DNA from: Candidatus Iainarchaeum sp.
GTDB taxonomy: Archaea > B1Sed10-29 > WALL01 > JAGHAM01
DNA: 64,000 nucleotides
Direction of reading: 5' to 3'
Assembly: GCA_021161465.1 (NCBI GenBank)
Contig: JAGHAM010000023.1
Span: 8,895-72,894 of the forward strand
The notes beneath the pieces were generated by a model that searched no databases, had not been told where the DNA came from, and saw nothing but the letters and a program-made list of their open reading frames with translations. The position numbers and the translations under genes are program-made. Positions 1-64,000 of this stretch are shown here, piece by piece. How positions within the stretch are numbered: the first letter of the stretch is position 1; the number at the start of each line of letters is the position of its first letter.

Positions 1-10
1 ATTTTAGAGC

Positions 11-760
11 ATGGAGAACGCAGTTGAATTCAAAATGCTTGAGAAGCCAAACATTAAAGGGTACACGTTAATTGAGGGCTTCCCAGGAATCGGTCTGATA
101 GGAACCATAGCAGTTGGATACCTTGCAGACAAGTTAAATGCCAGATGTATTGGTTACATACTTTCCAAAAGCTTCCCGCCCATGGCTTCAATCCACAAGG
201 GCAAACCAGTTCTGCCAGCCAGGATATATGTTGATGACAAGCACAAGCTGGTCCTGCTGTTCTCCGAGCTGGTTGTTCCATCCAGCGTAGTTTATGATAT
301 ATCAGAGGGTATCCTGAAATGGGCTGAGAAAAACAAGATAAAGAGAATAATATCCCTAGCTGGTATGACAGCAAGGTTAGGCATGGAAAACAAGAAGCCA
401 GAAGTGTATGGCATCGCCTCAAACGACAAAATAGCAAAAGAGCTTGTTGATAAAAATGTAAAACTGATAACTGAGGGTGTCACAACAGGAGTTTCTGGTA
501 TCCTCATGGCTAGGTGCAGGATAGACAGATTCCCTGCTATGAGCCTGCTTATAGAATCAATGAGGGGTTACCCTGACCCTGGAGCTGCCGCTGACCTCCT
601 TGAAAAACTGGAGAACTTCGTTGGGTTTGACATAAAGACAAAAGACCTTGTAGAAGAAGCCAGACAGATAGAGGCAAAGATGAAGAGGCTCCTAAGCAAC
701 GTTGGCACAAGTAAGAAGCAGTACGAGAGAGCGGAAAGACACTCCTTAATGTATGGGTAA
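11..760 (+). CDS. PAC2-family protein (proteasome assembly chaperone-like, DUF75)
   Basis: 249-aa ORF with an N-terminal GFPGIGLIGTIAVGYL motif and an overall fold signature typical of the archaeal PAC2/PbaA family. The starting M is only 10 nt from the window edge. Confidence 0.55.
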   Translation: MENAVEFKMLEKPNIKGYTLIEGFPGIGLIGTIAVGYLADKLNARCIGYILSKSFPPMASIHKGKPVLPARIYVDDKHKLVLLFSELVVPSSVVYDISEGILKWAEKNKIKRIISLAGMTARLGMENKKPEVYGIASNDKIAKELVDKNVKLITEGVTTGVSGILMARCRIDRFPAMSLLIESMRGYPDPGAAADLLEKLENFVGFDIKTKDLVEEARQIEAKMKRLLSNVGTSKKQYERAERHSLMYG

Positions 761-1675
761 ATAGGGTGTTTGTTTCTCCATTGAATCCAAGACTACCAAT
801 GTTTGGGTTCTAACCACATCCCCCTCTTTGTAGATGCCCTTAATGTTCCTGTAACACTCAGAAACATTTTTATTCCTAACTAAAGCTAACAGGTCGTAAT
901 TTGATGCAAGTGAAAACAACTCGTGGACATACCCCATAGATGCTAGATTTCTGGCTATCCTCTTCTGCTTCCCTGGTGCTGTATTTATCAATATGCAACT
1001 GACCAGCCCAAAACCAATGGTGTTGTAAACCTCAGGTTGGACTACAACACTTTTCTTCAGAAGTACGCCTTCCAGCCACATCTTCCTCCACTTTCTTGAA
1101 ACTGTGTTTCTGTGGATGCCAAGCATCTCGGACACCACCTTGAGTGACGCAGCAGGGTTGGATAACTTATAGTTCAGGATGGCAAGAGAGACATCATCCA
1201 AATGCGCTTCTTCCGTTGCTGGACTCGGAACCTGGTGAAGCTTATTAACCTGCACTACAGGTATTACAGAAACCTGTGATATCTCATCTTTAAAGTTGAT
1301 ACCAAACCACTCAATCAAGTTTATAATCTCCTCTGGCTCTGAGTAAAACACCTTAGCGACCATGTCAAACCGACCTGCCAAGTTTAAGACCGAAAAGATG
1401 TGAGGGTTAGACAGAATTTTGTTGGGTATCTCCTCAAAACCGGGGCTTAGCCTTGTCCTTAAGGTGCACCAAGCAGAGTATTTCAACCCAAGCTTGTATG
1501 GGTTCACTCTGTACCTATAACCCATAATGGCACCCTTGTTTTCCAGCTGCTTTATCTCATACGCAACAGTCTGAGGACTAAGCCTCAACTCTTTGCCAAT
1601 ATGAGAGATGGAATGCTGGGCTCCATTAAGCACCAGAAATCTCAACAAGCGAATTTCCCTCTCAGAGAAGTCCAT
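746..1675 (-). CDS. Lrp/AsnC-like transcriptional regulator, apparently with a duplicated HTH+RAM domain arrangement
   Basis: 309-aa ORF. The N-terminus (MDFSEREIRLLRFLVLNGAQHSISHIGKELRLSPQTVAYEIKQLENKGAI) is a typical Lrp winged HTH. A second HTH-like segment (LKVVSEMLGIHRNTVSRKWRKM) follows, with two RAM-like halves. Confidence 0.5.
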   Translation of the reverse strand: MDFSEREIRLLRFLVLNGAQHSISHIGKELRLSPQTVAYEIKQLENKGAIMGYRYRVNPYKLGLKYSAWCTLRTRLSPGFEEIPNKILSNPHIFSVLNLAGRFDMVAKVFYSEPEEIINLIEWFGINFKDEISQVSVIPVVQVNKLHQVPSPATEEAHLDDVSLAILNYKLSNPAASLKVVSEMLGIHRNTVSRKWRKMWLEGVLLKKSVVVQPEVYNTIGFGLVSCILINTAPGKQKRIARNLASMGYVHELFSLASNYDLLALVRNKNVSECYRNIKGIYKEGDVVRTQTLVVLDSMEKQTPYLPIH

Positions 1676-1837
1676 ATTCTCACTAATTTAATTTTATAAC
1701 CAGCATATATAAAAATAGCATATCCTTATCCTATAAATGCACAAAAAAACAAGAATCTCGTGTTCAATTTTATAGTAACCATTAATTAGTTGTTATTACA
1801 ACAAACAAAGTGTGGCGTAAGCCAAGGGGGTGGTGCC

Positions 1838-2068
1838 ATGGAGAAAGCAATCGGGGCTCACCTCACAGGGATAAATGAATTCCCAGATGCTCTCGTGAAA
1901 GCGGGGGAGGAAGCGTTTTTGGACGTGGTTCACGCCTTCCTCACAACAGTGCTGTTGACCTGTACCGGTGTTATATTGTTCAACCCGGTGCTCTTTAGGA
2001 ACACTGCCTTCGTGGCAGTGGTCGCTGGTATTGCCATCATTGACCTGCTCATCTCTCACAGAAAGTAG
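1838..2068 (+). CDS. hypothetical small membrane protein
   Basis: ORF 1790..2068. An internal ATG at 1838 is preceded by GGGGGTGGTG (SD-like). Hydrophobic C-terminal half (LTTVLLTCTGVILFNPVLF..VAVVAGIAIIDLLI). Confidence 0.3.
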   Translation: MEKAIGAHLTGINEFPDALVKAGEEAFLDVVHAFLTTVLLTCTGVILFNPVLFRNTAFVAVVAGIAIIDLLISHRK

Positions 2069-2129
2069 GTGAGCACCGTCTTTTCTTTTTTTGATTAAGC
2101 TTAAAATAAGGTATGGTGTAACGATTATT

Positions 2130-2852
2130 ATGGAAGGCACAAGGAGACTAAAAGACATAAAAAAAGAGCAAGGCAGGGCATTTAGGGAAAGAATCAATAG
2201 GATAGGGAGCCTCACAAGAGAGTCCAAGAAACCATTGGAGCGGTTCGTTGAACATTGGTACGATTCAAGCAGTGCTCCTGATAAATTGATTTGCGCGATA
2301 AACGGACACGCAGATATGCTTGTAGGGAAGAGAATTGTAGAAGAGAAGATAAAACAGGCAAGTGGAACCAAAAAGGAACAGTTGAAGGAAATCAAAAAAA
2401 TGTTTAAAGATGTTATAGAAGACCGAGAATCTTCTGAAAAGTTGTACACCTTATACAACAATATCATAGATAAGGCACCAACCCTACCTAGCCACTACAA
2501 TTCTTTAGTACACTCATCACCAGAGGAAGCCAAGGAATATTTCAAGAAGCATAAAGATAGCATAATAAAAAACCTGGAGAATTTGAAAGAACACCTAAAG
2601 GAAAACAAAGACTGGTATAGTAAAGGCAAACCAGCTGACCCTATGCAGGCAGATGCAAGAATGGTTATCTCAAATTATGGTGGAGTTAATTCTGTCATAA
2701 AAAAGTTAGGTAAGGCAATAGAAAATCTCAGGAAAGAGGATGCCCACGAAAAACTCGAAGAATTTGAAGGGCTCCATGATTTACATGGTCAAATCATCTT
2801 CGCCAGATCGCAGTTGTATCTAAAAAGAACCAAAGATAAGCTGAACATCTAA
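2130..2852 (+). CDS. hypothetical lysine/glutamate-rich soluble protein
   Basis: ORF 2091..2852 begins at a TTG. The first ATG at 2130 is preceded by an A/T-rich box (CTTAAAATAAGG). No recognisable family motifs. Confidence 0.4.
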   Translation: MEGTRRLKDIKKEQGRAFRERINRIGSLTRESKKPLERFVEHWYDSSSAPDKLICAINGHADMLVGKRIVEEKIKQASGTKKEQLKEIKKMFKDVIEDRESSEKLYTLYNNIIDKAPTLPSHYNSLVHSSPEEAKEYFKKHKDSIIKNLENLKEHLKENKDWYSKGKPADPMQADARMVISNYGGVNSVIKKLGKAIENLRKEDAHEKLEEFEGLHDLHGQIIFARSQLYLKRTKDKLNI

Positions 2853-2915
2853 AACAAGAAAAGTTTTTAAACTCCGAAGACCTAACTAAAAGTGCCTGAC
2901 TGGGGGGCTAAAACC

Positions 2916-3452
2916 ATGAAAATAAACGATTTTTTCAAACTTATGTCACCAAAGCTGACCGTGCTAGTTACAACTATCGATGAGAAAGGCAGGCCAGAGG
3001 TATCCACATTCTCCTTTGTATCTCCAGTTTCATTTGAGCCACCACTGCTTATGATATCTGTTGGCCCAAACAAGCATAGTTACTGGAACTTAACCAGAGT
3101 CAAAGAATTTGTCGTTAATATCCCCAGTGAAAAAATGCTCGAGAAGGTATGGGAAGCAGGAGGTAAATATGACCCAGGCGAAAGCAAGATAGAGAAGTTT
3201 GGGTTTAAGACAATACCCAGCGACAAAGTTAGGCCCCCAAGGCTTGCTGATTGCCCTGCCCAGATAGAGTGCTATGAAGAATTCTCAAAGCAGGCTGGAG
3301 ACCATATAATGCTGCTTGGCCGGGTTGTCGCAGTCCATGCCGATGATGAGTTCGTTGACTCCAAAGGGAACCTAAAGGTTGATGTTGTCAGGCCACCACT
3401 ACACGTAAGTGATAACCTGTTTGCATTCCCGTATGTAACCAAGAGTGTTTAG
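2916..3452 (+). CDS. flavin reductase-like (FMN-binding split-barrel) domain protein
   Basis: Sequence pattern KLMSPKLTVLVTTIDEKGRPEVSTFSFVSPVSFEPPLLMISVGP...GDHIMLLGRVVAVHADDEF is typical of the flavin reductase/HpaC-like family. Start chosen at ATG 2916 (MKIND) after GGGGGC. Confidence 0.55.
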   Translation: MKINDFFKLMSPKLTVLVTTIDEKGRPEVSTFSFVSPVSFEPPLLMISVGPNKHSYWNLTRVKEFVVNIPSEKMLEKVWEAGGKYDPGESKIEKFGFKTIPSDKVRPPRLADCPAQIECYEEFSKQAGDHIMLLGRVVAVHADDEFVDSKGNLKVDVVRPPLHVSDNLFAFPYVTKSV

Positions 3453-4405
3453 AGTTTGCTCTTAGTGCGAAGTTTCTCTTCCACAGCTGAAACCAGTAGC
3501 GGTAGCAGTACTGTTGCATCACCCTGGACAGTGACCTGCTTTGCGTTTTCCTTGATTTTCCCCCAGCTGATTCCCTCTCGTACCCGGGCGCCGCTTAGCG
3601 AGCCGTCATACTCAATCGCTGTGGTGATTCCAACTGCATAGTCCAAACCTCCCCTGAACTGATTCCACCAGATAGTATGGTGCTTGGATATGCCTCCACC
3701 AATCATAATCGCACCTGCCTTAGGCGCGTCGAATACTATTTCTGCCAGCTTGTTCTCATCCAGGAACAGGTTAACCACAAAGTCCTTGTGGTCCTGCCAG
3801 AAGAAGAAAAGCTGTGACCCGACTGCACCATCGGTTATGCCAGGGATGAATACAGGGATTTTATTCTTCCAAGCCCAGTAGATTATAGACTCCTTAGCCT
3901 TTTTCTCCTTGGCAATCTCCCTACCAAGAGCCCACACCAACTCATGTGTGGATATCTCTTTTTTCTCCTTGTATATTTTAGCCAGCATTGGCTGAAGCTT
4001 CTTCTCTAGAATTATCCCATAACTCTCCAAAGGAGCGAATATGTTGCCAATCCGATTTATGCCCTTCCTGTGAAGCTCAACATCATTAGCCTGAAAGCTT
4101 CCATGGTAGTAATTCCTCCAGAGCCTGGCAAGGTCATAGTCCAGCATACCACTGGCTGTCATTATTGCCTGGACTCGCTTCTTCCTAACTAGCTCTGTGA
4201 GGATACCACGAGTCCCTGTAGATGCTATGCACGCGGGGAAAGATAGGAAATTAACGCATTCCCCCTTTTCTGCCTCCCTAAACATCCTCTCCACTATCTT
4301 AGCTGCTGTTCCCAGGTGCTTGGCAGTAAAGCCACCAGCCTCGAACATCTCATCGACAAGTTCCCCTGTCGACTTAGTTGCATGGATATCTTTAACTGTT
4401 TTCAT
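3449..4405 (-). CDS. dys: deoxyhypusine synthase
   Basis: 318 aa. Full-length similarity pattern to DHS (N-terminal HxxKSTGELVDEMFEAGGF, NAD-binding GGG-rich core MIGGGISKHH, C-terminal lysine region). Overlaps the upstream flavin reductase-like gene by 4 nt (convergent). Confidence 0.8.
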   Translation of the reverse strand: MKTVKDIHATKSTGELVDEMFEAGGFTAKHLGTAAKIVERMFREAEKGECVNFLSFPACIASTGTRGILTELVRKKRVQAIMTASGMLDYDLARLWRNYYHGSFQANDVELHRKGINRIGNIFAPLESYGIILEKKLQPMLAKIYKEKKEISTHELVWALGREIAKEKKAKESIIYWAWKNKIPVFIPGITDGAVGSQLFFFWQDHKDFVVNLFLDENKLAEIVFDAPKAGAIMIGGGISKHHTIWWNQFRGGLDYAVGITTAIEYDGSLSGARVREGISWGKIKENAKQVTVQGDATVLLPLLVSAVEEKLRTKSKL

Positions 4406-4424
4406 AATTTAACCTCCTGAAAAA

Positions 4425-7400
4425 TCAAGGTGTTTCGCGCTTCTTCTTTTTAGAGTAAACGCGGGCAAGGAATATCCCGCCAACTAGAGCCAGTGCGTAA
4501 ATCACAACTGTCCAGTCTGCCGGCCTTATCGGAACCTTTATTCCACCAGTGCCATTTAGATTCGGGTAGTTCGTTAATCCAGTGTCAACTGCACTTGGCT
4601 GCAACAGTGGCGGCTCTGTCCTTCCAGTGATTGGATTGAAACCAACTTTGCTGAAATCGTTGTTTAGCTGTATTGGTTGGCCATTGACAAAAACGTAATT
4701 ATTTGTATTTGGGTCATACTTGATGGCCCCACCCGTGCCCCTAATCCAGTCAACTATCCTTGGCTCTGTGAGCTGTTTGCCATTCCCGTCATGTATGTGA
4801 ATCTCAGTGGCGCCATTCGGCAAAGTCTTCAAGCATACCTCTCTAAGTAGATTCGCCTGTATGTGTTCCTTGCCCTCCTCATAAATTTTTATGCAGCCAG
4901 TATCCTCATCAATCTCTATCTGGCTTCCGTCGTAGGTCTCTCTCTTGCCATCGTACCATAGGTCCATCTTGGTCCTGTTATCTTTTCCAGTGTAGAACCT
5001 GAATCCTGCCGTTTCATTGGCATCGATTTTGCCGTTCCCATTAAGGTCTTTGGATGCGTCCACCCTGGTTATTATGCCAAGCTTGTCTCCTCCAGGTATC
5101 CTCGTGTTGGAACCATTGATGCCAATCAGTCTACCATACTCATCATTAACCTCCAGTGGCGCGCCCGTGTCAGAAACCAATGGCTGGCCCTTGGTAGCCC
5201 TCAGCCAGTCCATCGCAGTCATTGGCGGCTTGAAGTACTTTGGAACTATGTATATCCTATCTCCCTTCTTGATTATCACGCCACCCTCGAAAACTGCCGA
5301 CTTGAATGCAAAACTCTCGTTGTTGAACTTGACATTACCCATCCCAGTCACGGTGAGTTTCTCTGCGCTGTATTTGAACGAACCATCTACGTAATCCATC
5401 TCCCAGCGGTAATGCCCATTGTAGTCCATATTGGGATATATGGCACCCTTGTCCGTCTCTATGTCCCTCAGTGGGCCCATGCTTCTTGCAAGCTCATCGA
5501 AGTGCTCTCCGGAGAATTTAGCTATCACCATCGGGTTAAAGCTAACTACCTTTCCGCTTGGGTCCGATATGAATATCGGGCAGTCCGTGGTTTCATTCAT
5601 GTTAACAACCACAGCGGTATTTGGTATCACCATTGCAGGTAAGGTTTCATCCATCCACCTGAATGGCACAAGGTCATCGGAAACTATCGTCCTGTTACCA
5701 ACTATTAGATTCCTATTGTTTATTGTAACACATAGCGAATCGTTAACATCATTGCCTTCCATCGGGCAAAGGTGGATTGGCAGGTTGCTCGTGAGCCAGT
5801 CTATCTTGGCATCCTTAAGGTGCACGTAATAAATGCGCTTAAATGCTACCCTGCCAGTAGCATTCTCCATCTCCGAGTGGATATTCATCTGCATCTGCGC
5901 AGGCTTCAACATGCTGTCATTCTTATCTTTGCTGAAGCCTTCGAGGAAGTCGTTAAGTGGCAGATTCTCAAGCCCTGGCAAACCTTTCAACTGCTTGGAC
6001 TGCTCCTCCTCAGCCTTAAGCACTGAAGGGTCTTCATACTGTGAACCACCAACAACCATAAAGGACCTCTCACTGCAGGTAAGCAGGTCCTGCATACACT
6101 CTGAAGTAACTTCCATCTTGCCTTTTATCTTTCCGGGTCCTGCTAGCACTACATAGTCAACAAGACCCAATCCTATGTTAAGAGGAGTTAAAACCATTGA
6201 GTTCTGTGTGATAGATTGGATAATCCCGCTTGTCCCGAGCCAGATACTCATCATACCTATCTTGGCTTCGCAACTGGCTTCCACAGCCTCGCATGGAGGT
6301 CTCTTCACGCAATCAAGACCGCCACCAGTGTAATTGGTCTGCGAATAGCATTTCTCAAGGTCCTTCATAGATGTCAATTTTGTCGTCAAGAATGTCTTGG
6401 TTCCACCAGAAATGGCTTTCCCTGCCAAACCAAGGATTAAAGGTGCAATGGCATACTTGGTAACAGGAATTGCAGGCCACAAATAGACTATAGAAGAAAC
6501 GCCAATTAAGCTGGTTTGTGTACCCCAGTCACGAAGCTTTTCTGACATCGACCAACTGAACGGGAAAACGTTCTTGACCTCACCAGGATTACCAAGGATA
6601 TGTTGATATACATCAATATCTGAGGTCCTCATGCCCAAAGCTGTCGTGGCTTTCCCATTAGCAATATCCATTGATGCTGGGTCCTCAACCATGACCATCA
6701 CCTGGTTCTCCCAGTCGCGCAACCGCATCAAGTAACCGTTGCTAGTTGGTTCTATCTTGGTAATTCCCTTGGGCTTTGCCCTCTGGACTTCTATTATACC
6801 TGGGTAATGCTCATACATTATGCCACCGAACAACAAGTTCTGCCCAAGCTCACTGTATTTTGTTGCAACAACAGAATTCAACCCAGAAGAAACCAAGAAA
6901 TCCCTGAGAGTTTTACCAACTATATATCCACCAAAACCGGAACCATAAAAAGCACTTATGCTCTTAGGCACACCTATTAGGATTATATAAGATTTTGGTG
7001 TCAGCAATGCCCCAGTTTCACTGGGGTCCCAATGAAAACTCAATCCTGGAGCAGTAAGTGTAAGATACCCCTGCTTTTCGAATAGGAGTCCTGTCAGGTG
7101 CAAACCATAAGCTATCAGTGTGATTGGCCTAGCAATGAAATAAAGTCCTTGCACAAAAGCAAACAGGGACTTCTGTGGGAGCCTTAAGGCACGTATCACA
7201 AGAGGATTAGTAACTTTAGTGCTCTCAGTACCAGACGATAATATTCTTCCCTTCCTACCAATCCAACTAGCACCAAAAAATTCTCTTTCTTTAGTGAACC
7301 ATCGGGTATATCTCGGTAAGTTATCAACAGGCTTGGACTGGTAACCTGTTCTTACCATCCTGAAGATTTCATTCGTTGGCTCCTTCTTCATAGTTGATAG

Positions 7401-8981
7401 CTCAGACAAGGCTGTCCTAAAACTAACTGTATCTTCAGCGGACGCCGCTCTATGAGCTGCCTTGAGAAGTTTCTCTTCATCTCTTAAAGCATCATAATAA
7501 CTTGAGATGGCTCTTAAATCTTGGGGATCCATGATTTCTGCCACTTTTCCTTCCTTAATTAGCCCTACCTTTTTGCATTTACCGAAAAGCTCATACGATC
7601 TTGTATGCTTCATTAAGTCATATGTGTTATGTACCTCCAGTTTACTCAACACATCAGTGCCAGTGATTGAAAAACTCCCTGATGGCAGGATTTCATAGGA
7701 CTTTATGACCTTATCCACTGCATCATCTGTGAACCCAAACCCATGTAGCACACTCTTAGCTGACTGCATATCCTTTCCTTCCAGAGCCATGGTCAGCTTA
7801 TTCGTAAACTCAGTTTCTTTAACGAGGTCCCCCTCACCTGTCATATCATTTATGACTTTAGCCAGCTTGTTTGAAAATATATCATCAGCATCATCGGTGT
7901 GCCTGATAAGGTCATCTAATTTATTCAAAACAGATGACCGTTTAAGTTCCTTTGATCTAAGAAGCGCCTTCACCTCATCATCCATATTGTCAAGATGCTT
8001 CTGAAGGGTGATTATATCCGTATCTGAGTCCAAAAATAGCTTCCTAGCATTCTCATTAGCCCTTGCAGTTTGTTTTAGAAACAAAGAGTCTCTTTTGAAT
8101 ATCTTTGAAACTGCAGGTTTTAGAAGGCTCCCGAAGGCATAAGCCATGAACACAAACTGCGTCGCACCATCAAACCAGGCGAGAGACTTCATTCTAGTGG
8201 TGAAATACATATATGTTCTTGGAATCACAAAAACCGAACCACCAGCAGGGAAAACTGCCATAGTTGTGGTCCACTTGCTTGCTTTTAGCCTTGATGGATT
8301 GAGAGAAACATAACCCCATGCACCTGCATCTGAGTGCAAGGATAGACTGTTTATTGCTGTAATCCAATTGCTACCAACGGTTTCAGCAGTTTTGTTAATA
8401 AACCCTGTTGTATACCCACCGGGCTTTATGTTGAAGTCATCTGTCTTCTCACCGTTCCTCTTGGTGCAAATGCCCTCACTGGTTTCATTAATCGGCAACT
8501 CGGGGCATATGGCAAGGTCCTCACCCATCTCACCACCATACTCAACCCGGCCATCAATGCTTGTGCCTATGAGCCATTCATTGTTTGACCTCATTCTATC
8601 ATTCAAAACTGGCGAGTAGTAAACAATGCCATCGGGTCCCATGAAATACAAATTGTATTTTTCCAGACGTTTCTGGGACTCAGTTTTTTGAGTGTTATTT
8701 AAGCCAAATTTCTCAGCAGCTTGCTGCTCGCGGTAGCGCTCTGCGCTGGTTGCAACATCCTGCGTAACTATGCCCTGGATGGCAACGGCCTCATCTCTAT
8801 CAAGGTTTATAACCTCCAACCCTGACAATGCACACATCGTTGTTGTGGCGGGGAGTTCACTATTGCTATCCCCTTCGCCAGCTGTATTGTTCTCCTGTGC
8901 CATGACTGCAATCGGCCAGAAGGAAGAAGCTAACAAGATAAAAACAAAAATTAAGGCACCAGTCCAGCGCGGGGAATTCAT
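4425..8981 (-). CDS. very large secreted surface protein with signal peptide and C-terminal TM anchor plus polybasic tail
   Basis: ORF 4425..9059 begins at TTG. The first ATG (8981) gives MNSPRWTGALIFVFILLASSFWPIAVMAQEN, a signal peptide. An A/T box (TTTTATATATT) sits about 20 nt upstream on the minus strand. The C-terminus (PADWTVVIYALALVGGIFLARVYSKKKKRETP) is a TM helix plus a basic tail. Many N-x-S/T sequons. Confidence 0.7.
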   Translation of the reverse strand: MNSPRWTGALIFVFILLASSFWPIAVMAQENNTAGEGDSNSELPATTTMCALSGLEVINLDRDEAVAIQGIVTQDVATSAERYREQQAAEKFGLNNTQKTESQKRLEKYNLYFMGPDGIVYYSPVLNDRMRSNNEWLIGTSIDGRVEYGGEMGEDLAICPELPINETSEGICTKRNGEKTDDFNIKPGGYTTGFINKTAETVGSNWITAINSLSLHSDAGAWGYVSLNPSRLKASKWTTTMAVFPAGGSVFVIPRTYMYFTTRMKSLAWFDGATQFVFMAYAFGSLLKPAVSKIFKRDSLFLKQTARANENARKLFLDSDTDIITLQKHLDNMDDEVKALLRSKELKRSSVLNKLDDLIRHTDDADDIFSNKLAKVINDMTGEGDLVKETEFTNKLTMALEGKDMQSAKSVLHGFGFTDDAVDKVIKSYEILPSGSFSITGTDVLSKLEVHNTYDLMKHTRSYELFGKCKKVGLIKEGKVAEIMDPQDLRAISSYYDALRDEEKLLKAAHRAASAEDTVSFRTALSELSTMKKEPTNEIFRMVRTGYQSKPVDNLPRYTRWFTKEREFFGASWIGRKGRILSSGTESTKVTNPLVIRALRLPQKSLFAFVQGLYFIARPITLIAYGLHLTGLLFEKQGYLTLTAPGLSFHWDPSETGALLTPKSYIILIGVPKSISAFYGSGFGGYIVGKTLRDFLVSSGLNSVVATKYSELGQNLLFGGIMYEHYPGIIEVQRAKPKGITKIEPTSNGYLMRLRDWENQVMVMVEDPASMDIANGKATTALGMRTSDIDVYQHILGNPGEVKNVFPFSWSMSEKLRDWGTQTSLIGVSSIVYLWPAIPVTKYAIAPLILGLAGKAISGGTKTFLTTKLTSMKDLEKCYSQTNYTGGGLDCVKRPPCEAVEASCEAKIGMMSIWLGTSGIIQSITQNSMVLTPLNIGLGLVDYVVLAGPGKIKGKMEVTSECMQDLLTCSERSFMVVGGSQYEDPSVLKAEEEQSKQLKGLPGLENLPLNDFLEGFSKDKNDSMLKPAQMQMNIHSEMENATGRVAFKRIYYVHLKDAKIDWLTSNLPIHLCPMEGNDVNDSLCVTINNRNLIVGNRTIVSDDLVPFRWMDETLPAMVIPNTAVVVNMNETTDCPIFISDPSGKVVSFNPMVIAKFSGEHFDELARSMGPLRDIETDKGAIYPNMDYNGHYRWEMDYVDGSFKYSAEKLTVTGMGNVKFNNESFAFKSAVFEGGVIIKKGDRIYIVPKYFKPPMTAMDWLRATKGQPLVSDTGAPLEVNDEYGRLIGINGSNTRIPGGDKLGIITRVDASKDLNGNGKIDANETAGFRFYTGKDNRTKMDLWYDGKRETYDGSQIEIDEDTGCIKIYEEGKEHIQANLLREVCLKTLPNGATEIHIHDGNGKQLTEPRIVDWIRGTGGAIKYDPNTNNYVFVNGQPIQLNNDFSKVGFNPITGRTEPPLLQPSAVDTGLTNYPNLNGTGGIKVPIRPADWTVVIYALALVGGIFLARVYSKKKKRETP

Positions 8982-9033
8982 GCTTAGATATACTAACAAA
9001 GAATATATAAAACTAAGCGTATTTGCATGGAAC

Positions 9034-9612
9034 TCATCTTCCCAATAAACCGCGTTCAACTAACTTTTCATGAATAGAGGACACTCCAACATACCAGAAC
9101 CAATAGAAGCCAACCAGCACAACCAGCAGAGTCAGCCTGAAAAACAGCGAGTGCAGGAAAACCATGACTGGAGCTCCAAACCATACGCCAGATGCTAAGG
9201 TCAGGGCAATCCTAATAGGGTTGATTAAAAGCACGAACAAGAAACCAGCAATAGCGCCTACAAACCGGTTTCTCCAGCTCCTGTCCTCGGTTGCCAGTAT
9301 AGCTCCAATCAAAATTGCCAGCTCTAAATCACCAACGCAGAGTGGTAGGATCTCCACAGGTAAAGCGAAAACTCCTGTGAGCGTTGGTGGGTTGGTGCAA
9401 AATGCAGTAGTTGATACACCAAACAAAATCAAAACCCAACTTGTTAAAACAGCAGTAACCCACTCAAATTCGTGCATGAACTGCGAAACTATGAAGTAGC
9501 AAGTCAAACCAAAAACGGATAGAAGAACTAAAAAACGCGCGCCCTTCAGAAGCTCCTGCTTGTTGAAAAGTTTAATGGAAGCTTTCTTAGTACGAGGCGA
9601 ATTCGACACCAT
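9034..9612 (-). CDS. small polytopic membrane protein, candidate exosortase/archaeosortase-like
   Basis: 192 aa, about 6 TM helices. Cys92 lies inside a TM helix (EILPLCVGDLELAIL), followed by conserved-looking Arg residues (R111/R114/R116, R134, R159). The Cys-Arg spacing resembles the exosortase/archaeosortase family. Lies immediately upstream of the large protein with a tripartite C-terminus. Confidence 0.3.
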   Translation of the reverse strand: MVSNSPRTKKASIKLFNKQELLKGARFLVLLSVFGLTCYFIVSQFMHEFEWVTAVLTSWVLILFGVSTTAFCTNPPTLTGVFALPVEILPLCVGDLELAILIGAILATEDRSWRNRFVGAIAGFLFVLLINPIRIALTLASGVWFGAPVMVFLHSLFFRLTLLVVLVGFYWFWYVGVSSIHEKLVERGLLGR

Positions 9613-9644
9613 GTTTTTTATACTAGGTATTATTCTATTTAACT

Positions 9645-11870
9645 ATGCGTGCATGGGTACCTATTGCAATTCTTTTGCTTATCGCTGCAGGTAGCGTTCT
9701 GGTTCTCAACGAAGTTTTTAGTCCAAATCCAACCGGGCTTGCTGGGCTTTACCTTGGAGGCGACACTCACCAAGGGGAAGTAAACATAACCGCCAGAGTG
9801 ATCAAAGATACAAGTGAACCCCTAATCAATGCAAGAGTTGATGGGGATAATATAATAATCACAGTATGTGACCCAGAACTTCCAGATGGTTTTCCAGGTG
9901 TTGGAATTGGACCAAACCCGGATATAACGGTATACATAGATGGCAATAAGATAGAAAACTTAGTGCTTGGTGAAGATGAACAAGAGTACATCATATATGA
10001 TTTTGTTGAATATCTCTCCACTATGAATCAACATAGCTTGATGGTCACGGTTTCAGATTCACTTGGAAATGAAAGAAGCATAACCGGTTCAATAAAAGAA
10101 AAATCGGGATACAGGAAACATACATTTTATGAGAGCTCAGGAAGCATATACGACTCATTAATGACGACGAATGAAGAACTCATTATTAGGACACATAAAA
10201 AACTAAAAGCTGATAAGATTGCGCTTTGTGTTGGTAGATCATATCTCCATATCCCCGTTCTCTCTTGTGATGATAAGAGTTACGTCAGAGCATACGTGGA
10301 TAAAGGTAATAACGAATGGATTAGAGTAGACTCTCCATTCAGTAGATTATGTTGCTGTCCAGATCTCAAGTGCGGATGCGCATTCGACCCTGGGACTTAT
10401 TTTGGATGGGTCTATCCTAAATGCAACACCTTTGATTATGCTGGCAATGTAACAGGATTTAAGGCATCTGTGAAAACTGGAATATTCCAATCAGACCCAG
10501 GTATCTGGTATTTTAAGGCTGTGGTCCTCTCTAAAGGATATGAAATCACAGGATTTGACAAAGATCTTTCAACCTGTGGAGGCCATTTTAAAGGACTTTT
10601 AGAATGCAAAGAAAAAAATGAAGGCGATTCATGCTCTGATGGGAGGGGTATCTGCTGCAATGGAGAATGTATTACTCCAGACTGCTCATCAGACAGTGAC
10701 TGCGGAACCAGTGATGAATGTACAACTTATGAATGTATGAACCCCGGAACGTGTGAAGCAAAATGTGAAAAGATTGTTGAGGATGATTGTGAAAACTGTG
10801 CCAAATCAGGGGAAGACTGTTCTAATGATATGCCATGTTGCATCTCGTCTGGGTTAACCTGTTGTGATAGCGGTCCAAATGCTGGGAAGTGTATGACCGA
10901 TTGTGGTGGAACTACTGGAACCCACACTTGCTGGAAGTGCGATGGAACCACTGCAAAAAGTATCTCTTGCTCAGCTAGTGATTCTTGTGGAACAGGTGAT
11001 TGCAGTGGTTATTCTCTCAGTTCAAGACCTACATGTGGAACTGACGAGCCTACATGTGAAATAGTAACCAGCGGAAATCCAGATGATGATATAGGTCTAT
11101 GGCTTGAAGACTGGCACTTTGCCAAATATTCAGAGGCAACTGCTGATAAGACAAGGGGGGAGTTCCAGGTTGTAGCATCCGCACCTTCTGGTAAAACCTT
11201 AGATAGAATCGCTTGCACAAGGGAGGGTGGGTTAGCAGATTTACTCCCCATAACTAAATCTGTTTCAGGACAGACAGCAACAGCAAATTTCAATGTGTGG
11301 GAAGTTGTTGGGGATGACTTCAGTGGTGAGGATAATATAGTCTGTCAGGTGTATACCTCAGATGATAGTCGGGGTATCTGCACCTCTCCACAAAAGGTGA
11401 AATTCACCCAATTTGACGATTGTAAACTGAATTATGCTATACCTGACCAGAGTTGTGTTGTTGAGATTTCAAAAGATATATCTGATATTGACTCCTCTCT
11501 ATCGGAAATAGAATTGAAGAGGTTCCATGCTCAGATCAAATCCTGCAGTTCTCATGAGGAGTATAACTGCCATGAGAGATTTTATTTAGGGTATTCGGGC
11601 TCTGAAACTAAATATTGCGATGGAGAATACGCAACACACATTAGTATGGGACTTTCGATATGTGATTGGTATCACAAGTACGGGCCAGACCACTACGGTT
11701 TCAAACCTATGCGGGTAGATTCATTTAAATGGTACAATAGTTGCCAGGTGTATACCTATGGACATGATTGGGTTGATCTTTATTTGAACTTAGATGGTTG
11801 CCAAGATTATGACGGATGGTCGGATGAAAGCAAATGTGACTTCTATAAGGCAAACGATTGTGCGACCTAG
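9645..11870 (+). CDS. secreted cysteine-rich protein (hypothetical)
   Basis: 741 aa. Signal-anchor N-terminus (MRAWVPIAILLLIAAGSVLVLNEVF). A central block is extremely Cys-rich (CSDGRGICCNGECITPDCSSDSDCGTSDECTTYECMNPGTCEAKCEKIVEDDCENC...). A TTTTTATAC box sits about 20 nt upstream of the ATG. Confidence 0.6.
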   Translation: MRAWVPIAILLLIAAGSVLVLNEVFSPNPTGLAGLYLGGDTHQGEVNITARVIKDTSEPLINARVDGDNIIITVCDPELPDGFPGVGIGPNPDITVYIDGNKIENLVLGEDEQEYIIYDFVEYLSTMNQHSLMVTVSDSLGNERSITGSIKEKSGYRKHTFYESSGSIYDSLMTTNEELIIRTHKKLKADKIALCVGRSYLHIPVLSCDDKSYVRAYVDKGNNEWIRVDSPFSRLCCCPDLKCGCAFDPGTYFGWVYPKCNTFDYAGNVTGFKASVKTGIFQSDPGIWYFKAVVLSKGYEITGFDKDLSTCGGHFKGLLECKEKNEGDSCSDGRGICCNGECITPDCSSDSDCGTSDECTTYECMNPGTCEAKCEKIVEDDCENCAKSGEDCSNDMPCCISSGLTCCDSGPNAGKCMTDCGGTTGTHTCWKCDGTTAKSISCSASDSCGTGDCSGYSLSSRPTCGTDEPTCEIVTSGNPDDDIGLWLEDWHFAKYSEATADKTRGEFQVVASAPSGKTLDRIACTREGGLADLLPITKSVSGQTATANFNVWEVVGDDFSGEDNIVCQVYTSDDSRGICTSPQKVKFTQFDDCKLNYAIPDQSCVVEISKDISDIDSSLSEIELKRFHAQIKSCSSHEEYNCHERFYLGYSGSETKYCDGEYATHISMGLSICDWYHKYGPDHYGFKPMRVDSFKWYNSCQVYTYGHDWVDLYLNLDGCQDYDGWSDESKCDFYKANDCAT

Positions 11871-11914
11871 CCCTCACCAATATCTATAAATAAAACCCTT
11901 GCTTCTTTCTAATC

Positions 11915-14200
11915 ATGGCTAGTGGTAAGGTTAAAGTTGTAACCAAGGGCGGAAAGCGCTACCTGACTATTGATTGCAGCGGCTCGCCTTACGGGCCAAG
12001 TATTGCTGATTATCCCCAGAGAATGGCCCAGGTCATTGAGGCTCTCACTGTAAACGACGTTGATGGAATCGTCCTAGCTGATGTTTACGAGCGCGTCTAT
12101 GACGAGAGGCAAACGCGCATGTTGAAGGAAATCGCGCGACTGGTTGTGAAGTTCAAGAAAGCTGGTGTCTGGGCACCTTCGATGCTTGGTGGGAATGCCT
12201 GCTCCAGGTTCATATCTAAAAGAAAGGGCCTTATGGTTGATATTGCAAGCAATCTGCTGCGCACTGACCCGATAAGGGCTTACATAAAGTGCCTGCAAGC
12301 CATAGATATGGAAAAAGCAAAACTTGAGATAATCCAGCCACCTTACAAGAAGTGCACCCAGAAGTACATGGAGACTCTTGAATTCGTCAGGGCCAACCTT
12401 GAAGCCACCGAGCTGATACAAAAGCTCAGAAATTATATAAAGAAGCTCAAAAGCATACCGCCAGGAAGAGGGTTTTACAGAAGCATACTCGAAGCACAGC
12501 TGAAGCCATCTTTCATAGGCTCAAGGCTTATATTTGACCTGCCGGAGGAGATAGAGCTCCTGGACCAGTATGCAGTAGGGGACACCAAAGTCAGCATCTA
12601 CAAGCACCCCGAGAGGGTGGAGGCTTTATACATACTGGACCCGCCCGAATACTCACTAACCCCTGAACAATATTTCCTTATGTCCAAAACCAAGGAGATA
12701 GTCAGTGGGTATCACCCAGAAGGCCTGGAATTCACAGACCTTGCAACCAACAAAGGCTACTTCAGAAAGATTTATGAAACAACTATAGCAGACCTAGCAA
12801 ATGAAAACAACATAACTGCAACCCCTGAAGAAATCGCAGAACTGGCAAGAATAGTTGTAAGATACACAATTGGCTTTGGAATGATGGGTGTTTTGCTCTC
12901 AGACGAGAAACTAACTGATGTTTACATGGATGCCCCATTAGGGTACAGACCTGTGTATGTAGTACACTCCGATCACGGGCTGTGTGAAACCAATATAATC
13001 TTCTCAGAAGAGGAAGCAGAAGGTATTATATCCCGCTTCAGGTCGATGAGTGGGAGGCCATTTGACGAAGCACACCCAATCATGGACTTCGACCTGGCTG
13101 AATACCACGCCAGAACTGCAACCATAGGGAGGCCACTTTCACCTGATGGTATTGGGTTCGCCCTGAGGATACACAAGTCTACCCCATGGACGCTCCCACA
13201 GTTCATAGACGTTAAAATGCTTACGCCAGAAGTGGCAGGGCTGCTTTCCTTCCTGATTGACTCACAAGCCTCAACACTTGTGGTCGGTAGCAGGGGCGCT
13301 GGCAAAACTTCAATGCTGATGGCCCTCATGCTGGAAATCCTGCGTTCGCAAAGAATCATAACTATAGAGGATACGTTAGAGCTGCCGGTTGACCACATGA
13401 GAAGTATAGGGTTTAAGGTATGCAGACTTAAAACAAGGTCAGCAATATCTGTTGGCCAGGTCACGGCAGAGGTCAGCCCAGAGGATGCACTCAGAACAGC
13501 ACTCCGTCTTGGTGAGTCAGTGTTGATAGTTGGCGAAGTTAGAAGTAAGGAAGCCTTAGTGCTTTACGAAGCCATGCGCGTTGGCGCGATTGGAAACGTC
13601 GTCATGGGCACCATCCACGGAGAGAACGCTTACTCTGTTTGGGATAGGGTTGTAAATGACCTTGGGGTACCAAACACATCATTCAAGGCAACAGATATGT
13701 GTGTCACATGCGCGCCCATCAGGTTCAAAGGTTCACTAAAACGGGATAGAAGGCTAATTGAGGTCACAGAGATAGGTAAAGATTGGTATGAAGACCCAAA
13801 GAAAGAAGGCGGGCTAATCGACCTGGTAACCTACGATGCTGGCACTGACACGCATAAGATACATAAGGACAACATACTTAATAACTCGCATTTCTTTAAG
13901 CGGACCGTCAAACTAAGAGGCCTTGATATGGAAGAGATATGGAACGACATAGTGTACAGAGGGAAGGTAAAGGCTACATTGGTTGATTTCAAGAACAAGT
14001 ACAACCTCCCCGAGCTGCTTGAGTCTGAAAACACAGTGGAAGCAAATGATATGTATCTGCTTATGCAGGAGAGGAGCAGGCAGGAGGTTGGCGCTGTTGA
14101 ATACGCAAAGGTCTTTGACAAGTGGAAGAAATGGGTTGGGGAAACCATGGTGAAAGGCTTGCTGGCAAGGAGGAAGAGCAGTGAGGAAGCAAAAGGATAA
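11915..14200 (+). CDS. type IV pilus/archaellum-type secretion ATPase (FlaI/TadA/VirB11 superfamily) with a long N-terminal extension
   Basis: Walker A VVGSRGAGKTSMLMAL, Asp box IITIEDTLEL, Walker B/His box GEVRSKEALVLYEAMRVGAIGNVVMGTIHGEN. At 761 aa it is roughly 200 aa longer than typical FlaI. A TATAAATA box sits about 25 nt upstream. Confidence 0.85.
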   Translation: MASGKVKVVTKGGKRYLTIDCSGSPYGPSIADYPQRMAQVIEALTVNDVDGIVLADVYERVYDERQTRMLKEIARLVVKFKKAGVWAPSMLGGNACSRFISKRKGLMVDIASNLLRTDPIRAYIKCLQAIDMEKAKLEIIQPPYKKCTQKYMETLEFVRANLEATELIQKLRNYIKKLKSIPPGRGFYRSILEAQLKPSFIGSRLIFDLPEEIELLDQYAVGDTKVSIYKHPERVEALYILDPPEYSLTPEQYFLMSKTKEIVSGYHPEGLEFTDLATNKGYFRKIYETTIADLANENNITATPEEIAELARIVVRYTIGFGMMGVLLSDEKLTDVYMDAPLGYRPVYVVHSDHGLCETNIIFSEEEAEGIISRFRSMSGRPFDEAHPIMDFDLAEYHARTATIGRPLSPDGIGFALRIHKSTPWTLPQFIDVKMLTPEVAGLLSFLIDSQASTLVVGSRGAGKTSMLMALMLEILRSQRIITIEDTLELPVDHMRSIGFKVCRLKTRSAISVGQVTAEVSPEDALRTALRLGESVLIVGEVRSKEALVLYEAMRVGAIGNVVMGTIHGENAYSVWDRVVNDLGVPNTSFKATDMCVTCAPIRFKGSLKRDRRLIEVTEIGKDWYEDPKKEGGLIDLVTYDAGTDTHKIHKDNILNNSHFFKRTVKLRGLDMEEIWNDIVYRGKVKATLVDFKNKYNLPELLESENTVEANDMYLLMQERSRQEVGAVEYAKVFDKWKKWVGETMVKGLLARRKSSEEAKG

Positions 14201-16271
14201 GTTCCTGGATGCCATGTACAGCGATGGCGAGGAGCTGGCAGCCGAGAAACCAAAGGAACCGCTCTACATTAAGTTCTGCAAGTACTCATACAAATACTTT
14301 GGGAAGAACGCTAAAAAAGAGCTTACAGAAAAATACAAAGTTGCACTTGCATTCCTGGACTGGGACATAGAGCCACAAGAACTTAACTCCGCACCACTAT
14401 TTGCAATGACCATTGGCATCATGCTTTCTTTTTTATGGGCACTGCTAAATTATGTGTTTTACAATTTCTTTAGGCCTATAGAACTTGGCGGGGCAACCCT
14501 GATAGGATACGCGCCTGAACTTGGTTTACCACTAATGATTTACTTGCTCCCATTTGCAGGAGCGCTTGGGCTGGGATACTACATACAGGCTTACCCCTTG
14601 AAAGCTGCTGAGAAGGAAAAGATAAAGTCCCTCAGATACATACCGGAGATAGTGAACTACATTGTGATGTCCATGAAGGTCTCACCGAATCTGGAGAGAG
14701 CTATCCGGTTTGCTGCCGAGCATGGGCATGGCAGGATTGCGAAAGATTTCAGAAAGCTGCACTATGATATACAAATAGGCAAATACAAAACCGTGGAAGA
14801 AGCTTTGGACTACCTGGCGTGGAAGTGGGGAGAGTATTCAGAAGAATTCAAGCATGCTCTAATGCTCATCCGCTCATCTGTGATGGAAATTGATGAGGGC
14901 AAGAGGAATAACTTATTGGATAAGGCTGTTGAGGATACACTAGCTGGAGTCAAAGACAAGATGGATATGTACTCACGAGCTATGCACCAGCCATCGATAT
15001 ACCTCTACTATTTTGGGGTGCTCTTGCCTCTCCTGCTGGTAATAATCATCCCAGTTGGGTCAATGATGGCAGCAGACACTATGGGCTTCCTTGCAACCCC
15101 TGCTGCCATGATTTTGATGTATAACATAGCGATACCCGCAGTGTCCCTACTGCTTGCGAAATCGATACTTGAGAAAAAGCCCCCCACCCGACCAGTGCCG
15201 AAGATTCCTGATAACCTGCCTGGCTTACCAAAAAAGGGCTGGTTTAGTATAGGCAGTTACCAGCTTCCAATAGGTCTTATAAGCCTTGGTATACTGGCTT
15301 CGCTTGTCATAGCTGGCTTCGCGCTTGAGCCAGTCCTAAACCCAAAGCCGCCTGCGTACATGACTGCTGGAAGAGATGTTGAACACCTGCCAATAGTGGA
15401 GTACGCCGGAATTGCACTTGGCTTTGTCTGGGCAGCCTCATTTTACATCTGGGCAAGCAACAAGGATAAGAGGAAAGCCCAGCTGGAGCTGATTAGGATG
15501 GAAGACGAGTTCCAGGACACCCTCTACGTTTTAGCCTCCCGACTTGGTGAGGGAAAACCAATGGAAGAAGCCTTAAAGCACTCGGCTGAGTTCCTGCCAA
15601 ACTCGCCAACAACTAAGAAGATATTCATACCGACACTTCAGAACGTAACTGTGATGGGAATGACCTTAAAGATGGCCCTTTTTGACAAGGCCTATGGCTC
15701 GCTGAAATATATTCCATCGGATTTTATCAGAGGGACCATGAGAATAGTGGTTGAATCGCTGACTCTTGGTGTACAGACAGCAGCGCGTTCACTGGTTTCA
15801 CTTTCGCTCCAGTTGCAGGACTCGCAAAAGGTGGAAAGGTCATTAAGGGCCTTGCTTGAAGATATCACAAGCATGATGAGCATTATGAGCACTTTGATTG
15901 CACCTGTAGTGCTTGGGATTACCATAGCCTTGCAGAAAGTTATTTACAGCGCGCTTGGTAGTGCTGCAGGGAACAGCGCGTTAAAGAATATAAACACGGC
16001 GGGCATACCAGGCGTGGGTATGGTCTCACCAATGTTGAACATGAACATGGGGGCAAAACTCCCAGCCATAGACCAAACAATGCTCCTGGCAATAATAACA
16101 ATATACATGATTGAGATAGTCCTAGTCCTTATCTACTTCGCATCCAGCGTCACTGAGGGTGACAACAAGCTGGCTTTCAAGATAAACGCAAGCATTGCAT
16201 TGCCAATATCACTAACAATATTCTTTGCAATAGCCTTCTTCGCCACCAAACTAATTCCAGCAGGGATCTGA
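14181..16271 (+). CDS. FlaJ/TadC-like polytopic membrane platform protein of the type IV pilus system
   Basis: 696 aa. Alternating cytoplasmic domains and TM blocks. GTG start preceded by AAGGAGGAAG. The start overlaps the end of the ATPase gene by 20 nt (translational coupling). Its position directly after the ATPase is the canonical arrangement. Confidence 0.7.
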   Translation: MRKQKDKFLDAMYSDGEELAAEKPKEPLYIKFCKYSYKYFGKNAKKELTEKYKVALAFLDWDIEPQELNSAPLFAMTIGIMLSFLWALLNYVFYNFFRPIELGGATLIGYAPELGLPLMIYLLPFAGALGLGYYIQAYPLKAAEKEKIKSLRYIPEIVNYIVMSMKVSPNLERAIRFAAEHGHGRIAKDFRKLHYDIQIGKYKTVEEALDYLAWKWGEYSEEFKHALMLIRSSVMEIDEGKRNNLLDKAVEDTLAGVKDKMDMYSRAMHQPSIYLYYFGVLLPLLLVIIIPVGSMMAADTMGFLATPAAMILMYNIAIPAVSLLLAKSILEKKPPTRPVPKIPDNLPGLPKKGWFSIGSYQLPIGLISLGILASLVIAGFALEPVLNPKPPAYMTAGRDVEHLPIVEYAGIALGFVWAASFYIWASNKDKRKAQLELIRMEDEFQDTLYVLASRLGEGKPMEEALKHSAEFLPNSPTTKKIFIPTLQNVTVMGMTLKMALFDKAYGSLKYIPSDFIRGTMRIVVESLTLGVQTAARSLVSLSLQLQDSQKVERSLRALLEDITSMMSIMSTLIAPVVLGITIALQKVIYSALGSAAGNSALKNINTAGIPGVGMVSPMLNMNMGAKLPAIDQTMLLAIITIYMIEIVLVLIYFASSVTEGDNKLAFKINASIALPISLTIFFAIAFFATKLIPAGI

Positions 16272-16757
16272 ATGCAAAAGGGGCAGTACTACGCAGTGAT
16301 GAAACTACTCCAGGCTGCCGTGTTCGCTGCGGTGCTGATGCTAGTTGCTTGGGGCATAATCAGCTATATCGAAAGCTACATGGCAGGCACTGATGTCCGA
16401 AGTGTCTCCGTTGAAGTTCTTAAGAGTGCCTATGTGTCAAGGGATGCAAACCAGTCATTTACTCGAGAGGCCAAGCTTATGGGGCAAGGCTTCAGTAATG
16501 AATCCCTGAGGAATTCAGCAGGCATACCTAAAGGGACCATAATAAGAATTTTCTGTAACGAAAGCTTCTGTGAAAATCCATGCCATTACTATAGCGATAA
16601 GTCCCACTGGAACAACCATTGTGGCGACCAAGTAACACTAAAGAAAGGCGGGAAGATAAAAGTATGTGCCTCATGCAAAACATATGGAACAACAGTTAAA
16701 ACAGTTAAGTGCGGGCTCTTCCTAGATGCAGATACTTGCAACATTTACATGCCCTGA
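16272..16757 (+). CDS. pilin-like protein with class III signal peptide
   Basis: N-terminus MQKGQYYAVMKLLQAAVFAAVLMLVAWGII has a KG|Q prepilin-peptidase-type cleavage context followed by a hydrophobic helix. Cys-rich C-terminal domain. ATG directly abuts the platform gene stop. Confidence 0.55.
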   Translation: MQKGQYYAVMKLLQAAVFAAVLMLVAWGIISYIESYMAGTDVRSVSVEVLKSAYVSRDANQSFTREAKLMGQGFSNESLRNSAGIPKGTIIRIFCNESFCENPCHYYSDKSHWNNHCGDQVTLKKGGKIKVCASCKTYGTTVKTVKCGLFLDADTCNIYMP

Positions 16758-16782
16758 TTGACTCGCGACTAGAACAGTAAAC

Positions 16783-16791
16783 TATTTAAAT
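16783..16791 (+). promoter_or_regulatory. TATA-box-like element (TATTTAAAT) upstream of pilin gene 16823
   Basis: About 31 nt upstream of the ATG. The same box is duplicated at 17498..17506 upstream of the paralogous pilin 17540. Confidence 0.4.
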
Positions 16792-16822
16792 ACCAATAAT
16801 GTAGTTTTGAGTAGGTGATTTC

Positions 16823-17296
16823 ATGCTAAATGAGAGAGGTCAAGCGTTTGATGCGTTTAAGCTGCTGATAGCTGCAGTGGTTGCTGGTGCAATACTTGTT
16901 ATAATATTAGGTATGCTTCAGGGTTTCATAATACCTGTTGGACAGCCTATGAGTGTTATGACTCAGGGCATATCAACTACCTCAAAAGCCGCTGGCTCTG
17001 GAACAGTTTCTCCACAAGCAGTTAAGTTTGTAAAGGGAGATATACTTTCAACTGATGGCGTAGCCGACCAGGCTGGCGTAAACAAAAATAGAGTCTGCTT
17101 TTGCAATAGCACAACAATAGATGGTGCTAAAGCCTGCCCAGCAGGATATGTATTTGATAATGGTACATACTTCACAGTCCTTGGAAAATGTGGAGGTACC
17201 ACTGGTATGAGCATAGAAGCATTAGAGGACATTAATGGAAAGATAAGGGTATACAACAAGGAAGGGACTTTTTACATAGGTTTCAAACCAAGTTAG
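16823..17296 (+). CDS. type IV pilin-like protein (class III signal peptide), paralog A1
   Basis: MLNERGQAFDAFKLLIAAVVAGAILVIILGML has an RG|Q cleavage motif plus a hydrophobic stretch. GGTGA SD-like motif upstream, and an upstream TATTTAAAT box. Confidence 0.7.
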   Translation: MLNERGQAFDAFKLLIAAVVAGAILVIILGMLQGFIIPVGQPMSVMTQGISTTSKAAGSGTVSPQAVKFVKGDILSTDGVADQAGVNKNRVCFCNSTTIDGAKACPAGYVFDNGTYFTVLGKCGGTTGMSIEALEDINGKIRVYNKEGTFYIGFKPS

Positions 17297-17313
17297 GTTT
17301 AGAAGGTAAATAG

Positions 17314-17442
17314 ATGAACACCAAGGGAGATGTGAACTGGACACCAATATACCTGCTGATACTGGCAGCAATAGCCTTAATCCTGATAGTAAGCGTTATA
17401 AAGCCAATGTTCCAAGCGGCTGCTGGAAACATAAGCTTCTAA
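17314..17442 (+). CDS. 42-aa pilin-like mini-ORF (MNTKGDVNWTPIYLLILAAIALILIVSVIKPMFQAAAGNISF)
   Basis: Not in the supplied ORF track (under 60 aa). Has a KG motif followed by a single hydrophobic helix. Sits between two pilin genes. Confidence 0.3.
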   Translation: MNTKGDVNWTPIYLLILAAIALILIVSVIKPMFQAAAGNISF

Positions 17443-17539
17443 GGTACATGGAGCGTTGCAACCTGCGCCCAACTGCAAGTGGTTGGTAAAAGTAAAGTAT
17501 TTAAATGAAAACATTGTTATTTGCTCTAGAGGAGTTAGT

Positions 17540-17998
17540 ATGTTAAACGAGAGAGGTCAGGCGTTTGATGCGTTTAAGCTACTGATAGCTGCAGTGGTTG
17601 CAGCAGCTATACTTGCTGTTATTTATGCTATAATCATCCAAGTCCAGCCACCATTTCAACAAGCCGCACAAACAATAACAAAAGGTATCTCATCTGAGAA
17701 TATTGCTGGTGCTGGCTCATATTATGGAGATGGAAAAGTTAAGTTCAATAAAGGTAGGGTGCTATCTTCAAGTGGTCTCGCTGGAGCAGTCGGTATAAAT
17801 GAGAAGAATGTTTGTTTTTGCACTTCCACCAATCCGCCAGAGTGCCCAAGTGACTCTATATTCACGGAACCTGATTTTACAGTAACAGGAACATGTGGAA
17901 ATGGACAAACACTAAAAGCAAACGAAGAAGTATATGGTAATGTGTGGATATACAGAAACAATGACAACAGGTACATGATTGGTTTCCAGAAAAGTTGA
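17540..17998 (+). CDS. type IV pilin-like protein (class III signal peptide), paralog A2
   Basis: The ATG at 17540 gives MLNERGQAFDAFKLLIAAVVAAAIL..., whose first about 25 residues (and about 90% of their nucleotides) match the 16823 gene. GGAG SD upstream and a TATTTAAAT box about 33 nt upstream. The ORF-track start at 17456 is probably too long. Confidence 0.7.
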   Translation: MLNERGQAFDAFKLLIAAVVAAAILAVIYAIIIQVQPPFQQAAQTITKGISSENIAGAGSYYGDGKVKFNKGRVLSSSGLAGAVGINEKNVCFCTSTNPPECPSDSIFTEPDFTVTGTCGNGQTLKANEEVYGNVWIYRNNDNRYMIGFQKS

Positions 17999-18037
17999 TG
18001 ATAAACATTTATAGCCTAGTTGTTCGTTATTTTGAGT

Positions 18038-18592
18038 ATGGTGAGCTTTAAGTCTGGGCAAAGAGGTCAAGAAAGCGCGCCTTTTAATTTAATCATAGCG
18101 GGAGTTATGATTACTTTCACGATAGTAGTGCTAGGCCACTTATTGGTGAATTCAAATACTACCTTCTGCGTGGAAAAGATGCAAAGCAACGCGCAAAGCT
18201 TGGCTAGGGAGATTGAGAAAACAGCCCAGTACTCAAGGAACAACACAGAGCTCACAGTTAACCTCAATTTCCCATCATGTGGTGACATACAAATAGACAA
18301 CTTCACAATCAAAGACTCTGACCCCATACACTGCGTTAAGTACTGCCATGCCAGTAGCTGCATGCTTATGACCATAAATGGTTACACCGGTGGGAGTGCT
18401 ACCACAGTAACAGAGCCCATTTGTATAAAGGTTCCGACCAACACCACCATAAATACCACAGGATGCCAGTCGTTATTTGGAGCAGGATACAAAGATATAC
18501 CAGATAGAGCATTCAAGCCCAAAGTCTACCAGCTGTCATTGATAAAGACTATAAGCGGTGAAACCACTATACACATCTGTGACGTTGGATAG
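18038..18592 (+). CDS. pilin-like protein (class III signal peptide), paralog B1
   Basis: MVSFKSGQRGQESAPFNLIIAGVMITFTIVVL has an RG|Q motif. The C-terminal domain shares the CVKYCHASSCMLMTINGYTGG...EPICIKVP motif with the 18716 gene. Confidence 0.6.
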   Translation: MVSFKSGQRGQESAPFNLIIAGVMITFTIVVLGHLLVNSNTTFCVEKMQSNAQSLAREIEKTAQYSRNNTELTVNLNFPSCGDIQIDNFTIKDSDPIHCVKYCHASSCMLMTINGYTGGSATTVTEPICIKVPTNTTINTTGCQSLFGAGYKDIPDRAFKPKVYQLSLIKTISGETTIHICDVG

Positions 18593-18715
18593 AGATTTAA
18601 CGACATACTGCTTTCTCACGTGACTAAACTTGGCCTCACCGGGTGACCCGAACAGGTTTGGATATGACTTCAAAATTTCAAAACTTTTATAACCTAGTTC
18701 CCCGTTATTTCTGTG

Positions 18716-19267
18716 ATGAAAGCCAGGGCTGCTGGGACAAAAGGCCAAGAGGAAGCACCGTTTGCACTGTTCCTTGCAGTGGCGATGCTAGCACTGCTGC
18801 TGCCAATAGCCGCTGAGCTTTACAAGAACGCCAGCACTGCCGTCTGTGAAGAGCAGATACAAAGCAGTATGGAAACTCTGGCAAGAGATATTGAGATAGG
18901 AACAGCACTCCCAGGAAACAACACAGTCTTCAATGTTGATTTCGGATTTTTCTCGTGTGGCAACTGGATTATCAGCAACTTCACTCTTAAATCACCAGGC
19001 TCCGAAGAATGTGTCCGCAGCTGTCAAACTGCCAATTGTATGATGGTCAGAGGCAATGGATACGTTGGAGAGGAACCAACTGTGATTGGCGAACCAGTTT
19101 GTGTAAGGCTTCCTTTAGACGTAAATCTTAGAACCAGTGGTTGTACTGGTTTTGGTTACACTGGGCTACCCTCCAATACATTCAACACCACCAAATATAC
19201 GCTGGTCTTGGTGAAAAAAGAACACGGTGGCCTGACTGACTTACATCTCTGCAATTACAATAGCTAG
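18716..19267 (+). CDS. pilin-like protein (class III signal peptide), paralog B2
   Basis: MKARAAGTKGQEEAPFALFLAVAMLALLL has a KG|Q motif. The C-terminus (CVRSCQTANCMMVRGNGYVGE...EPVCVRLP) is paralogous to the 18038 gene. The upstream region (TTTTATAACCTAGTTCCCCGTTATTT) is also duplicated from the 18038 upstream. Confidence 0.6.
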   Translation: MKARAAGTKGQEEAPFALFLAVAMLALLLPIAAELYKNASTAVCEEQIQSSMETLARDIEIGTALPGNNTVFNVDFGFFSCGNWIISNFTLKSPGSEECVRSCQTANCMMVRGNGYVGEEPTVIGEPVCVRLPLDVNLRTSGCTGFGYTGLPSNTFNTTKYTLVLVKKEHGGLTDLHLCNYNS

Positions 19268-19275
19268 GTGGATAT

Positions 19276-19950
19276 ATGCAACTAAAAAAGAAACGCCTTG
19301 GGAATAAAGGCTTGGGTATGTGGGTGATGTCCAAGACAGTACTTTTCATCTTTCTTTTGCTGCTTGTAGCGGTACTAAGTGGCTTCTTAAACATTTACCA
19401 GAAAAAAGTTATTGAAGACAGCGCGCGCAGTGTGATAATGCTCTGGGCTGAGTCCGCCAACTCCGTCGCGCAATTCCCTTCAGGAAGCGCTATCTGGCCA
19501 CTGCAACAACAGGTTATTATAAAGAGCGCCGGAAGAAAAGTCTCGGTAGCCAAGGATTACACAACTGGTATAGTTGCTCTGGATAGCCCAGATGGAAAGC
19601 GATTGGTGTTTATGCTTGCATGGGGGGACCATAATGAAACTAAAATTGAGGATATTCCTGAATACGCGACTGCTGTTTCCACCGGCCTGCCGCTGGACAT
19701 AACTAATGTATATTTCTTCAATGGTTCAACCACCCCTGGAGATCCACCAACATATCTGCAATATGCTGGGAATCCTAAAGAGGAAATTATAGTTAGACCA
19801 TCAATAGGTGGCACAAGGGATGCATATATAGTATTTTATAGGAATCAAACAACATTCTGCATTGGAACCATAAAGCAAACTGAAACTGACTTAAAAACAG
19901 CTGTTGGGAACATAGCAACATGCTGTAATGCTCCATCATCATGTCCATGA
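19276..19950 (+). CDS. pilin-like protein with charged N-region and hydrophobic helix
   Basis: MQLKKKRLGNKGLGMWVMSKTVLFIFLLLLVAVLSGF. AGGTGG SD-like motif upstream. Alternative start at ATG 19318. Confidence 0.5.
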   Translation: MQLKKKRLGNKGLGMWVMSKTVLFIFLLLLVAVLSGFLNIYQKKVIEDSARSVIMLWAESANSVAQFPSGSAIWPLQQQVIIKSAGRKVSVAKDYTTGIVALDSPDGKRLVFMLAWGDHNETKIEDIPEYATAVSTGLPLDITNVYFFNGSTTPGDPPTYLQYAGNPKEEIIVRPSIGGTRDAYIVFYRNQTTFCIGTIKQTETDLKTAVGNIATCCNAPSSCP

Positions 19951-19959
19951 GGTAGAGAT

Positions 19960-20475
19960 ATGAGAAAAGGATATATTGGTCCATTGGGGGATGATTTCCC
20001 TGCACTGCTACCAATAGCACTAGGGCTGCTGATGTTCTTCAGTGCCATATCGCTTGCTTATGCAATCCATGACGCAAAAAGTACAACTGTAAATCTTATG
20101 AGAGCTAATGTAATGATTTCAAGGTCAATCAGAGAAGATGTGCATTTCACAAGAGAATACTGGACTGGTGAAGCCTGCTCAAAAATGAATAATACTGCAG
20201 TGAATTATGGTGTTAAGGTTGCAATGAGGATAGTGATGAGTAATTATACCTATTACAGTACCACAGGTTCCAGTTCAATAGAGATTCCATCAAACAAAAC
20301 CGAAGATTCCGTCATGCTTGTCAACTCGAGCGGAGGAAGTAGGGCTGTCTGCCCGTTAGGTGCCCAGTGGGAGGATTACGTACCAGCAAGTGGCTTAGCT
20401 ATGAGCTACCCTGTAGTTGTTGATTCACAAGGACAGATATTACCAGCAACGTTGGTGGTGGTAACATGGCAGTAA
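19960..20475 (+). CDS. pilin-like protein (class III-like signal)
   Basis: MRKGYIGPLGDDFPALLPIALGLLMFFSAISLAYAI. GAGGT SD upstream. Confidence 0.45.
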   Translation: MRKGYIGPLGDDFPALLPIALGLLMFFSAISLAYAIHDAKSTTVNLMRANVMISRSIREDVHFTREYWTGEACSKMNNTAVNYGVKVAMRIVMSNYTYYSTTGSSSIEIPSNKTEDSVMLVNSSGGSRAVCPLGAQWEDYVPASGLAMSYPVVVDSQGQILPATLVVVTWQ

Positions 20476-21029
20476 AGGCACAGGCCGTAATCATTGATGC
20501 GTTCCTCCTGTTCATACTTTGCTCTTTTGCTGCAACTTTCCTTCTCTGGGCATCAAGTGTCTATGGGAACAAATCGCTAAGGGCCTACACTTACTTATAT
20601 GAGGGAGAATATGAAACAAGCCTGATAAATGTTCTCTCTGAGATGAAATACAACGTTAGCGATGTGCCAAGACATTGGATAGATGAAGTTGGGTATTATA
20701 TGAATGGAGAATTTGATGAAAGCAGCGATAGATACACCAACATGACAAAGTATTGGGATATCATATGCCTTCAGGCCCCTGTCCCATTGCAGCTTGAAGT
20801 CGTTACCAATACCAAAAATCCAAGTCATTCGAAAATGATTTTCAATTGTTCCCTTGACCCAACCAGGCTAGATAGGGAAAGAATAAACGAAAGTGTACAG
20901 GATTACATGACAAGAGATTGCAACCCTCCTGGAATTTGTAGACCTCCGCCGCCTTATTACTCCTCTGGGTCTGAAACTCGGTTATGCGGCGACCTAGTTT
21001 GCAAGATGGAGGCAAAGATTTATTATTAA
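20466..21029 (+). CDS. pilin-like protein (class III-like signal)
   Basis: MAVKAQAVIIDAFLLFILCSFAATFLLWASSVYG. GGTGGTGG SD upstream. Overlaps the previous gene by 10 nt. Confidence 0.45.
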   Translation: MAVKAQAVIIDAFLLFILCSFAATFLLWASSVYGNKSLRAYTYLYEGEYETSLINVLSEMKYNVSDVPRHWIDEVGYYMNGEFDESSDRYTNMTKYWDIICLQAPVPLQLEVVTNTKNPSHSKMIFNCSLDPTRLDRERINESVQDYMTRDCNPPGICRPPPPYYSSGSETRLCGDLVCKMEAKIYY

Positions 21030-21049
21030 GTTAAGTGTGAGAGAATACA

Positions 21050-21490
21050 ATGCTAATAGAGTCCTATTTAACTGCACTGCTCCTTTGTACTTCCTATGGA
21101 AAGCCAGCTTGTATGGGTGTCCTATCATTCATAACCTCCCTAATTGTTTTCGCGTTTGTAGCGCTAACCACACTATTTTTCAGGAGAAAAAACAAAGAAG
21201 CAAACTGGTTTGCTAAACTTATGTTAACGATAGTCTATTTCACTATAGTATGGATAGCCATATGCATATATTATGGAACAAGCCCCATGGAAGGTTTATC
21301 AATACCATTGAAATATGGATTTGGTGTGTTCTTTTTATTCGTCCTGCCGTTCTCATGGGTGTATAAAAAGCTGATGAACAAGTATCCTATGCTCCCATGG
21401 CATTTCGTCCAGTACCTATGTTGCCTGGTTGCCAGCCTAATCTTTTGGGCTGCCGTAATTTTCTACTTTGGTATCTTCTCACTCGTATGA
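21050..21490 (+). CDS. hypothetical 4-TM membrane protein within the pilus cluster
   Basis: 146 aa with four hydrophobic helices. No D..GGD-type prepilin peptidase motif recognised. Confidence 0.4.
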   Translation: MLIESYLTALLLCTSYGKPACMGVLSFITSLIVFAFVALTTLFFRRKNKEANWFAKLMLTIVYFTIVWIAICIYYGTSPMEGLSIPLKYGFGVFFLFVLPFSWVYKKLMNKYPMLPWHFVQYLCCLVASLIFWAAVIFYFGIFSLV

Positions 21491-21523
21491 AAGCTTAAAA
21501 AGGATTAGCGAGTAAGGTGATTT

Positions 21524-23590
21524 ATGCACAGAGGATTCAGTGTTTTCACACCAATGGTTGGAGTTATAGTAATCACTATAACTATCCTTCTGGTCGCTGC
21601 AATTCTTCAAGATGAAAGAGTGGTTACTGCTGGCACTCTGCAAACATATCAGAACATACGAATCGCCAATATAATGAGGGATGTACAGGGTAGAGTGTCG
21701 GAAAGTATAAGGATAAGTATGTTTGAGAATTGGGTTGAACAAACTACAGCCGAGATAAAAACAGACAACTGTTTTAATGACTCCCTGGCAAATAATTATG
21801 ACAGTGGTCTGAAGGAATGCAAAGCTAGTCTACTTAATGAAACTAAGAATGACATCAAAACCATTATGAAGGATGCCCTAAAAGGAAGTGTCATATCAGA
21901 TACTATCGATAGGATGAGCTATGATTATAAGGACGCCAAGATAACAGGCATATCCATCTCAGATATCAACAATGTAGTAGGGGAAACCAAATTCGTAGAT
22001 TGTGAATCCCCTGAGGACTGCAATGATGGTAGAATCAAAGTCACTATAAATTTTTCAAAGTTAGAAGGCAAACCAGTTGCAACCATAGAAACCAACACAA
22101 GCACAATAAATGTCTACATGCCACCAGGGGAGTCAACATTCATAACAGACGATCCAGTAGGCATCTATGCTATAAAAATAGGGGAATTCTTTGGAAATTT
22201 CACGCTAATGGACAAAACATGGCATGGTGCGGGCAACAGCATAACTAGGACCATAGGACCAAGTGATAGATGCGATTATAATGGAGAGGACACACCATAT
22301 GGTGCAATACCTCTAGATAAAAATAATGAGTGTAGAGGTTACGGGAACGGCAGCCAGTGGTACCACTACAAATATGTGTTCCAAAGAAGAGAACCGCAGA
22401 ACTTAACAGAAGATGGGGGTAGTGGTTATGTCACCACTGGATGGAAGAGTGGGTTTAACTTCTCTGATAACGGGAACCGACCAATTAGGTTGAGTGAGAA
22501 AATCTATGAGCTTGTAAAGGGGTGGTTGGACACACATATCACAATTAGTATGAGTGGTTGGGAAAACTGCCTTGACCTGTTCAGCAAAGCACACCTTAGA
22601 GAGGTCAGCTACAATATATGTGGTGATTTTGATTGTCTTGAGAACTATTTCATCTCAGGTTATATAAGAGGGAAGAAGCTTGCCTACAATGAGAGTGGAT
22701 ACGGTTATCCGGGGTACGCAGCAAACCTCAAGCTAAACCAGTTAGTATACAGAAAGGGAGACCCAACTGCCCTTGCTAGTGAACAATATGCGTTGCCTGG
22801 CGGGCATGCTCATAAAGATACACCTAGCGAGTACATCAACATCAGAGGTAAGAAAAACGCCTTAATCGATGACCCTAGTTACCAAAGCATAATCTCGCAA
22901 GAACCTGACAACACAATCTTAGAAAATACCACCAACTATTTTGATGAAAGATTCTTTAAGGATAACTCATATTCTGATGGGCCACTCGAAGACTTGGTTG
23001 GGAAAATAAAAGAATCTTCCAGAGATTATGCTTCCTCTATGGGGTTCTATTCAGAGGAACCAAGATATAATTTAACCGTTGAAAGCTGGCAATATTATGT
23101 CCACAAGGATATCTCTGGTGGTGATAACTGGTATTGCGGTGAGTTTGTAGGATGGTATATACCTAGCTTTGCTGGAGGTTCTTATACTGCGACTGAAGCA
23201 CTTGATAAGTTCGGTGATCACGCAATGTTCTTCTCATTGCCCATGAATTTCACCTGCAATACATACACCTTAGTGGCGGTTAAGGAGGATTATAAGTTAC
23301 TCAGGAACACAGAGGCACATCCAGATGATATAAACAAAACAGTTTTCCATGCAGTCTTAGAACGGGTGAAAACAGATTATTCAGAAGGCACGAGTGAGGT
23401 GGCACTATGGAAAGGTAGTGGTATCACCGAATTCGATAGAAGGTGGCTCAGACCAACAATAAAAGACATCTCAGATATGCAATCAGATATGCCCTCAGAA
23501 AAACTAAGCATAAGGCACTGCATATACTCATATAAGGAAGGGACTGGAGGGAACGAAGAGTGTTACTGGATAGGGCAGAAACCAATATGA
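21524..23590 (+). CDS. large pilin-like/pilus-associated protein (688 aa) with class III-like signal
   Basis: MHRGFSVFTPMVGVIVITITILLVAAIL has an RG|F cleavage context. AGGTGA SD upstream. Large extracellular domain with many N-x-S/T sequons. Candidate tip adhesin or minor pilin. Confidence 0.5.
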   Translation: MHRGFSVFTPMVGVIVITITILLVAAILQDERVVTAGTLQTYQNIRIANIMRDVQGRVSESIRISMFENWVEQTTAEIKTDNCFNDSLANNYDSGLKECKASLLNETKNDIKTIMKDALKGSVISDTIDRMSYDYKDAKITGISISDINNVVGETKFVDCESPEDCNDGRIKVTINFSKLEGKPVATIETNTSTINVYMPPGESTFITDDPVGIYAIKIGEFFGNFTLMDKTWHGAGNSITRTIGPSDRCDYNGEDTPYGAIPLDKNNECRGYGNGSQWYHYKYVFQRREPQNLTEDGGSGYVTTGWKSGFNFSDNGNRPIRLSEKIYELVKGWLDTHITISMSGWENCLDLFSKAHLREVSYNICGDFDCLENYFISGYIRGKKLAYNESGYGYPGYAANLKLNQLVYRKGDPTALASEQYALPGGHAHKDTPSEYINIRGKKNALIDDPSYQSIISQEPDNTILENTTNYFDERFFKDNSYSDGPLEDLVGKIKESSRDYASSMGFYSEEPRYNLTVESWQYYVHKDISGGDNWYCGEFVGWYIPSFAGGSYTATEALDKFGDHAMFFSLPMNFTCNTYTLVAVKEDYKLLRNTEAHPDDINKTVFHAVLERVKTDYSEGTSEVALWKGSGITEFDRRWLRPTIKDISDMQSDMPSEKLSIRHCIYSYKEGTGGNEECYWIGQKPI

Positions 23591-23635
23591 TGCAAAAATA
23601 TATATATTCATACCTTATAACTAACTATAGAGGGG

Positions 23636-26600
23636 TTGCAAATGGGAATTGACGAGATATACGCTAAAATTGAAGATAAATATTACGCTTTTTTGGATTA
23701 CCTACAAAAGAGAGGCATCCCCGTGTATTCAGTCATCGATCCGATAGAGCACGCTGGAATACCCTCTCTGCCGCTTCTGGTTGGCTTGCTCATACTAATC
23801 CTTGGGCTAGCGTATTATACAACGGCGGGCCCAGTGGGTGAGGATGTTACGCTGACTATAACCTCAAATGGTGTTGCTGTCACTGACGCCCAAGTAAAGG
23901 CACTGCTTGATGGAACTACAATCAAATCGGTGGTAAGCAGGAATGGGGAAGCCATCCTAAGTGGATTGCCACCAAACAAAAATATCACTATAACAATTGA
24001 TAAACCTGGTTGCGCGTTGTGGTCCAAGACTATAACACCATCGGAAATTAATGACCTTAACCCCCAGCTGCAGTGTGAAAGTGCCATATACTCCTGCCTG
24101 GACATATCAAGCGACATGGTGACGGCATATGTACAGGATAAAGACAGCATCCCCCCAACTTCATGCGAAGTTAGAGTACACCCACGTAGCAACCCATCCA
24201 CATCTATAGCTGTTGGTTGGAAAGTTGAAAACGGGGTGCTTCACATAGAAGACCCCTCACAAGACAACTGCCCAAGTAAGGATGATTATGTCGCTATACT
24301 GTGTGACAATGGAGATTACAACAATACCATATCTGGACTGCTATCTGACATAAAACTTAAGGGAAGCATAACACTCACAACAACTCAACCACCAGAAAAG
24401 CCAAATGCAACCGAACTTCCCAAGATACATATACATGTACAATCAGACACTGGACACCCTCTTGATGGTATAATAGTAAAAGCTGTCGATGCACAATGCA
24501 ATGACAGAGCATCAGACTTTGCAAACGCCGTGCTCCAGGCAGCCACCGGACCAAATGGTGATGCCACATTGCAGATACCTAATGGGCAAGATTTTTATCT
24601 AGCTGCATCCGACAAGAGTGGAGTTTACAATGAGTATTGCAACTCTGACGATAAGTACACGTCAAGCCTTGATATGGAGGCCAAAAATATTACAATAGTT
24701 ATGAGAGTGGGCTCAGGAACAAAAATAGAAGTTAGAGAATCTGGAACGCAAGAGCCCATCCCGGGCGCGCTCGTCACAGTGAAAGACGAGACCGGCAGAA
24801 GTGTGGGAACACCAATACTTACTGATTCCTCTGGAGAAGCAAACTTTGTCCTCTATACTGGCAAGAGCTACACCGTTGAAGTGAGGCACAGAGCTTATGA
24901 GCTCATAAAAGACACAGTAACTGGGGGAGAAGACGCCTACATATACATGGACCCCGTTGACATAACCCAAACAGGAAATCTTGAATTGACAACGGTAAAG
25001 GCGTACGGCACAAAGGACAGGCTCGGTGGGGTAACAGTCCAGCTGGTGCGGAATGATACAGTTTATGCCGAGATTAAGACAGACCGCTCGGGTTATTACC
25101 TATTAACCAATGTAGTTGCTGGCGACTACCAGACTAAAGTTCTGCCACCGGGGGGAGTCAACTATCAGAGCGGCCCAGACGTGACAATAGCGCCACAAAA
25201 TACCACCAAGACAACCATAGAAGTCAAACCAGAGAAGGTAACCCTAAGTGTCATAACCTATGTTGAAATGGGCGGTAAGAAACTCAGAAAGCAGAACGTA
25301 AAGGTTGAAATGTGGGACGCACGTTACGATGAAAAAATCGAAGAAAAGACATCAGGCATAGAGAGAAAAGTGGATTTCACTGTTGATAAATGCTCTGAGG
25401 TTTACTTCGTGCTTAGCTACGCTGAAAATGAAGGTCCCTATGCTGGCAAAAAGTATGGGCCCCTGACCAGTGACCCTGAAACTTACTGTGGGTCAAGAGA
25501 GATAAAAGATTTAGTGTTGAAAGAAAAGCCAGACCAGACTACAGTTAGTTTAACAGTAACTACACCCCAGGGTGATGAAGTAGACCAGCTGATTCCTGGT
25601 AACCATTACAATGCATTGCTTGAGGTAGCACTCCCAGAATACACAAAGAAGAACACCTACAATCAGGTTGATGTTGAGATGTTCGTTGGTGAGACTGGAA
25701 GCCTGCTCAACACAGAAAGGACTCCTGTGATTATAGGCACCGTCGGCCTGCAGGACCTAGCAACACAGGACCCTTATATATCAGACGTCTTCAAATCTGA
25801 TGACTACAGCTTCGGCCAGCAGCCAAGCAGAGAGGAAACAGGACCTAGCAAGTACATTAAGATAACTATAACCAAATACACTCCGGGTACATATGTAGCC
25901 AGAATCCCCTTGTATGTAAGGAAGTTAGCTGATTACGAAACCACTAAGATAAGTTACAAGGCAACGTGGGTCCCCCCAAAAGGGAACAGTATATGCTCTG
26001 AGGAAGGATGCCTCTGGACACGCAATAGTTACCAGATAGTTCCAGAAGGCACACCACAGCTTTACGGCCTTGACTCCGGAGCGTTTTACGCTTACAAAGC
26101 ATGGCTCACTGCAAGCAAAAATGGCTCACCAATAACAATAGACACACCTATAACACAAGACGCTTACTTCTACCTGCACATCAATGCAACTGCAAGAAGC
26201 GACATAACAAGTTGGGGAGTTAAATTTGAAACCATACCAGAGATAGCAGAGCCCATTGCCTATGAAGGAACGATATACAGGGCTAGTGGAGCAACAACAG
26301 AGATAACATCAACAGGATTAACTGGTTATACGATAACAAATGACAAGGATATCTATGCACTACACAGCGATGACCAGCTTTTGTTGACTGTCACTATGAA
26401 AGCAGTTTCGCCTGGCAGATGCTCTCTGGTACCATTCAATGACCTTGCACACTCGCTAAGCTTTAAGGTATCAGAGGTTCCACTACTCAAAAAAGAAACC
26501 CTAATTGCTGGTGTAACCGCAACCCTACAGGCCAAAAGCTTGTTTGAGAAAGGGCAGGATTACGCTAAGGACCTCTGGGCTAGTTATGACGTAGAGAATG

Positions 26601-29600
26601 AAACCCTGCCAACCAACTACAAGAAATTCAAGCTGATATTCCAATTCGGCAACACAGCGGGAGAGACTATAAATGCAAAACTTGTCCTGGATGCAAAGGA
26701 CAAGAGCCTATCATTTACCAATGTAACAGTAGATGGTGAATCCAACCCGGGAACAGGCACATACATACAAACTACTGAATTCGAAGTGCCATCAAGTGGT
26801 GCTGAAGTTGTGATAGAAGGAGAGGGAACAACCCAATCAACAAGCAACATGGACATATACTTCTGGGAACAAGACACACCAAGGCCAGACACACCATGGG
26901 CAACCATAAGCTATGGTAAAATTGATTACTCTGCTAGCATTAAAGCGTACGAGAAAGGAGCTGTATTAAAAGGCGTCTCCGAGAATGCAGACGAGGTCAG
27001 AGTCTGGGTTTACAAGAGCGTTGATGATTCTGTATCCAGTATCGGAGGAGGTATTATCGAAGGGGACCATGTCAAGATAGCTTACGACAACAACTCAGTG
27101 ATTGAATGGGCGTCTTTAGAGCCATCTGGACCCTACTTTAAGTACGTAGTCCCTGAAGATAAACCAATCAGGGGAAAACTAACAGCAATCATCACGAGCT
27201 CGAAATTTGGCGAGATTGATGAAACACTAAGCTCGTCTTACGTCAGCTTTACACCGAAAAGCACAAACATAAAAGATTTCCTGAACATGAACTTGGTCTC
27301 TAACGAGGAGAAGACAAAAGATATAATAGTAGCCAGCCACTACAACGAGCCTCTTGATATGACCATAGGAAACATCCAAAAAGACGGATGGAAATTCTCA
27401 CTCGAAACAACTATATACTCACTAAAGCCGGGAACAGCAACAGTGTTCATGAAGAGAGAAACCCAGAAAGGGAGTGGCAAGGTAACCATACCTGCCAAAG
27501 GGAAGGCAGTAATTAAAGTTACCGCAAGCCCTGTTGACGTGAAGTGCAGGTACAACGAAACGGCCTTGCTCCAACTTGATGTGGAGAACGTCAGGAAGCC
27601 TTATGTGTATTCCTTTGCCTTAAACTGTACCAATGGCACTTCCGGCGTAAGTTATACTACTGCAGTACCGACAGACCATATAGTCAGGCTAGACATAGAC
27701 CCATCAACTGTCACGCGCTTTGATTGCTTTAACAATAGTGCTGAGAGTGGATTGGACACAGCGTACCTTTGCGACGCTGAGCAGTTTGGGGTGTCTCTGC
27801 TTGATGCAGCCTGGGCACTTTACACAGACGATTACTCTGTTGAACACTCTTATTTCTATTCACTTGGAAAAGATGAGTTAGGTCAGGAGGGGCTATCACA
27901 AATTCTCAGTAGGTATGGGGACAAATTTGAGATAAGCCATGTATACAACAGTGAGGACTCTGCCAAAGCTACAAAAACTACAGACATAGTCCTAGATGGA
28001 AAAGCTGGTTGTGGCATCAATAAGGTAGTCCTAACTAAGATAAACCATGATGAAGACATCAGGATAACTATAACAACTAACAGCAGTGTTCCATGGTGTG
28101 GTAGAGCAGCCCACGCCTATTTGATAGGCCTGCTAAACTACGACCAGAACTTAAGGCCTACCCTCGGAAAATACTACTCGTTCGATACAAGCATGGAGGG
28201 TGAAAATGTAATAGATGCAATACAGTACGCTAAGAAACAGGGCAACTCCATATCGAACACAATGTTATTCAGCTATGGTTCTGCCGGTGAAAGTTATTCT
28301 GCCCAAACCATAGTCAATGCAAGAGCTGGTGGGAGACCGCAGAGTTACATAAAATACAAAGACTGCGAAATCATGTCCGGCACTGATTGCCCAATATTTG
28401 CGATTAACTTCTTTACAACCCTGAAAGAACCAATAATAGGTTACTTTGATATAGACAACAAGGACGACATACATGTTGGTTTGGTATACGACAGGAGCGA
28501 GATTACCACTGAAGGTGCGGGGAACCAGCTGGACACCTACCGGGCATTATTCATAACCCGGCTCTTGGATTATGCTGTTTCTGGGAATATGGGCCAGGGC
28601 ATATGGATTGGCTCCAACAACAGCCAGATGATTTACATCCCAACGAAAGACACAAGCCAAAATATTGTTGACTTAAGCCCTGTTACGCAAAGAGTTTTGG
28701 TTTATGGTAAGAATTACTATGATGTGGAAAATGAGGAAATTACAGGTAACAGGAGCGTCCACGTGCACATAGACATAGATGACGAACCGCGCTATTGTGT
28801 CGTTGGCAACCTCAAACCAGATGGAACTATAACTGATTCGCAGGAAGAAACACCCGTATTCCAACCAAACAGCAAAGACTGGCCATATGGTATTGATGTA
28901 TTTGACTGGACATTACTACCTGGCAATGGAAGAAAACGGGTTGTAGCTTACTGTATGGATAAGAATGGTGTCACTTCCAGGATAAGTGTGGGTGAGATTC
29001 TACTTGACACTACAGGTATGCTAGTGTTCAGGGGCGAGCAATATCCAAATACACTCAGCATGTACAAACCAATGATAACTAAAGACCTGTTTTATCACTT
29101 TATCGTGATGAATAAATATGGAGAAACTACCAAATGCTGGATGGAATACAAGGATAAAGAGTATATGACAGAAGGGGAGATTAGCTTAGGTACTGCACCG
29201 GAGGATAAAAACATATGCAACAACGGTCAGAACGACAACAGTCCAATTCCTGGAGTCTCAGATAACTGGCAGATAGATGATGGCTGCTGCTATCCTGTAG
29301 GTGGAAATTCAGGAAATGTTGAGGGCAGCGGAACAGAAAAAACATACTTCTTCAATATGCAGGAATTCACCTGCAACAGCCCGATAGTTGAAACGGAAAA
29401 CGAGGAGATTCCTGTAGAGATATGGTGCATGAACAGCTTAGGGCAAAAGAAAAAATTAATTGATGTTAACTTATACAGGCAAAGCACCGACGCACCAATG
29501 TTTGTTCTACCGGGGGACTTTACATTCTCTGTAAATGGAACCTACGAAAACGGTGTTATGACCAGCAACTATGGAGGTCAAGGGTTATACTTTGACAGGA

Positions 29601-31669
29601 ACATTGTATGGAACTCAACCGAAAATGGACTTGAAGACACCTGGCACCCCCTACAACTTAACAAAGAAATAGAAACGGGAATAGGCCTAAAAATCACTAA
29701 AAGCGTTGGCAAGAATGATGTCATGATACATGATAAACCAGACCTTGAAGGAGATTGGGAAGATGAACTCACAAAGGAGAGCGATAAGGTATATACACTC
29801 AAATTCATAGCTAGTGATAATGATGGTGTTGGCTCATGTATAGCAAGAATCCAACACAAAACAGATGGGAGTTATTACCTAAAATCATGCAAAGTAGTAG
29901 AGAAACTTGGGACAACTACCCCAAAGAAGGTTATATACTCTTGCCCGATGGAGCTACTGGAAGGTCCAAATGACATTACAATCAACTGCACAGACTTAAC
30001 TGGAAAAACCAATACAGGTAGATTCACGGTCACTCTAGACGAACAAGGCCCAGAGATAGTGAAAGATAGCATAAAAGTGGGTAAGTATGGGAACATAGAC
30101 GAACAAGGTACAAGAGTAAGAGCCCCAGACATAAACTTCACAGTCAAGGATGACTACTCTAAACCAGTTGAATGTAATTTGACCATCCCGCCTGCAGAGA
30201 TTTACAAGAACAATGGCTATAACTTTTTAACAACAACATATGAGTGTGAGCTAACACCAACTGGCGACCACACTGTGCTCGCCGAGTGCACAAGCCCAGA
30301 CTTCTCTGTGCTGTTCGTTAATCTTGACCCAAGCACGTGGGGGTTCTCATGCAATGATTCTCTCGGAAACGTGAGAAAGCAAGATGTGTATATGCCAAAA
30401 GGGTTGGGTGAGGAGGCTCCATCCATACTACAACTGAAGGATGACATAATGGAAGCCTGCAAGATAATAAGATACAAAAGAAGTCAACAGTACATAGAGG
30501 ACAAAGGTTTCATAGACCTAGGAGAAAATGGTTCAGTTGAGGTCCGTGATGGCGGCCAGATAGACAGGGATGGTATCCTTATGGAGATATACTACAAGAA
30601 CGACGGGAAGAGTGTAACTAGGAAAGACTTAGCTAGCCATATGAAATCACTTAATATTGATGCAGGTGTGCCAAGAGCCGCTTCCTGCTCAAAGCAAGCT
30701 GTTTGTGGAACCTCAATTGACTTAGTGCTAAAATATGCCACTGCAAACGTTGGTTCGACGATAGTGAATAAAGAAGTGGCAGAACAAGCTGAGAAGCAAC
30801 AGAAGGGATTGATTAGGAGAATATTCTCTGAATTGTATCAAAAAATAACAAAGAAAACAACTGAAGAAGTTAGTAGTGAAGTAACAGAAAAAGCAATTAA
30901 AGGTATGAAGATGCGGGCAGGGAAGGTACTCAAAGGAAGTATGAGTGCAGAGAAATTTGCGAAAAAATTCAATAAAGAATCTGTTGATGAAATTGTAAAT
31001 TTCTTTAAGAAGAATCCAGAGAAATATAAAGATTTGATAATTTCTAGTAAAAAAGATGTGAATGGGCTACCAAAACTGCTGGCCAAAGGAGAGTATAAGA
31101 CAGCAGGAATTACATTGGCAGGCATTGCAAAGAATGTCCCTGAAGCATCACCTATACTGGTAAAAGGCTTTGGAACAACATCACCTGAGGTAGCTACGAA
31201 GGCCATAGAAAGAATGTCAATGGCCATAACTAAGGAGGGTGTAGGCAAATGGTTCGTGAAGATGCTTATCATAGATGACATAAGTCGTATGCTACCTAGG
31301 GCGATTGCCGGAGATTATGCAAAGTATCTCACAGGTATAGAAGAAACACTTGATTCAAGGTTCCCAGGAGACCTGACAGATGGTGACTGTGACACTTCTT
31401 ATGACTTCTGGTCAAAAGTTGGTGCTAACATTGATGTCTTCCCACTCATTGGAGATTATGTAAAGGCGTTCACTCCAGACCCGTTCCAAACAGTGGTGTG
31501 CAGTCCAAAGAAACTGGAAGGGGGAAGATTGTATATAATTAGTGTGAAAGGGGCACAGGTCAACTTGGATTCCAAAGAGATGCCAACATGGGCACAGGTC
31601 ATGGGCAAGTGCTTTGACTCATGTGCAGACTACCAGTGCTCGGTAACAATCGTCGAGGAGAAGAAGTGA
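23636..31669 (+). CDS. giant (2677 aa) N-terminally membrane-anchored surface protein, paralog 1
   Basis: A single uninterrupted ORF. The N-terminus has a roughly 45-aa cytosolic segment (EIYAKIEDKYYAFLDYLQKRGIPVYSVIDPIE) followed by a TM helix (LPLLVGLLILILGLAYY). The large ectodomain is rich in T/N and N-glycosylation sequons. A/T box (AAAATATATATATTCAT) upstream. Confidence 0.75.
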   Translation: MQMGIDEIYAKIEDKYYAFLDYLQKRGIPVYSVIDPIEHAGIPSLPLLVGLLILILGLAYYTTAGPVGEDVTLTITSNGVAVTDAQVKALLDGTTIKSVVSRNGEAILSGLPPNKNITITIDKPGCALWSKTITPSEINDLNPQLQCESAIYSCLDISSDMVTAYVQDKDSIPPTSCEVRVHPRSNPSTSIAVGWKVENGVLHIEDPSQDNCPSKDDYVAILCDNGDYNNTISGLLSDIKLKGSITLTTTQPPEKPNATELPKIHIHVQSDTGHPLDGIIVKAVDAQCNDRASDFANAVLQAATGPNGDATLQIPNGQDFYLAASDKSGVYNEYCNSDDKYTSSLDMEAKNITIVMRVGSGTKIEVRESGTQEPIPGALVTVKDETGRSVGTPILTDSSGEANFVLYTGKSYTVEVRHRAYELIKDTVTGGEDAYIYMDPVDITQTGNLELTTVKAYGTKDRLGGVTVQLVRNDTVYAEIKTDRSGYYLLTNVVAGDYQTKVLPPGGVNYQSGPDVTIAPQNTTKTTIEVKPEKVTLSVITYVEMGGKKLRKQNVKVEMWDARYDEKIEEKTSGIERKVDFTVDKCSEVYFVLSYAENEGPYAGKKYGPLTSDPETYCGSREIKDLVLKEKPDQTTVSLTVTTPQGDEVDQLIPGNHYNALLEVALPEYTKKNTYNQVDVEMFVGETGSLLNTERTPVIIGTVGLQDLATQDPYISDVFKSDDYSFGQQPSREETGPSKYIKITITKYTPGTYVARIPLYVRKLADYETTKISYKATWVPPKGNSICSEEGCLWTRNSYQIVPEGTPQLYGLDSGAFYAYKAWLTASKNGSPITIDTPITQDAYFYLHINATARSDITSWGVKFETIPEIAEPIAYEGTIYRASGATTEITSTGLTGYTITNDKDIYALHSDDQLLLTVTMKAVSPGRCSLVPFNDLAHSLSFKVSEVPLLKKETLIAGVTATLQAKSLFEKGQDYAKDLWASYDVENETLPTNYKKFKLIFQFGNTAGETINAKLVLDAKDKSLSFTNVTVDGESNPGTGTYIQTTEFEVPSSGAEVVIEGEGTTQSTSNMDIYFWEQDTPRPDTPWATISYGKIDYSASIKAYEKGAVLKGVSENADEVRVWVYKSVDDSVSSIGGGIIEGDHVKIAYDNNSVIEWASLEPSGPYFKYVVPEDKPIRGKLTAIITSSKFGEIDETLSSSYVSFTPKSTNIKDFLNMNLVSNEEKTKDIIVASHYNEPLDMTIGNIQKDGWKFSLETTIYSLKPGTATVFMKRETQKGSGKVTIPAKGKAVIKVTASPVDVKCRYNETALLQLDVENVRKPYVYSFALNCTNGTSGVSYTTAVPTDHIVRLDIDPSTVTRFDCFNNSAESGLDTAYLCDAEQFGVSLLDAAWALYTDDYSVEHSYFYSLGKDELGQEGLSQILSRYGDKFEISHVYNSEDSAKATKTTDIVLDGKAGCGINKVVLTKINHDEDIRITITTNSSVPWCGRAAHAYLIGLLNYDQNLRPTLGKYYSFDTSMEGENVIDAIQYAKKQGNSISNTMLFSYGSAGESYSAQTIVNARAGGRPQSYIKYKDCEIMSGTDCPIFAINFFTTLKEPIIGYFDIDNKDDIHVGLVYDRSEITTEGAGNQLDTYRALFITRLLDYAVSGNMGQGIWIGSNNSQMIYIPTKDTSQNIVDLSPVTQRVLVYGKNYYDVENEEITGNRSVHVHIDIDDEPRYCVVGNLKPDGTITDSQEETPVFQPNSKDWPYGIDVFDWTLLPGNGRKRVVAYCMDKNGVTSRISVGEILLDTTGMLVFRGEQYPNTLSMYKPMITKDLFYHFIVMNKYGETTKCWMEYKDKEYMTEGEISLGTAPEDKNICNNGQNDNSPIPGVSDNWQIDDGCCYPVGGNSGNVEGSGTEKTYFFNMQEFTCNSPIVETENEEIPVEIWCMNSLGQKKKLIDVNLYRQSTDAPMFVLPGDFTFSVNGTYENGVMTSNYGGQGLYFDRNIVWNSTENGLEDTWHPLQLNKEIETGIGLKITKSVGKNDVMIHDKPDLEGDWEDELTKESDKVYTLKFIASDNDGVGSCIARIQHKTDGSYYLKSCKVVEKLGTTTPKKVIYSCPMELLEGPNDITINCTDLTGKTNTGRFTVTLDEQGPEIVKDSIKVGKYGNIDEQGTRVRAPDINFTVKDDYSKPVECNLTIPPAEIYKNNGYNFLTTTYECELTPTGDHTVLAECTSPDFSVLFVNLDPSTWGFSCNDSLGNVRKQDVYMPKGLGEEAPSILQLKDDIMEACKIIRYKRSQQYIEDKGFIDLGENGSVEVRDGGQIDRDGILMEIYYKNDGKSVTRKDLASHMKSLNIDAGVPRAASCSKQAVCGTSIDLVLKYATANVGSTIVNKEVAEQAEKQQKGLIRRIFSELYQKITKKTTEEVSSEVTEKAIKGMKMRAGKVLKGSMSAEKFAKKFNKESVDEIVNFFKKNPEKYKDLIISSKKDVNGLPKLLAKGEYKTAGITLAGIAKNVPEASPILVKGFGTTSPEVATKAIERMSMAITKEGVGKWFVKMLIIDDISRMLPRAIAGDYAKYLTGIEETLDSRFPGDLTDGDCDTSYDFWSKVGANIDVFPLIGDYVKAFTPDPFQTVVCSPKKLEGGRLYIISVKGAQVNLDSKEMPTWAQVMGKCFDSCADYQCSVTIVEEKK

Positions 31670-31713
31670 AGGTCGCTACGAAAAAGGGTCTCTTGCATCT
31701 TTGCCAAGCAAAA

Positions 31714-31724
31714 CTTTAAATAAT
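31714..31724 (+). promoter_or_regulatory. TATA-box-like element (CTTTAAATAAT) about 21 nt upstream of the start of giant protein 2
   Basis: A/T box at the spacing expected for a leaderless archaeal transcript. Analogous boxes lie upstream of 9645, 11915, 18038, 18716, 23636 and 38849. Confidence 0.35.
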
Positions 31725-31744
31725 CCTATTTGGTATTCTAAATC

Positions 31745-34700
31745 ATGGCACTTGTAGATATTTACCATCAAATAGAGGACAACTACTATTTCTTCCTTGA
31801 CTGGCTAGATGAAAAAGGAATTCCGATATACAACGTAGTTGACCCAATAGAAGCAAAAGGCATCCCAACGTTCCCACTTGCTGTTGGGATGGTGCTTCTA
31901 ATCCTCTTGCTATTGCTATCCTTAATAATAGGTATGGGCACTCAAGCAAACATGAACGTGAATGTAACCGTTACCACCAATGGCAATGCGCTGGCAGATG
32001 CCTCTGTTGTAGCCATCCAGGATGGGGAAGAAGTGAGTATAAAAACTACAGGTGATGACGGAAAAGTTTCACTCACAATTCCAAAAGCAGAAACGAGAAT
32101 AAACGTAACCGCAGAAGGGTGCCAATCTCAGGAGAAGGAGATAAATGAATCCGGGAACCTGAGCTTTGAACTAACATGTGGGGGAAAACCTGCTGGTTGC
32201 ATACCTATTTCAGCAACCATAAGCATGGTCAGGCTGACTGGTGATGACAACAAAGCACCGAAGAACTGCCACGTAACTATCTTAGATGATAAGGGAGACC
32301 CAACAGGTATAGAATGGCGCGTTGATGGCTCAAAGTTGTATCTTCCTGACCCTGATAAATATTGTATTAAGGAGAATTACACTGTCCAGATTTCATGTAC
32401 TGGGTACAAGCTGGTTGACACAGGAAAAAACATTATGAGTGAAATAAATGGGATGGGTGAGCTTGAGTTGCCATCAACAACTACACCTCCTGAGGACAAG
32501 TGTGCTCTTGGAGAAGAATGGAATGAAACTCTTGGGAAATGTGTAGAGAAACCAGTTACATGTCCAACTGGTGAGAAATGGGACAGCACATTAGAGATGT
32601 GTATTCCAGAACAAGTTGATGACGAGTATTCAATATATGTCATTGTAAAGAACAACAACACAGCCTTGTCTGGGATTCTTGTGACTGCCATAAGCTCATC
32701 TGGAAGTCAGTTAACAGAAGGCACCACCCAGGATTATACAGATAATGCTGGCAAGGCAGAGCTGTCCCTGAAAAAAGGCCAGAAGTTTAAGATAAAAGCA
32801 GAAGATGAAGCAGGAAAGTATTCTATGGTCATAACCAAAGAGTATACCGCTGACGCCACAAAAACCATCAACATCAGCATGCCAAAGGGAAGCCAGACTA
32901 CAATAAGGGTTATTGACAAGGAGACAAAGGAAAGCATTCCTTCTGCAACTGTCCTGCTCTACAAGGGGACTGAGGCATACGCAGCATTTACTACTGATAA
33001 AAATGGAAAAGTTGGTCTGACACTGCCTCCAGGAGTAACATATACCGCTTATGCATATGCCAATGGCTACAAGACCGATAAAGGCACAATCGCCGCTGGA
33101 AGCGCCATTACAATAAGCCTCCAGAAGGTATATGCACTTGAAGCAGGTAACCTAACGCTAAAAGCAGAAAATGCTTTGGACGGAAGCTCTATGGAAGGTG
33201 TTACATTCAGAATTTTCTCAAAGATTGGTAACGTGCCTTATGGTGGGTGCATCACAGGCTCAGATGGCAAATGTGCCATTTACTCCCTGCCAGAGGGCAG
33301 TTATTCTGTATACGCAACACCAAAGGGCAGTTACGATGAAGAGGACGTAGGTTCAGTTGATGTAAAGCATGGGGAAACAGTAGAAGAAACAATTAAGATT
33401 TACCCCTCCACGTTCAAATTAACGGTTTACACATGGCTGAACGGTGGCACCCCTAAGAGATGCGCGTCTGGGGCACATGTCACAATTGGGACTACAAATG
33501 ACATAGGTGTAAGCACCGAGCTAAACGACAGCTACACTGACAACAATGACTGCAAAGCAGAGTTCCATGTTTATAAGGGTCAGGATATCTGGATAAAGGC
33601 AACCTACACAGACGGTGGAAACATTCTCAGGGCAAGTGCCACATACACAGTAACTGGAGAAAAAGAAATAAACCTGATACTAACGCAACCAACAGCTAAT
33701 GTCTCGTTCAGCATGGGCGCGCTGGATATGGCTCCTGGTGATGTAAAGACCGGGACGCTATCCTTTGGTCTCCCATATTATGACAGCGACGGAACCAGGT
33801 ATAAAAACATTGAAATTAAGCTATGGGTTGGTGAAGAGGGGGATACTACAGACGCAGTAAAAACACCAGTCATGATAAACGGTTTTGAAGACTCTAACAT
33901 GCAAGGTGCTGCTGTATACGGGTACAAGAACTACCCGGGGACCACCATAGTTAGCGATACAAGCGGCGAGTACCTGAAATACCTTAAATTTGTAATCAGC
34001 AACAGCTCCGCTTACTACTCCAACAACATCAATACTTCTGTTAACGTGCCGATAAAGTTGAAAGCAAAAAATGCTTTTGAAGCCGACCAAACAATAGTCC
34101 ATGTGAGGGGTAAGTGGACCCCACCAAAAGGAAATCCAATAACTGCCGACTTTGATTTCAGGATAAATCTAACAGCGGGTACAAGCTGGTGCATGCTCCC
34201 TGGCGGAAGTGATTTCAGTGCATTTAAGGCCGGCTTCACGATAACCCCTGATGACAACGAGAGCCACTGGGAAGAGCATATGAGCACCACGAATGGCTCG
34301 GAATTCTACCTTAACATAAGAGCGATAGCCGCCAAGCAGCTTGACAGTTATAAGATAAACATGAAAACCCAGCCATCATATGGGTATTCTGTACTGAAGC
34401 TACTTCAATACTTCATTGGAAAGAATAGCCCACCAACAAATTACAAAGATGTAAACGAAGATGTATCTAGTAGTGGTATGGACCTAGAACCTGCTGACGC
34501 CTCAAAGGGTCTAGGTGACTTATATCAGTTAAACCAGGATGATGAAATCTCTTTGAGAATCAAGCTGAAGGCAATTCACAACGCAACTGGTACCAACTGG
34601 ATAAAACTATTCGATGATGAATCATGCAAGAAATCTTTTGAAATACGGGATGTGACCAACAAACCTACACCACTGCCAAACGTCACGGTTGAGGAGCACT

Positions 34701-37700
34701 ATTTCGTACAAGTTTGTCCACCAGAAGGTTACACAGGAACTATATGTAGATGGGGAGAAAGTGATGCCGATAAAATTGATAACCAGGAACTGGAACTCCC
34801 AACCTACTCGGCAGTATATGGCGAGGGCAGGAACTTTAGCATAAATCTTACCTTCAACAATATCGGTAGCACACCTGCAAACGTCCACATTGAAGCTGTA
34901 GATTCTGTGGGGGGCATAAGCTCATTGCATACGCCAGCAGATTTCACCATCCAGCCAAATAACCAGACAGAAGTTAACATAACTGGAAAGGGCGCTTCTG
35001 CCCAAGCAGGCACGATTAAATTGTACTTGTCCACATCGGCTAATGGCGCTAAAACACTATGGAGAACTATAAAGTATGGACCAGTTGACTATAACATAAC
35101 CTTGTGGGCAAATGCCTCTATCAGCGCTGGCGGAAACGAGCTGAAGGAAGAGTTAGTCAAACAAATAGACAGCGTAAAAGTGGTAGTATTCAGAAACAAC
35201 AATCCCACAACAGGCATAACAAACAATGGAAAAGTAGAATTCAATTACATCGACCCTGTGAATGGGCAGACCACTAAGGAGCTAAGAGGGGTGGATAATT
35301 ATTACATCTTTAACCATGACGCTATGAGTATCACAGCAGGGGATAGGAGTGCTGAAGTACATGTGGAGTATGGTGAGTTCGGAGGCCTAACAAAAGGTTA
35401 CCCCGTGCAGGGGATGGAGGTAACACCAGACGGAACGAGGTTCCCAGCTGATGGAGATTACACGCTGAGTGTGACCAATCTTAGAGAATCCAAGGTTGTG
35501 GGTGTGAACTCATCATGGCTCAGGTCTGCTAACTTTACACTGGATATCACCGGGTTTGATGTAGACAATGCTAAAAACAGAGGGTATGACACAATGATAC
35601 AAGTTTTCATCTACAACAGCACCAATGACCTTGTGAATACAATAACTCCAGATGGTGTCGTGAACATAACCCTGCCTGCCAAGGGAAGAGCGGACATAAA
35701 TGTCACCGTGGGGCTTTTGGAGAACAAGATATCAGCCTGCATCCAGGAACCATTCGTTGGAGAGATAAAGGTAACCCCCTGTTACCAGGACACAAAAACA
35801 TATGAATTCCATTATAGTTGTGCTGAGCTTGTTAGATACCAGCCAGCTAACAGGAAAGTTGAGTACATATTCACAAAAGACAACACAAGCTATACCGAGA
35901 GCCCTGCAATAACAGTGACCTCACTAGCTAACAAAAACCTGAATGTATTATTTGGATTCGAAAAGTATAACTCATGGTTAGACACATCATTCGAAAACTT
36001 TGAAATTAATATAACTACATTCTATCAGAATGGTGCAAAAAAGCAGACGTGCTCCCTAAATACCGAACATGATGGAACTATCAAGTGCGAGTTACCTCCA
36101 AACGGTACAGCGCAGGTGTCCATAAAGGCGAGTATAGATCCTGATAATCCGCCTGAAAAAGGAGACCTTTACATATCTTATCTACATATAACCCCAGATA
36201 GATGGCTTGAAGAGAACTTCACTTTGACGTTTAGTTATAGCGAAACTGGGGAGTACATATCCAAGTACACTGTGCATAGGGACACACATGAACCATTAGA
36301 CATAACCAAAGAAGAGGTAATAGATAATGATAATGTCTGCTGGTTTGGTGCTGGCCATTACACTTTATGCGATAGCACACAACTCTCGAAAGTTATCGAC
36401 GTTATTGGTAAACACATAAATGCGAACGGAGGGCTATTAAGGAAAGAATTTGCATTCGGGAATGATATCGCCACCATTAGCACAATCCAAACAATTGCTG
36501 GAAGCCAGGTGAAGGAAACTGAAGACGGCGCATCATATGGCGATATCGTGGTCAACATATTGACACGAGATAAGAAGATAACCTGTGGTGTGGTAACCAT
36601 AACCGCACAACAGGTAGGGGGGTTAACGCGTGTCAATATAACTGTGGATAAAAACCAACCATGGTGCGATAATGGGGAGGAACCCTTCCTATTCACTGGA
36701 TTAGCTAATTACGACGAGGATTTAGCTGAGAGCACAGGCGCGCCAGTGAAATTTATGAGGTTTGATGGAGACGCTACCGAGTTAAGCAAATTCAGGGATG
36801 CATTTGAGTACATAGACCCAGATTACATCCCAGTAGTCTTTGGATATGCTTATGCTAATGGGGAGGTATTTGATACTGGCAGTGAGAACCCGCCAATAGT
36901 GGTCCACTACAAAGAGTATAATTGCTCAGGGACGCCACCCGAAGGAACCAACGACTGCATAGACCTACCATCGTACTTACAATTCATCTATCGGGATTTC
37001 TACAACAATCCCGACTCACCAGATGGTGTAGGGTACTTTAGTTATCAGTATATAAGTACAACAGAGACAAATAATTTCTTCGTAGGTATAGCATACAAGA
37101 AGGCAATGGACGAAAGCGAACTAGACGAGCTGAGGAGGATACTGGCAAGCAACTTGATAAGCTACTGGACTATGGGAAACACATCTTGTATACAAGATAA
37201 CACAGGTGAGTTAATAGGAGAAAATTTAAATGGCAAAGTTTGCTCGATGATTGGCAAATTACCAAGAGGTGAGGGTGCCATAGACCTTAAAACCTTTGAC
37301 CCTACCAATAGAGGGTTTAAAGACTCAACTGGGAGCGATGGCAAGATTGGGCTGAACCTTACATTCGGTTCAGGTACAGTGTCATGTAGGATATGGAACA
37401 ACTGTGGTTCAAATACCTGTAAAAACGAAACCCTGATAAAAGGAGTAAATTGGGATAAGGATAACACCTATGTAGAAGTGCCTGACTGGACTGTCCCAAC
37501 AGATACTGGAGGAGGGAAACAGATTAAAGCAGAGTGCTATTCTGGTGGATACAAGGGTACTGGTGACCCTGTTTCTGCCGTCGTAGTTGTCGACAAAACA
37601 GCACCTACAGTCAGTGAAGATGAAAACTGTGACAGCGAGCCATGCTTTGAGGAAGGAGATGACCATGACCTGACATTCACAGCCACTGATAAGTATGGTA

Positions 37701-38404
37701 TAGCTTCATGCGAAGCATTTAGGGTCTATAGCGACGGTTCAGTTACACCATTAAGCTGTGGGCGTATAGGTGATTCAGATAGATTCAGGTGCTCTGGTAT
37801 AGAAAAGCCGCCAGAAGGCCAGTACCACCAGTATCCATCAGAGTACTCAGGTGACTGCGGTTCGTACCACCTATCAAGTGATGGGAGGGCGTGTCTTGAC
37901 ATAATAAACTACACCTGCACAGACAAGAATGGGAATACCGCGGAGGATAGGCAGATAAAAATCTTCTGGGGAGAGAGTAGTATTGAGGTACATGTAAAAG
38001 AGATTTACTCCCAGCTTATCAACTTAGCTAATAATGGTGTGGTAGAATACGGAAAGGTGGAACCAATTGAGTCTGGTAAAGCTGTTGTATACAACACAAT
38101 AACCAAAAATGGAGATACTCAATCTGTACCTGTGTACTACACAAGTTCAACTGAAAACGTGATAAAGTTCAACATCACTGGGAAATTTGGCATTAGCGAC
38201 CTTAGTTGCGATGACGCACATATCATAGGGCCTAATAGCGATGAGCTCACTCCCTCACAAGACCACGACTCAGCACCAGGATGGAAAGACTATACACTAG
38301 ATTTCAACCTGGAAAGCGAAGGTGAGTATGTTGTGAATATAACTTGCATAGGAAATGGGAATTACGAGGATACGCCCTCTATGAAAGTGCCCGTAAAAGA
38401 ATAG
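31745..38404 (+). CDS. giant (2219 aa) N-terminally membrane-anchored surface protein, paralog 2
   Basis: N-terminus MALVDIYHQIEDNYYFFLDWLDEKGIPIYNVVDPIEAKGIPTFPLAVGMVLLILLLLLSL is clearly homologous to the N-terminus of the 23636 gene. It shares further internal motifs with it (W.PPKGN; ...PWC...L.NYD.(N/D)L). ACTTTAAATAAT box about 22 nt upstream. Confidence 0.75.
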   Translation: MALVDIYHQIEDNYYFFLDWLDEKGIPIYNVVDPIEAKGIPTFPLAVGMVLLILLLLLSLIIGMGTQANMNVNVTVTTNGNALADASVVAIQDGEEVSIKTTGDDGKVSLTIPKAETRINVTAEGCQSQEKEINESGNLSFELTCGGKPAGCIPISATISMVRLTGDDNKAPKNCHVTILDDKGDPTGIEWRVDGSKLYLPDPDKYCIKENYTVQISCTGYKLVDTGKNIMSEINGMGELELPSTTTPPEDKCALGEEWNETLGKCVEKPVTCPTGEKWDSTLEMCIPEQVDDEYSIYVIVKNNNTALSGILVTAISSSGSQLTEGTTQDYTDNAGKAELSLKKGQKFKIKAEDEAGKYSMVITKEYTADATKTINISMPKGSQTTIRVIDKETKESIPSATVLLYKGTEAYAAFTTDKNGKVGLTLPPGVTYTAYAYANGYKTDKGTIAAGSAITISLQKVYALEAGNLTLKAENALDGSSMEGVTFRIFSKIGNVPYGGCITGSDGKCAIYSLPEGSYSVYATPKGSYDEEDVGSVDVKHGETVEETIKIYPSTFKLTVYTWLNGGTPKRCASGAHVTIGTTNDIGVSTELNDSYTDNNDCKAEFHVYKGQDIWIKATYTDGGNILRASATYTVTGEKEINLILTQPTANVSFSMGALDMAPGDVKTGTLSFGLPYYDSDGTRYKNIEIKLWVGEEGDTTDAVKTPVMINGFEDSNMQGAAVYGYKNYPGTTIVSDTSGEYLKYLKFVISNSSAYYSNNINTSVNVPIKLKAKNAFEADQTIVHVRGKWTPPKGNPITADFDFRINLTAGTSWCMLPGGSDFSAFKAGFTITPDDNESHWEEHMSTTNGSEFYLNIRAIAAKQLDSYKINMKTQPSYGYSVLKLLQYFIGKNSPPTNYKDVNEDVSSSGMDLEPADASKGLGDLYQLNQDDEISLRIKLKAIHNATGTNWIKLFDDESCKKSFEIRDVTNKPTPLPNVTVEEHYFVQVCPPEGYTGTICRWGESDADKIDNQELELPTYSAVYGEGRNFSINLTFNNIGSTPANVHIEAVDSVGGISSLHTPADFTIQPNNQTEVNITGKGASAQAGTIKLYLSTSANGAKTLWRTIKYGPVDYNITLWANASISAGGNELKEELVKQIDSVKVVVFRNNNPTTGITNNGKVEFNYIDPVNGQTTKELRGVDNYYIFNHDAMSITAGDRSAEVHVEYGEFGGLTKGYPVQGMEVTPDGTRFPADGDYTLSVTNLRESKVVGVNSSWLRSANFTLDITGFDVDNAKNRGYDTMIQVFIYNSTNDLVNTITPDGVVNITLPAKGRADINVTVGLLENKISACIQEPFVGEIKVTPCYQDTKTYEFHYSCAELVRYQPANRKVEYIFTKDNTSYTESPAITVTSLANKNLNVLFGFEKYNSWLDTSFENFEINITTFYQNGAKKQTCSLNTEHDGTIKCELPPNGTAQVSIKASIDPDNPPEKGDLYISYLHITPDRWLEENFTLTFSYSETGEYISKYTVHRDTHEPLDITKEEVIDNDNVCWFGAGHYTLCDSTQLSKVIDVIGKHINANGGLLRKEFAFGNDIATISTIQTIAGSQVKETEDGASYGDIVVNILTRDKKITCGVVTITAQQVGGLTRVNITVDKNQPWCDNGEEPFLFTGLANYDEDLAESTGAPVKFMRFDGDATELSKFRDAFEYIDPDYIPVVFGYAYANGEVFDTGSENPPIVVHYKEYNCSGTPPEGTNDCIDLPSYLQFIYRDFYNNPDSPDGVGYFSYQYISTTETNNFFVGIAYKKAMDESELDELRRILASNLISYWTMGNTSCIQDNTGELIGENLNGKVCSMIGKLPRGEGAIDLKTFDPTNRGFKDSTGSDGKIGLNLTFGSGTVSCRIWNNCGSNTCKNETLIKGVNWDKDNTYVEVPDWTVPTDTGGGKQIKAECYSGGYKGTGDPVSAVVVVDKTAPTVSEDENCDSEPCFEEGDDHDLTFTATDKYGIASCEAFRVYSDGSVTPLSCGRIGDSDRFRCSGIEKPPEGQYHQYPSEYSGDCGSYHLSSDGRACLDIINYTCTDKNGNTAEDRQIKIFWGESSIEVHVKEIYSQLINLANNGVVEYGKVEPIESGKAVVYNTITKNGDTQSVPVYYTSSTENVIKFNITGKFGISDLSCDDAHIIGPNSDELTPSQDHDSAPGWKDYTLDFNLESEGEYVVNITCIGNGNYEDTPSMKVPVKE

Positions 38405-38848
38405 TGACTGCATTACTGGAGAGGATAGTCATAAACTTGTTTGGGAGTCTGGATGAATTCTTAGGAGTGCCTCCAGAGCTAACCCTGCTTTTCCTCCTAG
38501 CAAAGCTAGCCATCATAGGCGCGCTTCTGTTTGCGGTTTACAGGTATTTCACGAAGAACAAGCTCGTGCTGGCCCTGGCTGCAGCAGTCATGGCATACAT
38601 CCTGTTTTTGTAAGCAACACTCTCGCTGCTGCGTTCCTCGCTCTCTCACAGAAAAAATGTACATTCTGCTTTTGTAGATGCAACACTGGCAAGTCAATGG
38701 TCCAAACATCAGGCAATCACAGGTTAAGCCGTTCCAGCCAGTATGGGCGCGGACTCCACTATTGCCCTCTTTTCTATGTTTTTGGGTATTGCGCTGTTGT
38801 CTGCGCTTCGAGCATAGTTTTTTATATTTTTGGCTCTTTGATTAGCTT

Positions 38849-39175
38849 ATGAACCTTGGATTCCTTGGTGACATAAAAAACACCATAGACCTGTTATTCC
38901 TTGGATTTAAGGTCGTAGTTCTTGTATTCCTTGTAGGATGGGTTAGGGGCCACCTGGGCGGAGGGATAATCGCAACAGTTGCCATACTCATCATTGGATG
39001 GCTTGTGCTCTTCAAATACTTCTATTTATTTGGGCCAATGGCAGTAATTTACCTGATATTGATAGTTGGAGGTAGTGGTGTTATAATGGATATAGCCTTT
39101 GGTAGGTCCATGTACCTCGAGGAACCATACATAGGAAAGGATTTGATGGATGGAAGGAGGCCCCCACCAATATGA
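38849..39175 (+). CDS. small membrane protein (3 TM), array member 1
   Basis: 108 aa, very hydrophobic. A TTTTTTATATTTTT box sits about 25 nt upstream of the ATG. Confidence 0.45.
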   Translation: MNLGFLGDIKNTIDLLFLGFKVVVLVFLVGWVRGHLGGGIIATVAILIIGWLVLFKYFYLFGPMAVIYLILIVGGSGVIMDIAFGRSMYLEEPYIGKDLMDGRRPPPI

Positions 39176-39548
39176 AGGTGAAAACTTGAGAACAAGTGAG
39201 ATAAAACTAAACAAGAAAGGTTTTCTCCCGCTTATAGCTGGGATTCCAACAGCCTTGATAGTTTTGATAGTGGTAATACTCCTACTGGTGCTAAGCCCTG
39301 CTATCCTTATGCAAATTCGTGAAATAAAGCTGCTTTTCCAGATATTCGCTGCGATAATCATTCTCTCATGGGTCAGAAACACCGTTGGCCCTGGGATGGT
39401 ATCAATCCTGATAAGCTTAATCCTGATATATATCTTCGTCCTTATGGTCCCCGAACTTCTCGGCGCGATATGGGCAATGTACATCCTGTTGACATTCGGC
39501 TTGTGGTCAATGATATTCTGGGGTCTGCCTTTGATTTTCAGGAAGTGA
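39150..39548 (+). CDS. small membrane protein (about 4 TM), array member 2
   Basis: 132 aa. Overlaps the previous gene by 26 nt. The alternative internal start is uncertain. Confidence 0.4.
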   Translation: MEGGPHQYEGENLRTSEIKLNKKGFLPLIAGIPTALIVLIVVILLLVLSPAILMQIREIKLLFQIFAAIIILSWVRNTVGPGMVSILISLILIYIFVLMVPELLGAIWAMYILLTFGLWSMIFWGLPLIFRK

Positions 39549-39635
39549 TTAAAAATGAAGAGTATAATGTTGAGTGCCTGTCAGAAGAGCATAAAGTTAA
39601 ATAGCGGTATTGCAAAAAAATAACTTGGTGGATAG

Positions 39636-39878
39636 ATGGGAGACATAGTCAATGATTTGAGAGTGGCTCTGACACTAGTCGTACTTGTCTACCTTGCCCA
39701 GTGGGCCATCGCTGGCACGGGCTCCAGGAAAGTAGGGATAATAGTTGCACTGGTAATAGTGTACCTAACAGTCTGGCAACACCTCATGGTTCTTATCATC
39801 GTGATAGCATTCTTCTTCGGATACGCTTTCTTTGAAGCCTTTGAGAGCACGTTTATACCACTGGATCAGGGAGGTTGA
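39636..39878 (+). CDS. small membrane protein (2-3 TM), array member 3
   Basis: 80 aa: MGDIVNDLRVALTLVVLVYLAQWAIAG... Confidence 0.4.
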   Translation: MGDIVNDLRVALTLVVLVYLAQWAIAGTGSRKVGIIVALVIVYLTVWQHLMVLIIVIAFFFGYAFFEAFESTFIPLDQGG

Positions 39879-39879
39879 A

Positions 39880-40176
39880 ATGGACACTTTTACTCTCGTA
39901 GTATTCCTGATTCTGATAATAATAGCCATACAGGCTAAAGTCTATGCAATAGCGCTGCTCCTAATGGCATTCCTCTTGTTCACCCTTAAGTCAAGAACTA
40001 TGATATTGATTGCAATAGTGGCTGGAGTTATAGGGTTCTTCTTAAACTATTCGTTCAATGTGGAGTTGCAGGTAATAATGATATTGATTGTGGTCCTGCT
40101 CCTTGCTGGTGCCATGCTCACTTCAAGGAGTGAGGGACCTGGCTCATATACGCCAAGTGCCTTTGGGGTGTTTTGA
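39880..40176 (+). CDS. small hairpin membrane protein, MDT/SAFG family member 1
   Basis: ATG 39880 is preceded by GGAGGT. N-terminal MDTFTLVVFLILIII, two TM helices, C-terminal ...GPGSYTPSAFGVF. The ORF-track start at 39832 is probably too long. Confidence 0.5.
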   Translation: MDTFTLVVFLILIIIAIQAKVYAIALLLMAFLLFTLKSRTMILIAIVAGVIGFFLNYSFNVELQVIMILIVVLLLAGAMLTSRSEGPGSYTPSAFGVF

Positions 40177-40517
40177 TGGATACTCTGACCCTTTTGCTGC
40201 TGTCACTGATAGTTATCGTTGGATTCTACACTGAATGGTGGGTTGCACTGATTGGGGTAGTCCTTCTGGTCGCGTATATTTATGGTGCAAGAGAGGGGAC
40301 ACACGCGCCAGCACCTGCTGGTGGGGTCAAGGTGCGACCAATAATCGTACAAAGGCGTTACGTTGGTCCTGAATCAATATACCCAAGAGTGATGAAGATG
40401 AGAATCAGGCCTGACTGGGATACCAGACCGTGGTTTGAACAGGCATCCGGGGCATTTGGGCGCTTAATGGGATGGGCAACCAACGCTGGCAAACCAAGCA
40501 GCAAGAGTGAAGACTGA
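40176..40517 (+). CDS. small hairpin membrane protein, MDT/SAFG family member 2
   Basis: MDTLTLLLLSLIVIV, two TM helices, PAPAGGVKVRPIIVQ, C-terminal ...ASGAFGRLMGW. The ATG overlaps the previous stop (TGATG). Confidence 0.5.
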   Translation: MDTLTLLLLSLIVIVGFYTEWWVALIGVVLLVAYIYGAREGTHAPAPAGGVKVRPIIVQRRYVGPESIYPRVMKMRIRPDWDTRPWFEQASGAFGRLMGWATNAGKPSSKSED

Positions 40518-40573
40518 CAAACCATCAACATTTTTGCAGAAGATTTAAATAATTGAACTCCGATATTTTAATG

Positions 40574-40948
40574 ATGGACAGGCCAATAGGGTTAATGGTA
40601 ATAGTTATAATACTATCAGTTGTGACTAAAGTTTACTGGCTGGCCATACTAGTTGGTATAGCAGCATTACTGGTGGCTATAGCCAGCATTGAGATAAAAC
40701 GACCAAGTCCAGTCCCATCTGGCGGCAAAGAAGAAGAGATATTAACACCTGTGATAGTTCAGGATGTTGGGGAACCGCCGTACCTTTACCCGCCAAACTT
40801 TGACTTGAAGTTAAAACCCAATGAATCGCTCATGCCATTGTATGATATAGCTGCTGGTTCATTTGGCAAGCTGTTCAGAGCAATTTATCGAACCGCCCGC
40901 GGGGACAGCCTCAGGAACTTGTCCCCAAAGAAGGTGAAGTGGAGGTAA
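40574..40948 (+). CDS. small hairpin membrane protein, MDT/SAFG family member 3
   Basis: MDRPIGLMVIVIIL, two TM helices, PSGGKEEEILTPVIVQ, ...AAGSFGKLFRAI. Confidence 0.45.
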   Translation: MDRPIGLMVIVIILSVVTKVYWLAILVGIAALLVAIASIEIKRPSPVPSGGKEEEILTPVIVQDVGEPPYLYPPNFDLKLKPNESLMPLYDIAAGSFGKLFRAIYRTARGDSLRNLSPKKVKWR

Positions 40949-40952
40949 TGAC

Positions 40953-41318
40953 GTGGATACTGACCAGCTGCTGCTGTTGCTTGTAGTTTGCGCAGGGGCT
41001 TACCTCGCTGGATACCGCGGCCTTGCAATTGGCCTTGCCATAATCACAGGGCTAGTAGCTCTGGCTGGTGGCACAAAAAAGAGCAGAAAGTATCAAACGG
41101 TCGCTATTGGCGGCGTAAATGTGCGTGGTGCGGAAATGCTTGAGCCCATAATCATTGAAAGCACTAGGGGTGCCCCATTTAGGATACCCTCAGACATGGA
41201 CATGAGGATAAATCCCAAGTGGAGTGCGACTAACCTTATAGAAAAGGCAACACAGAAGGGGCTTGCTCCGTTCGCCAGGCTTATACACAGGATGTTTTAC
41301 AGGGGGAAGTCACAATGA
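40953..41318 (+). CDS. small hairpin membrane protein, MDT/SAFG family member 4
   Basis: GTG start preceded by GGAGGT. MDTDQLLLLLVVCAG, two TM helices, GGVNVRGAEMLEPIIIE, ...GLAPFARLIHRMF. Confidence 0.45.
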   Translation: MDTDQLLLLLVVCAGAYLAGYRGLAIGLAIITGLVALAGGTKKSRKYQTVAIGGVNVRGAEMLEPIIIESTRGAPFRIPSDMDMRINPKWSATNLIEKATQKGLAPFARLIHRMFYRGKSQ

Positions 41319-41749
41319 ACGCACTGATATTTGTAATAGCGCTGCTGGTAATAGGCGCGGTCTTTGGGTCTCCCTGGCTTGCTTTGATTAGCATTGGCGC
41401 AGTTTTCCTGACAGCAATAGCATTAGTAATCGAGAGAGCTGAACAACAGGCAGCCCCAGCAGGTGGGACTGGTAGAAAGCACAAGATAATACAAGCGTCC
41501 ATGGATGACTGGGACAACGATGACACCATGACATATATGATGGCCATGTCAGGCTCAAAGCCGATATCCTTAAAATCCCCTGAGGACCCAATGAAAGCCG
41601 TAACTAGTGCTTTTGGTGCAAAAGGAAAGATACCAGCCAGTGTCGTCAGAAATGTCCTGCCTTTCAGCAACTATGGCAGGGATTCTACGTTTGAGCACGT
41701 ATTCATTGGCCTTCCAGTCAGTATTGGCAAGTTGATATCAAAAAAATAG
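41315..41749 (+). CDS. small hairpin membrane protein, MDT/SAFG family member 5
   Basis: MNALIFVIALLVIG, two TM helices, AAPAGGTGRKHKIIQ, ...VTSAFGAKGKIP. Overlaps the previous gene by 4 nt. Confidence 0.45.
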   Translation: MNALIFVIALLVIGAVFGSPWLALISIGAVFLTAIALVIERAEQQAAPAGGTGRKHKIIQASMDDWDNDDTMTYMMAMSGSKPISLKSPEDPMKAVTSAFGAKGKIPASVVRNVLPFSNYGRDSTFEHVFIGLPVSIGKLISKK

Positions 41750-41757
41750 GTGAGAAA

Positions 41758-42411
41758 ATGAAAATTAGCAATTTTATCGTTGTTTGCGCACTCCTGACAA
41801 TGATGCCACTGGCCTCTACACAGGTCATAACGCCAGAAGATATACAAAAAGAAACTGGCTGTCAGGTCTATGACACTTACTGGCTATGCCCACAGACCAT
41901 CGTCCTGGAAAATATTCCATTAAAGTATACAACTAACTTAGTTTGCTATGAACTAGACAATGAAAGTTATGGTTGCTATGGCAATGCAATCTTGTTATCA
42001 GACGCGCACTACCAAGAGTGCCAGATTTATATCCCACTACTTGCAGGGAACGAGGTCGACTACACTAAGATGCAATATAACTACAACTGCCATGATAGGA
42101 AATGGAAGAGTGGTTCAACTGTCGAGCTACTCACATACCCTGACTTGTTAAATGGAATAGATTGCCATACCACTGAAAGCAATGACTCGTACTCTGAGAA
42201 AGCATGTAAAGCTAAAGGCCAAGCCATAGTGGCAAACGCTACAATTGACGAGGAAAACGGAACAAAATACCTAATCGTTATGAGCTCAAAGCCACAGACT
42301 GGTATTATTCCAAATCTACAGAATGGTATCGTTCTGGAGACATGGCAGTGGGTTGCCATTGCATTGTTTGTACTGGTTTTGGTGTGGATGTACCTAAAAA
42401 GGAGAAAATAG
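41758..42411 (+). CDS. secreted cysteine-rich protein with C-terminal TM anchor and basic tail
   Basis: Signal peptide MKISNFIVVCALLTMMPLASTQ, 10 Cys, C-terminal ETWQWVAIALFVLVLVWMYLKRRK. Confidence 0.55.
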   Translation: MKISNFIVVCALLTMMPLASTQVITPEDIQKETGCQVYDTYWLCPQTIVLENIPLKYTTNLVCYELDNESYGCYGNAILLSDAHYQECQIYIPLLAGNEVDYTKMQYNYNCHDRKWKSGSTVELLTYPDLLNGIDCHTTESNDSYSEKACKAKGQAIVANATIDEENGTKYLIVMSSKPQTGIIPNLQNGIVLETWQWVAIALFVLVLVWMYLKRRK

Positions 42412-42873
42412 CTACTTGGTATCGAGCCGTGTGAGCATTTTCTTGTTGATTTTGATTAAATCCTCGTTAAGCCTTTTTATTGAGGCGACCAGCGGTTTAA
42501 TCTCATCAACCTCTCTCTTTAAATCAGCCAATTCTTCCCTGATAGCCTTGGTATCCTCTCCAGTAGTTACGTTTTTCTCATGTATCTCGTTTAGATGGGC
42601 GTGTATCCTCTCAAAGTGCTCCCCATGTTCACCAAGCTTCTCCATGGCAGGCTTTAGGTGCTCACCGCTCTCAAGGAGCTTCACCGCCTGGTCTGCCTTC
42701 TCACTAACATCTGCTACAGTGGTCTCGGGATTCGCCGCTGCAATTATGTCTTCTATATCCTCATCGTTCAATCCCATCTGCTTCAGGTTTGAAACTATTT
42801 CTGTTTTGGTAACGCCTTGGGCATTCATCTCTTTTACTATCCCTACTATACGATTGAAGACAGATTTTTCCAT
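42412..42873 (-). CDS. hypothetical coiled-coil protein
   Basis: 153 aa, charged and helical, no identifiable motif. Confidence 0.4.
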   Translation of the reverse strand: MEKSVFNRIVGIVKEMNAQGVTKTEIVSNLKQMGLNDEDIEDIIAAANPETTVADVSEKADQAVKLLESGEHLKPAMEKLGEHGEHFERIHAHLNEIHEKNVTTGEDTKAIREELADLKREVDEIKPLVASIKRLNEDLIKINKKMLTRLDTK

Positions 42874-42988
42874 ATCTAAACCTCAAAGTATTTAAAGCAC
42901 GATGTAATAAAAGACAGATAACAGCTATATAAAGGATTAGGGTGGTCCAACGAAAACTCTTGAACTTCCTCATGGCCCTTGGAGAGAA

Positions 42989-44401
42989 GTGCTATCTGGA
43001 ATCTGGGATGAGAAGGAAGTCGCTTATTATGAGAATCCGGAGAAACGCATACTCATAGTTATATATGACAAGAAAGGGGATGAAATTGCCGGTGTTGTAA
43101 CACTGATGGCAAAGTTTTTCCTAGTTGAAGGAAATGCGACAGAACTTGCTTACTCTCTGGACAACACAATCCTCATCCAAAAAAGGACACCTTTATTTAA
43201 GGGTTCATTCATTGGGGTAGTCACGGACCCTACATACATAGAATATACACCAAGGAACTTGATTAATGAAACCGCTGAACTGTATAACAAACTTGACGAG
43301 AGAAACGCGGAAATCATGAGGAAAACTGGTGACTATAACATCAGCCTGATTTCGCTTGAATTTGCAGGTGACAAAACTAAGGAGCTATTCGGCGAGCCGC
43401 TTGCACTTCCAGCCATGGTTGTCAGGAAACCTGGTCCCAAGACTGTGATGGAAACGCCCGTGGGCAATGTAGTGCTTGGTATAGACTTAAAAGGCGAAAC
43501 AGTAAAGGAAGACATGAAGTCGTTTGCAGTTACAATCATAAGCGGCGACAAAACAAGGCTTATAACACATCTGATAGTCGAGGGTTTCATATTGAACGGC
43601 ACACCAAGCTTGATTTTTGATGGAAAGAACGAATTCACGCATCTCGATGAGCCAAACAGGCAGGCAACCGACCTGCAGAGCTATGACCCTGAGCTGGAGC
43701 CATTAAGCCTCCCTTTGAGAAGGTTTGTGCCTGGAAGTGATGTGTTTGTAAACTTAGATTCACTTAATGAAAAATTATTCGCAAACATAGCAGGGATAAA
43801 ACAAGGGAAAGAAACCGAGTTAGTGAGTGAAGTGCTCTCAAAAAAAGACATCAAGTCGCTTGGTGAACTGGCTACAAAACTAGAGGAGTTTACAAGCGAA
43901 GATGATAAATACTATGCAGCCAGAGCGATAAGAATATGCAAACTTCTTGATGAAACCTATCCAGGAGTATTCAACGGTGCGGTTGAGCCCAACGAGCTAC
44001 TCGCCCCATGGATGAAAAGGATTGGGAGAGTCGCCCTCATAGACCTCAGTGGTATCGACAAGAGGATTGCTAAGGGTATAATTTATTCTGTGCTGACTAT
44101 CTTATACAAAAAGTTAAAGGAGGAATCATCCGGTGATGAAACGCGGATAGTGGTCGCTCTTGAGGACCGTGGTGGAGATGGAGAATACATTGATAAAGAG
44201 ACAAATGCCCTGATAAAGCTTTGCTCCTCCTATGGGATGGGGATATGCCTCAGAACGCCATCAGAAAGTAATGTTGACACGGACCTGTTCACGAATGCAA
44301 CTGCTAGAGTAAAATGCATAAATGAAAAAGAAGTGTCAGTGCACCTCCAAACAAAAAACCCGTATAGGGTGAAGCTTAGGCCTCCATTAAGTGCAGAATA
44401 A
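42989..44401 (+). CDS. hypothetical protein, possibly a degenerate P-loop/HerA-like fold
   Basis: 470 aa. Contains segments resembling ATPase cores (IISGDKTRLITHLIVEGF; GRVALIDLSGIDKRIAKG; RIVVALEDRGGDGE) but no intact GxxxxGK[ST]. Confidence 0.35.
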   Translation: MLSGIWDEKEVAYYENPEKRILIVIYDKKGDEIAGVVTLMAKFFLVEGNATELAYSLDNTILIQKRTPLFKGSFIGVVTDPTYIEYTPRNLINETAELYNKLDERNAEIMRKTGDYNISLISLEFAGDKTKELFGEPLALPAMVVRKPGPKTVMETPVGNVVLGIDLKGETVKEDMKSFAVTIISGDKTRLITHLIVEGFILNGTPSLIFDGKNEFTHLDEPNRQATDLQSYDPELEPLSLPLRRFVPGSDVFVNLDSLNEKLFANIAGIKQGKETELVSEVLSKKDIKSLGELATKLEEFTSEDDKYYAARAIRICKLLDETYPGVFNGAVEPNELLAPWMKRIGRVALIDLSGIDKRIAKGIIYSVLTILYKKLKEESSGDETRIVVALEDRGGDGEYIDKETNALIKLCSSYGMGICLRTPSESNVDTDLFTNATARVKCINEKEVSVHLQTKNPYRVKLRPPLSAE

Positions 44402-44403
44402 GT

Positions 44404-44892
44404 TTATAGTCTCGGCTTTTTTCCAGAGAGGACATTATTTACCTTCTTGTCTATGACCTCATTAAGCTCATCTATCGTGACGTATTCCAGTGGGTTAATG
44501 CTATCCAAAGTATATTTCAGCTCATCCACCTGTTGTTTCAGGTTAACCATAGTCTTCTTTAAGTCAGAGATCTCGCCGGTTAGCTGTGTTACAACTTCTG
44601 GAGCCGCCTGCACGACCTTTTGGTTTTCCGGCTTCTGCTTGCTTAGCTCGGCAATTATCTCCGCCTTAAGCTCTTCTTTCATGGTGCTGGATGCAGCAGG
44701 ACCTTTCATCTCTATCTCCTTCAACTTCTTGTTGTGGGACACGAGCGTCCTGCCTATGACCTGCTCATTCATCTCTATAATTTTAAGCCTCTGTGCCAGG
44801 AGCTTCATTTTTGCGTCTAAGGTGCTTATTGCACTCTCGATATCGCGCAACCCTATCGTTGCTTTCTCCCGTGTAATTCTCCTAGAAGGCAA
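44404..44892 (-). CDS. hypothetical coiled-coil protein
   Basis: 162 aa with heptad-like K/E/L periodicity. Confidence 0.4.
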   Translation of the reverse strand: MPSRRITREKATIGLRDIESAISTLDAKMKLLAQRLKIIEMNEQVIGRTLVSHNKKLKEIEMKGPAASSTMKEELKAEIIAELSKQKPENQKVVQAAPEVVTQLTGEISDLKKTMVNLKQQVDELKYTLDSINPLEYVTIDELNEVIDKKVNNVLSGKKPRL

Positions 44893-44958
44893 TCAACCAC
44901 CATTAAATAAGACTTTAACTCAATTAAGTATGTTTCAATATAAAAGCCTTGTGATACC

Positions 44959-47250
44959 ATGAAAGGCGTCTTAATTGATGTGGAGAGCGATAACCACATT
45001 ATAAAACTCTTCATAAAGGATACCGAAACAGGGAAAGTTGAAGAGGTAGTGGATAGCTCGTTCTACCCTTATTTCTACCTGCTTGGAGTGGATGAGGAAG
45101 ATGCAAAAAGCCTTGGGGAAGGGCTGAGAGGAATTGAGAGGAGCAAGGGCGCCCTGAAGATAATCGCTGAAAAGCCATCTGATGTTCCATACCTGAGGGA
45201 AAAAGCAAAAGAGATTGGTGAGATACGGGAATATGACATACCATATACTCAGAGGTATCTCATAGACAAAGGTCTGAAGCCCATGAAGCGCTACGAATGG
45301 GTTCTTGATGGGAACAAGCTCATCTCCTTTAAAGAGGATGTAGGTAAGTGGTCTGTAAGCAGGAAAGCTTTTGACATAGAAACCTATAACCCCCAAGGCA
45401 TGCCAAGGCCGTCACAAGACCCTGTTATAATGGCTTCCTTCTGGAATGAGGAACTGGGGAAGGTCATCACATGGAAGCCAGCAAAGGCTAGCTTCGTTGA
45501 GATGGTTGAAGACGAGAAGCGGCTTATAGCCAGGATAACTGAAGAGATAAACTCGGCAGATGTAATTTATACTTATAATGGAGACAACTTTGACCTGCCC
45601 TACATAAAGAAACGCGCTGACAACTATAAGATACCAACAGCCATAGACTTAAGGCGCGGGGGGCAAGGCACAAAAGCCAAGATAAGAGGAAAAATCCACT
45701 TAGATGCCTATCTTGGCGTTAATTTCCTAACAACTATAGGCTGGCTAAAGCTGCCGAGGTACAGACTGGAAGATGTATACAAGGAGTTCACTGGAAAAGA
45801 AAAGCTAGATATGGAGGTAACGGACCTTTGGAAGGACTGGGAGAACGGCACTATAGACAAGGTGACTGACTACTCGCTCCAGGATGCCGAGGCCGCATAT
45901 GTCATAGGCGAGAGACTGCTTCCCCTGTATGTGGAGTTCTGCAAACTCGTTGGGCAAACCATGTTTGATGTTTCAAGAATGAGCGCCTCCCAGATTGTTG
46001 AGCTGTTGCTACTGAAGAAAGCATTCCACAAGAAACAGATAGCCCCAAACAAGCCGACAGAACACGAGTTCGTATCGAGGATAAGAAAGCCAATAAAAGG
46101 GGCGTTCGTGAAGCAGCCCGAACCCGGGCTTCACGAGAACTTAGCCATCCTTGACTTCAGGTCTCTGTATCCCTCCATTATAATAAGCCATAATGTAAGC
46201 CCTGAAACCCTCAACTGCGAGTGCTGCAAAGATGATGGATATGTATCGCCAAACGGTTACCGTTTCTGCAAGAAAAAACGTGGCATAATTCCTGAGATGC
46301 TTGAGGAACTGTTAAGCAAGAGAGTTGAAGTGAAAAAACTGCTTAAGTCAACCAAGGACCCCGAAGAGAGGAAAAGGCTGGACGCAAAACAACAGGCTTT
46401 GAAGATAACAGCAAACGCCACTTATGGATACACACTGTTTGCAAGAGCGCGCTGGTATTGCAGAGAATGTGGTGAGGCCATAACAGCATGGGGAAGGCAC
46501 TACGTCCAGAACCTAATATCCCAGGCCGAAGAAACTGGGTTTAAAGTGCTTTACGCCGACACGGATTCCTGCTTCCTTGAGCTAAGGGATAAGACCAAAG
46601 AAGATGTGATTAAATTCCTCAAGGACTACAACAGCAAGCTACCGGAGGCCATGGAACTCGAGCTTGAAGGCTTTTACCCCAGAGGGATTTTTGTAACTAA
46701 GCGCGAGGGAGGGGCAGCCAAGAAGAGATACGCCCTTATACGCGAAGACGGGCAGGTAGAGATAACCGGGCTTGAGTTTGTTAGGAGGGATTGGAGTGGG
46801 CTTGCCAAAAAAACCCAGGAGAAAGTCATAAGGGCCATACTCGAGAACAAGATTGGAAAGGCCAAAGAGGTAGTTATGGACACGATAGATGCAATCAGGG
46901 AAGGAAAAGTGCCACTGGATGACCTAGTGATATACACGCAAATTAAGCGGAAGATAAGCAAATATGACGCTATTGGCCCCCATGTCAAAGCAGCAAAACG
47001 GCTTGAGGAAAGCGGAGTTAAAGTAGAGCCTGGTATGACGATAGGATATGTAGTGACGCAGGGAGCAGGCAATATAGGTGACAGGAGTTATCCTCCTCAG
47101 TTGATTGGAAACAGGAAACCAGATGTAGACTACTACATAAACAACCAGGTGCTACCCGCAGTTATGAAGATACTGTCAGAAGTAGGGATAAAAGAAGATG
47201 ATTTAAAGATAGGTGGGAAGCAAAGCGACCTTGGCCAATGGGTTGGCTAA
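44959..47250 (+). CDS. polB: family B DNA polymerase
   Basis: Exo I FDIETYN, Exo II YNGDNFDLPY, Exo III YSLQDAEAAY. Pol motif A DFRSLYPSIIISHN, motif B KITANATYGY, motif C YADTDS. 763 aa with no intein-sized insertions. Confidence 0.95.
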   Translation: MKGVLIDVESDNHIIKLFIKDTETGKVEEVVDSSFYPYFYLLGVDEEDAKSLGEGLRGIERSKGALKIIAEKPSDVPYLREKAKEIGEIREYDIPYTQRYLIDKGLKPMKRYEWVLDGNKLISFKEDVGKWSVSRKAFDIETYNPQGMPRPSQDPVIMASFWNEELGKVITWKPAKASFVEMVEDEKRLIARITEEINSADVIYTYNGDNFDLPYIKKRADNYKIPTAIDLRRGGQGTKAKIRGKIHLDAYLGVNFLTTIGWLKLPRYRLEDVYKEFTGKEKLDMEVTDLWKDWENGTIDKVTDYSLQDAEAAYVIGERLLPLYVEFCKLVGQTMFDVSRMSASQIVELLLLKKAFHKKQIAPNKPTEHEFVSRIRKPIKGAFVKQPEPGLHENLAILDFRSLYPSIIISHNVSPETLNCECCKDDGYVSPNGYRFCKKKRGIIPEMLEELLSKRVEVKKLLKSTKDPEERKRLDAKQQALKITANATYGYTLFARARWYCRECGEAITAWGRHYVQNLISQAEETGFKVLYADTDSCFLELRDKTKEDVIKFLKDYNSKLPEAMELELEGFYPRGIFVTKREGGAAKKRYALIREDGQVEITGLEFVRRDWSGLAKKTQEKVIRAILENKIGKAKEVVMDTIDAIREGKVPLDDLVIYTQIKRKISKYDAIGPHVKAAKRLEESGVKVEPGMTIGYVVTQGAGNIGDRSYPPQLIGNRKPDVDYYINNQVLPAVMKILSEVGIKEDDLKIGGKQSDLGQWVG

Positions 47251-47290
47251 AGCCACACATTCAATATGGAGAACGTGCTGATTTTTGAAC

Positions 47291-47842
47291 CTAGTTAAGA
47301 TTTACTCCATTAATAGCATCCTCAACAGCTGCTGCCAGCAAAGCCTTTGGGTGTAACTTGCCCTTGTGGTGGTCTACACGGTCTAATAGTTTCTTAATCA
47401 GATAATCGGTAGATTCTTCGCTAAGCCTCTTATCCCTCACTTCCTTGATAAGCGACTCATCATCCCCTCTTTTCAAGTGCTGCCTCAGATCATTTAACGC
47501 TTCCGCACGCACCTTCATGATTTCATTTCTCATGATTCTCCCATGTTTCTCTCTACCAGCACTAGCTTCTTTCTCAACTTCCTCGAGGGATGCACGAACC
47601 TCTTCCAGACTCCTTATGGCAGGCTCTGGTAGATGACTATGGCTGAGGATAAACTTCCTCTTCAGCCGTATCTCTTCACGGATTCGCTCTTCTGCAGACC
47701 CGCCTATGGGCATAAAATCACCTCTGGATGGGTTTTGTATTGAATTCATCGACCGCCTGCGCGCATAGCTGGTTCCATATAAACGGCCTTTGTTCCTTAA
47801 GTTCCTTCTCACTGTTGTAGCCTTTGTCCCTAGCAAGCTCAT
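47291..47842 (-). CDS. hypothetical charged protein (start uncertain)
   Basis: 183-aa ORF rich in R/K/E. Likely starts at the internal MNSIQNPS or MPIGG. Overlaps the 72-aa ORF 47718..47936 in another frame. Confidence 0.3.
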   Translation of the reverse strand: MSLLGTKATTVRRNLRNKGRLYGTSYARRRSMNSIQNPSRGDFMPIGGSAEERIREEIRLKRKFILSHSHLPEPAIRSLEEVRASLEEVEKEASAGREKHGRIMRNEIMKVRAEALNDLRQHLKRGDDESLIKEVRDKRLSEESTDYLIKKLLDRVDHHKGKLHPKALLAAAVEDAINGVNLN

Positions 47843-47936
47843 TGATTTTTTGAATTACGCGATACTTGTCGATTGCATTCATATTTTCAAACTTCTCTAG
47901 TGCAAGCTTCTCTTGCAAATGGATGGGGCCAGTCAT
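47718..47936 (-). CDS. hypothetical 72-aa protein
   Basis: ORF MTGPIHLQEKLALEKFENMNAIDKYRVIQKINELARDKGYNSEKELKEQRPFIWNQLCAQAVDEFNTKPIQR. Overlaps the downstream ORF by about 125 nt, so a frameshifted single gene is possible. Confidence 0.25.
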   Translation of the reverse strand: MTGPIHLQEKLALEKFENMNAIDKYRVIQKINELARDKGYNSEKELKEQRPFIWNQLCAQAVDEFNTKPIQR

Positions 47937-47953
47937 AAAATCACCTTAGTTAC

Positions 47954-48907
47954 ATGACTAACAAAGTAAGCAATATATTTAAATATTGTCCTACAAAAGA
48001 TAGGGTCATGGTTGACAAGGAGAAGAACAAAACTGACGAGGAACTTTATTTTGAGGCGGGGAGAATCTCGTTTAAAGCCCTTCAGGAAGGGGCAAAGAAA
48101 ATCAAAAAGGGCGTTAAGCTGGTTGATGTTGCAGAGTATGCTGAAAAGCTGATAAAGGATGAAGGTGCTGATTGGGCATTCCCGGCCAACATATCACAGA
48201 ACGAGCGCGCAGCACACTACACTCCATCTTTTGATGATGAGTCTGTCTTCGGGGATGACATCGTGAAGCTGGATGTCGGCGCGCATATAGATGGTTTCGT
48301 TGGCGACAACGCGCTAACCGTCGACCTAACCGGAAAATACAAAAACTTGGTTAAGGCAACAGAAGATGCCCTAAAAAACGCGATAAAGACTGTCGCCCCT
48401 GGTGTAAAGAGCACAGAGGTTGGAGCTGTAATACAGGAAACTATCGAGAAAGCAGGATTCAAGCCTGTAGAGAACCTAAGTGGCCATGTACTCAGGAAGA
48501 ACTTACTTCACTCTGGACTGTCCATGCCAAATGTGTCATGGGGAAATGAATTTGTGATAGAAGAAGGGATGGCAATAGCAATAGAACCTTTCGCATCCAC
48601 CGGAAGAGGCAGAGTAACCGACGAGAGGCTTGTTGAGATATTCTCGCTTAGGAAGCCAGTGCCCCTAAGGAACACTGAGGCTAGAAAAATTTTAAACTAT
48701 GTGCAAGAGAATTATCCTTATTTTCCATTTGCAGAAAGATGGCTGAATAGTGTCTCAAGTGGGTTCAAATTCAAGGCCGCACTTAAGGAACTAATCCAAA
48801 AGGGTGTGTTCGAAACACATCCAGTCCTAAGAGATGAAGGTCTAGTCGCCCAGACAGAGAGGACAGTTTTAGTTACCAAAGACGGGTGTGAGGTAACAAC
48901 AAAATAA
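47954..48907 (+). CDS. map: methionine aminopeptidase, type 2 (archaeal)
   Basis: Pita-bread fold signature: VKLDVGAHIDGFVGDNALTVDL, GHVLRK..LHSGLSMPN, EEGMAIAIEPF. Length and insertion are typical of MetAP2. Confidence 0.85.
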   Translation: MTNKVSNIFKYCPTKDRVMVDKEKNKTDEELYFEAGRISFKALQEGAKKIKKGVKLVDVAEYAEKLIKDEGADWAFPANISQNERAAHYTPSFDDESVFGDDIVKLDVGAHIDGFVGDNALTVDLTGKYKNLVKATEDALKNAIKTVAPGVKSTEVGAVIQETIEKAGFKPVENLSGHVLRKNLLHSGLSMPNVSWGNEFVIEEGMAIAIEPFASTGRGRVTDERLVEIFSLRKPVPLRNTEARKILNYVQENYPYFPFAERWLNSVSSGFKFKAALKELIQKGVFETHPVLRDEGLVAQTERTVLVTKDGCEVTTK

Positions 48908-48914
48908 AAGAAAG

Positions 48915-49239
48915 CGGACCCGGAGGGAATTCCACTCGCAAAGGAGAAGGGCTTATAAGGAACACATAACGCCCTTACTGCTTTCCATCCCATTAAGGGA
49001 AGGGGCTGATAAGGGGGAACCGTAGGTGCCCCTTATTTTGAACCCCCGATCTTCTGGTTTCTCCCCCTCTCATTAAGAGAGGTACTAGAACCATAAGTTC
49101 TGATACCATCACCCAAAGGACGCGCTAAGGGAGGACTGGAACACAAATTCCAATCCTACCTTAAATCCAAGGGATGTATCGGAACCGTAGGTTCTGATGT
49201 CCGAAGCCAGATGCCTTATCCTAGCTAGGCTACGGGCCC
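48915..49239 (-). tRNA. tRNA-Arg (anticodon TCG) with long anticodon-loop intron and T-loop intron (about 325 nt)
   Basis: Minus strand: GGGCCCG-TA-GCCT-AGCTAGGATA-AGGC-A-TCTGG-CTTCGG(A)-[about 140-nt intron]-CCAGA-AGATC-GGGGG-TTCAAAA-[about 110-nt intron]-CCCTC-CGGGTCC-G. All stems are complementary, with GU pairs. Confidence 0.45.
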
Positions 49240-49314
49240 GTGAATAAGATTATAGACAAAGCTATTTAAGAAAGTTAGCAGGGAAAAATGAAAAAGGTGG
49301 CAGAGTTGTGGTTC

Positions 49315-49893
49315 TCACAGCTCTGGGTAAACTTCGCCAATTGCAGTGAAAAATGCAACCATGGCTGGGAACGCTAGCAACCCCAAAGTGAAAAATCCAA
49401 TTGCCCAAGATATTATCAGCATCACTATCCAGGTTACTATGTATTTCACTGTAAAGGCTTTCTTGAATATTCCTCCACAGCCAAATGCTGCTCCAAAATT
49501 CCCTTCGATTGCATATTTCGTCAGGGCCAATGGCAGCAAGAAAAATGCAAGAAGTGCTAAGAGTAGTCCAAGCAATGTTCCTAAGCCAACTAGGAGTGCC
49601 CCTGTGCTGCCACGTATCAGCAACGCTAATATTGGAGCCCCAACAAATACGATTACTGCAGGGATAAGGTATATAACTCCAATTATCGCAGCAATCAAAC
49701 CCTTAACGAAAAGCCCGCCATAATCACTAAACTCAAAAGTGCTAAAGTCATTTCTAGATGCTGTTGCCGCCGACTTCAAAGCATACCCTAAAGGTATAAA
49801 GTTTGCAATAGGTATAACGTACAAAACTATCCCAATTATCAAAGTCGTTATATCAGAGAATGGCCTTTTGATAGCACGCATATAATCAACCAT
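49315..49893 (-). CDS. hypothetical polytopic membrane protein
   Basis: 192 aa with 5-6 hydrophobic helices (LIIGIVLYVIPIANFIPLGYALK...). Confidence 0.45.
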   Translation of the reverse strand: MVDYMRAIKRPFSDITTLIIGIVLYVIPIANFIPLGYALKSAATASRNDFSTFEFSDYGGLFVKGLIAAIIGVIYLIPAVIVFVGAPILALLIRGSTGALLVGLGTLLGLLLALLAFFLLPLALTKYAIEGNFGAAFGCGGIFKKAFTVKYIVTWIVMLIISWAIGFFTLGLLAFPAMVAFFTAIGEVYPEL

Positions 49894-49948
49894 GTTTTAT
49901 CACCTCATAATTGAATAGGGGTTGTTGTATATAATTCTATCTTAAGTC

Positions 49949-50395
49949 TCATGCCTTCAATAGAGATTCTCCCTCAAACTCCTTGTTGCAGTATGCACAT
50001 ATGAGCCTAAGAGGATTTTGCTTTACTATGAACTTCGTAACTGCTGGCTCTCTCGGTTTATTAGTAATACATTTGGGATTCAAGCATTTTAAGACCCCAG
50101 AAACTTCCTTAGGAAGTTTAACCTGTCTTTTTTCAGCGACTTTCCCGTTCTTTATCACGTCCACTGTGGCATTTGGTGCTATAAGCGATATCAAGTCAAG
50201 TTTTTTCTTGTCTATGTAAACATCTTCCATCTTAAGTATATCCTTCCTTCCATGCTTGGTGCTGAGGACATTGATTGCTATGACTGTGATGCTGCTATTT
50301 GGGCCGCCAATTATTTTCAGAACCTCCAAGGCTTTTCCAGCGTTTATATGGTCTATAACTGTACCGTTTTCTATGTGCTTTACCATCATCATCAA
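49949..50395 (-). CDS. pyrI: aspartate carbamoyltransferase regulatory subunit
   Basis: About 148 aa. N-terminal VKHIENGTVIDHI and a C-terminal zinc-binding CLNPKC...CAYC motif. Overlaps pyrB by 4 nt. Confidence 0.85.
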   Translation of the reverse strand: MMMMVKHIENGTVIDHINAGKALEVLKIIGGPNSSITVIAINVLSTKHGRKDILKMEDVYIDKKKLDLISLIAPNATVDVIKNGKVAEKRQVKLPKEVSGVLKCLNPKCITNKPREPAVTKFIVKQNPLRLICAYCNKEFEGESLLKA

Positions 50396-51288
50396 TTACC
50401 ACCTCCAGCAACCATCTTTATTATAGCCATTCTGGTTGGCACGCCATAAAACGCCTGTTTGAAATAAACAGCCCTTGGGTCAGAATCGCAATGCCAGTCT
50501 ATCTCGCCAACCCTAGGAAGGGGATGCATAATAATTGCGTCCTTCTTCATGGTTTTCATAGTTTCAGGTGTTATGCGGTAGATGTTCTTAAGCTTCTCGT
50601 ATTCTGTTTGGTCAGGGAACCTCTCCTTTTGTATCCTTGTCATATAAACAACATCAGCGTCCTCCAGTTCAAGCTTGTTGGTCTCTCTGTATTCGCCTAT
50701 TTTGTACTCGTTTGGAATTGCTAATTCCTTGGGTGAGATAAACGTGAACCTTATTTTCTTGTAGTTTTGAAAAGCCTTGCACAGTGAGTGAACTGTTCTA
50801 CCATATTTCAGGTCGCCAACCAGCGCTATATGCAGGTCATCCAATCTACCCTTCTCTTTCTTTATTGTGAACATATCAAGCATAGTCTGCGTTGGATGCT
50901 CCCTGCTACCATCGCCACCGTTTATTATTGGAACTCGTGAAACCTCGCTTGCAAGCTTCGCTGCCCCAGGGAAAGGGCTCCTCATGGCAATGACATCACA
51001 GTATTGTGAGATGGTTTTAACAGTATCTGCTATGGTCTCCGACTTTGCAAGTGATGTAGACGCAGGCTCAGCAAAGCCGATGACACTCCCGCTAAGCCTA
51101 TGCATCGCAGATTCAAAACTTAAGCGCGTCCTGGTGCTTGCCTCAAAGAAAAGCGCGCCCATTATTTTGCCTTTCATAATATCAAGTTGCTTACCTTTCT
51201 TAACAAAGGAAAGCATTTTGTCTGCTTCAGCTAGTAGCGAATCCAGGTCTTTCCTAGAAAAATCTTCTATAGATATAACGTGTTTCAT
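50392..51288 (-). CDS. pyrB: aspartate carbamoyltransferase catalytic subunit
   Basis: STRTRLSFE carbamoyl-phosphate binding motif, HPLP motif, 298 aa. Confidence 0.9.
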   Translation of the reverse strand: MKHVISIEDFSRKDLDSLLAEADKMLSFVKKGKQLDIMKGKIMGALFFEASTRTRLSFESAMHRLSGSVIGFAEPASTSLAKSETIADTVKTISQYCDVIAMRSPFPGAAKLASEVSRVPIINGGDGSREHPTQTMLDMFTIKKEKGRLDDLHIALVGDLKYGRTVHSLCKAFQNYKKIRFTFISPKELAIPNEYKIGEYRETNKLELEDADVVYMTRIQKERFPDQTEYEKLKNIYRITPETMKTMKKDAIIMHPLPRVGEIDWHCDSDPRAVYFKQAFYGVPTRMAIIKMVAGGGN

Positions 51289-51403
51289 CTCAACCCCCCA
51301 GAACTAGAAATAAGGTTAGTTGTTACTAGTATAAATAACTACAAGGTTGACCTTAGAAAAAGCCATTAAACTTTGTGTTTAAGTTGATAATATTGTTTTT
51401 GGT

Positions 51404-52753
51404 TTACTCTGGTTGATATTGATAAATCACCATGACTTCATCAAAGTCTTTCAAGCGTGTAAAATGCTGATCTGAATTGAGAAATTTTTCATTTGGATGC
51501 CTATTAACACTCTTGTACAAAACAAACCAACCTGGAAAGGGCATATTCTTCGGGAAGTTTTCATAAAATCTTTCATCGTAGGGAAGAATTGCAAAAGTTT
51601 TTCTCTGACTATAGTAGGCTAACACAGGATATTCAAAGTTAGAATAAATTACATATCCAGATGGCATATCCTTGCTGATGTAACCAGCAACTCCCTTTGT
51701 AAGGGTTGGACCCCAGAACTCATGAACCCAAGAGGGCGTTATTAATAGGGGGCAAAAAACACACAACAGCAACATTATAGTAATGATAGCACCACGCCAG
51801 TTTTTGTGTAAAAAACTCGAAAATCCCTTAGAAGCTATCAAAATCATTGGTGTTACTGCTGGGATTACATATCTGACTTCCTTGTGAGGTATAATAGTCA
51901 TAATCGCAAGAAAAAGAGCTGCCCACAATAATAAGATGGCATCACTACCTTCAAAATGTTTATTTACTAGATAAAGAAGCAACCCAACTATCACTACAAC
52001 ACCGGAAACCTCAAAGAGTGCACGGAGATAAAAGGTTGGATCTAAAACAGGTTCTGTGACCACCGCAGTAGTAGCCACTATAAATGGTTCCCCAAAGAAC
52101 CCAAGAGTCGATTGAGCCCAAATTAGATATGGGATGATTACAATTAAAGATCCTATCACTGAGTTAACAAGTGTCTTAAAGTCTATCTTTTGAAAAAAGA
52201 AAAATAAGAAGAAGACTGGGTAGATAATGATTGAATTGAACCTCATGAGAACTGCAAGACCACCAATGATTCCAGCAAATACAGCTGTCTTTTCATGGCC
52301 TTTGACTAAAAGGTAAAGTGAAAAAACCACAAGTGAAACTGCAGGAAGACCTGTCAGGATTAAATGAGATAAGTTAATCTGGTAGGAAGAAAACGCTACT
52401 ATGGAACCTGCAATCAAACCAGTCTTCCAATCATAAAGCTCTCTGCCAAGCAGAAAGGTAGAAACTACAAGAAGTGAGGATAGGGTAGCTACAATCGCCA
52501 AGGCAATGGTGGGGTTATCCCAAAAAGGTGATATTAGAATAGAAATCAAGGGTGGACGATAATTCAACTCCTGATATGGGGCACTTCCGGTCCATATCAC
52601 TTCTGCGTTAAGTAAATACACGCATTCATCCCAAAAATGGTTTTCGTTAACAGGAATAAACCTGAGGTAAAAACCTACCGTTAACACAACTAGCAATATT
52701 ACAATTATCAAATGCTCTCTTTTGAGTTTTCTCATAAATCTATGAGATTCCAC
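51404..52753 (-). CDS. GT-C family glycosyltransferase (ArnT/PMT-like, dolichyl-phosphate-sugar dependent)
   Basis: 449 aa. About 11 N-terminal TM helices plus a C-terminal soluble domain. Paralogous to the 54986 gene (aligned N-termini RFIPVNENHFWDECVYLLNAEVI versus ISLDLIPWWDSLEYASNARFF). Confidence 0.6.
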   Translation of the reverse strand: MESHRFMRKLKREHLIIVILLVVLTVGFYLRFIPVNENHFWDECVYLLNAEVIWTGSAPYQELNYRPPLISILISPFWDNPTIALAIVATLSSLLVVSTFLLGRELYDWKTGLIAGSIVAFSSYQINLSHLILTGLPAVSLVVFSLYLLVKGHEKTAVFAGIIGGLAVLMRFNSIIIYPVFFLFFFFQKIDFKTLVNSVIGSLIVIIPYLIWAQSTLGFFGEPFIVATTAVVTEPVLDPTFYLRALFEVSGVVVIVGLLLYLVNKHFEGSDAILLLWAALFLAIMTIIPHKEVRYVIPAVTPMILIASKGFSSFLHKNWRGAIITIMLLLCVFCPLLITPSWVHEFWGPTLTKGVAGYISKDMPSGYVIYSNFEYPVLAYYSQRKTFAILPYDERFYENFPKNMPFPGWFVLYKSVNRHPNEKFLNSDQHFTRLKDFDEVMVIYQYQPE

Positions 52754-52757
52754 TTAC

Positions 52758-53450
52758 TCACCTAAATCCAAGTAACAGTTGAATCAGATTAACCCACATA
52801 CTCCAGCTTGTTTTCACAATATTGACATTGCTTTCTTTTTTTCTATCGATATAACTAATTGGATACTCAACCACTCTAAATCCAGCACGCTTTGCTCTTG
52901 CTATGAAAGCTGAGTCCCACTCGAATCCATCGCCGGGTATGCCACCAATCTTATCCAGCACCTGCTTCCTGAACACCTTCAAACCTGATTGGGGGTCATA
53001 GACTCCAAAAAACGTATGAAACAAAAATGAGTAAATCTTTCCTGTTATCCGCCTAGCGAAAGGCACCTCCTTCAGTTTCCCTCCTGGGCAATATCGTGAC
53101 CCTATCACCACATCAGCCTTTTTAAGCAGGTTTATCATCTTGGGAATTTCCTCTGCCGGATATGAACCATCGGCATCGGTCATGACTAGAATGCTGTTTT
53201 TCTCTGCGCGCCTAAACCCCTCTTTCAGGGCTGCCCCCTTACCTGGCTTCCCAAACCTAACAAGTTTCACATTTCCATACTTTTTACTTAATTCTTCAAC
53301 TAGCTTTGGTGTTGAATCCTCACTTCTATCAACTACGACTATGCTAGACAATGGAACTGCCTCCTCTAAAGCTTCTAAACACTCCCGGATGTTTTTCTCC
53401 TCATTCCTAGACGGAACCACTATCGATAGTATAGCATTGCTCCTTACCAT
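52758..53450 (-). CDS. GT2 glycosyltransferase, dolichyl-phosphate mannose/glucose synthase-like
   Basis: LSIVVPSRNEEKNI...VVVDRSEDSTPK...TDADGSYP, about 230 aa, soluble GT-A fold. Confidence 0.75.
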   Translation of the reverse strand: MVRSNAILSIVVPSRNEEKNIRECLEALEEAVPLSSIVVVDRSEDSTPKLVEELSKKYGNVKLVRFGKPGKGAALKEGFRRAEKNSILVMTDADGSYPAEEIPKMINLLKKADVVIGSRYCPGGKLKEVPFARRITGKIYSFLFHTFFGVYDPQSGLKVFRKQVLDKIGGIPGDGFEWDSAFIARAKRAGFRVVEYPISYIDRKKESNVNIVKTSWSMWVNLIQLLLGFR

Positions 53451-54370
53451 TTTAACAGCCTCTTCAAACCAAGCATGTCAATAGATATGTTCATAGCCCT
53501 GTCGAGTAGTAGGAATGCAAGCACAGTCTCAGCAGCCTTCCCTGCAGTGGCAACACCCATATTTGTTATGACTGTAATCCCAGCAAACTCAACCACACCT
53601 AGGCCAGCTATGCTTACCGGTATGAAAGCAAATATTGTGATGAGGGGATGTAGCAGAACCGCTTGGACCACACTGATACGCAAGCCAACTGCCTGGGCAA
53701 CGAAGAACCATTCCAGTCCACGAATGAACCAGCCAAGCAATGTTATTCCCAGTGCCGTCACAAACACTTTCTTGGTCGCCTTTGTGTGCTCTTGGAAACT
53801 TATGAAAGAAGGCATCAACCTTTTACTCCACTTGAAGAGTAGGTTAGAATGCCTTGAGAAGCTCACAAGCAGGATGAAAATTATCGCTATGACAATCAAC
53901 CCAAATGCAAGGAAGAAGTATGAGGGTAGCTCTGTCCCAGACAAAAAGCTCATCAGCAGGAGGAAGGCCACCAAAGCCCCTACAACCTTTACTACCAGCT
54001 CAGTTAGCTGGAAGATTGTAAGCGCTGCCGCGCCATGCACTTTTTTAAGCTTTTCTCGTAGGAGGGCTATTGCATAGAAGTAACCCACACGGCCGGGAGT
54101 AACATCACTAGCCAGCATACCAGCTAGATTTATGAAAAACAATTCTCTGAACCCAAACAGCTTCTTCCCGGGGCGTATAAGCAAACCTAACTTGAATGCA
54201 TTAAGCGCGTTTAACAACAAATATGCAACTATTCCAAAAGCCAAGAGAGGGATGTTTGCCTTGAAGAGTATTCCGGAAAGCTTCTCCAGGTTCAGACTAT
54301 GCAAGATAAAAAGCAGTAGGATAACCCCAACTATTAACTGAAGAACCAGAGACACCTGTTTCCTATCCAT
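53444..54370 (-). CDS. UPF0104/lysylphosphatidylglycerol-synthase-TM-like (flippase-like) membrane protein
   Basis: 308 aa, about 8 TM. Sequence LNALNAFKLGLLIRPGKKLFGFRELFFINLAGMLASDVTPGRVGYF is typical of this family, which is often paired with GT2 genes. Confidence 0.55.
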   Translation of the reverse strand: MDRKQVSLVLQLIVGVILLLFILHSLNLEKLSGILFKANIPLLAFGIVAYLLLNALNAFKLGLLIRPGKKLFGFRELFFINLAGMLASDVTPGRVGYFYAIALLREKLKKVHGAAALTIFQLTELVVKVVGALVAFLLLMSFLSGTELPSYFFLAFGLIVIAIIFILLVSFSRHSNLLFKWSKRLMPSFISFQEHTKATKKVFVTALGITLLGWFIRGLEWFFVAQAVGLRISVVQAVLLHPLITIFAFIPVSIAGLGVVEFAGITVITNMGVATAGKAAETVLAFLLLDRAMNISIDMLGLKRLLKW

Positions 54371-54423
54371 GGCTTATTATTTGAAAGAAAGAATATAAAT
54401 AACAAACCAGAAAATAATCCCAT

Positions 54424-54690
54424 AGCCCCGTAGTGTAGTGGACAATCATATCGGACTCTGGACATCAGAACCTACGGTTCCGATACCTCCCTTAAGGTTT
54501 TAAGGTAGGGTTGGTTCCGATACCTCCCTTGACGGTAGATAAAGTATATCTCCTGTGATGGGGGTGTAGAAGCAGTTGTTCTGGAGTAACTCTGGAACTC
54601 TTGATGCCTCTCTCAATTGATGAGAGAAATCCGATGACAGCGGTTCGAAAGAAGGGTTTTACCCCATCAACGAAATTCCGCTCGGGGCTA
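54424..54690 (+). tRNA. tRNA-Gln (anticodon CTG) with roughly 167-nt anticodon-loop intron and roughly 26-nt T-loop intron
   Basis: AGCCCCG-TA-GTGT-...-TCGGA-CTCTGG(A)-[intron 54463..54629]-TCCGA-TGAC-AGCGG-TTCGAAA-[intron]-CCGCT-CGGGGCT-A. The acceptor, anticodon and T stems are all complementary. Confidence 0.5.
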
Positions 54691-54695
54691 TTAGT

Positions 54696-54877
54696 GGACC
54701 CGTGGTCTAGTCTGGTTTAGGACATCAGCTTCACAGATTCCGTCGGCGCGCAGGGCAAAGCACGAGAACGATGGAATTGAGAGCGCTGGGGATCCCCGGT
54801 TCAAAAAAAGGAAGGGAGACACATTCCCCCTCCCCTTATAAGCCCTCCTCCTTTGGAGGTGAACATCCGGGCGGGTC
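54696..54877 (+). tRNA. tRNA-Val (anticodon CAC) with anticodon-loop intron (about 48 nt) and T-loop intron (about 60 nt)
   Basis: GGACCCG-TG-GTCT-AGTCTGGTTTA-GGAC-A-TCAGC-TTCACA(G)-[ATTCC...GGAATTGAGAGC]-GCTGG-GGATC-CCCGG-TTCAAAA-[intron carrying the GGGAGACACATTCCCCCTCCCC hairpin]-CCGGG-CGGGTCC-A. It starts only 5 nt after tRNA-Gln. Confidence 0.5.
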
Positions 54878-54985
54878 CACTATAGGAGTTACAACTCTGC
54901 TACCATTACATGGGGGGATAATTGACATATACTATATCAGGGGTAACAGGAAATCTTAAATTCACTGCAAAAGATAAAAACTTCA

Positions 54986-56419
54986 ATGTCAGTGACGAGG
55001 AAGAAAACCATCATAATACTAGCATTATTGCTGATAGTAGCGTTTCTAGTGAGAGTGACATTCATCTCACTTGATCTAATCCCTTGGTGGGACAGCCTAG
55101 AGTATGCCTCAAATGCGCGGTTCTTTGCTGGAACTCACATTTATTTCTCGAGCTTGAGGCCTCCTCTCCTATCATTCCTCATGATTCCATTCCATACCTC
55201 CCTTAAGCTCATGGAGGTGTCAAATGCTTTTCTTGCGGTATGTTCACTCTTAATGGCATTCATTTTCTTCAAAGAAGTCTCTGATAGGAGAACATCCTTA
55301 TTAGTAACTGCAATCCTGGCAACCAACTTTTTATTTGCCCTTCGGTCATACCAAATTTCAACAGAGAGTGGGGTAATCCTATTCACGCTTTTAGTACTTT
55401 ATTCATTCGTCAAAGCAGCAAAAGACAAGAAATGGTTTTATCTATCAGGAGTATCCACCGGTCTAGCCTCCCTATTTAGGTACCCTTTATTCCTTGTTGG
55501 GATTGCAGGATTAGCATGGTATCTATATTGGGCACCAGAACGCAAAAACACACGGAGGATGCTCGCTATCTGGGTATCCACTGTATTTTTAGTGACCCTA
55601 CCGTGGCTTGTCTGCAACCAAATCATGTTTGGGTTCCCGATATATAGCATGCTTGAAGGAATATGGGTGTTCTCTCAGACCTACCCAATGTTTCAATCCT
55701 GGAACTACTATCTAACCCATATATTTGAGTTAGCCAATCCCCTCATACTTGTTTTTTCCATTGTTGGATTATTCAGCCATGAAACACTTAGCAAAAAAAA
55801 GAGCCTGCTTTTAGTATGGATGCTAATCAGCATAAGTTTCTTTCACCTCCAGGGAGTTAAGGAAATTCGTTACCTCCTGCCAGTGCTTCCTATGGTTGCT
55901 TTCTTCTCCATTGAGGGCATGAAAAAAGTTTTCTCATTATCAAAAAGATTGAGAGGGAAAGAAGGCTACCTGGTGTTAGCTATTATCCTAGCTAATTTAG
56001 TGTACACTGGAATGTATATGGAGGGAGCTTACAAGGACCGGGTGATGCGTGTGGATGGTGTTGCTATTGCCTCAAAAGTACTCAAGAGCATTACCCAAAA
56101 AGATGCAATAATATATACTAATTTCTGGCCTGAAGTAGCATTCTACTCCGAACGCCATGTGAAGGGGATATTTACCATCACAACCAAGGAAGAATTCATG
56201 GAGAACTTAGGGAAGGCAGACTACGTATTGATAGGAAAACCAAGATTTGAGAATCCTGACATAAACAAAGAGTTCCTCGATTCTGTTGAGCAACTTGAGT
56301 ATGTAGGAGAGTATGGTGGGCCAACAGACTATGATAAAGTGTTTGTGTATAGGGTAAAAGATAGATTCCGGGAGAAAAATCCAGTATTTAAAAACCCATT
56401 ATGGGATGGTAAGTTCTAG
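54986..56419 (+). CDS. GT-C family glycosyltransferase (ArnT/PMT-like), paralog of the 51404 gene
   Basis: 477 aa. N-terminal TM helices plus a C-terminal soluble domain. Architecture is conserved with the 51404..52753 gene. Confidence 0.6.
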   Translation: MSVTRKKTIIILALLLIVAFLVRVTFISLDLIPWWDSLEYASNARFFAGTHIYFSSLRPPLLSFLMIPFHTSLKLMEVSNAFLAVCSLLMAFIFFKEVSDRRTSLLVTAILATNFLFALRSYQISTESGVILFTLLVLYSFVKAAKDKKWFYLSGVSTGLASLFRYPLFLVGIAGLAWYLYWAPERKNTRRMLAIWVSTVFLVTLPWLVCNQIMFGFPIYSMLEGIWVFSQTYPMFQSWNYYLTHIFELANPLILVFSIVGLFSHETLSKKKSLLLVWMLISISFFHLQGVKEIRYLLPVLPMVAFFSIEGMKKVFSLSKRLRGKEGYLVLAIILANLVYTGMYMEGAYKDRVMRVDGVAIASKVLKSITQKDAIIYTNFWPEVAFYSERHVKGIFTITTKEEFMENLGKADYVLIGKPRFENPDINKEFLDSVEQLEYVGEYGGPTDYDKVFVYRVKDRFREKNPVFKNPLWDGKF

Positions 56420-56427
56420 GTGACCGA

Positions 56428-56985
56428 ATGCCATTGCAAAGAGATTTTTATGCACGGAACACGTTGGTAGTAGCGAAACAACTGCTTGGTAAAGTGCTAG
56501 TCAGGAAATCTAAAGTAGGCATTATGAAAGGCATCATCATTGAGGTAGAGGCTTACAAGGAAAATGACCCTGCTAGCCACTCCTATCGAGGGCCAACCAA
56601 AAGAAATGCTGTTATGTATGGTCCACCAGGGCATGCTTATGTTTACTTCTGCTATGGCAATCACTGGTTGCTGAACTTCGTGACAGAAAAAGAGGGAACA
56701 GCAGGGGCTGTGCTGATTCGCGCGATTAAGCCAACAAAGGGTATTGACTTGATGAAGAAAAACCGAGGGAAAGAAGACTTAAAGAACCTAACCAATGGCC
56801 CAGGTAAACTCACAAAAGCTCTAGCTATAGATGGAAAAGACAATGGCATCGACATAACTCATGGCAACCTCTACGTCGAGGAAGGCATTAAGCCAAAGGA
56901 AATCCACAAAAGCACACGCATTGGTATCAAGGCTGGAACTGATAGGAAGTGGCGGTTCTTTGTAAAGGAAAACGAACTGCAGTGA
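56428..56985 (+). CDS. DNA-3-methyladenine glycosylase (AAG/MPG family)
   Basis: FYARNTLVVAKQLLGK...IIEVEAYKENDPASHSYRGPTKRNAVMYGPPGHAYVYFCYGNHWLLN... is the hallmark of the MPG family. Confidence 0.8.
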   Translation: MPLQRDFYARNTLVVAKQLLGKVLVRKSKVGIMKGIIIEVEAYKENDPASHSYRGPTKRNAVMYGPPGHAYVYFCYGNHWLLNFVTEKEGTAGAVLIRAIKPTKGIDLMKKNRGKEDLKNLTNGPGKLTKALAIDGKDNGIDITHGNLYVEEGIKPKEIHKSTRIGIKAGTDRKWRFFVKENELQ

Positions 56986-56986
56986 G

Positions 56987-58174
56987 CTAGTGCCCTCTAA
57001 ACACGTCAATTATAAAACCAAACACGGCAAATAGCCCAACCAAACCCATAAAAACCCATGCATAAAGTGGGAAGCAGATGAAGGCAATAAGCTCGCCAAA
57101 ACCAAACTCCTTATTCTCCCTCACCTGAGACGCAAGCACCGTTAACGAAGAAAACACACCGATGAGGATTCCCGTTGTCCCTTCAATTGGAAATCCCCAG
57201 GATGGAAGATTAAAGAGGTTTACCCACGGCCCGATAAAAGTTACCCAGTTCACAGTGTAAGGCACAAAGAATGACGGAACCCACTGCCACCATTTAAGGA
57301 ATTCCGGGACATTAAGTGCAAGCGTGACAAAAGTTCCAATTGGCCATAGGATAAACAGGGCAAGCATATATGTAAGTGAGCCCCCCCTAAAGAAGGAACG
57401 CCAGTGCTTGAAGAATAACTGTATTCCCCCTTTCATCCACCTTAGCCTTTGTAAGAATAGTTCTCTAAACCCTGCTGCTGGCTCTGTCAGGACTACTGCC
57501 TCTGAACCAACTATTTTGTAACCTGCCTCCAGCAGTGAAACATATGTATCACTGTCTTCTATTAAGGTTCCACACTGAAAACCCCCTATGTCTTCCAATG
57601 CTTTTTTCTGTATTGCAGTAAAAGCCCCATAAACAAAAGGCAGGGATATGCCAAAAGAAGAATGTGCATGAAGGAGTGCTGAGGTCATGGCATACTCAAC
57701 ACGCTGGAACCAGCTAAGAATGCCTCTCCTGAATACATTCACTTTGCCAGAAACAAGTCCTACTTTCTTACCTGAAAGGGGAGCAACTACCTTTTCTATC
57801 GCGCCAGGTGGGACTACTATATCAGCATCTGCCACCAGCAGGACATCATACTTAGCCTTCCTCAACCCAGTATTCAAAGCATGGCATTTCCCTCTGTGCT
57901 TGGTCTTTATGATTATTGCAGATGCCTTAAGACCATCTGTGCTGCCATCTGTGCTGCCGTCATCAACGATGATTATCTCCATATTCCCAGGATAACCTGC
58001 TTTTTCCAAGGACTCCAAAAACCGGGGAAGAGTCTCCTTCTCGTTGTAAACTGCTGCTATAATCGATACATCTGGATGAAAACTCTTTCTTGGTATCTTC
58101 CTCTGGAATACAAGTAAGAATAACCAGAAAAGGAAGAGGGAGATCAATGCCAGATTTATCAAAATTAGTATCAT
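56987..58174 (-). CDS. membrane-bound processive-type GT2 glycosyltransferase
   Basis: N-terminal TM, GT-A core (SIIAAVYNEKE...IIVDDGSTDGS), a Q..RW-like motif (LQRLRWMKG), and C-terminal TM helices. Confidence 0.7.
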   Translation of the reverse strand: MILILINLALISLFLFWLFLLVFQRKIPRKSFHPDVSIIAAVYNEKETLPRFLESLEKAGYPGNMEIIIVDDGSTDGSTDGLKASAIIIKTKHRGKCHALNTGLRKAKYDVLLVADADIVVPPGAIEKVVAPLSGKKVGLVSGKVNVFRRGILSWFQRVEYAMTSALLHAHSSFGISLPFVYGAFTAIQKKALEDIGGFQCGTLIEDSDTYVSLLEAGYKIVGSEAVVLTEPAAGFRELFLQRLRWMKGGIQLFFKHWRSFFRGGSLTYMLALFILWPIGTFVTLALNVPEFLKWWQWVPSFFVPYTVNWVTFIGPWVNLFNLPSWGFPIEGTTGILIGVFSSLTVLASQVRENKEFGFGELIAFICFPLYAWVFMGLVGLFAVFGFIIDVFRGH

Positions 58175-59388
58175 CAGAAACCCTTATGTTTTGTGGTCAC
58201 GTGCCAGTGCATATCCTTCTTAAGAAGAATTTTAGATATGGCCAAGGTATTTGCAAATGCCACTAAGATTCCAACCAGGAAGGTCGCAACAATCGATTTG
58301 ACTATGAGTTTATTATGTCCCTCACCAGACATGGTGTAGACAACTGCCACTAGATACCCTCCGGTTATTATCGGTATTAGTATGGACAATTGACCCAATG
58401 GGGATATATTAAAAAACCCAAGCACAGTTCCAGCAGTAAGCTGGAGGAGTATCAATGGGTTTATGAATAACATGAATGCTATAAACAATAGGAAAGTTTT
58501 TTGGAATGGTGACAGAGCAGGTGTCTTCAATATGTCCTTAAATCTCATTGAAAAGGCCTCTAAAGTCCCATAAGTCCAGCGCATCTGCTGTTTTACTAAA
58601 GTCATTGCACTAAAGGGAACCTGGCAGGTAGCAAACAAATCTGGGTCAAAGATTATACGGTATCCTGTGCATAAAATCCTCAACCCTAATTCTGTATCTT
58701 CCGATTTTATATTTGGGGTCCAGCCACCAGCATCTTCCATGGCTTTTCGCCTTATAGCCACAGCAGAACCAGAAAGCAATGGAACCCCTACCCAGTTCTT
58801 TATTGGGTATATCAAGCGCTGATAGACAAGAAGGCTTAAGCTTGCAAACACTGAGATGAAATTTTCGTCAATATTAAGGAATTTCCATCTTCCCTGAACA
58901 ACCCCTACCTCTGGGTCCTCGAAGTGAGATACTACCCGTCTTAAAAAGTCCCTGGGAGGCACAAAATCAGAATCAAACAATAGCAGTATATCTCCATCGC
59001 TCCCGTTCATAGCGTTGTTAAGGGCCCCTGCCTTAAAGCCCTCCCTGTGGTTTCTCCTTATTACCTTCACCCTACCATATCTCTCAGCATAGTTATCCAC
59101 TATCTTGCTCACTTCGGGGTCGGTGCTGTCATCAGCAACCATAATTTCAAACCGGTCCTTGGGATAATCCATGTTGAGGCATGCCTTGATACAATCCCCA
59201 ACAACAGGGTCGTTAAACACAGGTATCTGAACAGTAACAAATGGGCATTCCCCACGTTTCAGCTTTGGTGCGGGTTTTGGCTTTTTTGTTGCCATAAAGA
59301 CCACACCAAAGTAGAAAAACAGTGACAGAGTTAGTACTGGGATTGAGAATAACAGATATGCATCTGTCACTAGGCTTAGGAAATCCAT
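58174..59388 (-). CDS. membrane-bound processive-type GT2 glycosyltransferase (cellulose-synthase-like fold)
   Basis: VTVQIPVFNDP...EIMVADDSTDP, Q..RW motif (KQQMRWTYG), flanking TM helices. Confidence 0.7.
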   Translation of the reverse strand: MDFLSLVTDAYLLFSIPVLTLSLFFYFGVVFMATKKPKPAPKLKRGECPFVTVQIPVFNDPVVGDCIKACLNMDYPKDRFEIMVADDSTDPEVSKIVDNYAERYGRVKVIRRNHREGFKAGALNNAMNGSDGDILLLFDSDFVPPRDFLRRVVSHFEDPEVGVVQGRWKFLNIDENFISVFASLSLLVYQRLIYPIKNWVGVPLLSGSAVAIRRKAMEDAGGWTPNIKSEDTELGLRILCTGYRIIFDPDLFATCQVPFSAMTLVKQQMRWTYGTLEAFSMRFKDILKTPALSPFQKTFLLFIAFMLFINPLILLQLTAGTVLGFFNISPLGQLSILIPIITGGYLVAVVYTMSGEGHNKLIVKSIVATFLVGILVAFANTLAISKILLKKDMHWHVTTKHKGF

Positions 59389-59421
59389 AAGTTTATTTAA
59401 AGTAAAACTCTTTTTATATCT

Positions 59422-60033
59422 ATGCGTTCACGATTGATTCCTGCAGTCTTACTCTCCGCATTGGTTATATATCTCATAGGAATCTATACTGGCTGGTACA
59501 TCACTAACAACCAAATGCGAGGAGCTGATGCTAAGATTCAAGAAATAGAAGGTAAGCTTAATGACATAAGAGAATGGACAACAGCAAGCGATCAGAGAAC
59601 GTGCCCAATACTTGAAAGTCAGTTTCAAAACCAAGTTAAGGAACTCTCATTATTCTGGAGCGCCCTACCACCAAAGATAGAAACATCAGACGTTTCTGAT
59701 GAAACGCTCAGGTCCTATGTAGAGCTAGAAGTAGAAGCTTACTTCGTTGGTGAATCTTTAGAACAGCAATGTGGGAGGAAGCTTAATTTGGTTCTGTATT
59801 TCCCAAAGAGAGGCGATGCAAACTCAGTAGAAGCAGGAAGACTCATTGACAAAAGTGGCAAAGGAGCGATGATTTTAACCATGCCTGTCGATGTAAACTC
59901 AACTGTGGTTAGTGCACTAGCCAAGAGCTTTAATATCACTAACTTCCCTGCAGTAAGAACCTGCACCAAGACACTTACATGGCCATTCACAGAAGATGAA
60001 CTATCCATAGCTATCTCGGAGTGCAACTCATGA
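59422..60033 (+). CDS. hypothetical N-terminally anchored protein
   Basis: 203 aa, signal-anchor MRSRLIPAVLLSALVIYLIGIYTGWY. Confidence 0.4.
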   Translation: MRSRLIPAVLLSALVIYLIGIYTGWYITNNQMRGADAKIQEIEGKLNDIREWTTASDQRTCPILESQFQNQVKELSLFWSALPPKIETSDVSDETLRSYVELEVEAYFVGESLEQQCGRKLNLVLYFPKRGDANSVEAGRLIDKSGKGAMILTMPVDVNSTVVSALAKSFNITNFPAVRTCTKTLTWPFTEDELSIAISECNS

Positions 60034-60626
60034 AACACGATAAATATTTGGTCATACCTGTATTCCATATTTCAACAATACTCTTTGTTTTTCTGATTGG
60101 TATGTATACCGCCCAAATAATAATGCCACTTGAGCCTGACCTAGTTAAAAGTCCTGTTTTTTCATCTGTAATATCACAAACTAAAGGTAATTACACAACA
60201 GAAGAGGCAATCATTGGTTTTTTTATTTTTGTGTTCTTTCTCCCCCTCAATCTATCGATAGTGTACCATATCTCTACAGAGATGGCCTCCAAGGGTGATA
60301 TTTACAACTCCATTGAGAAAGGTTTTATGGATTATCCTATGTTTTTCATGGGTTTCTCGAGCGTATTCTTTTTTTCCTTGGTTTTCCCCGCTATCGTCCC
60401 CCTGATAATTTACGCCGCATTTAGAAGACTTGAACCGAAAGTCCCATGGAAATACCACGTGCTATCAACAATTTTGTTCATCTCATGGCTTATTCCAATA
60501 GCACTAACCAACAGAATAGAAAGTATCCTGTGGAGGAGGTCTATATCCTTCATTTTCCTCATGGCTTTATTCATTCCATTCATTGGACACGCCACTATGA
60601 TAGACCATGTATTAAAGAAAAAGTAG
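60021..60626 (+). CDS. hypothetical polytopic membrane protein
   Basis: 201 aa, 5-6 TM. Overlaps the upstream gene by 13 nt. Confidence 0.4.
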   Translation: MQLMKHDKYLVIPVFHISTILFVFLIGMYTAQIIMPLEPDLVKSPVFSSVISQTKGNYTTEEAIIGFFIFVFFLPLNLSIVYHISTEMASKGDIYNSIEKGFMDYPMFFMGFSSVFFFSLVFPAIVPLIIYAAFRRLEPKVPWKYHVLSTILFISWLIPIALTNRIESILWRRSISFIFLMALFIPFIGHATMIDHVLKKK

Positions 60627-60665
60627 TGAAACTTTTTAAACAAGAATAGCAAAAATCTTAAACAC

Positions 60666-60956
60666 GCTCCCGTAGTCTAGTCCGGTTAACCACGAACCGC
60701 AAAATCCGTTCATGCTTTGTGTGATTGCTACGCAATCACACTGTTGGCAGGACGTAGCTGCTCTCTGGGAACAATCCCTTGCAGTAGCAATTTGTGGTAC
60801 GGAAAAGGATAAGGGCCTCTCGAGGCTTTCCTTGATATCTAAGGAAAGCCAAGGAAAGCCCTAGACCCGGGTTCAAAATAAGGGAGGGGGACACATTCCC
60901 CCTCCCCTTATAAGCCCTTCCCCTTTGGAAGAGCATGAACAGTCCCGGCGGGAGCA
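60666..60956 (+). tRNA. tRNA-Glu (anticodon CTC) with three introns (D-loop, anticodon loop, T-loop; about 291 nt)
   Basis: GCTCCCG-TA-GTCT-AGTCCGGTT-[about 140-nt insertion]-GGAT-A-AGGGC-CTCTCG-[intron GGCTTTCCTTGATATCTAAGGAAAGCC...]-(A)GCCCT-AGAC-CCGGG-TTCAAAA-[intron with the GGGAGGGGGACACATTCCCCCTCCCC hairpin]-CCCGG-CGGGAGC-A. The D-region parse is the least certain. Confidence 0.4.
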
Positions 60957-61063
60957 CTAGGGGGGTTTCACCCCCTCTACCCCCTTATAGGGATAGAATA
61001 TCACCTGTATCCTGATTGCTAGAAAGAGTGTAGCTGGTTCTCTTCGTAACGCTGAAAGCAGCC

Positions 61064-62182
61064 TCAAATCATCTTCTTTAAGAGTCCAGTCAAAGTTTCT
61101 TCTGTCAGCTCGCGCGGGTTGTTTTTAAGCGAGCTACTGTATGAGCTCTCTCCGATTAGCAAGGGGATATCCTTCTCAGCAACACCAACCTCACTGAAGC
61201 AAGTCTTCAATCCCAACACCTCAGCCAGCTTCTTCAAGTTCCTTATACCACCTTCTATCGAGGACGCACCACTCGCCCTGGCTATGGCCAGGACTTTCTC
61301 AGGGGCTGCCTCTTTGTTGTAATCCATTAATGCGGGCAGGGGTATCAAACAGCCATTCCCATGTGTTATTCCAAAGTGCGCGGTGACGGCGTGTGAAATG
61401 GGATGTGCTGCTGTAACACCCGCAAGATTTATAGCAATCCCAGCAAGCATACTGGCGAAGCTCATATTGGTTCTTGCCTCTAGGTCATTGGGGTTCCTAT
61501 AAGCTTTTTCAAGATTCTGAAATACCAGCTCTATTGCCCTAAGCGAAAACATCTCGCTCATTGGACTGCTCTTCTTGGACCAGTAGGATTCTATTGCATG
61601 TGCCAGCGCATCGACACCTGAGTTAGCCGTGACCTTTGGTGGCATTGTAAGCGTCAGCTTTGGGTCAATAATTGAGACATCTGGATAAATCGACTCATGA
61701 TGAAATCCCCTCTTCCAGTGCCTTTCGTTGTCAGAGATGACAGCAAAACGGTTAGCTTCGCTCCCAGTGCCAGAGGTAGTAGGTATGGCTATCAGCGGGA
61801 GGGATGGCTTACTTGGCTCTTTCCCGTCAAAAACATAATCATAACAACTGCCACCGTTAGCTGCAACTAAAGCAATCATCTTGGCAGTATCCATCGCACT
61901 TCCCCCACCAAGACCAATCACGAGCTCACAGCGGTTCTCATCTAGGAGCTCCACCCCCTTATCAACCGTCTGGTACGATGGGTTCTCTTCAGCTCTGTCA
62001 AACACAACAACATTGGCATCCAGCATATCAACAATCCTGTCAATTACTCCAGCCTTTTTCATCGCGTGCCTACCAGTCACCAGAAGGATTTTCCCATCCC
62101 CAACATATTTTGAAAGCTCATCAAGAGCATCCACGCCGAAGACAAGTTTAGCTGGCATATAATACGACCACATATACCCCAC
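61064..62182 (-). CDS. iron-containing (class III) alcohol dehydrogenase family oxidoreductase
   Basis: GGGSAMDTAK NAD-binding motif, and metal-binding DALAHAIESY and HPISHAVTAHFGITHG motifs. 372 aa. Confidence 0.75.
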   Translation of the reverse strand: MGYMWSYYMPAKLVFGVDALDELSKYVGDGKILLVTGRHAMKKAGVIDRIVDMLDANVVVFDRAEENPSYQTVDKGVELLDENRCELVIGLGGGSAMDTAKMIALVAANGGSCYDYVFDGKEPSKPSLPLIAIPTTSGTGSEANRFAVISDNERHWKRGFHHESIYPDVSIIDPKLTLTMPPKVTANSGVDALAHAIESYWSKKSSPMSEMFSLRAIELVFQNLEKAYRNPNDLEARTNMSFASMLAGIAINLAGVTAAHPISHAVTAHFGITHGNGCLIPLPALMDYNKEAAPEKVLAIARASGASSIEGGIRNLKKLAEVLGLKTCFSEVGVAEKDIPLLIGESSYSSSLKNNPRELTEETLTGLLKKMI

Positions 62183-62214
62183 CGAATTAATTATAAAACC
62201 ACAGATATTAAAGT

Positions 62215-63054
62215 ATGGTGATGGATATCCTGAAAAAATATCACGTGCTGGTGGAACTGATGAGGCCAGTGAACGGCCTCATGGCTGGCATAGCTGCCTT
62301 AATTGGTTATTTGATAGCTGAGGGTAATCTTGCCATGGCTCCAGAATTGTTCATGGCAATATCGGTCCCATTCCTAATTTCATGTGGCGGTATGCTCATC
62401 AACGACTATTTTGACAGGGACATAGACAAGCACCGCCCAATACAAAGAGGCGAGATAAAGCCAAACAATGTAGCATTAATTGGTGTTTTATTTTATATAT
62501 CTGGAATAACCCTAGCGTTTGCATTCAACATTGAAGCTGGGTATATTGCACTGATAGCAGCTGCCATGCTAACAATGTATGATGCCTCCCTGGCCAAGAC
62601 GCCTCTTGTTGGCAACATAATAATCGCGCTGAATACTGCACTTACATTCCCCTTCGGTGCCGCATTCACTGGAAATGCCTTCCCCCCTGCTATAAGCACT
62701 CTCTTCATAATGGCCTTGTTCTCCACTCTTGCAAGGGAAACTTACAAAGGAATCCAGGACATGGAGAAAGACAGGAAGACAAGAAAAACCCTGGCCATAA
62801 TCCTTGGCGCGAAGAAATCATGCGCTCTAGCTGCACTGTTTAACCTTGCAGCAATCTCGATAAGCCCTGTGCCTGCTCTGCTAAACATCTTTGGACTGCC
62901 ATACCTTGCCCTGGTTGCACTGGCAGACCTTGGCTTTGTGTATACTTCTGTAACTGCTTTCAACTCAAAAGACTTTTATATCCAGTCGAGAAACATGAAA
63001 ATACTTCAAGCTTTGGGTTTGCTTGCATTTCTTGCAGGCGCGTTAAACTTTTAA
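62215..63054 (+). CDS. UbiA-family prenyltransferase (possibly DGGGP synthase-like)
   Basis: NDYFDRDIDKHRPIQRG Asp-rich motif, about 8 TM, 279 aa. Confidence 0.75.
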   Translation: MVMDILKKYHVLVELMRPVNGLMAGIAALIGYLIAEGNLAMAPELFMAISVPFLISCGGMLINDYFDRDIDKHRPIQRGEIKPNNVALIGVLFYISGITLAFAFNIEAGYIALIAAAMLTMYDASLAKTPLVGNIIIALNTALTFPFGAAFTGNAFPPAISTLFIMALFSTLARETYKGIQDMEKDRKTRKTLAIILGAKKSCALAALFNLAAISISPVPALLNIFGLPYLALVALADLGFVYTSVTAFNSKDFYIQSRNMKILQALGLLAFLAGALNF

Positions 63055-63085
63055 AAAACCTTGGAGAAAACAAAGTGGTGTTCCT

Positions 63086-63535
63086 ATGACAGACCAGATA
63101 GAATTCTTCGCGCAGTATGGCAAATGGGTTGCAGTGAAAAAGCTGAAAATTGAAAACCAATCAAAGGCAGAAGTAGCGCGCTTCCTAGCAAGCGTGCACG
63201 AGAGCATAGATAGGAAAATGTGGGAGTTCCTTGATGAGGATATCCCATTAGGGGCTTTGGACGAGATAGCTGTTGAGATAACCGGGGCAACTAGAAAAGG
63301 CAAGAAATGGGTAACGCCGCGATTGAATGAGGAAAGGACTATCGAAATCATGGCAAGGCTAAGGAGCACGGGAACCACGAGAAAAATAAAACAACACGTT
63401 AAAAGCAAAGAACTGGTTGAGCTCGCGAAAATTTACCTAACCAGGCGCGCGCTTGAGATGATTGGGGTCAACCTGGAGCCAGACCCAAAGGTTATTGAGA
63501 AGTATACAACCAAAAAAGAACTTGGTGAAGTTTAG
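63086..63535 (+). CDS. hypothetical protein
   Basis: 149 aa, soluble, no recognisable motif. Confidence 0.4.
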   Translation: MTDQIEFFAQYGKWVAVKKLKIENQSKAEVARFLASVHESIDRKMWEFLDEDIPLGALDEIAVEITGATRKGKKWVTPRLNEERTIEIMARLRSTGTTRKIKQHVKSKELVELAKIYLTRRALEMIGVNLEPDPKVIEKYTTKKELGEV

Positions 63536-63675
63536 CCCCCTAACTCTGACAACCACAACTCCCTAAGTTCCTTCGTTTGCACAAAACCGTCTAGGACCTT
63601 ACCAACTATTGCTCGAGTGGCATTTATAAATCTTAGAAAGCAATTTAAAAGTTAAATGTAAAAGTATAGACGCAC

Positions 63676-63801
63676 GGGGTCGTAGGGTAGCCTGGACCAT
63701 CCTACGGGCTTTGGGAGTCTTTTCTGGACGCGCGGGTCAAGCCTGAGCAATGGAAAAGGCAAAAACAGCCTGTGACCGGAGTTCAAATCTCCGCGACCCC
63801 A
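63676..63801 (+). tRNA. tRNA-Gln (anticodon TTG) with about 53-nt canonical anticodon-loop intron
   Basis: GGGGTCG-TA-GGGT-AGCCTGGACC-ATCC-T-ACGGG-CTTTGG-[intron 63715..63767]-(G)CCTGT-GAC-CGGAG-TTCAAAT-CTCCG-CGACCCC-A. The cloverleaf is fully complementary. Confidence 0.75.
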
Positions 63802-63804
63802 CCT

Positions 63805-63956
63805 AAACTTCTTTGGGAAAGAAGTTTAATCAAGAAAAAGAAGGAAACTTCTTTGGGAAAGAAGTTTAATCAAGAAAAAGAAGGAAACTTCTTAGGAAGA
63901 AGTTTAATCCAGAAGGAAGGAAACTTCTGGAAAGGAAGTTTAATCAAGGAATCCAA
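63805..63956. repeat. four tandem copies of a roughly 40-nt unit containing the palindrome AAACTTCTTTGGGAAAGAAGTTT
   Basis: Units start at 63805, 63845, 63885 and 63921 (the last two are degenerate). There are no unique spacers between them. Confidence 0.8.
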
Positions 63957-63960
63957 ATCC

Positions 63961-64000
63961 GCAGGGGTTCCGGAGCGGTCAAACGGGCAGGACTTAAGTA
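63961..64000 (+). tRNA. tRNA-Leu (anticodon TAA), 5' part only (truncated by the window end)
   Basis: GCAGGGG-TT-CCG-GAGCGGTCAAA-CGG-G-CAGGA-CTTAAGT... matches the archaeal tRNA-Leu D-arm and anticodon loop. Confidence 0.5.

What the first reader, a model, noticed from the sequence alone, without database searches (positions are those of the whole stretch)
4425..9612. Candidate exosortase/archaeosortase-like protein next to a 1518-aa secreted protein with a tripartite C-terminus
The 192-aa, six-TM protein (9034-9612) has an intramembrane Cys (LPLCVGDLEL) followed by Arg residues at +19 to +24, +42 and +67. This spacing is reminiscent of exosortase/archaeosortase catalytic Cys/Arg. The adjacent huge secreted protein ends in a motif region, then a TM helix, then a KKKKR tail (PADWTVVIYALALVGGIFLARVYSKKKKRETP). 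This is the three-part architecture of sortase-type C-terminal sorting signals, but with no known PGF/PEF/PEP motif. A second protein (41758-42411) ends similarly (ETWQWVAIALFVLVLVWMYLKRRK). This may be a novel sorting signal and sortase pair.
Basis: inference. Interest (0 to 1): 0.6.

Follow-up and report, generated by a model that had tools for sequence, protein, structure and literature searches.

The report
Mini-archaeosortase in a DPANN pilus cluster
The small membrane protein is a true, already annotated member of the archaeosortase family of protein-anchoring enzymes. Its conserved genomic home is a type IV pilus-like surface-appendage gene cluster of tiny DPANN archaea, and the giant protein next to it is a plausible but unproven substrate.

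Summary
ORF 9034-9612 (-) passes the exosortase/archaeosortase signature model (37.7 bits, cutoff 23) and keeps Cys92, Asn131-x-x-Arg134 and His154. NCBI already names it accordingly. It fits no named subfamily and belongs to an uncurated clade of 160-220-aa "mini" archaeosortases (163 clusters at E<=1e-10), found in Diapherotrites and Micrarchaeota.

The 1518-aa neighbour (G1) is a type I secreted protein. All 11 orthologs end in a variable linker, a [VIL]-P-x-[R]-[P/G] motif, a TM helix and a basic tail. G1 and the sortase share a cluster in all six loci where both regions could be seen.

Their adjacency here comes from a window-specific inversion. In 10 other loci the sortase is the first gene of an operon with a pilin-like "KGF" protein and a 2100-2900-aa adhesin-like giant, usually divergent from a pilus ATPase operon. 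One contig fuses sortase and KGF protein.

The second protein (41758-42411) shares only the generic TM plus basic tail, not the motif.

Best reading: a dedicated sortase built into a DPANN pilus-like adhesion machine, with G1 as the likeliest substrate (about 0.45). This is a new variant of a known kind.

The parts
9034..9612 (-). Mini-archaeosortase, 192 aa. Catalytic candidates are Cys92, Asn131-Pro-Ile-Arg134 and His154. Also conserved: Glu97, Arg116 and Arg159.
   Evidence: TIGR04178 37.7 bits against a cutoff of 23. In 68 clade members C92, N131 and R134 are 68/68 and H154 is 67/68. AlphaFold2 pLDDT 92.9. NCBI name.
4425..8981 (-). G1: 1518-aa type I secreted giant with a Sec signal peptide, an ectodomain of about 1460 aa, a flexible linker and a C-terminal anchor. 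Candidate sortase substrate.
   Evidence: A family-wide hydropathy profile shows only the N-terminal signal peptide and the C-terminal TM helix as conserved hydrophobic peaks.
4428..4535 (-). Three-part C-terminal region of G1: VPIRP motif, TM helix (WTVVIYALALVGGIFLA), and basic tail RVYSKKKKRETP.
   Evidence: In the alignment of 11 orthologs, [VIL]-P-[ITSL] sits at a fixed distance of 9-13 residues from the conserved TM Tyr (Phe in L021). The Pro is invariant and the linker before it is hypervariable.
9645..11870 (+). 741-aa secreted or N-terminally anchored protein of unknown function. This slot between sortase and ATPase is variable among relatives.
   Evidence: Relatives have 744, 578, 495 or 480 aa proteins here, or nothing.
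11915..14200 (+). Type IV filament assembly ATPase (T2SSE/FlaI/TadA-like), 761 aa.
   Evidence: PF00437 6.4e-21. Sub-threshold NCBIfam hits to FlaI and TadA. Orthologs of 60-77% identity in every related cluster.
14181..16271 (+). Polytopic platform-like protein, 696 aa with about 8 TM segments. Overlaps the ATPase gene.
   Evidence: Conserved next to the ATPase in all loci, with weak BLAST similarity (E = 3e-8) to a T2SSF-annotated gene of L008. No direct Pfam or NCBIfam hit.
16272..21029 (+). Array of about 8 small (157-224 aa) pilin-like genes with class III-type N-termini, for example MLNERGQAFDAFKLLIAAVVA.
   Evidence: N-termini. Orthologs in every related cluster. No Pfam or NCBIfam hits.
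21050..21490 (+). Conserved 146-aa protein with four TM segments. It marks the end of the inverted block.
   Evidence: No family hit above threshold.
21524..23590 (+). 'KGF' protein, 688 aa, with N-terminus MHRGFSVFTPMVGVIVITITILL (pilin-like signal anchor). In other genomes it is the sortase's immediate downstream, translationally coupled partner.
   Evidence: Read-through fusion with the sortase in P0204/L017.
23636..31669 (+). G2a: 2677-aa N-terminally anchored giant with Ig-like adhesin-type domains. It is the third gene of the canonical sortase operon.
   Evidence: CarboxypepD_reg 4.3e-14, SdrD_B and SpaA. Conserved N-terminal motif ending AGIPSLPL plus a TM helix. Synteny.
31745..38404 (+). 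G2b: 2219-aa paralog of G2a.
39636..41749 (+). Run of six small membrane proteins (80-144 aa), partly paralogous. An 81-aa homolog sits at the same relative place in L005.
41758..42411 (+). 217-aa Cys-rich type I protein with a C-terminal TM helix and KRRK tail. A possible second substrate, but it has no shared motif.

Best explanation
ORF 9034-9612 encodes a catalytically intact, minimal (about 170-190 aa) archaeosortase. It belongs to an uncurated clade found in DPANN archaea and is a built-in component of a large type IV pilus-like surface-appendage/adhesion gene cluster.

Proposed mechanism:
1. G1 is exported by Sec and its signal peptide is removed.
2. G1 is then held in the membrane by its C-terminal helix, with the basic tail inside the cell.
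3. The sortase's Cys92/Arg134/His154 site lies in the outer-leaflet half of the membrane. It cuts at or near the conserved [VIL]-P-x-R-P motif just outside that helix.
4. The enzyme passes the ectodomain to a new anchor. By analogy with ArtA this would be a membrane lipid.
5. The pilin-like KGF protein, encoded immediately downstream and translationally coupled in other genomes, acts as an accessory subunit that couples the enzyme to the pilus-like machine. This is analogous in position to EpsI, which is encoded next to exosortase EpsH or fused to it.

Shown: family membership, conserved residues, cluster membership, the operon with the KGF protein and G2, and the conserved G1 C-terminus.

Inferred: active-site orientation, G1 as substrate, cleavage site, nature of the new anchor, and the role of the KGF protein.

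Sub-confidences:
- Genuine archaeosortase-family enzyme: about 0.95.
- Integral part of the pilus-like cluster: about 0.9.
- G1 is its substrate: about 0.45.
For: Family membership:
- TIGR04178 scores 37.7 bits against a cutoff of 23, E = 1.9e-9.
- 66 of 68 clade members hit the same model.
- C92, N131 and R134 are invariant and H154 is 67/68.
- The spacing C to R of +42 matches ArtA C173/R214, which are experimentally critical (PMC9263693).
- The model is confident: pLDDT 92.9, pTM 0.82.

Orientation:
- K+R minus D+E across 68 sequences is +2.7 for the N-terminus, +1.9 for loop 108-116 and +3.0 for the C-terminus, so these are inside. It is -1.4 for loop 64-89 and -0.3 for loop 144-149, so these are outside. 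This puts C92, R134 and H154 toward the outer face, as listed for ArtA.

Cluster:
- The ATPase, platform, pilin array, 146-aa protein, G1, KGF protein and G2 are conserved across loci L005, L008/L013, L014, L009/L015 and L021.

G1 as target:
- G1 has a type I topology.
- All 11 orthologs keep linker, [VIL]P motif, TM helix (Tyr; Phe in L021) and basic tail.
- The roughly 75 residues before the terminal helix are modelled as unstructured.
- Among all ORFs of the fetched loci, only G1, the window's 217-aa protein and the L012 495-aa protein have a signal peptide plus a C-terminal TM helix and basic tail.
- Sortase and G1 are in the same cluster in 6 of 6 loci where both regions are visible.
- Dedicated enzyme/target pairs recognised by gene neighbourhood are an accepted class (10.1101/2023.06.07.544157).

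KGF protein as partner:
- It is immediately downstream of the sortase, with a 4-bp overlap to a 50-bp gap, in 10 loci.
- There is a read-through fusion in L017.
- The EpsH/EpsI precedent is described in PMC1569441.
Against: - The sortase's tightest and most widely conserved linkage is to the KGF protein and G2, not to G1.
- In L022 and L017 the sortase-KGF module occurs with no protein carrying a C-terminal signal within 8-10 kb.
- A C-terminal TM helix plus a basic tail is also the form of an ordinary permanent membrane anchor. The basic tail is weak in several orthologs (RKT, IKE, HNKGKEE).
- The motif matches no curated sorting-signal model.
- No second, unrelated protein was found to share the motif.
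- Co-occurrence of sortase and G1 is confounded, because every gene of the cluster co-occurs.
- A genome-wide census was not possible.
- The N-terminal half of the sortase has an unresolved topology parity problem.
Confidence: 0.5

Rival explanations
1. The sortase works on or with its own operon partners, the pilin-like KGF protein and the G2 adhesin. For example, it could trim or covalently join them during assembly of the appendage. Under this reading G1's C-terminal helix is simply a permanent membrane anchor.
For: - The operon sortase -> KGF -> G2 occurs in 10 loci with 0-50 bp spacing or 4-bp overlaps.
- The operon persists even away from the ATPase cluster, in L022.
- There is a read-through fusion in L017.
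- ArtA can process a three-part signal that is not C-terminal (PMC6098224; PMC9263693).
Against: - Neither the KGF protein nor G2 has the motif, TM helix and basic-cluster arrangement in the orientation that exosortase-type enzymes use. Their single TM helix is N-terminal, runs N-in, and has no basic cluster after it.
- The KG/F prepilin-type site lies on the cytoplasmic face, whereas the catalytic residues map to the outer half of the membrane.
- The EpsI precedent shows that a downstream or fused partner need not be a substrate.
Confidence: 0.27
2. The sortase is a general, one-to-many sorting enzyme. Its real substrates are encoded elsewhere in the genome and carry a signature not represented in this window. 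Its place in the pilus cluster would then reflect co-regulation of surface biogenesis.
For: - Most characterised exosortase and archaeosortase systems are one-to-many, with 1 to 52 ArtA targets per genome (PMC6098224).
- Only 64 kb of this genome and about +/-10 kb around each related locus could be examined.
- The 217-aa protein and the L012 495-aa protein show that further type I proteins with TM plus basic tails exist near the cluster.
Against: - DPANN genomes are about 1 Mb, for example the 1.17-Mb contig.
- The sortase gene position is fixed inside this cluster across relatives of 35-56% identity, which is typical of dedicated systems.
Confidence: 0.15
3. The protein is a degenerate or non-catalytic relic, or a chance resemblance, and the G1 C-terminus is unrelated to it.
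For: - There is no Pfam PF09721 hit for the window protein.
- All named subfamily models score far below their cutoffs.
Against: - The signature model is passed at E = 1.9e-9.
- Cys, Asn-x-x-Arg and His are invariant across 68 diverged members, which argues for selection on catalysis.
- Several orthologs do carry weak PF09721 hits.
Confidence: 0.03

Closest known systems
Archaeosortase A (ArtA) with PGF-CTERM substrates, Haloferax volcanii
   Same: - Same superfamily signature (TIGR04178).
- Conserved Cys and Arg at nearly the same spacing: C173/R214 in ArtA, C92/R134 here.
- Active site toward the outside of the membrane.
- The substrate type would be a Sec-exported type I surface protein with a motif, TM helix and basic tail.
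   Different: - About 190 aa, much smaller than ArtA (whose critical residues already run to position 253). It matches ArtA's own NCBIfam model (TIGR04125) only weakly, in 2 of 68 clade members at E >= 1e-7.
- There is no PGF motif. The candidate motif [VIL]-P-x-R-P sits 2-4 residues before the helix rather than abutting it.
- It looks dedicated to one or a few targets.
- It is embedded in a pilus-like cluster, and no PssA/PssD-type genes were seen nearby.
Archaeosortase B (NCBIfam TIGR04144 'archaeo_VPXXXP') and its VPXXXP-type signal
   Same: The enzyme family is the same. 23 of 68 clade members give weak hits to this model (best E = 6.8e-11). The candidate G1 motif also starts with V-P. The resemblance to VPXXXP is from the model's name and my memory, not from a test.
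   Different: Scores are far below membership level. The G1 motif is V-P-x-x-P or V-P-x-R-G, not V-P-x-x-x-P. The NCBIfam scan of the G1 tail alone found no family at all.
Pacearchaeosortase (NF033505) and heimdallarchaeosortase (NF045528), other lineage-specific small archaeosortases
   Same: They are small archaeosortase-family proteins of uncultured archaeal lineages. Pacearchaeosortase is the best-scoring named subfamily for the window protein.
   Different: The score is 22 bits against a cutoff of 80, and 14 against 130 for heimdallarchaeosortase. Only 5 of 68 clade members hit NF033505 at all, with best E = 2.7e-10. This is a separate clade.
EpsH (exosortase) with EpsI, encoded downstream or fused
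   Same: A single-pass extracytoplasmic partner is encoded immediately downstream of the sortase-family gene and is sometimes fused to its C-terminus (PMC1569441). The KGF protein follows the same pattern.
   Different: The KGF protein shows no detectable similarity to EpsI or to any other family. It has a pilin-like N-terminus and 340-740 aa. The surrounding genes are pilus-like, not exopolysaccharide genes.
Archaeal type IV filament (TFF) systems
   Same: The cluster has a T2SSE-family ATPase, an adjacent polytopic platform-like protein and an array of small proteins with class III-like N-termini. DPANN islands of this kind with unrecognisable pilins were noted before (PMC6393860).
   Different: - No prepilin peptidase gene lies in the window or in the related loci (and locus tables).
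- The cluster has three giant proteins and a sortase.
- The papers on archaeal TFF diversity that I could read do not mention any sortase.
Sortase-assembled pili of Gram-positive bacteria (analogy only)
   Same: A Cys/Arg/His transpeptidase is encoded in an operon with pilus and adhesin proteins. G2 carries SpaA/SdrD_B-type Ig-like domains.
   Different: The enzyme fold is unrelated. There is no LPXTG motif, the pilus-like machinery here is ATPase-driven, and no evidence of covalent polymerisation exists.

Membership tests
Exosortase/archaeosortase superfamily | Match to the family signature model TIGR04178 above its curated cutoff | tested here: met
   37.7 bits against a cutoff of 23, E = 1.9e-9, residues 86-173. 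66 of 68 clade relatives also match.
Exosortase/archaeosortase superfamily | Near-invariant Cys, Arg and His (proposed catalytic triad) | tested here: met
   C92 is 68/68, R134 is 68/68 (within N-x-x-R) and H154 is 67/68. The triad is defined in 10.1101/2023.06.07.544157. ArtA mutagenesis identified C173, R214 and R253.
Exosortase/archaeosortase superfamily | Polytopic membrane protein with the active site toward the extracytoplasmic face | tested here: inconclusive
   The positive-inside rule on 68 sequences places the core helices so that C92, R134 and H154 lie in the outer half. The model is helical and confident. However, the coordinates could not be inspected and the N-terminal helices have a parity problem.
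Exosortase/archaeosortase superfamily | Pfam PF09721 (Exosortase_EpsH) match | tested here: not met
   No Pfam hit for the window protein at E <= 1. Homologs P0003 and P0005 carry precomputed PF09721 hits, and orthologs in L014, L015, L021 and L022 are flagged 'weak'.
Exosortase/archaeosortase superfamily | Endoproteolytic removal of a C-terminal sorting signal | not testable with these tools
   Needs proteomics or biochemistry.
Exosortase/archaeosortase superfamily | Fold shared with other family members | not testable with these tools
   No solved structure matches: the best Foldseek E-value against PDB is 0.97 and the profile search against PDB sequences found nothing significant. The AlphaFold database libraries were not available.
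Named archaeosortase/exosortase subfamilies (ArtA-F, pacearchaeosortase, heimdallarchaeosortase, XrtH, XrtX and others) | Score at or above the subfamily model's curated cutoff | tested here: not met
   Best scores are paceosortase 22 (cutoff 80), XrtH 21.8 (86), ArtD 20.2 (125) and heimosortase 14 (130). Among 68 relatives the best E-values are only 1e-10 to 1e-17.
Sortase-type C-terminal sorting signal (generic three-part domain) | Signature motif, then a hydrophobic helix, then a basic cluster at the extreme C-terminus of a secreted protein | tested here: met
   G1 and 10 orthologs show it. The basic cluster is weak in 5 of the 11.
Sortase-type C-terminal sorting signal (generic three-part domain) | The same signal is present on several otherwise unrelated proteins, or, for dedicated systems, enzyme and target regularly co-occur in neighbouring genes | tested here: inconclusive
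   No second protein shares the motif in about 300 kb of loci. Enzyme and G1 lie in the same cluster in 6 of 6 informative loci but about 10 kb apart, and all cluster genes co-occur.
Known signal families with an NCBIfam model (e.g. PEP-CTERM, LPXTG; PGF-, PEF-, VPXXXP- and IPTL-type signals named from memory) | Match to a curated signal model | tested here: not met
   The G1 tail gave no family at E <= 10. The 217-aa tail gave only sub-cutoff LPXTG_anchor (14.3 against 15.9) and PEP_CTERM (13.5 against 16), covering the TM helix and basic part. Short models are hard to hit, so this is weak negative evidence.
Archaeal type IV filament (TFF) system | [quoted passage not shown] | tested here: inconclusive
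   ATPase is met (PF00437). The platform is supported only by position, topology and a weak BLAST link to a T2SSF gene. The pilins are recognised by N-terminal pattern only. No peptidase gene was found in the window.

The most novel reading that the evidence does not exclude
The mini-archaeosortase acts as a transpeptidase that cuts off G1's C-terminal anchor and joins G1 covalently to the pilin-like KGF protein or the filament, rather than to a lipid. That would make a hybrid between an ATPase-driven type IV filament and a sortase-built appendage, used by DPANN archaea to hold or present a giant adhesin for host contact. It would be an archaeal counterpart, of independent origin, to sortase-assembled Gram-positive pili.
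Probability: 0.08. Interest if true: 0.85.

Novelty: new variant of a known kind. Interest (0 to 1): 0.55.

Why it matters
Archaeosortases have been studied experimentally almost only in haloarchaea, where one enzyme lipid-anchors the S-layer glycoprotein and other surface proteins. This finding adds three things:

- A distinct, uncurated clade of minimal archaeosortases, with 163 sequence clusters at E <= 1e-10, in the host-dependent, ultrasmall DPANN archaea.
- A fixed placement inside a pilus-like gene cluster, together with giant adhesin-like proteins. I found no paper linking archaeosortases to type IV filament systems in the library I could search.
- A concrete, testable enzyme/target pair (sortase with G1) and a candidate new signal.

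DPANN archaea depend on physical contact with host cells and the molecules involved are largely unknown. This cluster is a reasonable candidate for part of that machinery. The roughly 170-aa enzymes are also attractive minimal models for the still unsolved structure and mechanism of the exosortase/archaeosortase fold.

Tried and rejected
1. Structure-based annotation of G1. AlphaFold2 on the last 900 aa with 10 sequences gave mean pLDDT 46.8. Foldseek against PDB gave only TM-scores <= 0.07. I rejected these as uninformative.
2. Fold comparison of the sortase. PDB has nothing and the AFDB library was unavailable.
3. Wider locus surveys. Narrower alignments returned only 2 genome loci and 3 short metagenome loci.
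4. A shared pre-TM motif between G1, the 217-aa protein and the L012 495-aa protein. Only loose resemblances exist (IP..., KPDEEE against RPEET), which is not enough to define a shared signal.
5. The idea that G1 is polytopic, which would make its last helix an unlikely sorting signal. I rejected it because the internal hydrophobic segments are not conserved as TM-like peaks across orthologs.
6. The idea that the sortase replaces the missing prepilin peptidase and cuts KG/F sites. I disfavour it because the catalytic residues map to the outer half of the membrane.
7. The L016 158-aa ORF upstream of the ATPase as a sortase. It does not align with the sortases.
8. Repeats at the inversion breakpoints. 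None were found.
9. Pfam and NCBIfam annotation of the pilin-like genes, the platform, the 741-aa and 146-aa proteins and the KGF protein. No hits above threshold.
10. The key 2012 archaeosortase paper (PMC3256604) is not held in the library. Statements about ArtB-F signals rest on model names and memory.


Full report
**1. What is in the sequence**

The finding's coordinates hold two co-directional genes on the minus strand.

ORF 9034-9612 encodes 192 aa.

ORF 4425-9059 is 1544 aa from a TTG start. From the ATG at 8981 it is 1518 aa, identical to a database protein. It begins with a Sec-type signal peptide and ends ...VPIRPADWTVVIYALALVGGIFLARVYSKKKKRETP. I call this protein G1.

ORF 41758-42411 (+) encodes a 217-aa protein with a signal peptide that ends ...WVAIALFVLVLVWMYLKRRK.

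The window comes from a Candidatus Diapherotrites (DPANN) metagenome-assembled genome. NCBI already names the 192-aa protein 'exosortase/archaeosortase family protein' and names G1 'hypothetical protein'.

**2. Is the small protein an archaeosortase?**

Yes, at superfamily level.

- It passes the curated signature model TIGR04178 (37.7 bits, cutoff 23, E = 1.9e-9).
- It falls far short of every named subfamily: pacearchaeosortase 22 against 80, XrtH 21.8 against 86, ArtD 20.2 against 125, heimdallarchaeosortase 14 against 130.
- Pfam finds nothing for it.

An exhaustive profile search of 1.84 billion representative proteins found 338 relatives at E <= 1e-3, 163 at E <= 1e-10 and 20 at E <= 1e-30. 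Almost all are 160-220 aa. Of 68 sampled relatives, 66 hit TIGR04178 and none approaches a subfamily model. Named sources are Diapherotrites and Micrarchaeota MAGs.

In those 68 sequences, Cys92, Asn131 and Arg134 are invariant. His154 is 67/68, Glu97 is 66/68 and Arg116 is 65/68. Cys, Arg and His are the proposed catalytic triad of the family (10.1101/2023.06.07.544157). In Haloferax ArtA the critical residues are C173, R214 (C+41) and R253 (PMC9263693). Here the spacing is C92 to R134 (C+42).

AlphaFold2 with 20 sequences gives a confident model (pLDDT 92.9, pTM 0.82). It has helices 18-44 and 46-63, a small sheet at 69-87, then helices 90-107, 113-145 and 147-186. No solved structure has this fold.

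Charge counts over the 68 sequences put the N-terminus, loop 108-116 and the C-terminus inside the cell. Loops 64-89 and 144-149 are outside. Cys92, Arg134 and His154 therefore all sit in the outer half of the membrane, as reported for ArtA. The number of membrane passes in the N-terminal third remains unresolved.

**3. The surroundings: one large pilus-like cluster**

The region from 9.6 kb to about 42 kb is a single plus-strand cluster. In order it contains:

- a 741-aa secreted protein;
- a 761-aa T2SSE/FlaI/TadA-type ATPase;
- an overlapping 696-aa polytopic platform-like protein;
- about eight 157-224-aa proteins with class III pilin-like N-termini, for example ERGQAFDAFKLLIAAVVA;
- a 146-aa protein with four TM segments;
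- a 688-aa protein starting MHRGFSVFTPMVGV followed by a hydrophobic helix (the 'KGF' protein);
- two giants of 2677 and 2219 aa (G2a and G2b), which are N-terminally anchored and carry CarboxypepD_reg, SdrD_B and SpaA Ig-like domains;
- six small membrane proteins;
- the 217-aa protein.

No prepilin peptidase gene is present in the window. ATPase orthologs are abundant in DPANN MAGs, with 1548 hits at E <= 1e-50. DPANN pilus-like islands full of unrecognisable 'pilins' have been noted before (PMC6393860).

**4. Comparative context**

I recovered 13 distinct related loci.

In L013/L008, L014, L015/L009, L005 and L021 the layout is as follows:

- G2 <- KGF <- sortase, then divergently an optional secreted protein -> ATPase -> platform -> pilin array -> a gene of about 147 aa -> G1, usually followed by deoxyhypusine synthase.
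- In L021 the 147-aa gene was not identified and G1 lies on the opposite strand.

L007, L012, L019, L020 and L022 also show sortase -> KGF, followed by G2 where the contig is long enough. Spacing ranges from a 4-bp overlap to 50 bp. In L022 this trio stands apart from any ATPase. In L011 the KGF gene follows the platform gene instead.

In L017 the sortase frame reads through a perfect 27-bp tandem duplication into the KGF gene, giving a 1102-aa fusion. This is a single contig.

The window's order equals the canonical order after one inversion of the block from the sortase to the 146-aa gene. That inversion is what places the sortase beside G1. No repeats mark the breakpoints.

Membership of both genes in one cluster is conserved, in 6 of 6 loci where both ends can be seen.

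**5. Is the G1 C-terminus a sorting signal?**

For:

- Family-wide hydropathy shows only two conserved hydrophobic peaks, the signal peptide and the last helix, so G1 is a type I protein.
- All ten database orthologs (36-51% identity) and the more distant L021 protein end the same way. After the conserved ...PPLLQPS comes a hypervariable Pro/Glu/Gly/Thr-rich linker of about 20 residues. Then comes [VIL]-P-[ITSL]-[R/x]-[P/G/x], seen as VPIRP, IPTRP, IPSRP, VPTIP, VPTVP, LPTRP, VPIRG, VPLHE, VPLRG and IPINK. This lies at a fixed 9-13 residues from a conserved Tyr (Phe in L021) in the helix, followed by a basic tail.
- The region before the helix is modelled as unstructured.
- The orientation (motif outside, tail inside) fits the inferred position of the catalytic residues.
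- Dedicated one-enzyme/one-target systems identified by neighbourhood are accepted in this field.

Against:

- The tail is weak in five orthologs (RKT, IKE, HNKGKEE).
- No curated signal model matches.
- No unrelated protein shares the motif. A scan of all ORFs in about 300 kb of loci found only G1 orthologs, the 217-aa protein and a 495-aa protein directly upstream of the sortase in L012 (...KPDEEELDITPHIVILAITVLTLIVFYRESKK). Those two share only the helix and the tail.
- L017 and L022 have the sortase without any such protein nearby.
- Because all cluster genes co-occur, the sortase/G1 co-occurrence does not discriminate between explanations.

**6. Most likely mechanism**

The protein is an active, minimal archaeosortase dedicated to this pilus-like adhesion cluster.

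- G1 is the only cluster protein with the right topology and a conserved pre-helix motif, so it is the most likely substrate (about 0.45).
- After Sec export, G1's C-terminal helix would be cut off at or near V-P-x-R-P by Cys92. The ectodomain would then be transferred to a new anchor, by analogy with ArtA a membrane lipid.
- The KGF protein is positioned like EpsI, which is encoded next to exosortase EpsH or fused to it and whose function is unknown (PMC1569441). It is best read as an accessory subunit tying the enzyme to the filament machinery.

Rivals:

- The enzyme acts on the KGF protein or G2 themselves (0.27). This is weakened by their opposite helix orientation and by the outer-face active site.
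- Its substrates lie elsewhere in the genome (0.15).
- It is inactive (0.03).

**7. Comparison with what is known, and novelty**

The protein is a member of the exosortase/archaeosortase superfamily but of no named subfamily. The candidate signal is not a member of any curated signal family.

The library papers on archaeal type IV filament diversity do not mention sortases. Searches combining archaeosortase with DPANN lineages or with pilins returned no paper that describes such a link.

The family assignment is already in public annotation. What appears to be new is the clade, its fixed place in a pilus-like cluster with giant adhesins, the sortase-KGF coupling, and the candidate G1 signal. 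I rate it a new variant of a known kind, with moderate interest (0.55).

**8. Limits**

- No whole-genome census was possible.
- Model coordinates could not be inspected.
- The G1 fold remains unknown.
- The 2012 archaeosortase paper was not available.

Noticed in passing
window 9034-21490 compared with L013, L014, L015 and L021: The window's gene order equals the canonical cluster order after a single inversion of the block from the sortase to the 146-aa gene. No repeats were found at the breakpoints.
   Followed up: partly
window 23636-23800 and 31745-31900; L005 12064-12543 and 12603-12800; L019 2633-2800; L020 2598-2760: The G2 giants, and a 159-aa protein in L005, share a conserved N-terminal motif of about 45 aa: 'IYxxIEDKYYxFLDxLxxKGIPVYxVVDPIExAGIPSLPL'. 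A TM helix follows directly. It may be a targeting or docking module for the pilus-like machine.
   Followed up: partly
L017 7134-10442: A 1102-aa ORF fuses the mini-sortase to the KGF protein through a perfect 27-bp x2.3 tandem duplication (7795-7855). AliA_AliB (archaeal lipoprotein lipidation) and UbiA genes flank the ATPase and the fusion gene.
   Followed up: partly
L012 4494-8411 (P0026); P0029: The pilus ATPase ortholog carries an intein with a homing endonuclease (PF14528, PF14890), making it about 1300 aa.
   Followed up: no
L009/L015 (SocA_Panacea, PIN), L016 6791-9554 (nucleotidyltransferase/HEPN, ParE/RHH), L011 7037-7541: Toxin-antitoxin or defence-type gene pairs are inserted inside or beside the pilin array in several relatives. 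The window has none.
   Followed up: no
L001 19572-20579; L008 18191-20887; L009 19184-22420 (just beyond the window's left end, next to the PAC2 gene at window 11-760): A second, separate type IV filament module lies a few kb from the cluster. It has a ferredoxin-domain T2SSE ATPase plus two T2SSF platform genes.
   Followed up: no
whole window and all related loci: No A24-type prepilin peptidase gene was seen in the window or flagged in any locus table, although each cluster has about nine genes with class III-like N-termini.
   Followed up: partly
window 40173-41318: Three adjacent small membrane proteins (114, 131 and 121 aa) are paralogs of each other, within a run of six small membrane proteins that precedes the 217-aa protein.
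   Followed up: no
window 51404-59388 and 61064-63054: There is a glycosylation gene block (PMT_2/Alg9-like and GT2 glycosyltransferases, and an LPG_synthase_TM-family membrane protein). Archaeal lipid-synthesis genes are also present: Fe-ADH, probably G1P dehydrogenase-like, and a UbiA prenyltransferase.
   Followed up: no
L016 3-119: A partial ORF at the contig start ends '...IWLFGKSFKKKVRR...'. It could be the tail of a sortase cut off by the contig end, upstream of the cluster that carries G1 ortholog P0010. This is unverified.
   Followed up: no
window 42416-42895 and 44447-44962: These ORFs have Ser/Leu/Ile-rich low-complexity translations and lie next to a HerA-like gene and a PolB gene. 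They may not be real genes.
   Followed up: no

Follow-up and report, generated by a model that had tools for sequence, protein, structure and literature searches.

A probable type IV filament core in a DPANN genome

What machine does a tiny DPANN archaeon of the Candidatus Diapherotrites (Iainarchaeota) assemble from a locus in which a FlaI/TadA/GspE-type ATPase gene runs into an overlapping FlaJ/TadC-type platform gene and is followed by eleven ORFs, all on the plus strand (11915-23590)? We analysed this locus within the window, the whole 64,000-nucleotide stretch of DNA that contains it. The cluster is a lineage-specific variant of a known machine type, the type IV pilus, and the region is probably a type IV filament biogenesis core specific to Iainarchaeota/Micrarchaeota, with surface or host-cell attachment as the most likely role of the whole. 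Synteny is kept across genomes of Iainarchaeota and Micrarchaeota, and platform relatives are encoded in 156 species genomes. The initial annotation had described a type IV pilus-like locus, and both the ORFs that it listed and the machine families that it named were recovered.

The secretion ATPase (761 aa; 11915-14200, plus strand) matches Pfam T2SSE at 6e-21 and the NCBIfam models FlaI (2.7e-40) and TadA (5e-40), the latter two under their equivalog cut-offs; its best PDB matches were afGspE (2oap, 1e-31), CpaF (5e-24) and FlaI (1e-21). The Walker A (458-466), Asp box (481-490), Walker B (536-543) and His box (565-571) motifs are intact, and extensions add about 290 aa at the N-terminus and about 120 aa at the C-terminus; a PDB search with the N-terminal domain gave no match. 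The ATG is preceded, at a distance of 30 nt, by a TATAAATA box. The platform protein (696 aa, around 9 TM segments; 14181-16271, plus strand), a single-gene member of the FlaJ/TadC/T2SSF family, starts at a GTG (14181) with AGGAGG 8-13 nt upstream. The 5' end of its gene overlaps the 3' end of the ATPase gene by 20 nt, in line with the earlier claim that the two are coupled, and an overlap of 20-35 nt is retained in relatives. Pfam and NCBIfam searches with the window's platform protein reached no model, T2SSF included. Pfam T2SSF was matched by 18 of 25 full-length platform homologues, PF00482 is carried by platform homologues at E<1e-130, and hhalign aligned platform residues 164-334 with a 183-aa T2SSF protein (E 2e-5). 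The prospect, raised with the original claim, that the pair would fail secretion profiles was thus not borne out: the ATPase matches directly, and the platform protein through family members that match T2SSF.

Class III signals are conserved across eight families

Ten of the ORFs downstream have a class III (prepilin) N-terminus consisting of [KR][GA], a family-specific +1 residue and a hydrophobic helix. These had been annotated as ten genes in an unbroken series, each with [KR]G. All ten are present, but the platform gene is followed by eleven ORFs, and the class-III-like genes are not strictly consecutive because ORF 21050-21490 encodes a 5-TM protein; [KR]G stands at nine of the N-termini, but 20466-21029 reads K-A/Q (here and below, a slash marks the proposed cut). 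Three of the genes required internal ATG starts (17540, 18038 and 18716) rather than the longest ORF. Together the ten genes, previously unannotated, represent eight families plus two old duplications. The motif is kept in all eight families, with positions -2, -1 and +1 near-invariant in Iainarchaeota/Micrarchaeota relatives, and mature residues 1-25 are conserved 1.6-3.4 times better than the remainder of the protein. Positive charge at -2 is the hallmark of archaeal SPase III (PMC3387779). Of 52 ORFs in the rest of the window, 5 satisfied a lax class III rule, as against 9 of the 10 in the locus (Fisher p = 9e-7). Searches of the ten proteins against Pfam and NCBIfam, including the archaeal pilin N-terminal and archaellin families, gave no match; their ectodomains are rich in Cys and sequons.

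This lack of Pfam or NCBIfam families, together with the failure to find a peptidase, would also suit ordinary Sec signal peptides or anchors on unrelated secreted or membrane proteins that lie beside a secretion ATPase by chance, a reading that we regard as extremely improbable. In proteins with cleaved Sec signals, conservation is usually lowest in the signal, whereas [KR][GA] and the next ~25 residues form the best-conserved stretch in every family here. The hydrophobic stretch begins a few residues past the motif, sequences inspected by eye contain no obvious A-x-A-type site beyond it, and the p157 model (below) predicts a 29-residue N-terminal helix that runs on into the head. By contrast, a neighbouring 1544-aa protein, g1544, bears an ordinary SPase-I-type signal (AVMA/QE). 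The initial annotation had named ordinary Sec signals as grounds for abandoning its proposal; instead, K/R at -2, G/A at -1, the +1 residue and the helix are best conserved, a pattern that by sequence is pilin-like and the opposite of that of Sec signals.

The pilin-like proteins differ in conservation and size

The first of the set, all of which are on the plus strand, is p161 (16272-16757; MQKG/QYYAV..., 8 Cys), which has a class III signal; its 13 relatives all have K/R at -2, G at -1 and Q at +1, and Pfam and NCBIfam searches with p161 gave no match. It is followed by p157 (16823-17296; MLNERG/QAFDAFKLLIAAVVA...), the leading major-pilin candidate and the most widespread pilin family, with a BLASTP match at E<=1e-3 in 49 loci. 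Its invariant columns in a 47-sequence alignment (G6, Q7, A8, F12 to V19, A21, I24 and L25) fall almost wholly within residues 6-25, and the AF2 model (pLDDT 90.3) has a helix at 5-33 and an alpha/beta head; a PDB fold search gave no significant match. The identical NCBI protein (J7L23_03250, 100%) is annotated 'hypothetical'. A paralogue, p152 (17540-17998), shares 43% identity with p157, including the first 21 residues without change, and was found in the related locus L001 and is missing from L004, L008 and L013.

Between p157 and p183, in a position that is syntenic, lies the 42-aa class-III-like mini-protein p42 (17314-17442; MNTKG/DVNWTPIYLLILAAIA...), with an SD-like AAGGT 10 nt upstream. 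After maturation it would have 37 aa and be little more than a single helix. It is the most conserved pilin-like family (median 64% identity, 29 loci) and an alternative major-pilin candidate in the style of Flp/EpdE. The paralogues p184 (18038-18592; ..GQRG/QESAPF..) and p183 (18716-19267; ..GTKG/QEEAPFALF.., 8 Cys, class III signal) are 36% identical, and each has a TTTATA box 30 nt upstream of its ATG; in their pooled family, all 30 relatives have Q at +1 and K/R at -2, with G/A/S at -1. Class III signals are likewise present in p224 (19276-19950; ..GNKG/LGMWVMSK..), whose family has G at -1 in 18/18 relatives, and in p171 (19960-20475; MRKG/YIGPLGDDFPA..), whose 32 relatives all have K/R at -2, with G (30) or A (2) at -1. 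In p187 (20466-21029; MAVKA/QAVIIDAF..), A replaces G at -1; its 17 relatives all have Q at +1, with G (12) or A (5) at -1, and KRG/Q occurs among them. The last and largest, p688 (21524-23590; MHRG/FSVFTPMVG..), is class-III-like, contains 13 Cys and as many NxS/T sequons, and could be a tip protein or an adhesin fused to a pilin. All 12 of its relatives have F at +1, with G (11) or A (1) at -1, and in relatives it is divergently encoded, adjoining the archaeosortase and a giant; AF2 gave no usable model (pLDDT only 29.6).

The 5-TM ORF that interrupts the set, m146 (21050-21490, plus strand), is conserved and by context would be an accessory component outside the pilin set. Across eight sequences (the window copy and 7 relatives), E4, G17, P86, Y105 and LPWH (115-118) are conserved; searches of Pfam, NCBIfam and PHROGs gave no match. 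We rejected m146 as a pilin or A24 peptidase, as it has five TM segments and no Asp at all. A Pfam scan for the A24 family across 13 of the window's 14 membrane ORFs (all but 56987-58174; minus strand, 395 aa, 3 TM) gave no match, and a search of the window and of 83 related loci revealed no GxGD-type ORF with at least 4 predicted TM segments, in agreement with the earlier remark that the window has no visible prepilin peptidase; processing of the pilin-like proteins is therefore assumed. In the cultivated Micrarchaeon Mia14, two T4P loci are accompanied by a single FlaK encoded elsewhere (PMC5498576).

The pilus-like cluster adjoins an envelope module

The conserved neighbourhood reaches beyond 11915-23590 to a mini-archaeosortase, a 1544-aa protein with a sorting signal and giant surface proteins (the giants) with a common, conserved N-terminal anchor domain. 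Two giants lie directly 3' of the pilin-like genes, as originally reported, and their anchor domain adjoins the locus in ~20 relatives. The first, g2677 (2677 aa; 23642-31669, plus strand), consists of a ~45-aa N-terminal domain, which is presumably cytoplasmic in both giants, one TM segment and a large ectodomain of Ig-like repeats, with Pfam matches to CarboxypepD_reg, SdrD_B and SpaA. Its paralogue g2219 (2219 aa; 31745-38404, plus strand; 24% identity) has the same anchor domain; the N-terminal 75 aa of g2219 match 548 protein clusters, nearly always at residues 1-65, and the matching proteins are mostly 1500-3100 aa long.

On the other side of the core, m192 (192 aa, 7 TM; 9034-9612, minus strand) is a mini exosortase/archaeosortase-family protein that carries the NCBIfam TIGR04178 signature (37.7 bits, cut-off 23); the NCBIfam search reached no named archaeosortase subfamily. 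C92, E97, N131, R134 and H154, the catalytic residues included, do not vary between the window copy and 28 homologues, and 31 related loci encode a homologue. The large envelope protein g1544 (4425-9059, minus strand; probable start 8981) ends in a tripartite sorting signal (VPIRPAD, TM segment, KKKKR), and homologues keep the (V/I/L)P-x-x-P-(E/A), TM segment and K/R tail; g1544 is therefore a likely P-E-CTERM substrate of the mini-archaeosortase. In relatives, the pilin operon closes with m146 and then the g1544 gene. The ORF immediately before the ATPase gene, up741 (9645-11870, plus strand; 50 Cys, N-terminal TM segment or signal), encodes a putative fast-evolving surface protein whose N-terminus has no conserved class III motif; only weak homologues of up741 (25-30% identity) stand at this site in L001 and L004.

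With its giants and mini-archaeosortase, the cluster makes a good candidate for attachment to cells or a host, and we infer that the filament system could be called adhesive. We propose that a FlaK/PibD-type peptidase encoded elsewhere would cut past [KR][GA], after which the ATPase and platform would pull the mature subunits out of the membrane and polymerization would proceed via the N-terminal helices. The shaft would be made of p157/p152 or, less likely, of the 37-aa helix-only p42; p161, p183/p184, p224, p171 and p187 would form a minor-pilin priming or tip set, and the 688-aa class III protein would act as a pilin-fused adhesin. The cluster is genetically coupled to an envelope module made up of the mini-archaeosortase, its probable substrate g1544 and the N-terminally anchored Ig-repeat giants, and the whole assembly would most likely serve surface or host-cell attachment.

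Other possible functions of the machine

The same genes might instead build only a short pseudopilus, like that of a T2SS or the Sulfolobus bindosome, that pushes or presents the giants and g1544 at the surface without a long adhesive pilus. The many low-copy-looking pilin families with no clearly dominant pilin recall the five T2SS pseudopilins, the linkage to the giants is tight and conserved, and the giants' presumed cytoplasmic domain could dock on the extended ATPase/platform; S-layer-like proteins of TFF loci have also been proposed to serve in envelope priming (bioRxiv 10.64898/2026.04.22.720090). However, the giants and g1544 need no pseudopilus for export because they have their own TM anchor and Sec signal, respectively, and p157 is duplicated and its helix extremely conserved, as in major pilins. 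In the portions of the literature consulted, none of the characterised archaeal TFFs is shown to act in secretion, and we know of no archaeal T2SS. We therefore consider a pseudopilus unlikely. Very unlikely, in our judgement, is a cell-cell exchange apparatus in which the pilus, like Ups, draws the DPANN cell into contact with a partner or host and the genes downstream form a Ced-like DNA-import system or a cytoplasmic bridge. Region 38849-44401 encodes an array of small membrane proteins and a HerA-like protein: both here and in L049, the giant genes are followed by those for the paralogous small 2-TM proteins; a 470-aa protein that matches HerA/DUF87 weakly is encoded after the array; and pili-like ARMAN-host connections and an exchange role for T4P have been proposed (PMC5498576). 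Yet the HerA-like match is under the Pfam cut-off (21.2 versus 23.2 bits), no canonical GxxxxGK[ST] Walker A is seen in that sequence, linkage of the array could be checked in a single relative, and the libraries searched revealed no similarity to Ced proteins.

Comparison with known systems

The pilin complement, which the initial annotation had called unusually large, proved so by some standards and not by others. Ten pilin-like genes is the top of the range across 41 related loci (median 5), and they form one run here through an inversion absent from relatives. The Ups, Aap and archaellum loci have smaller sets, as had been claimed, but bacterial T4aP sets are comparable in size, as are those of clade-1/Epd loci, which have at least five minor pilins plus major pilins (PMC4858521). 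One explanation for such a number is that two repertoires share one site, the ten proteins being split between the focal System-2-like core and a second, System-1-like core. That second core, comprising a compact System-1-like ATPase and two split platform genes ~3 kb before the window begins, is visible in L084 directly before window position 1; p42 is similar to the major pilin of System 1/Epd and Tad pili, which likewise consists of a helix alone, and archaeal ATPase/TadC pairs are thought to employ different pilin sets (PMC4858521). In relatives, however, all eight families, p42 included, come directly after the focal ATPase-platform pair in an order that is fixed, and a division between two machines seems improbable. 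As a single machine, the architecture best fits the archaeal "System 2" type IV filaments, whose loci combine ATPases with extended N-/C-termini and a single platform gene with multiple SPIII pilins, membrane proteins and large adhesin-like proteins (bioRxiv 10.64898/2026.04.22.720090).

Organization of the core machine

ORF listing and translation revealed a co-directional series of plus-strand genes that runs from up741, which encodes a Cys-rich protein of 741 aa with an N-terminal transmembrane (TM) segment (9645–11870), to the second of two giant surface proteins. The core comprises a 761-aa secretion ATPase (11915–14200), a 696-aa platform protein with approximately nine TM segments (14181–16271) and eleven ORFs between 16272 and 23590, all on the plus strand. 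The initial annotation had called the first of these a secretion ATPase, and this assignment stands: the protein matches Pfam T2SSE (6e-21) and the NCBIfam models FlaI (2.7e-40) and TadA (5e-40), both under equivalog cut-offs, and its Walker A, Asp box, Walker B and His box are all intact. The nearest solved structures in the PDB are Archaeoglobus GspE (1e-31), CpaF (5e-24) and FlaI (1e-21). The ATPase carries an extra ~290 residues at its N terminus, for which a PDB sequence search found no relative, and ~120 residues at its C terminus.

The proposed FlaJ/TadC-type platform was upheld by its family but not by the window copy, which alone matches no Pfam or NCBIfam model. Full-length homologues (E values down to 0, 34–68% identity) often carry PF00482, T2SSF was matched by 18 of 25 family members scanned singly (best E value 4.5e-10), and residues 164–334 of the platform-family profile align to a T2SSF-positive protein (hhalign E value 2e-5, probability 76%). 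An hhalign comparison of the profile with a 265-aa split-platform protein from a neighbouring locus was negative, and a PDB search with the profile returned nothing useful. Given the T2SSF matches of the homologues and the hhalign alignment, we accept the 696-aa protein as a predicted divergent FlaJ/TadC-type platform. Its gene has a GTG start at 14181 with AGGAGG upstream and overlaps the ATPase gene by 20 nt; gene callers give an overlap of 20–35 nt in relatives, an arrangement consistent with translational coupling.

Pilin-like proteins with class III N termini

Ten of the eleven ORFs that follow the platform gene begin with a short basic segment, then [KR][GA] and a hydrophobic helix. With the putative cleavage site marked by a slash, these plus-strand genes encode the pilin-like proteins p161 (start 16272, MQKG/Q), p157 (16823, MLNERG/Q), p42 (17314, MNTKG/D), p152 (17540, MLNERG/Q), p184 (18038, ..QRG/Q), p183 (18716, ..TKG/Q), p224 (19276, ..NKG/L), p171 (19960, MRKG/Y), p187 (20466, MAVKA/Q) and p688 (21524, MHRG/F). 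The count of ten prepilin-type genes was correct but they are not strictly consecutive, because the eleventh ORF, m146 (21050–21490, plus strand), encodes a conserved 5-TM protein that interrupts the run. Two pairs are paralogous, p152 with p157 (43% identity, no differences over the first 21 residues) and p184 with p183 (36% identity), so the ten genes represent eight families.

Enrichment and conservation both indicate that these N termini are of class III rather than Sec type, as had been proposed. A lax class III rule was satisfied by 9 of 10 in-locus ORFs versus 5 of 52 elsewhere in the window (p = 9e-7); p42 was missed owing to ORF-overlap filtering alone. The putative cleavage site is kept across relatives in every pilin-like family. 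Position −2 is K or R in all relatives of p161 (13), p183/p184 (30), p171 (32) and p688 (12), a positive residue there having been described as specific to archaeal SPase III substrates (PMC3387779). Position −1 is G in 13 p161 relatives, 25 p183/p184 relatives (A in 3, S in 2), 30 p171 relatives (A in 2) and 11 p688 relatives (A in 1), and position +1 is Q throughout the p161 and p183/p184 families (13 and 30 relatives), F (17), Y (13) or A (2) in the p171 family and F in all 12 p688 relatives. Furthermore, the 25 residues after the putative site are 1.6–3.4x better conserved than the remainder of each protein, and nearly all invariant columns of the p157 alignment (47 sequences) fall within residues 6–25. 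Judged from these alignments, the pattern characterises type IV pilins and is the reverse of what cleaved Sec signals would show. By contrast, g1544, a 1544-aa envelope protein encoded nearby, has an ordinary signal (MNSPRW...AVMA/QENN).

An AlphaFold model of p157 (pLDDT 90.3) consists of a 29-residue N-terminal helix followed by a compact alpha/beta head. The head had no significant match among solved structures, and a PDB search with the p157 sequence profile yielded nothing useful; the p688 model, built from a 3-sequence alignment, was unusable (pLDDT 29.6). None of the ten proteins matched Pfam or NCBIfam at E ≤ 0.1, the archaeal pilin N-terminal family included, and PHROGs searches with up741 and p688 returned nothing. 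The window derives from a Candidatus Diapherotrites MAG; the NCBI proteins J7L23_03250 and J7L23_03290, which are identical to window proteins, are both annotated 'hypothetical protein', whereas an exact-sequence look-up of the ATPase returned no record. The ectodomains of the pilin-like proteins contain many Cys residues and N-x-S/T sequons. Glycosylation genes lie ~28 kb downstream of the pilin genes (51404–59388) and include two PMT_2/Glyco_transf_22-like polytopic glycosyltransferases, a family-2 glycosyltransferase and an LPG_synthase_TM protein; this cluster may be relevant to the sequon-rich pilin-like and giant proteins.

TATA-like boxes read by eye (TTTATA, TATAAATA or TTTAAATA) are present at about 9615, 11885, 18008, 18686 and 31715, ~30 nt upstream of the ATGs of up741, the ATPase, p184, p183 and the giant g2219, and their placement suggests several leaderless transcription units. 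The remaining pilin genes have GGTG-type Shine-Dalgarno motifs 9–12 nt upstream of the start.

Synteny and the size of the pilin-like set

A scan of one genome per species with the platform-family profile identified relatives in 156 genomes, of which the best 80 were fetched. These 80 include Candidatus Iainarchaeum, Micrarchaeota and Norongarragalinales (an order of Micrarchaeia), as well as one genome labelled Thaumarchaeota. In the closest related loci (L001, L004, L008 and L013), the minus strand carries, in order, a giant, p688 and the mini-archaeosortase m192, and the plus strand carries (up741), ATPase, platform, p161, p157, p42, (p152), p183, p224, p171, p187, m146, g1544 and deoxyhypusine synthase. 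In the window, the minus strand carries deoxyhypusine synthase, g1544 and m192, and the plus strand up741 through m146, p688 and the giants. Compared over 3449–23590, a single inversion of the m192-to-m146 segment converts the window layout into that of L004 and L001. The same inversion explains why p688 joins the pilin run in the window, and why g1544 and deoxyhypusine synthase lie upstream and p688 and the giants downstream, the opposite of their placement in relatives.

In 41 loci whose downstream flank spans at least 7 kb, between 0 and 10 class-III-like ORFs follow the platform gene (median 5), and the window has the most; its excess over the other loci is attributable to its two duplications and its inversion. 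Pilin counts elsewhere are two for each of the Ups and Aap loci, a handful of archaellins for archaella, six for bacterial T4aP and five for T2SS. The description of the set as unusually large is therefore apt in that it exceeds the Ups, Aap and archaellum counts and tops the 41 loci, but it overstates the case, because clade-1/Epd loci combine major pilins and adhesins with five or more minor pilins (PMC4858521). Ten class-III-like genes are at the high end of the range and are not unprecedented.

Prepilin processing and a second filament machine

In agreement with the initial annotation, no prepilin peptidase gene was detected among the window ORFs scanned. Thirteen of 14 window membrane ORFs, a set that leaves out a 3-TM ORF at 56987–58174 on the minus strand, had no Pfam match to A24 peptidases, and neither the window nor 83 related loci contained a GxGD-bearing ORF with at least four predicted TM segments. 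We considered m146 as a cryptic A24 prepilin peptidase. In the closest relatives this 5-TM protein always closes the pilin run, and its conserved features are an LPWH motif and a Glu near the N terminus that never varies. It has no match in Pfam, NCBIfam or PHROGs, is present in only 7 related loci, contains no Asp and has no conserved Asp in an alignment of the window copy with 7 relatives. Lacking Asp altogether, m146 cannot be an A24 protease and was ruled out. The archaeosortase m192 is unlikely to substitute for the peptidase, since g1544, its likely substrate with a C-terminal signal, is encoded next door and, by textbook topology, class III signals should be cut on the cytoplasmic face of the membrane. 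A simple explanation is that a FlaK would be encoded elsewhere, by analogy with the cultivated Micrarchaeon Mia14, whose only FlaK-like peptidase is encoded far from its two T4P loci (PMC5498576). Makarova et al. described two 'nanoarchaea' without a recognisable peptidase.

A second type IV filament core lies immediately upstream of window position 1, at positions 383–2791 of L084, a contig that overlaps the window start and begins 2804 nt before it. The ATPase of this core is compact and FlaI/TadA-like (359 aa, FlaI model 1.7e-55), and its gene is followed by two separate genes for T2SSF platform proteins of 183 and 265 aa, the latter matching UpsF at 4e-8; on its gene content, this is a predicted System-1-like arrangement. 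The genome therefore has two machines within ~12 kb, and Mia14 likewise has two T4P systems (PMC5498576). With a second core so close, some of the ten pilin-like proteins could serve the second machine. Most of them probably belong to the focal machine, to judge by the constant gene order downstream of its ATPase in relatives.

An archaeosortase–substrate pair and giant surface proteins

m192 (9034–9612, minus strand, 192 aa) passes the NCBIfam exosortase/archaeosortase signature TIGR04178 (37.7 bits versus a cut-off of 23) and reaches no named NCBIfam subfamily, scoring 22 bits for paceosortase against an 80-bit cut-off. Its residues C92, N131, R134 and H154 are invariant in the window copy and 28 homologues. 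m192 thus has both the signature and the Cys/Arg/His residues of the exosortase/archaeosortase family, and a candidate substrate is encoded nearby. This is g1544 (4425–9059, minus strand), which, like its homologues, ends in (V/I/L)P-x-x-P-E, a TM helix and a K/R tail; we interpret this C terminus as a sortase-type tripartite signal and g1544 as a putative m192 substrate. Many relatives keep the m192–g1544 pair inside the pilus neighbourhood.

The contiguity of the pilin run with two giants was confirmed: g2677 (23636–31669, 2677 aa, N terminus at 23642–23860) and g2219 (31745–38404, 2219 aa, N terminus at 31745–31969) directly follow on the plus strand. Their ectodomains contain CarboxypepD_reg, SdrD_B and SpaA Ig-like domains (Pfam). 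Both begin with a common domain of ~45 aa (consensus Y.KIEDK[YW][YF]..LD.L[DE].KG[IV]P[VI]Y..[IV]DP[IL]E..GIP[ST][LF]P) followed by a TM helix. The domain adjoins the locus in ~20 relatives. In a library of 1.84 billion proteins it matches 548 clusters, in nearly every case at residues 1–65 of proteins that are mostly 1500–3100 aa long. It appears to be a dedicated module for the anchoring or docking of giant surface proteins in DPANN archaea.

Beyond the giants, the plus strand encodes seven small membrane proteins of 108–144 aa with 1–5 predicted TM segments (38849–41749), three of which (40173–41318) are detectably paralogous; another locus, L049, has a similar small-protein array 3′ of a giant. 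The array is followed by a 217-aa, Cys-rich, C-terminally anchored protein (41758–42411) and a 470-aa protein (42989–44401) with a sub-threshold HerA/DUF87 match (21.2 bits versus 23.2), for which searches of the PDB found nothing useful and of PHROGs nothing. The small-protein array and the HerA-like gene may be a further module of the system or may be unrelated to it. Further downstream, a tmRNA called by ARAGORN at 63464–63803 (plus strand) is almost certainly false, as nothing reached the Rfam gathering threshold and the window is archaeal.

Proposed assembly and function

We propose that a peptidase encoded elsewhere would cut off the basic leader and that the ATPase and platform would polymerise the subunits via their N-terminal helices. 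The first choice for the shaft would be p157/p152, because the family was detected in more loci than any other pilin family, its helix is near-invariant and it is duplicated. The alternative is p42, which belongs to the best-conserved family overall and would be a helix-only subunit of 37 aa, like headless Epd and Flp pilins. Whichever forms the shaft, p161, p183/p184, p224, p171 and p187 could act as a minor-pilin priming or tip set and p688 as a pilin-fused adhesin, with m192 and g1544 providing an envelope-anchoring module. The giants would be adhesins whose N-terminal domain, presumed to be cytoplasmic, could contact the extended ATPase or the platform. By analogy with known systems, the role is most likely adhesion or host attachment.

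A bolder proposal, which we consider unlikely, is that the conserved super-cluster is a dedicated host-attachment and contact organelle of Iainarchaeota and Micrarchaeota in which giants and filament form one composite structure. It would then account genetically for the pili-like connections observed between ARMAN-type cells and their hosts. The organelle would be built from a System-2-like motor, eight private families of pilins (one of them the 37-aa helix-only subunit), a pilin-fused 688-aa adhesin, giants docked via their conserved, presumably cytoplasmic N-terminal domain, and a pilus-linked mini-archaeosortase with its P-E-CTERM envelope protein.

We conclude that the locus is real and that its original interpretation was correct in essence; it represents a lineage-specific form of a system of known type. 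Reports of type IV pilus loci in Micrarchaeota already exist, so nothing is overturned; what is new are the unannotated pilin-like families, the pilus-linked mini-archaeosortase with its sorting signal and the giant anchor domain. Little is understood of the ways in which DPANN archaea attach to their hosts and exploit them, and as of 2016 the pilin partners of DPANN ('nanoarchaeal') secretion ATPases had escaped identification (PMC4858521). The locus supplies a parts list: eight pilin-like families conserved across phyla, all 'hypothetical', with a defined putative cleavage motif; a pilus-linked archaeosortase and its likely substrate; and an N-terminal anchor that marks ~550 giant-protein clusters. 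These parts are usable as HMMs for annotation and are testable in the few cultivated Micrarchaeota.

Comparison with known systems

The locus combines three features of the archaeal branch of the TFF superfamily: a secretion ATPase, an adjacent platform (assigned by family) and class III-type substrates, the cleavage of which is putative. Little links it to the archaellum; the focal ATPase scores 138.6 bits for the FlaI equivalog against a cut-off of 550, and no protein in the cluster matched Pfam or NCBIfam models for archaellins, ArlH (FlaH), ArlF/G, ArlCDE or ArlX. The proposed composition, in which a major subunit is accompanied by about five conserved minor pilin-like proteins and a single large adhesin, recalls the minor-pilin/PilY1 module of bacterial T4aP and the pseudopilins of T2SS, with p688 in the role of PilY1 or of a modular pilin. 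Unlike the bacterial systems, the focal signals have K/R at −2 and no conserved Glu5, the pilin-like proteins have no detectable sequence or fold similarity to their T4aP or T2SS counterparts, and the locus contains neither PilM–Q nor a secretin nor a retraction ATPase.

m192 resembles ArtA/PGF-CTERM, ArtD/PEF-CTERM and pacearchaeosortase in its signature, its Cys/Arg/His residues and the neighbouring motif, TM helix and basic tail, and differs from the named archaeosortases in its size of only 192 aa and in a motif that is (V/I/L)P-x-x-P-E, not PGF or PEF. In the literature searched, we found no description of an archaeosortase embedded in a pilus locus.

Among archaeal pili, the locus shares with Epd/System 1 a complex organization with at least five minor pilins, large adhesins and extra membrane proteins, and the major Epd pilin of Methanococcus maripaludis, which has no globular domain, compares with p42. 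System 1 has two platform genes and a dedicated 9-TM EppA in the locus, whereas the focal locus has a single fused 696-aa platform and neither EppA nor another peptidase. The closer likeness is to System 2, which corresponds to Makarova clade 2, the euryarchaeal adhesion-pilus loci such as Haloferax PilB/PilC with PilA pilins. The published description of System 2 lists an ATPase extended at both termini, only one platform gene, several SPIII pilins, additional membrane proteins and large proteins that resemble adhesins (bioRxiv 10.64898/2026.04.22.720090). The focal locus likewise has an ATPase extended at both ends, one platform gene, several class III pilin-like proteins, extra membrane proteins and adhesin-like giants; the best solved relative of its ATPase is Archaeoglobus GspE, and Mia14 is reported to carry a 'euryarchaeal group' T4P locus (PMC5498576). 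It departs from System 2 in its eight lineage-specific, unannotated pilin-like families, which lie outside the Pfam archaeal pilin N-terminal family, and in its linkage both to giants that share a dedicated N-terminal anchor and to an archaeosortase accompanied by a protein with a C-terminal signal. System 2 has signature pilins (a PilA-family major pilin with the archaeal pilin N-terminal domain and the arCOG02911 minor pilin), whereas the focal pilin-like proteins matched no Pfam or NCBIfam family at E ≤ 0.1. In gene layout the locus fits the description of System 2, of which it is a candidate member.

Follow-up and report, generated by a model that had tools for sequence, protein, structure and literature searches.

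Old duplications of two families of pilin-like genes, and a candidate 5' gene-conversion tract, in a predicted pilus locus of Iainarchaeia

We propose that four genes of a small uncultured archaeon of the DPANN group (Iainarchaeia/Diapherotrites), here called A1, A2, B1 and B2, encode subunits of an Iainarchaeia-specific pilus-like filament, that they arose by old duplications of an A unit and a B unit, and that a short gene-conversion tract has since homogenised the 5' ends of the two A genes; we give this reading as a whole a probability of roughly 0.7. Positions refer to the window, i.e. the whole 64,000-nt stretch of DNA that was analysed. The sequence-only reading had recognized two pilin paralog pairs here, and these were borne out: A1 and A2 share 43% identity along their entire length (BLASTP E 2e-28), and B1 and B2 are 36% identical (E 2e-40).

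The four genes belong to a predicted pilus locus that is conserved across Iainarchaeia, with the order ATPase, putative membrane platform, pilin0, A, 42-aa mini-protein, B, C, D, E. In the window it comprises the following genes.

11915-14200, + strand: FlaI/TadA/VirB11-like ATPase for pilus assembly, opening the locus, preceded by a leaderless-type TATA
14181-16271, + strand: platform-position protein, 696 aa, polytopic membrane protein, overlapping the ATPase stop codon, in the PilC/TadC/FlaJ position
16272-16757, + strand: pilin0, pilin-like by its N-terminal motif (MQKG/QYYAVMKLLQAAV..., the slash marking the predicted cleavage site here and below), motif and position both conserved in related loci
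16823-17296, + strand: A1, family-A pilin-like, 157 aa, the copy that keeps ancestral features
17314-17442, + strand: mini-ORF, 42 aa, helix-only pilin-like (KG/DVNWTPIYLLILAAIA...), a conserved micro-ORF
17540-17998, + strand: A2, divergent family-A paralog, 152 aa, on a long branch
18038-18592, + strand: B1, family-B Cys-rich pilin-like, 184 aa, N-terminal helix diverged from the rest of its clade
18716-19267, + strand: B2, family-B pilin-like, 183 aa, retaining the ancestral N-terminus and its link with the genes downstream
19276-19950, + strand: C, pilin-like (KG/LGMW), downstream of B2
19960-20475, + strand: D, pilin-like, downstream of B2
20466-21029, + strand: E, pilin-like, downstream of B2
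21050-21490, + strand: membrane protein, 146 aa, between E and F
21524-23590, + strand: F, pilin-like (RG/FSVF), 688 aa, downstream of B2

The ATPase matches Pfam T2SSE (6.4e-21) and, in NCBIfam, best FlaI (2.7e-40) and TadA (5e-40), reaching the equivalog cut-off of neither. This FlaI-family ATPase is genomically associated with pilin-like genes, and the synteny is kept in the related locus L004 and in other loci. By its position, the product of 14181-16271 is a putative PilC/TadC/FlaJ platform protein; it has an ortholog at the equivalent position in L004, and searches of Pfam, NCBIfam and PDB sequences returned no match to it. Pilin0 is a distant paralog of family A. The mini-ORF, which would be co-transcribed with A1, is intact, with an ATG start, directly after the A gene in at least nine related loci; in L004 and L038, its C-terminal end alone was found from an ATG. 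The genes downstream of B2 (19276-23590) are preceded by Shine-Dalgarno-like sequences, with no TATA box seen upstream; the pilin-like genes among them are probably co-transcribed with B2, and their order also recurs in L004 and other loci. Among the scanned ORFs of the window, no prepilin peptidase gene (Peptidase_A24-type) was found. An ARAGORN tmRNA call in the window was rejected as spurious because Rfam found no RNA family there.

In archaeal class III signal peptides, the cleavage site precedes the hydrophobic domain, with G, A or S at position -1 and a charged residue at -2 (PMC4371748). All four genes encode such a site (RGQA, RGQE or KGQE), in which G at -1 follows a charged residue and the Q after it leads into a hydrophobic stretch: ..ER-G/QAFDAFKLLIAAVVA.. 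in A1 and A2, ..QR-G/QESAPFNLIIAGV.. in B1 and ..TK-G/QEEAPFALFLAVA.. in B2. The cleavage-site motif is invariant within both the A and the B families. The AF2 model of A1 (pLDDT 89.5) consists of a helix (5-33) followed by an alpha/beta domain, and that of B1 (pLDDT 92.8) of a helix (14-64) followed by a beta-sheet. With a [KR]G/Q site, a hydrophobic helix and confident helix-plus-sheet models that may represent the lollipop fold of pilins (a long N-terminal alpha-helix before a beta-rich globular domain), A1, A2, B1 and B2 are type IV pilin-like; the pilin assignment made earlier is supported by the motif and the neighbouring ATPase and agrees with the models. The A and B profiles are related to each other over their N-terminal 71 columns (hhalign 93%, E 3.5e-7); the resemblance of the B-family profile to the alpha-1 helix of bacterial type IV pilins is weak and below significance (Geopilin, E 0.016, and PilE1; E 0.016-0.5). 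No pilin family of Pfam or NCBIfam was found at E <= 0.1 for any of the four, the pilin genes had no match to Pfam N_methyl, no pilin-like gene of the locus matched either database, and a PDB sequence search with the A-family profile found nothing. Because no pilin HMM matched, we treat A and B as uncurated families of their own, with 52 and 99 database relatives, respectively. Note that a word-indexed homolog search with B1 returned B1 itself alone, the B family being recovered by exhaustive profile search only.

The identical N-terminus of A1 and A2 had been described as a 25-aa signal peptide. The count is in fact 21 residues (residues 1-21, MLNERGQAFDAFKLLIAAVVA), most of which would not belong to a signal peptide: under the class III rule, a prepilin peptidase would cut after MLNERG, removing this segment alone, and the hydrophobic helix would be retained in the mature pilin. 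The motif GQAFDAFKLLIAAV.A..IL is invariant in 46/46 A-family members, from many genomes, and of the 25 N-terminal positions of A1, 17 do not vary in any of the 46. The N-terminal identity of A1 and A2 therefore needs no special mechanism; purifying selection on the filament-core helix explains it. As for pair B, the Cys-containing C-terminal motif noted earlier is real, with a spacing slightly different from that first written: C-x3-C-x4-C-M-x4-N-G-Y-x-G-x7-E-P-x-C-x3-P.

Each of the four genes is preceded by a predicted promoter of its own, and the A genes also by a Shine-Dalgarno-like sequence.

16776-16791, + strand: A1 promoter core, BRE-like AGTAAA plus TATA box TATTTAAAT (16783-16791)
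16814-16818, + strand: Shine-Dalgarno-like GGTGA before A1, read from the sequence
17491-17506, + strand: A2 promoter core, AGTAAA plus TATTTAAAT (17498-17506)
17529-17534, + strand: Shine-Dalgarno-like GAGGAG before A2, likewise read from the sequence
18003-18032, + strand: B1 promoter, AAACATTTATAGCCTAGTT-GTT-CGTTATTT, with TTTATA at 18008-18013
18681-18710, + strand: B2 promoter, AAACTTTTATAACCTAGTT-CCC-CGTTATTT, with TTTATA at 18686-18691

In pair A, the TATTTAAAT box is separated from the ATG by 31 nt (A1) and 33 nt (A2), in agreement with the 31-33 nt given earlier, and the 16-mer AGTAAAnTATTTAAAT occurs exactly in the window only as the A1 and A2 promoter cores. The A2 core is nearly identical to that of a distant ortholog in L011, and every A ortholog has both a TATA box, 31-40 nt ahead of its ATG, and a Shine-Dalgarno sequence, with GGTGA or GAGGT standing at the position equivalent to the A1 site. 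Pair B shares TTTATA(G/A)CCTAGTT...CGTTATTT at 18008-18032 (B1) and 18686-18710 (B2); this shared region is real, but it does not abut the start codon as had been stated, since the block ends 5 nt before it. L004 and L038 have a single B gene each, preceded by an element of the B1/B2 type: in all four genes exactly 24 nt separate the end of the TTTATA hexamer from the ATG, and TTTATAACCTAGTT-n3-CGTAT is present at exactly 24-nt spacing. Across the B orthologs, a TATA box lies 22-26 nt upstream, and a Shine-Dalgarno sequence is lacking throughout (no GGTGA or GAGG). Leaderless archaeal units have their TATA box centred some 26-27 nt ahead of the start codon and lack a Shine-Dalgarno sequence. 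At their predicted starts, the B genes match this geometry in both respects, and the leaderless-type arrangement suggested for them is supported by the TTTATA ending 24 nt upstream.

When all 1128 pairs of 50-nt upstream regions of window genes were compared (chance baseline 17.8 matches on average, sd 2.5), A1/A2 ranked first, with 31/50 matches, and B1/B2 seventh, with 26/50. A repeat search of the window independently returned three blocks, namely D1 (the 5' tract discussed below), D3 (the A promoter) and D4 (the B promoter). The promoter likeness had been taken as a mark of recent co-duplication, a reading that fails because single-copy orthologs elsewhere show the same layouts: these are therefore ancestral, and the similarity reflects conserved functional elements. 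Each of the four genes has a start codon, a full N-terminus and a TATA element at the ancestral spacing; none has the form of a silent cassette, i.e. of a donor devoid of promoter and 5' end.

Some 45 related loci were sampled, each with a single A and a single B gene. Two A and two B genes are found in this genome only, the closest relatives, L004 and L038, being without doublets. The arrangement is not an assembly artefact, since three other assemblies carry it and differ by no more than 1 nt in comparisons of up to 3 kb; with so few differences, population polymorphism was of no use. In the mature domain, A1 and A2 use the same codon at 39% of the residues they have in common (17/44), which equals the value for A1 and an ortholog in another genome and compares with 15.7 identical codons expected from codon usage. 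The synonymous sites of the mature domains are thus at the saturation baseline, and because dS is saturated dN/dS is uninformative on diversifying selection. A2 is 35-36% identical to A1 and to each of three orthologs (P0002, P0003 and P0004), splits off basally to A1 and its orthologs (bootstrap 84 and 98) and has no sampled ortholog outside its own species; A1 is the family-A copy nearest the orthologs, and the mini-ORF follows A1 and is missing downstream of A2. Likewise, B1, B2 and the B gene of L004 are 34-37% identical to one another. The window repeat search found no direct repeats flanking the duplicated units that would point to a duplication mechanism. We conclude that the duplications are old: they go back at least to the divergence from lineages whose present A pilins keep 55-60% identity to A1 in their mature domains.

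An outside origin of the inner copies is one way to account for this divergence: A2-B1 would have come as a foreign A-B cassette from a related Iainarchaeon not yet sampled, entering by homologous recombination inside the invariant A 5' end, where the tract of low synonymous divergence would be the scar. The two divergent copies are indeed adjacent, in A-then-B order and without a mini-ORF, A2 falls outside the clade of A1 and the orthologs, the N-terminal helix of B1 is unlike that of the rest of its clade, and the 5' tract has a sharp edge, as a crossover would leave. We nevertheless consider such an acquisition unlikely: the mature domain of B1 is nearest that of B2 (37%), both falling in one four-member clade (bootstrap 85), the B1 promoter has the clade-specific TTTATA(G/A)CCTAGTT, as do those of B2, L004 and L038, and A2 is nearer to this subclade (35-36%) than to any other lineage (22-28%). 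Moreover, no mobile-element genes or flanking repeats were seen in the window.

The 5' ends of A1 and A2 are more alike than their mature domains, over the following tracts.

16823-16914, + strand: A1 5' tract putatively homogenised with A2, strongest over about 16823-16887
17540-17631, + strand: A2 5' tract putatively homogenised with A1, from the codon comparison and repeat block D1

Block D1 spans 92 nt at 84% identity, the overall nucleotide identity of the tract being 84-92%. Over the first 23 or so codons, A1 and A2 use the same codon at 17 of 23 positions, against 17/44 in the mature domain (Fisher p = 0.0096) and 7.9 expected from window codon usage (P = 7e-5); a permutation of the tract scan, corrected for location, gave p = 0.017-0.08. 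The 16 invariant codons show 3 synonymous differences between A1 and A2, as compared with 6-16 between genomes (11 for A1 and L004), and the putative cleaved leader MLNER is identical in A1 and A2 and different in the closest orthologs. These comparisons suggest a short 5' gene-conversion tract between A1 and A2. Gene conversion, raised earlier as a means of maintaining the N-terminus, is thus likely at the 5' end of pair A because of the synonymous excess, but it is not needed for the amino-acid identity. The same likeness could stem from constraint at the nucleotide level (translation initiation, mRNA structure or the codon choice of a highly expressed gene), acting alike on both genes of one genome, instead of conversion. 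Selection on the 5' ends of coding sequences is a known phenomenon, and both the shortness of the tract and its modest location-corrected significance would suit this explanation, which we judge improbable all the same: the orthologs encode the 16 invariant residues with largely different codons, A1 and L004 use the same codon in 30% of cases, the genome's own codon usage falls well short of the 17 identical codons observed, and the variable leader is identical as well.

The sequence-only reading had favoured a recent in-situ tandem duplication, in which rapid diversifying selection would have driven the exposed domains apart and the likeness of N-termini and promoters would reflect recent common ancestry. 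The restriction of the doublets to this genome, the A1/A2 upstream regions being the most similar pair in the window and the identity of the 5' coding tract all fit it. It is nonetheless largely refuted by synonymous saturation, which selection at the protein level cannot yield; in addition, A2 is no nearer A1 than it is to orthologs of other genomes, the stretch from TATA box to ATG is poorly conserved in pair A, and the promoter cores are conserved to an equal degree in single-copy orthologs. We therefore hold a recent origin to be very unlikely. That A2 and B1 are decaying, unexpressed duplicates is highly improbable, for although both are on long branches, B1 without the clade-typical N-terminal sequence and A2 without the mini-ORF, both ORFs are intact and full-length and retain all family-invariant residues, cysteines included, as well as consensus promoter elements at the ancestral spacing, both persist in three other assemblies with no more than 1 nt changed, and an unselected copy this old would show stops or frameshifts.

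Under old duplication followed by 5' conversion, the A and B units would each have been self-contained transcription units before duplicating, so that each copy came with its own promoter: the A unit with BRE/TATA about 31-40 nt upstream and then a short Shine-Dalgarno leader, the B unit with a TATA box whose end lies some 24 nt ahead of the ATG, in keeping with a leaderless mRNA from the predicted transcription start site. The outer copies, A1 and B2, would have kept the ancestral sequence and the coupling to their neighbours, and the inner copies, A2 and B1, would have diverged. A prepilin peptidase would remove MLNERG, and the QAFDAFKLLIAAVVA... helix would stay as the hydrophobic core that packs subunits into the filament; this packing role would explain why the helix is invariant across the family, and the invariance would keep A1 and A2 compatible with one assembly machine. 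Gene conversion over about the first 65-90 nt would then recently have homogenised the A1/A2 synonymous sites. The outcome would be two alternative or mixable variants of the presumed major subunit, A, and two B variants, with different exposed surfaces that are probably N-glycosylated; a role in varied adhesion or host attachment would fit.

A stronger form of this proposal is that conversion is ongoing, keeping the core interchangeable between the A paralogs as the exposed domains drift, in an uncharacterised type IV filament specific to Iainarchaeia. This we regard as possible, though doubtful. If true, a single machine could assemble its filaments from one surface variant, the other or both, which would amount to a simple kind of pilus surface variation for host or surface attachment, and the locus would also hold a conserved 36-residue helix-only mini-pilin and six further pilin-like families without a curated model. 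This archaeon probably relies on attachment to other cells. In DPANN archaea, surface filaments are leading candidates for such contacts, yet their pilins are annotated as hypothetical proteins only. For Iainarchaeia, the analysis defines two pilin families that no database curates, together with the conserved promoters of these families and a conserved mini-protein, and it provides a worked example in which identical pilin N-termini reflect core-helix constraint plus a short conversion tract, not recent duplication. Paired copies with their own promoters are the ordinary pattern for pilin genes, neither recent nor unusual, and the duplication itself raises no new question.

Indeed, major pilin genes are described as prone to tandem duplication in the available parts of Makarova, Koonin & Albers 2016 (PMC4858521) and Makarova et al. 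2019 (PMC6393860), the latter of which reads such DPANN loci as diverged pilin arrays. The DPANN type IV pilus loci presented there are of the same kind as ours, combining a FlaI-like ATPase, a TadC-like protein and an array of small, unrecognisable proteins with pilin-type N-termini; the same parts of these papers contain no description of the A and B families, their promoters, the mini-ORF or the 5' homogenisation. The B1 model, in which an N-terminal helix of 50 residues packs against a beta-sheet, recalls bacterial type IVa pilins and Geobacter PilA-N, but the acidic residue is not at +5 of the predicted cleavage site, and the organism is an archaeon. In the Neisseria pilE/pilS system, it is the variable region that conversion diversifies, and the silent pilS copies have neither promoter nor 5' end. 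Both systems would involve non-reciprocal recombination among pilin paralogs that share a conserved 5'/N-terminal region; here, by contrast, both copies are complete, with promoters, and since the converted tract is the conserved 5' end, the effect would be homogenisation instead of Neisseria-type diversification.

The Epd pilins of Methanococcus have KGQ(V/I/L) sites (PMC4371748, Table 1). Those of Methanococcus maripaludis (EpdA-E, with the dedicated peptidase EppA) thus share with ours a KGQ-type motif with Gln at +1, as well as the grouping of several pilin-like genes with an ATPase gene and a platform gene, the latter putative here. No sequence similarity to them was detected beyond the motif, and the mature domains are larger and Cys-rich here. 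Epd pilins also carry the DUF361 motif QxSxExxxL, which is absent from the pilins of this locus.

The closest analogue is the PilA1-PilA6 set of Haloferax volcanii, in which each paralog can be the major pilin and adhesion differs between them (Esquivel et al. 2013, reviewed in PMC4371748). There is no detectable sequence or Pfam relationship between the two sets, the copies number six in Haloferax and two here, and the cleavage motif, predicted here from the genes, is [KR]G/Q instead of the [DR]A/VS of Haloferax PilA. Whereas the Haloferax pilA genes are neither co-located nor co-regulated with pilB/pilC, the copies described here stand in tandem within the pilus biogenesis locus. In both cases, however, paralogs of a single genome combine an almost completely conserved hydrophobic N-terminus with divergent C-terminal domains.

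The two gene pairs encode type IV pilin-like subunits of a pilus locus specific to Iainarchaeia; in each pair the paralogs are old and intact, and each has a promoter of its own. All four genes sit within a long gene array, all on one strand, of an uncultured DPANN archaeon (A1 and A2 are the NCBI proteins J7L23_03250 and J7L23_03255 of a 'Candidatus Diapherotrites archaeon' MAG). The array reads as follows, a slash marking the predicted cleavage site:

11915-14200, +, FlaI/TadA-like ATPase (Pfam T2SSE 6.4e-21; NCBIfam FlaI 2.7e-40)
14181-16271, +, polytopic membrane protein, 696 aa, overlapping the ATPase gene
16272 (start), +, pilin0, pilin-type N-terminus
16823 (start), +, A1, pilin-type N-terminus
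17314-17442, +, 42-aa mini-ORF, pilin-type N-terminus
17540 (start), +, A2, pilin-type N-terminus
18038 (start), +, B1, pilin-type N-terminus
18716 (start), +, B2, pilin-type N-terminus
19276 (start), +, C, N-terminus KG/LGMW
19960 (start), +, D, N-terminus KG/YIGP
20466 (start), +, E, N-terminus KA/QAVIIDA
21050-21490, +, 146-aa membrane protein
21524 (start), +, F, 688 aa, N-terminus RG/FSVF
23636-31669 and 31745-38404, +, two giant proteins (2677 and 2219 aa) with CarboxypepD_reg/prealbumin-like (SpaA, SdrD_B) domains

This arrangement is not an assembly artefact, since three further assemblies carry the same locus with at most 1 nt of difference (up to 3 kb compared). At least ten successive genes with a pilin-type N-terminus occupy 16272-23590 (+); their order is kept throughout Iainarchaeia, and no curated family matches any of them. 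A1, A2, B1 and B2 match no Pfam or NCBIfam model. The small array products share a layout in which a short charged leader precedes [KR][GA] and a hydrophobic stretch. The 696-aa membrane protein, in the PilC/TadC position, has no detectable similarity to T2SSF, TadC or FlaJ models, nor to PDB chains, and is roughly double the size usual for a TadC; its counterpart in the related locus L004 is conserved (699 aa). The giant proteins lie directly downstream of the pilin array and are possibly adhesins or surface-layer proteins tied to it. Outside the main array, a 132-aa ORF (39150-39548, +) also has a pilin-like N-terminus (NKKG/FLPLIAGIPTALIVLIVVILLLVL). ARAGORN also calls a tmRNA at 63464-63803 (+), across the end of a DUF2666 gene; this is almost certainly spurious, as the host is archaeal and no Rfam family is found anywhere in the window.

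The sequence-only reading had seen two pairs of paralogous pilins here, which holds with minor corrections only: A1 and A2 are 43% identical over their full length (E 2e-28), B1 and B2 36% (E 2e-40). The pilin assignment is supported by the N-terminal motifs and the pilus-type ATPase of the locus, and fits the predicted structures. The archaeal class III signature consists of G at -1 and a charged residue at -2, before a hydrophobic domain (PMC4371748); both families fit it, with a [KR]G/Q motif resembling the KGQV, KGQI and KGQL sites of Methanococcus Epd pilins (PMC4371748). The AlphaFold2 models of A1 (pLDDT 89.5; helix 5-33 plus an alpha/beta domain) and B1 (pLDDT 92.8; helix 14-64 plus a beta-sheet) are confident and suggest lollipop-like shapes. 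In the PDB, the B profile finds weak matches to the alpha-1 helix of bacterial type IV pilins (Geopilin, E 0.016; PilE1, E 0.5), and the A and B profiles are related across their N-terminal 71 columns (hhalign 93%, E 3.5e-7). Relatives of the two families (52 in the databases for A, 99 representative clusters for B) come nearly all from Iainarchaeia/Diapherotrites-type MAGs, and all are unnamed. The cysteine motif claimed for pair B is real, with a spacing slightly different from that first written. Several N-x-S/T sequons occur in the pilin-like proteins, and a glycosyltransferase cluster 30 kb downstream (51404-59388; GT2, PMT_2/Alg9-like, LPG_synthase_TM) may be relevant to their glycosylation. 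With its own consensus promoter and Shine-Dalgarno (SD) sequence, small size and invariant core helix, family A seems the likeliest to supply the major subunit; the C-D-E-F array headed by family B looks like a minor-pilin or tip set.

About 45 independent related loci, from genomes and metagenomes, keep the order ATPase, platform, pilin0, A, mini-ORF, B, C, D, E; among them, this genome alone has both A and B in duplicate. Its closest relatives, L004 and L038, carry one of each, with A proteins 62-64% identical to A1. A1 and B2 display ancestral features: each is the copy closest to the orthologs, the mini-ORF comes after A1, and C-D-E, with SD sequences, come after B2. It is the inner copies, A2 and B1, that have diverged. 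A2 is equally distant from A1 (36%) and from the A1 orthologs P0002, P0003 and P0004 (36, 36 and 35%; 22-28% for remoter members), and in a neighbour-joining tree of mature domains it is sister (bootstrap 84) to a clade of A1 and P0002-P0004 (bootstrap 98). B1 groups with B2 and the family-B relatives P0055 and P0056 on the mature domain (bootstrap 85), and pairwise identities among B1, B2 and the B gene of L004 are 34-37%. Together with the saturation of synonymous sites in the A1/A2 mature domains, these relationships point to duplications near the base of the subclade with later loss elsewhere, or to copies from an unsampled relative. Acquisition of an A2-B1 cassette from a relative is possible, but the B1 promoter and mature domain fall in the local clade.

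The mini-ORF (MNTKG/DVNWTPIYLLILAAIALILIVSVIKPMFQAAAGNISF; consensus [KR]GD[VM]NWTPIYLLILAAIA.ILLISVIKPMFQ) comes after A1, has an SD-like sequence in front and looks like a pilin cut down to its N-terminal helix. It is intact and ATG-initiated directly 3' of the single A gene in at least nine related loci, and is absent after A2.

The N-terminus described as identical in A1 and A2 is so over 21 residues rather than 25. The reading as a shared signal peptide is not supported: by the class III rule only MLNERG would be cleaved, and the remainder would be core helix kept in the mature subunit. Seventeen positions (G6, Q7, A8, F9, D10, A11, F12, K13, L14, L15, I16, A17, A18, V19, A21, I24, L25) do not vary across the 46 aligned A sequences, although the mature domains are only 22-60% identical between genomes, so the amino-acid identity reflects family-wide purifying selection. 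At the nucleotide level there is moderately good support for a short gene-conversion tract at the 5' ends (roughly 16823-16887/16914 with 17540-17604/17631), so the gene conversion of the sequence-only reading is partly supported. A1 and A2 show 3 synonymous differences over 16 invariant codons, against 6-16 for all between-genome pairs (11 for A1 and its closest ortholog, in L004). Identical residues use the same codon at 17/23 N-terminal versus 17/44 mature positions (Fisher p = 0.0096); the N-terminal count exceeds the 7.9 expected from this genome's codon usage (P = 7e-5), whereas the rest is saturated (17 versus 15.7 expected). A permutation scan correcting for tract location gives p = 0.017-0.08. 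The variable leader MLNER is common to both copies; the closest orthologs have MFNEK and MFNDK. Nucleotide-level constraint could also produce such codon likeness, but the orthologs do not use the same codons. The tract does not reach upstream, since the TATA-ATG stretch is not conserved in pair A. Pair B lacks such a synonymous signal (same codons 30% versus 42%), and the B1 N-terminal helix has diverged (30-36% to all relatives).

As proposed, each copy is preceded by its own TATA element. TATTTAAAT occurs at 16783-16791 and 17498-17506, 31 and 33 nt before the A1 and A2 ATG, each time preceded by AGTAAA; the exact 16-mer containing AGTAAA is found at these two sites only within the window. 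TTTATA(G/A)CCTAGTT-n3-CGTTATTT lies upstream of B1 and B2, in both cases with the TTTATA hexamer ending exactly 24 nt ahead of the ATG. When the 50-nt regions upstream of the window's genes were compared in 1128 pairs, A1/A2 ranked first (31/50; mean 17.8, sd 2.5) and B1/B2 seventh (26/50), and an independent repeat search recovered the same three blocks. In all A orthologs a TATA box (TTTAAA or TTTATATA) stands 31-40 nt ahead of the ATG, together with a GGTGA/GAGGT SD sequence; in all B orthologs the box ends 22-26 nt ahead of the ATG, the spacer is pyrimidine-rich and there is no SD. Archaeal TATA boxes lie some 26-27 nt upstream of the start of transcription; on that geometry the B genes would be leaderless, as the sequence-only reading had it, and the A genes would carry leaders of about 10 nt. 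AAC(A/T)TTTATA(G/A)CCTAGTT-n3-CGT(T)AT precedes B1 and B2 as well as the lone B genes of L004 and L038, always at the 24-nt spacing, and the A2 AAAGTATTTAAATGAAA nearly matches the promoter of a remote ortholog in L011. The likeness between paralog promoters thus reflects functional elements inherited and kept by each copy; the same two styles occur on other window genes. The 123-nt B1-B2 spacer contains palindromes TCACGTGA (18617-18624) and TCACC-G-GGTGA (18639-18649), about 65-100 nt upstream of the B2 start, which could be a regulator binding site and were not seen ahead of the B genes in L004 or L038.

Pseudogenised copies were also considered, but the genes retain every invariant residue, the cysteines and intact promoters, and are stable from one assembly to the next. 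The recent duplication originally suggested is rejected on synonymous saturation and the equidistance of A2.

Makarova et al. (PMC6393860) already read this type of DPANN locus as a diverged type IV pilus system whose pilins are unrecognisable, and noted elsewhere that major pilin genes tend to undergo tandem duplication (PMC4858521). A core helix held identical by selection, and occasionally by conversion, would allow both A variants to use one assembly machine and yet show different surfaces. The closest precedent is Haloferax volcanii PilA1-6, a paralog set with a near-identical hydrophobic domain in common that confers different adhesion (PMC4371748). The four genes belong to a known kind, tandemly duplicated archaeal pilins with a conserved core helix.
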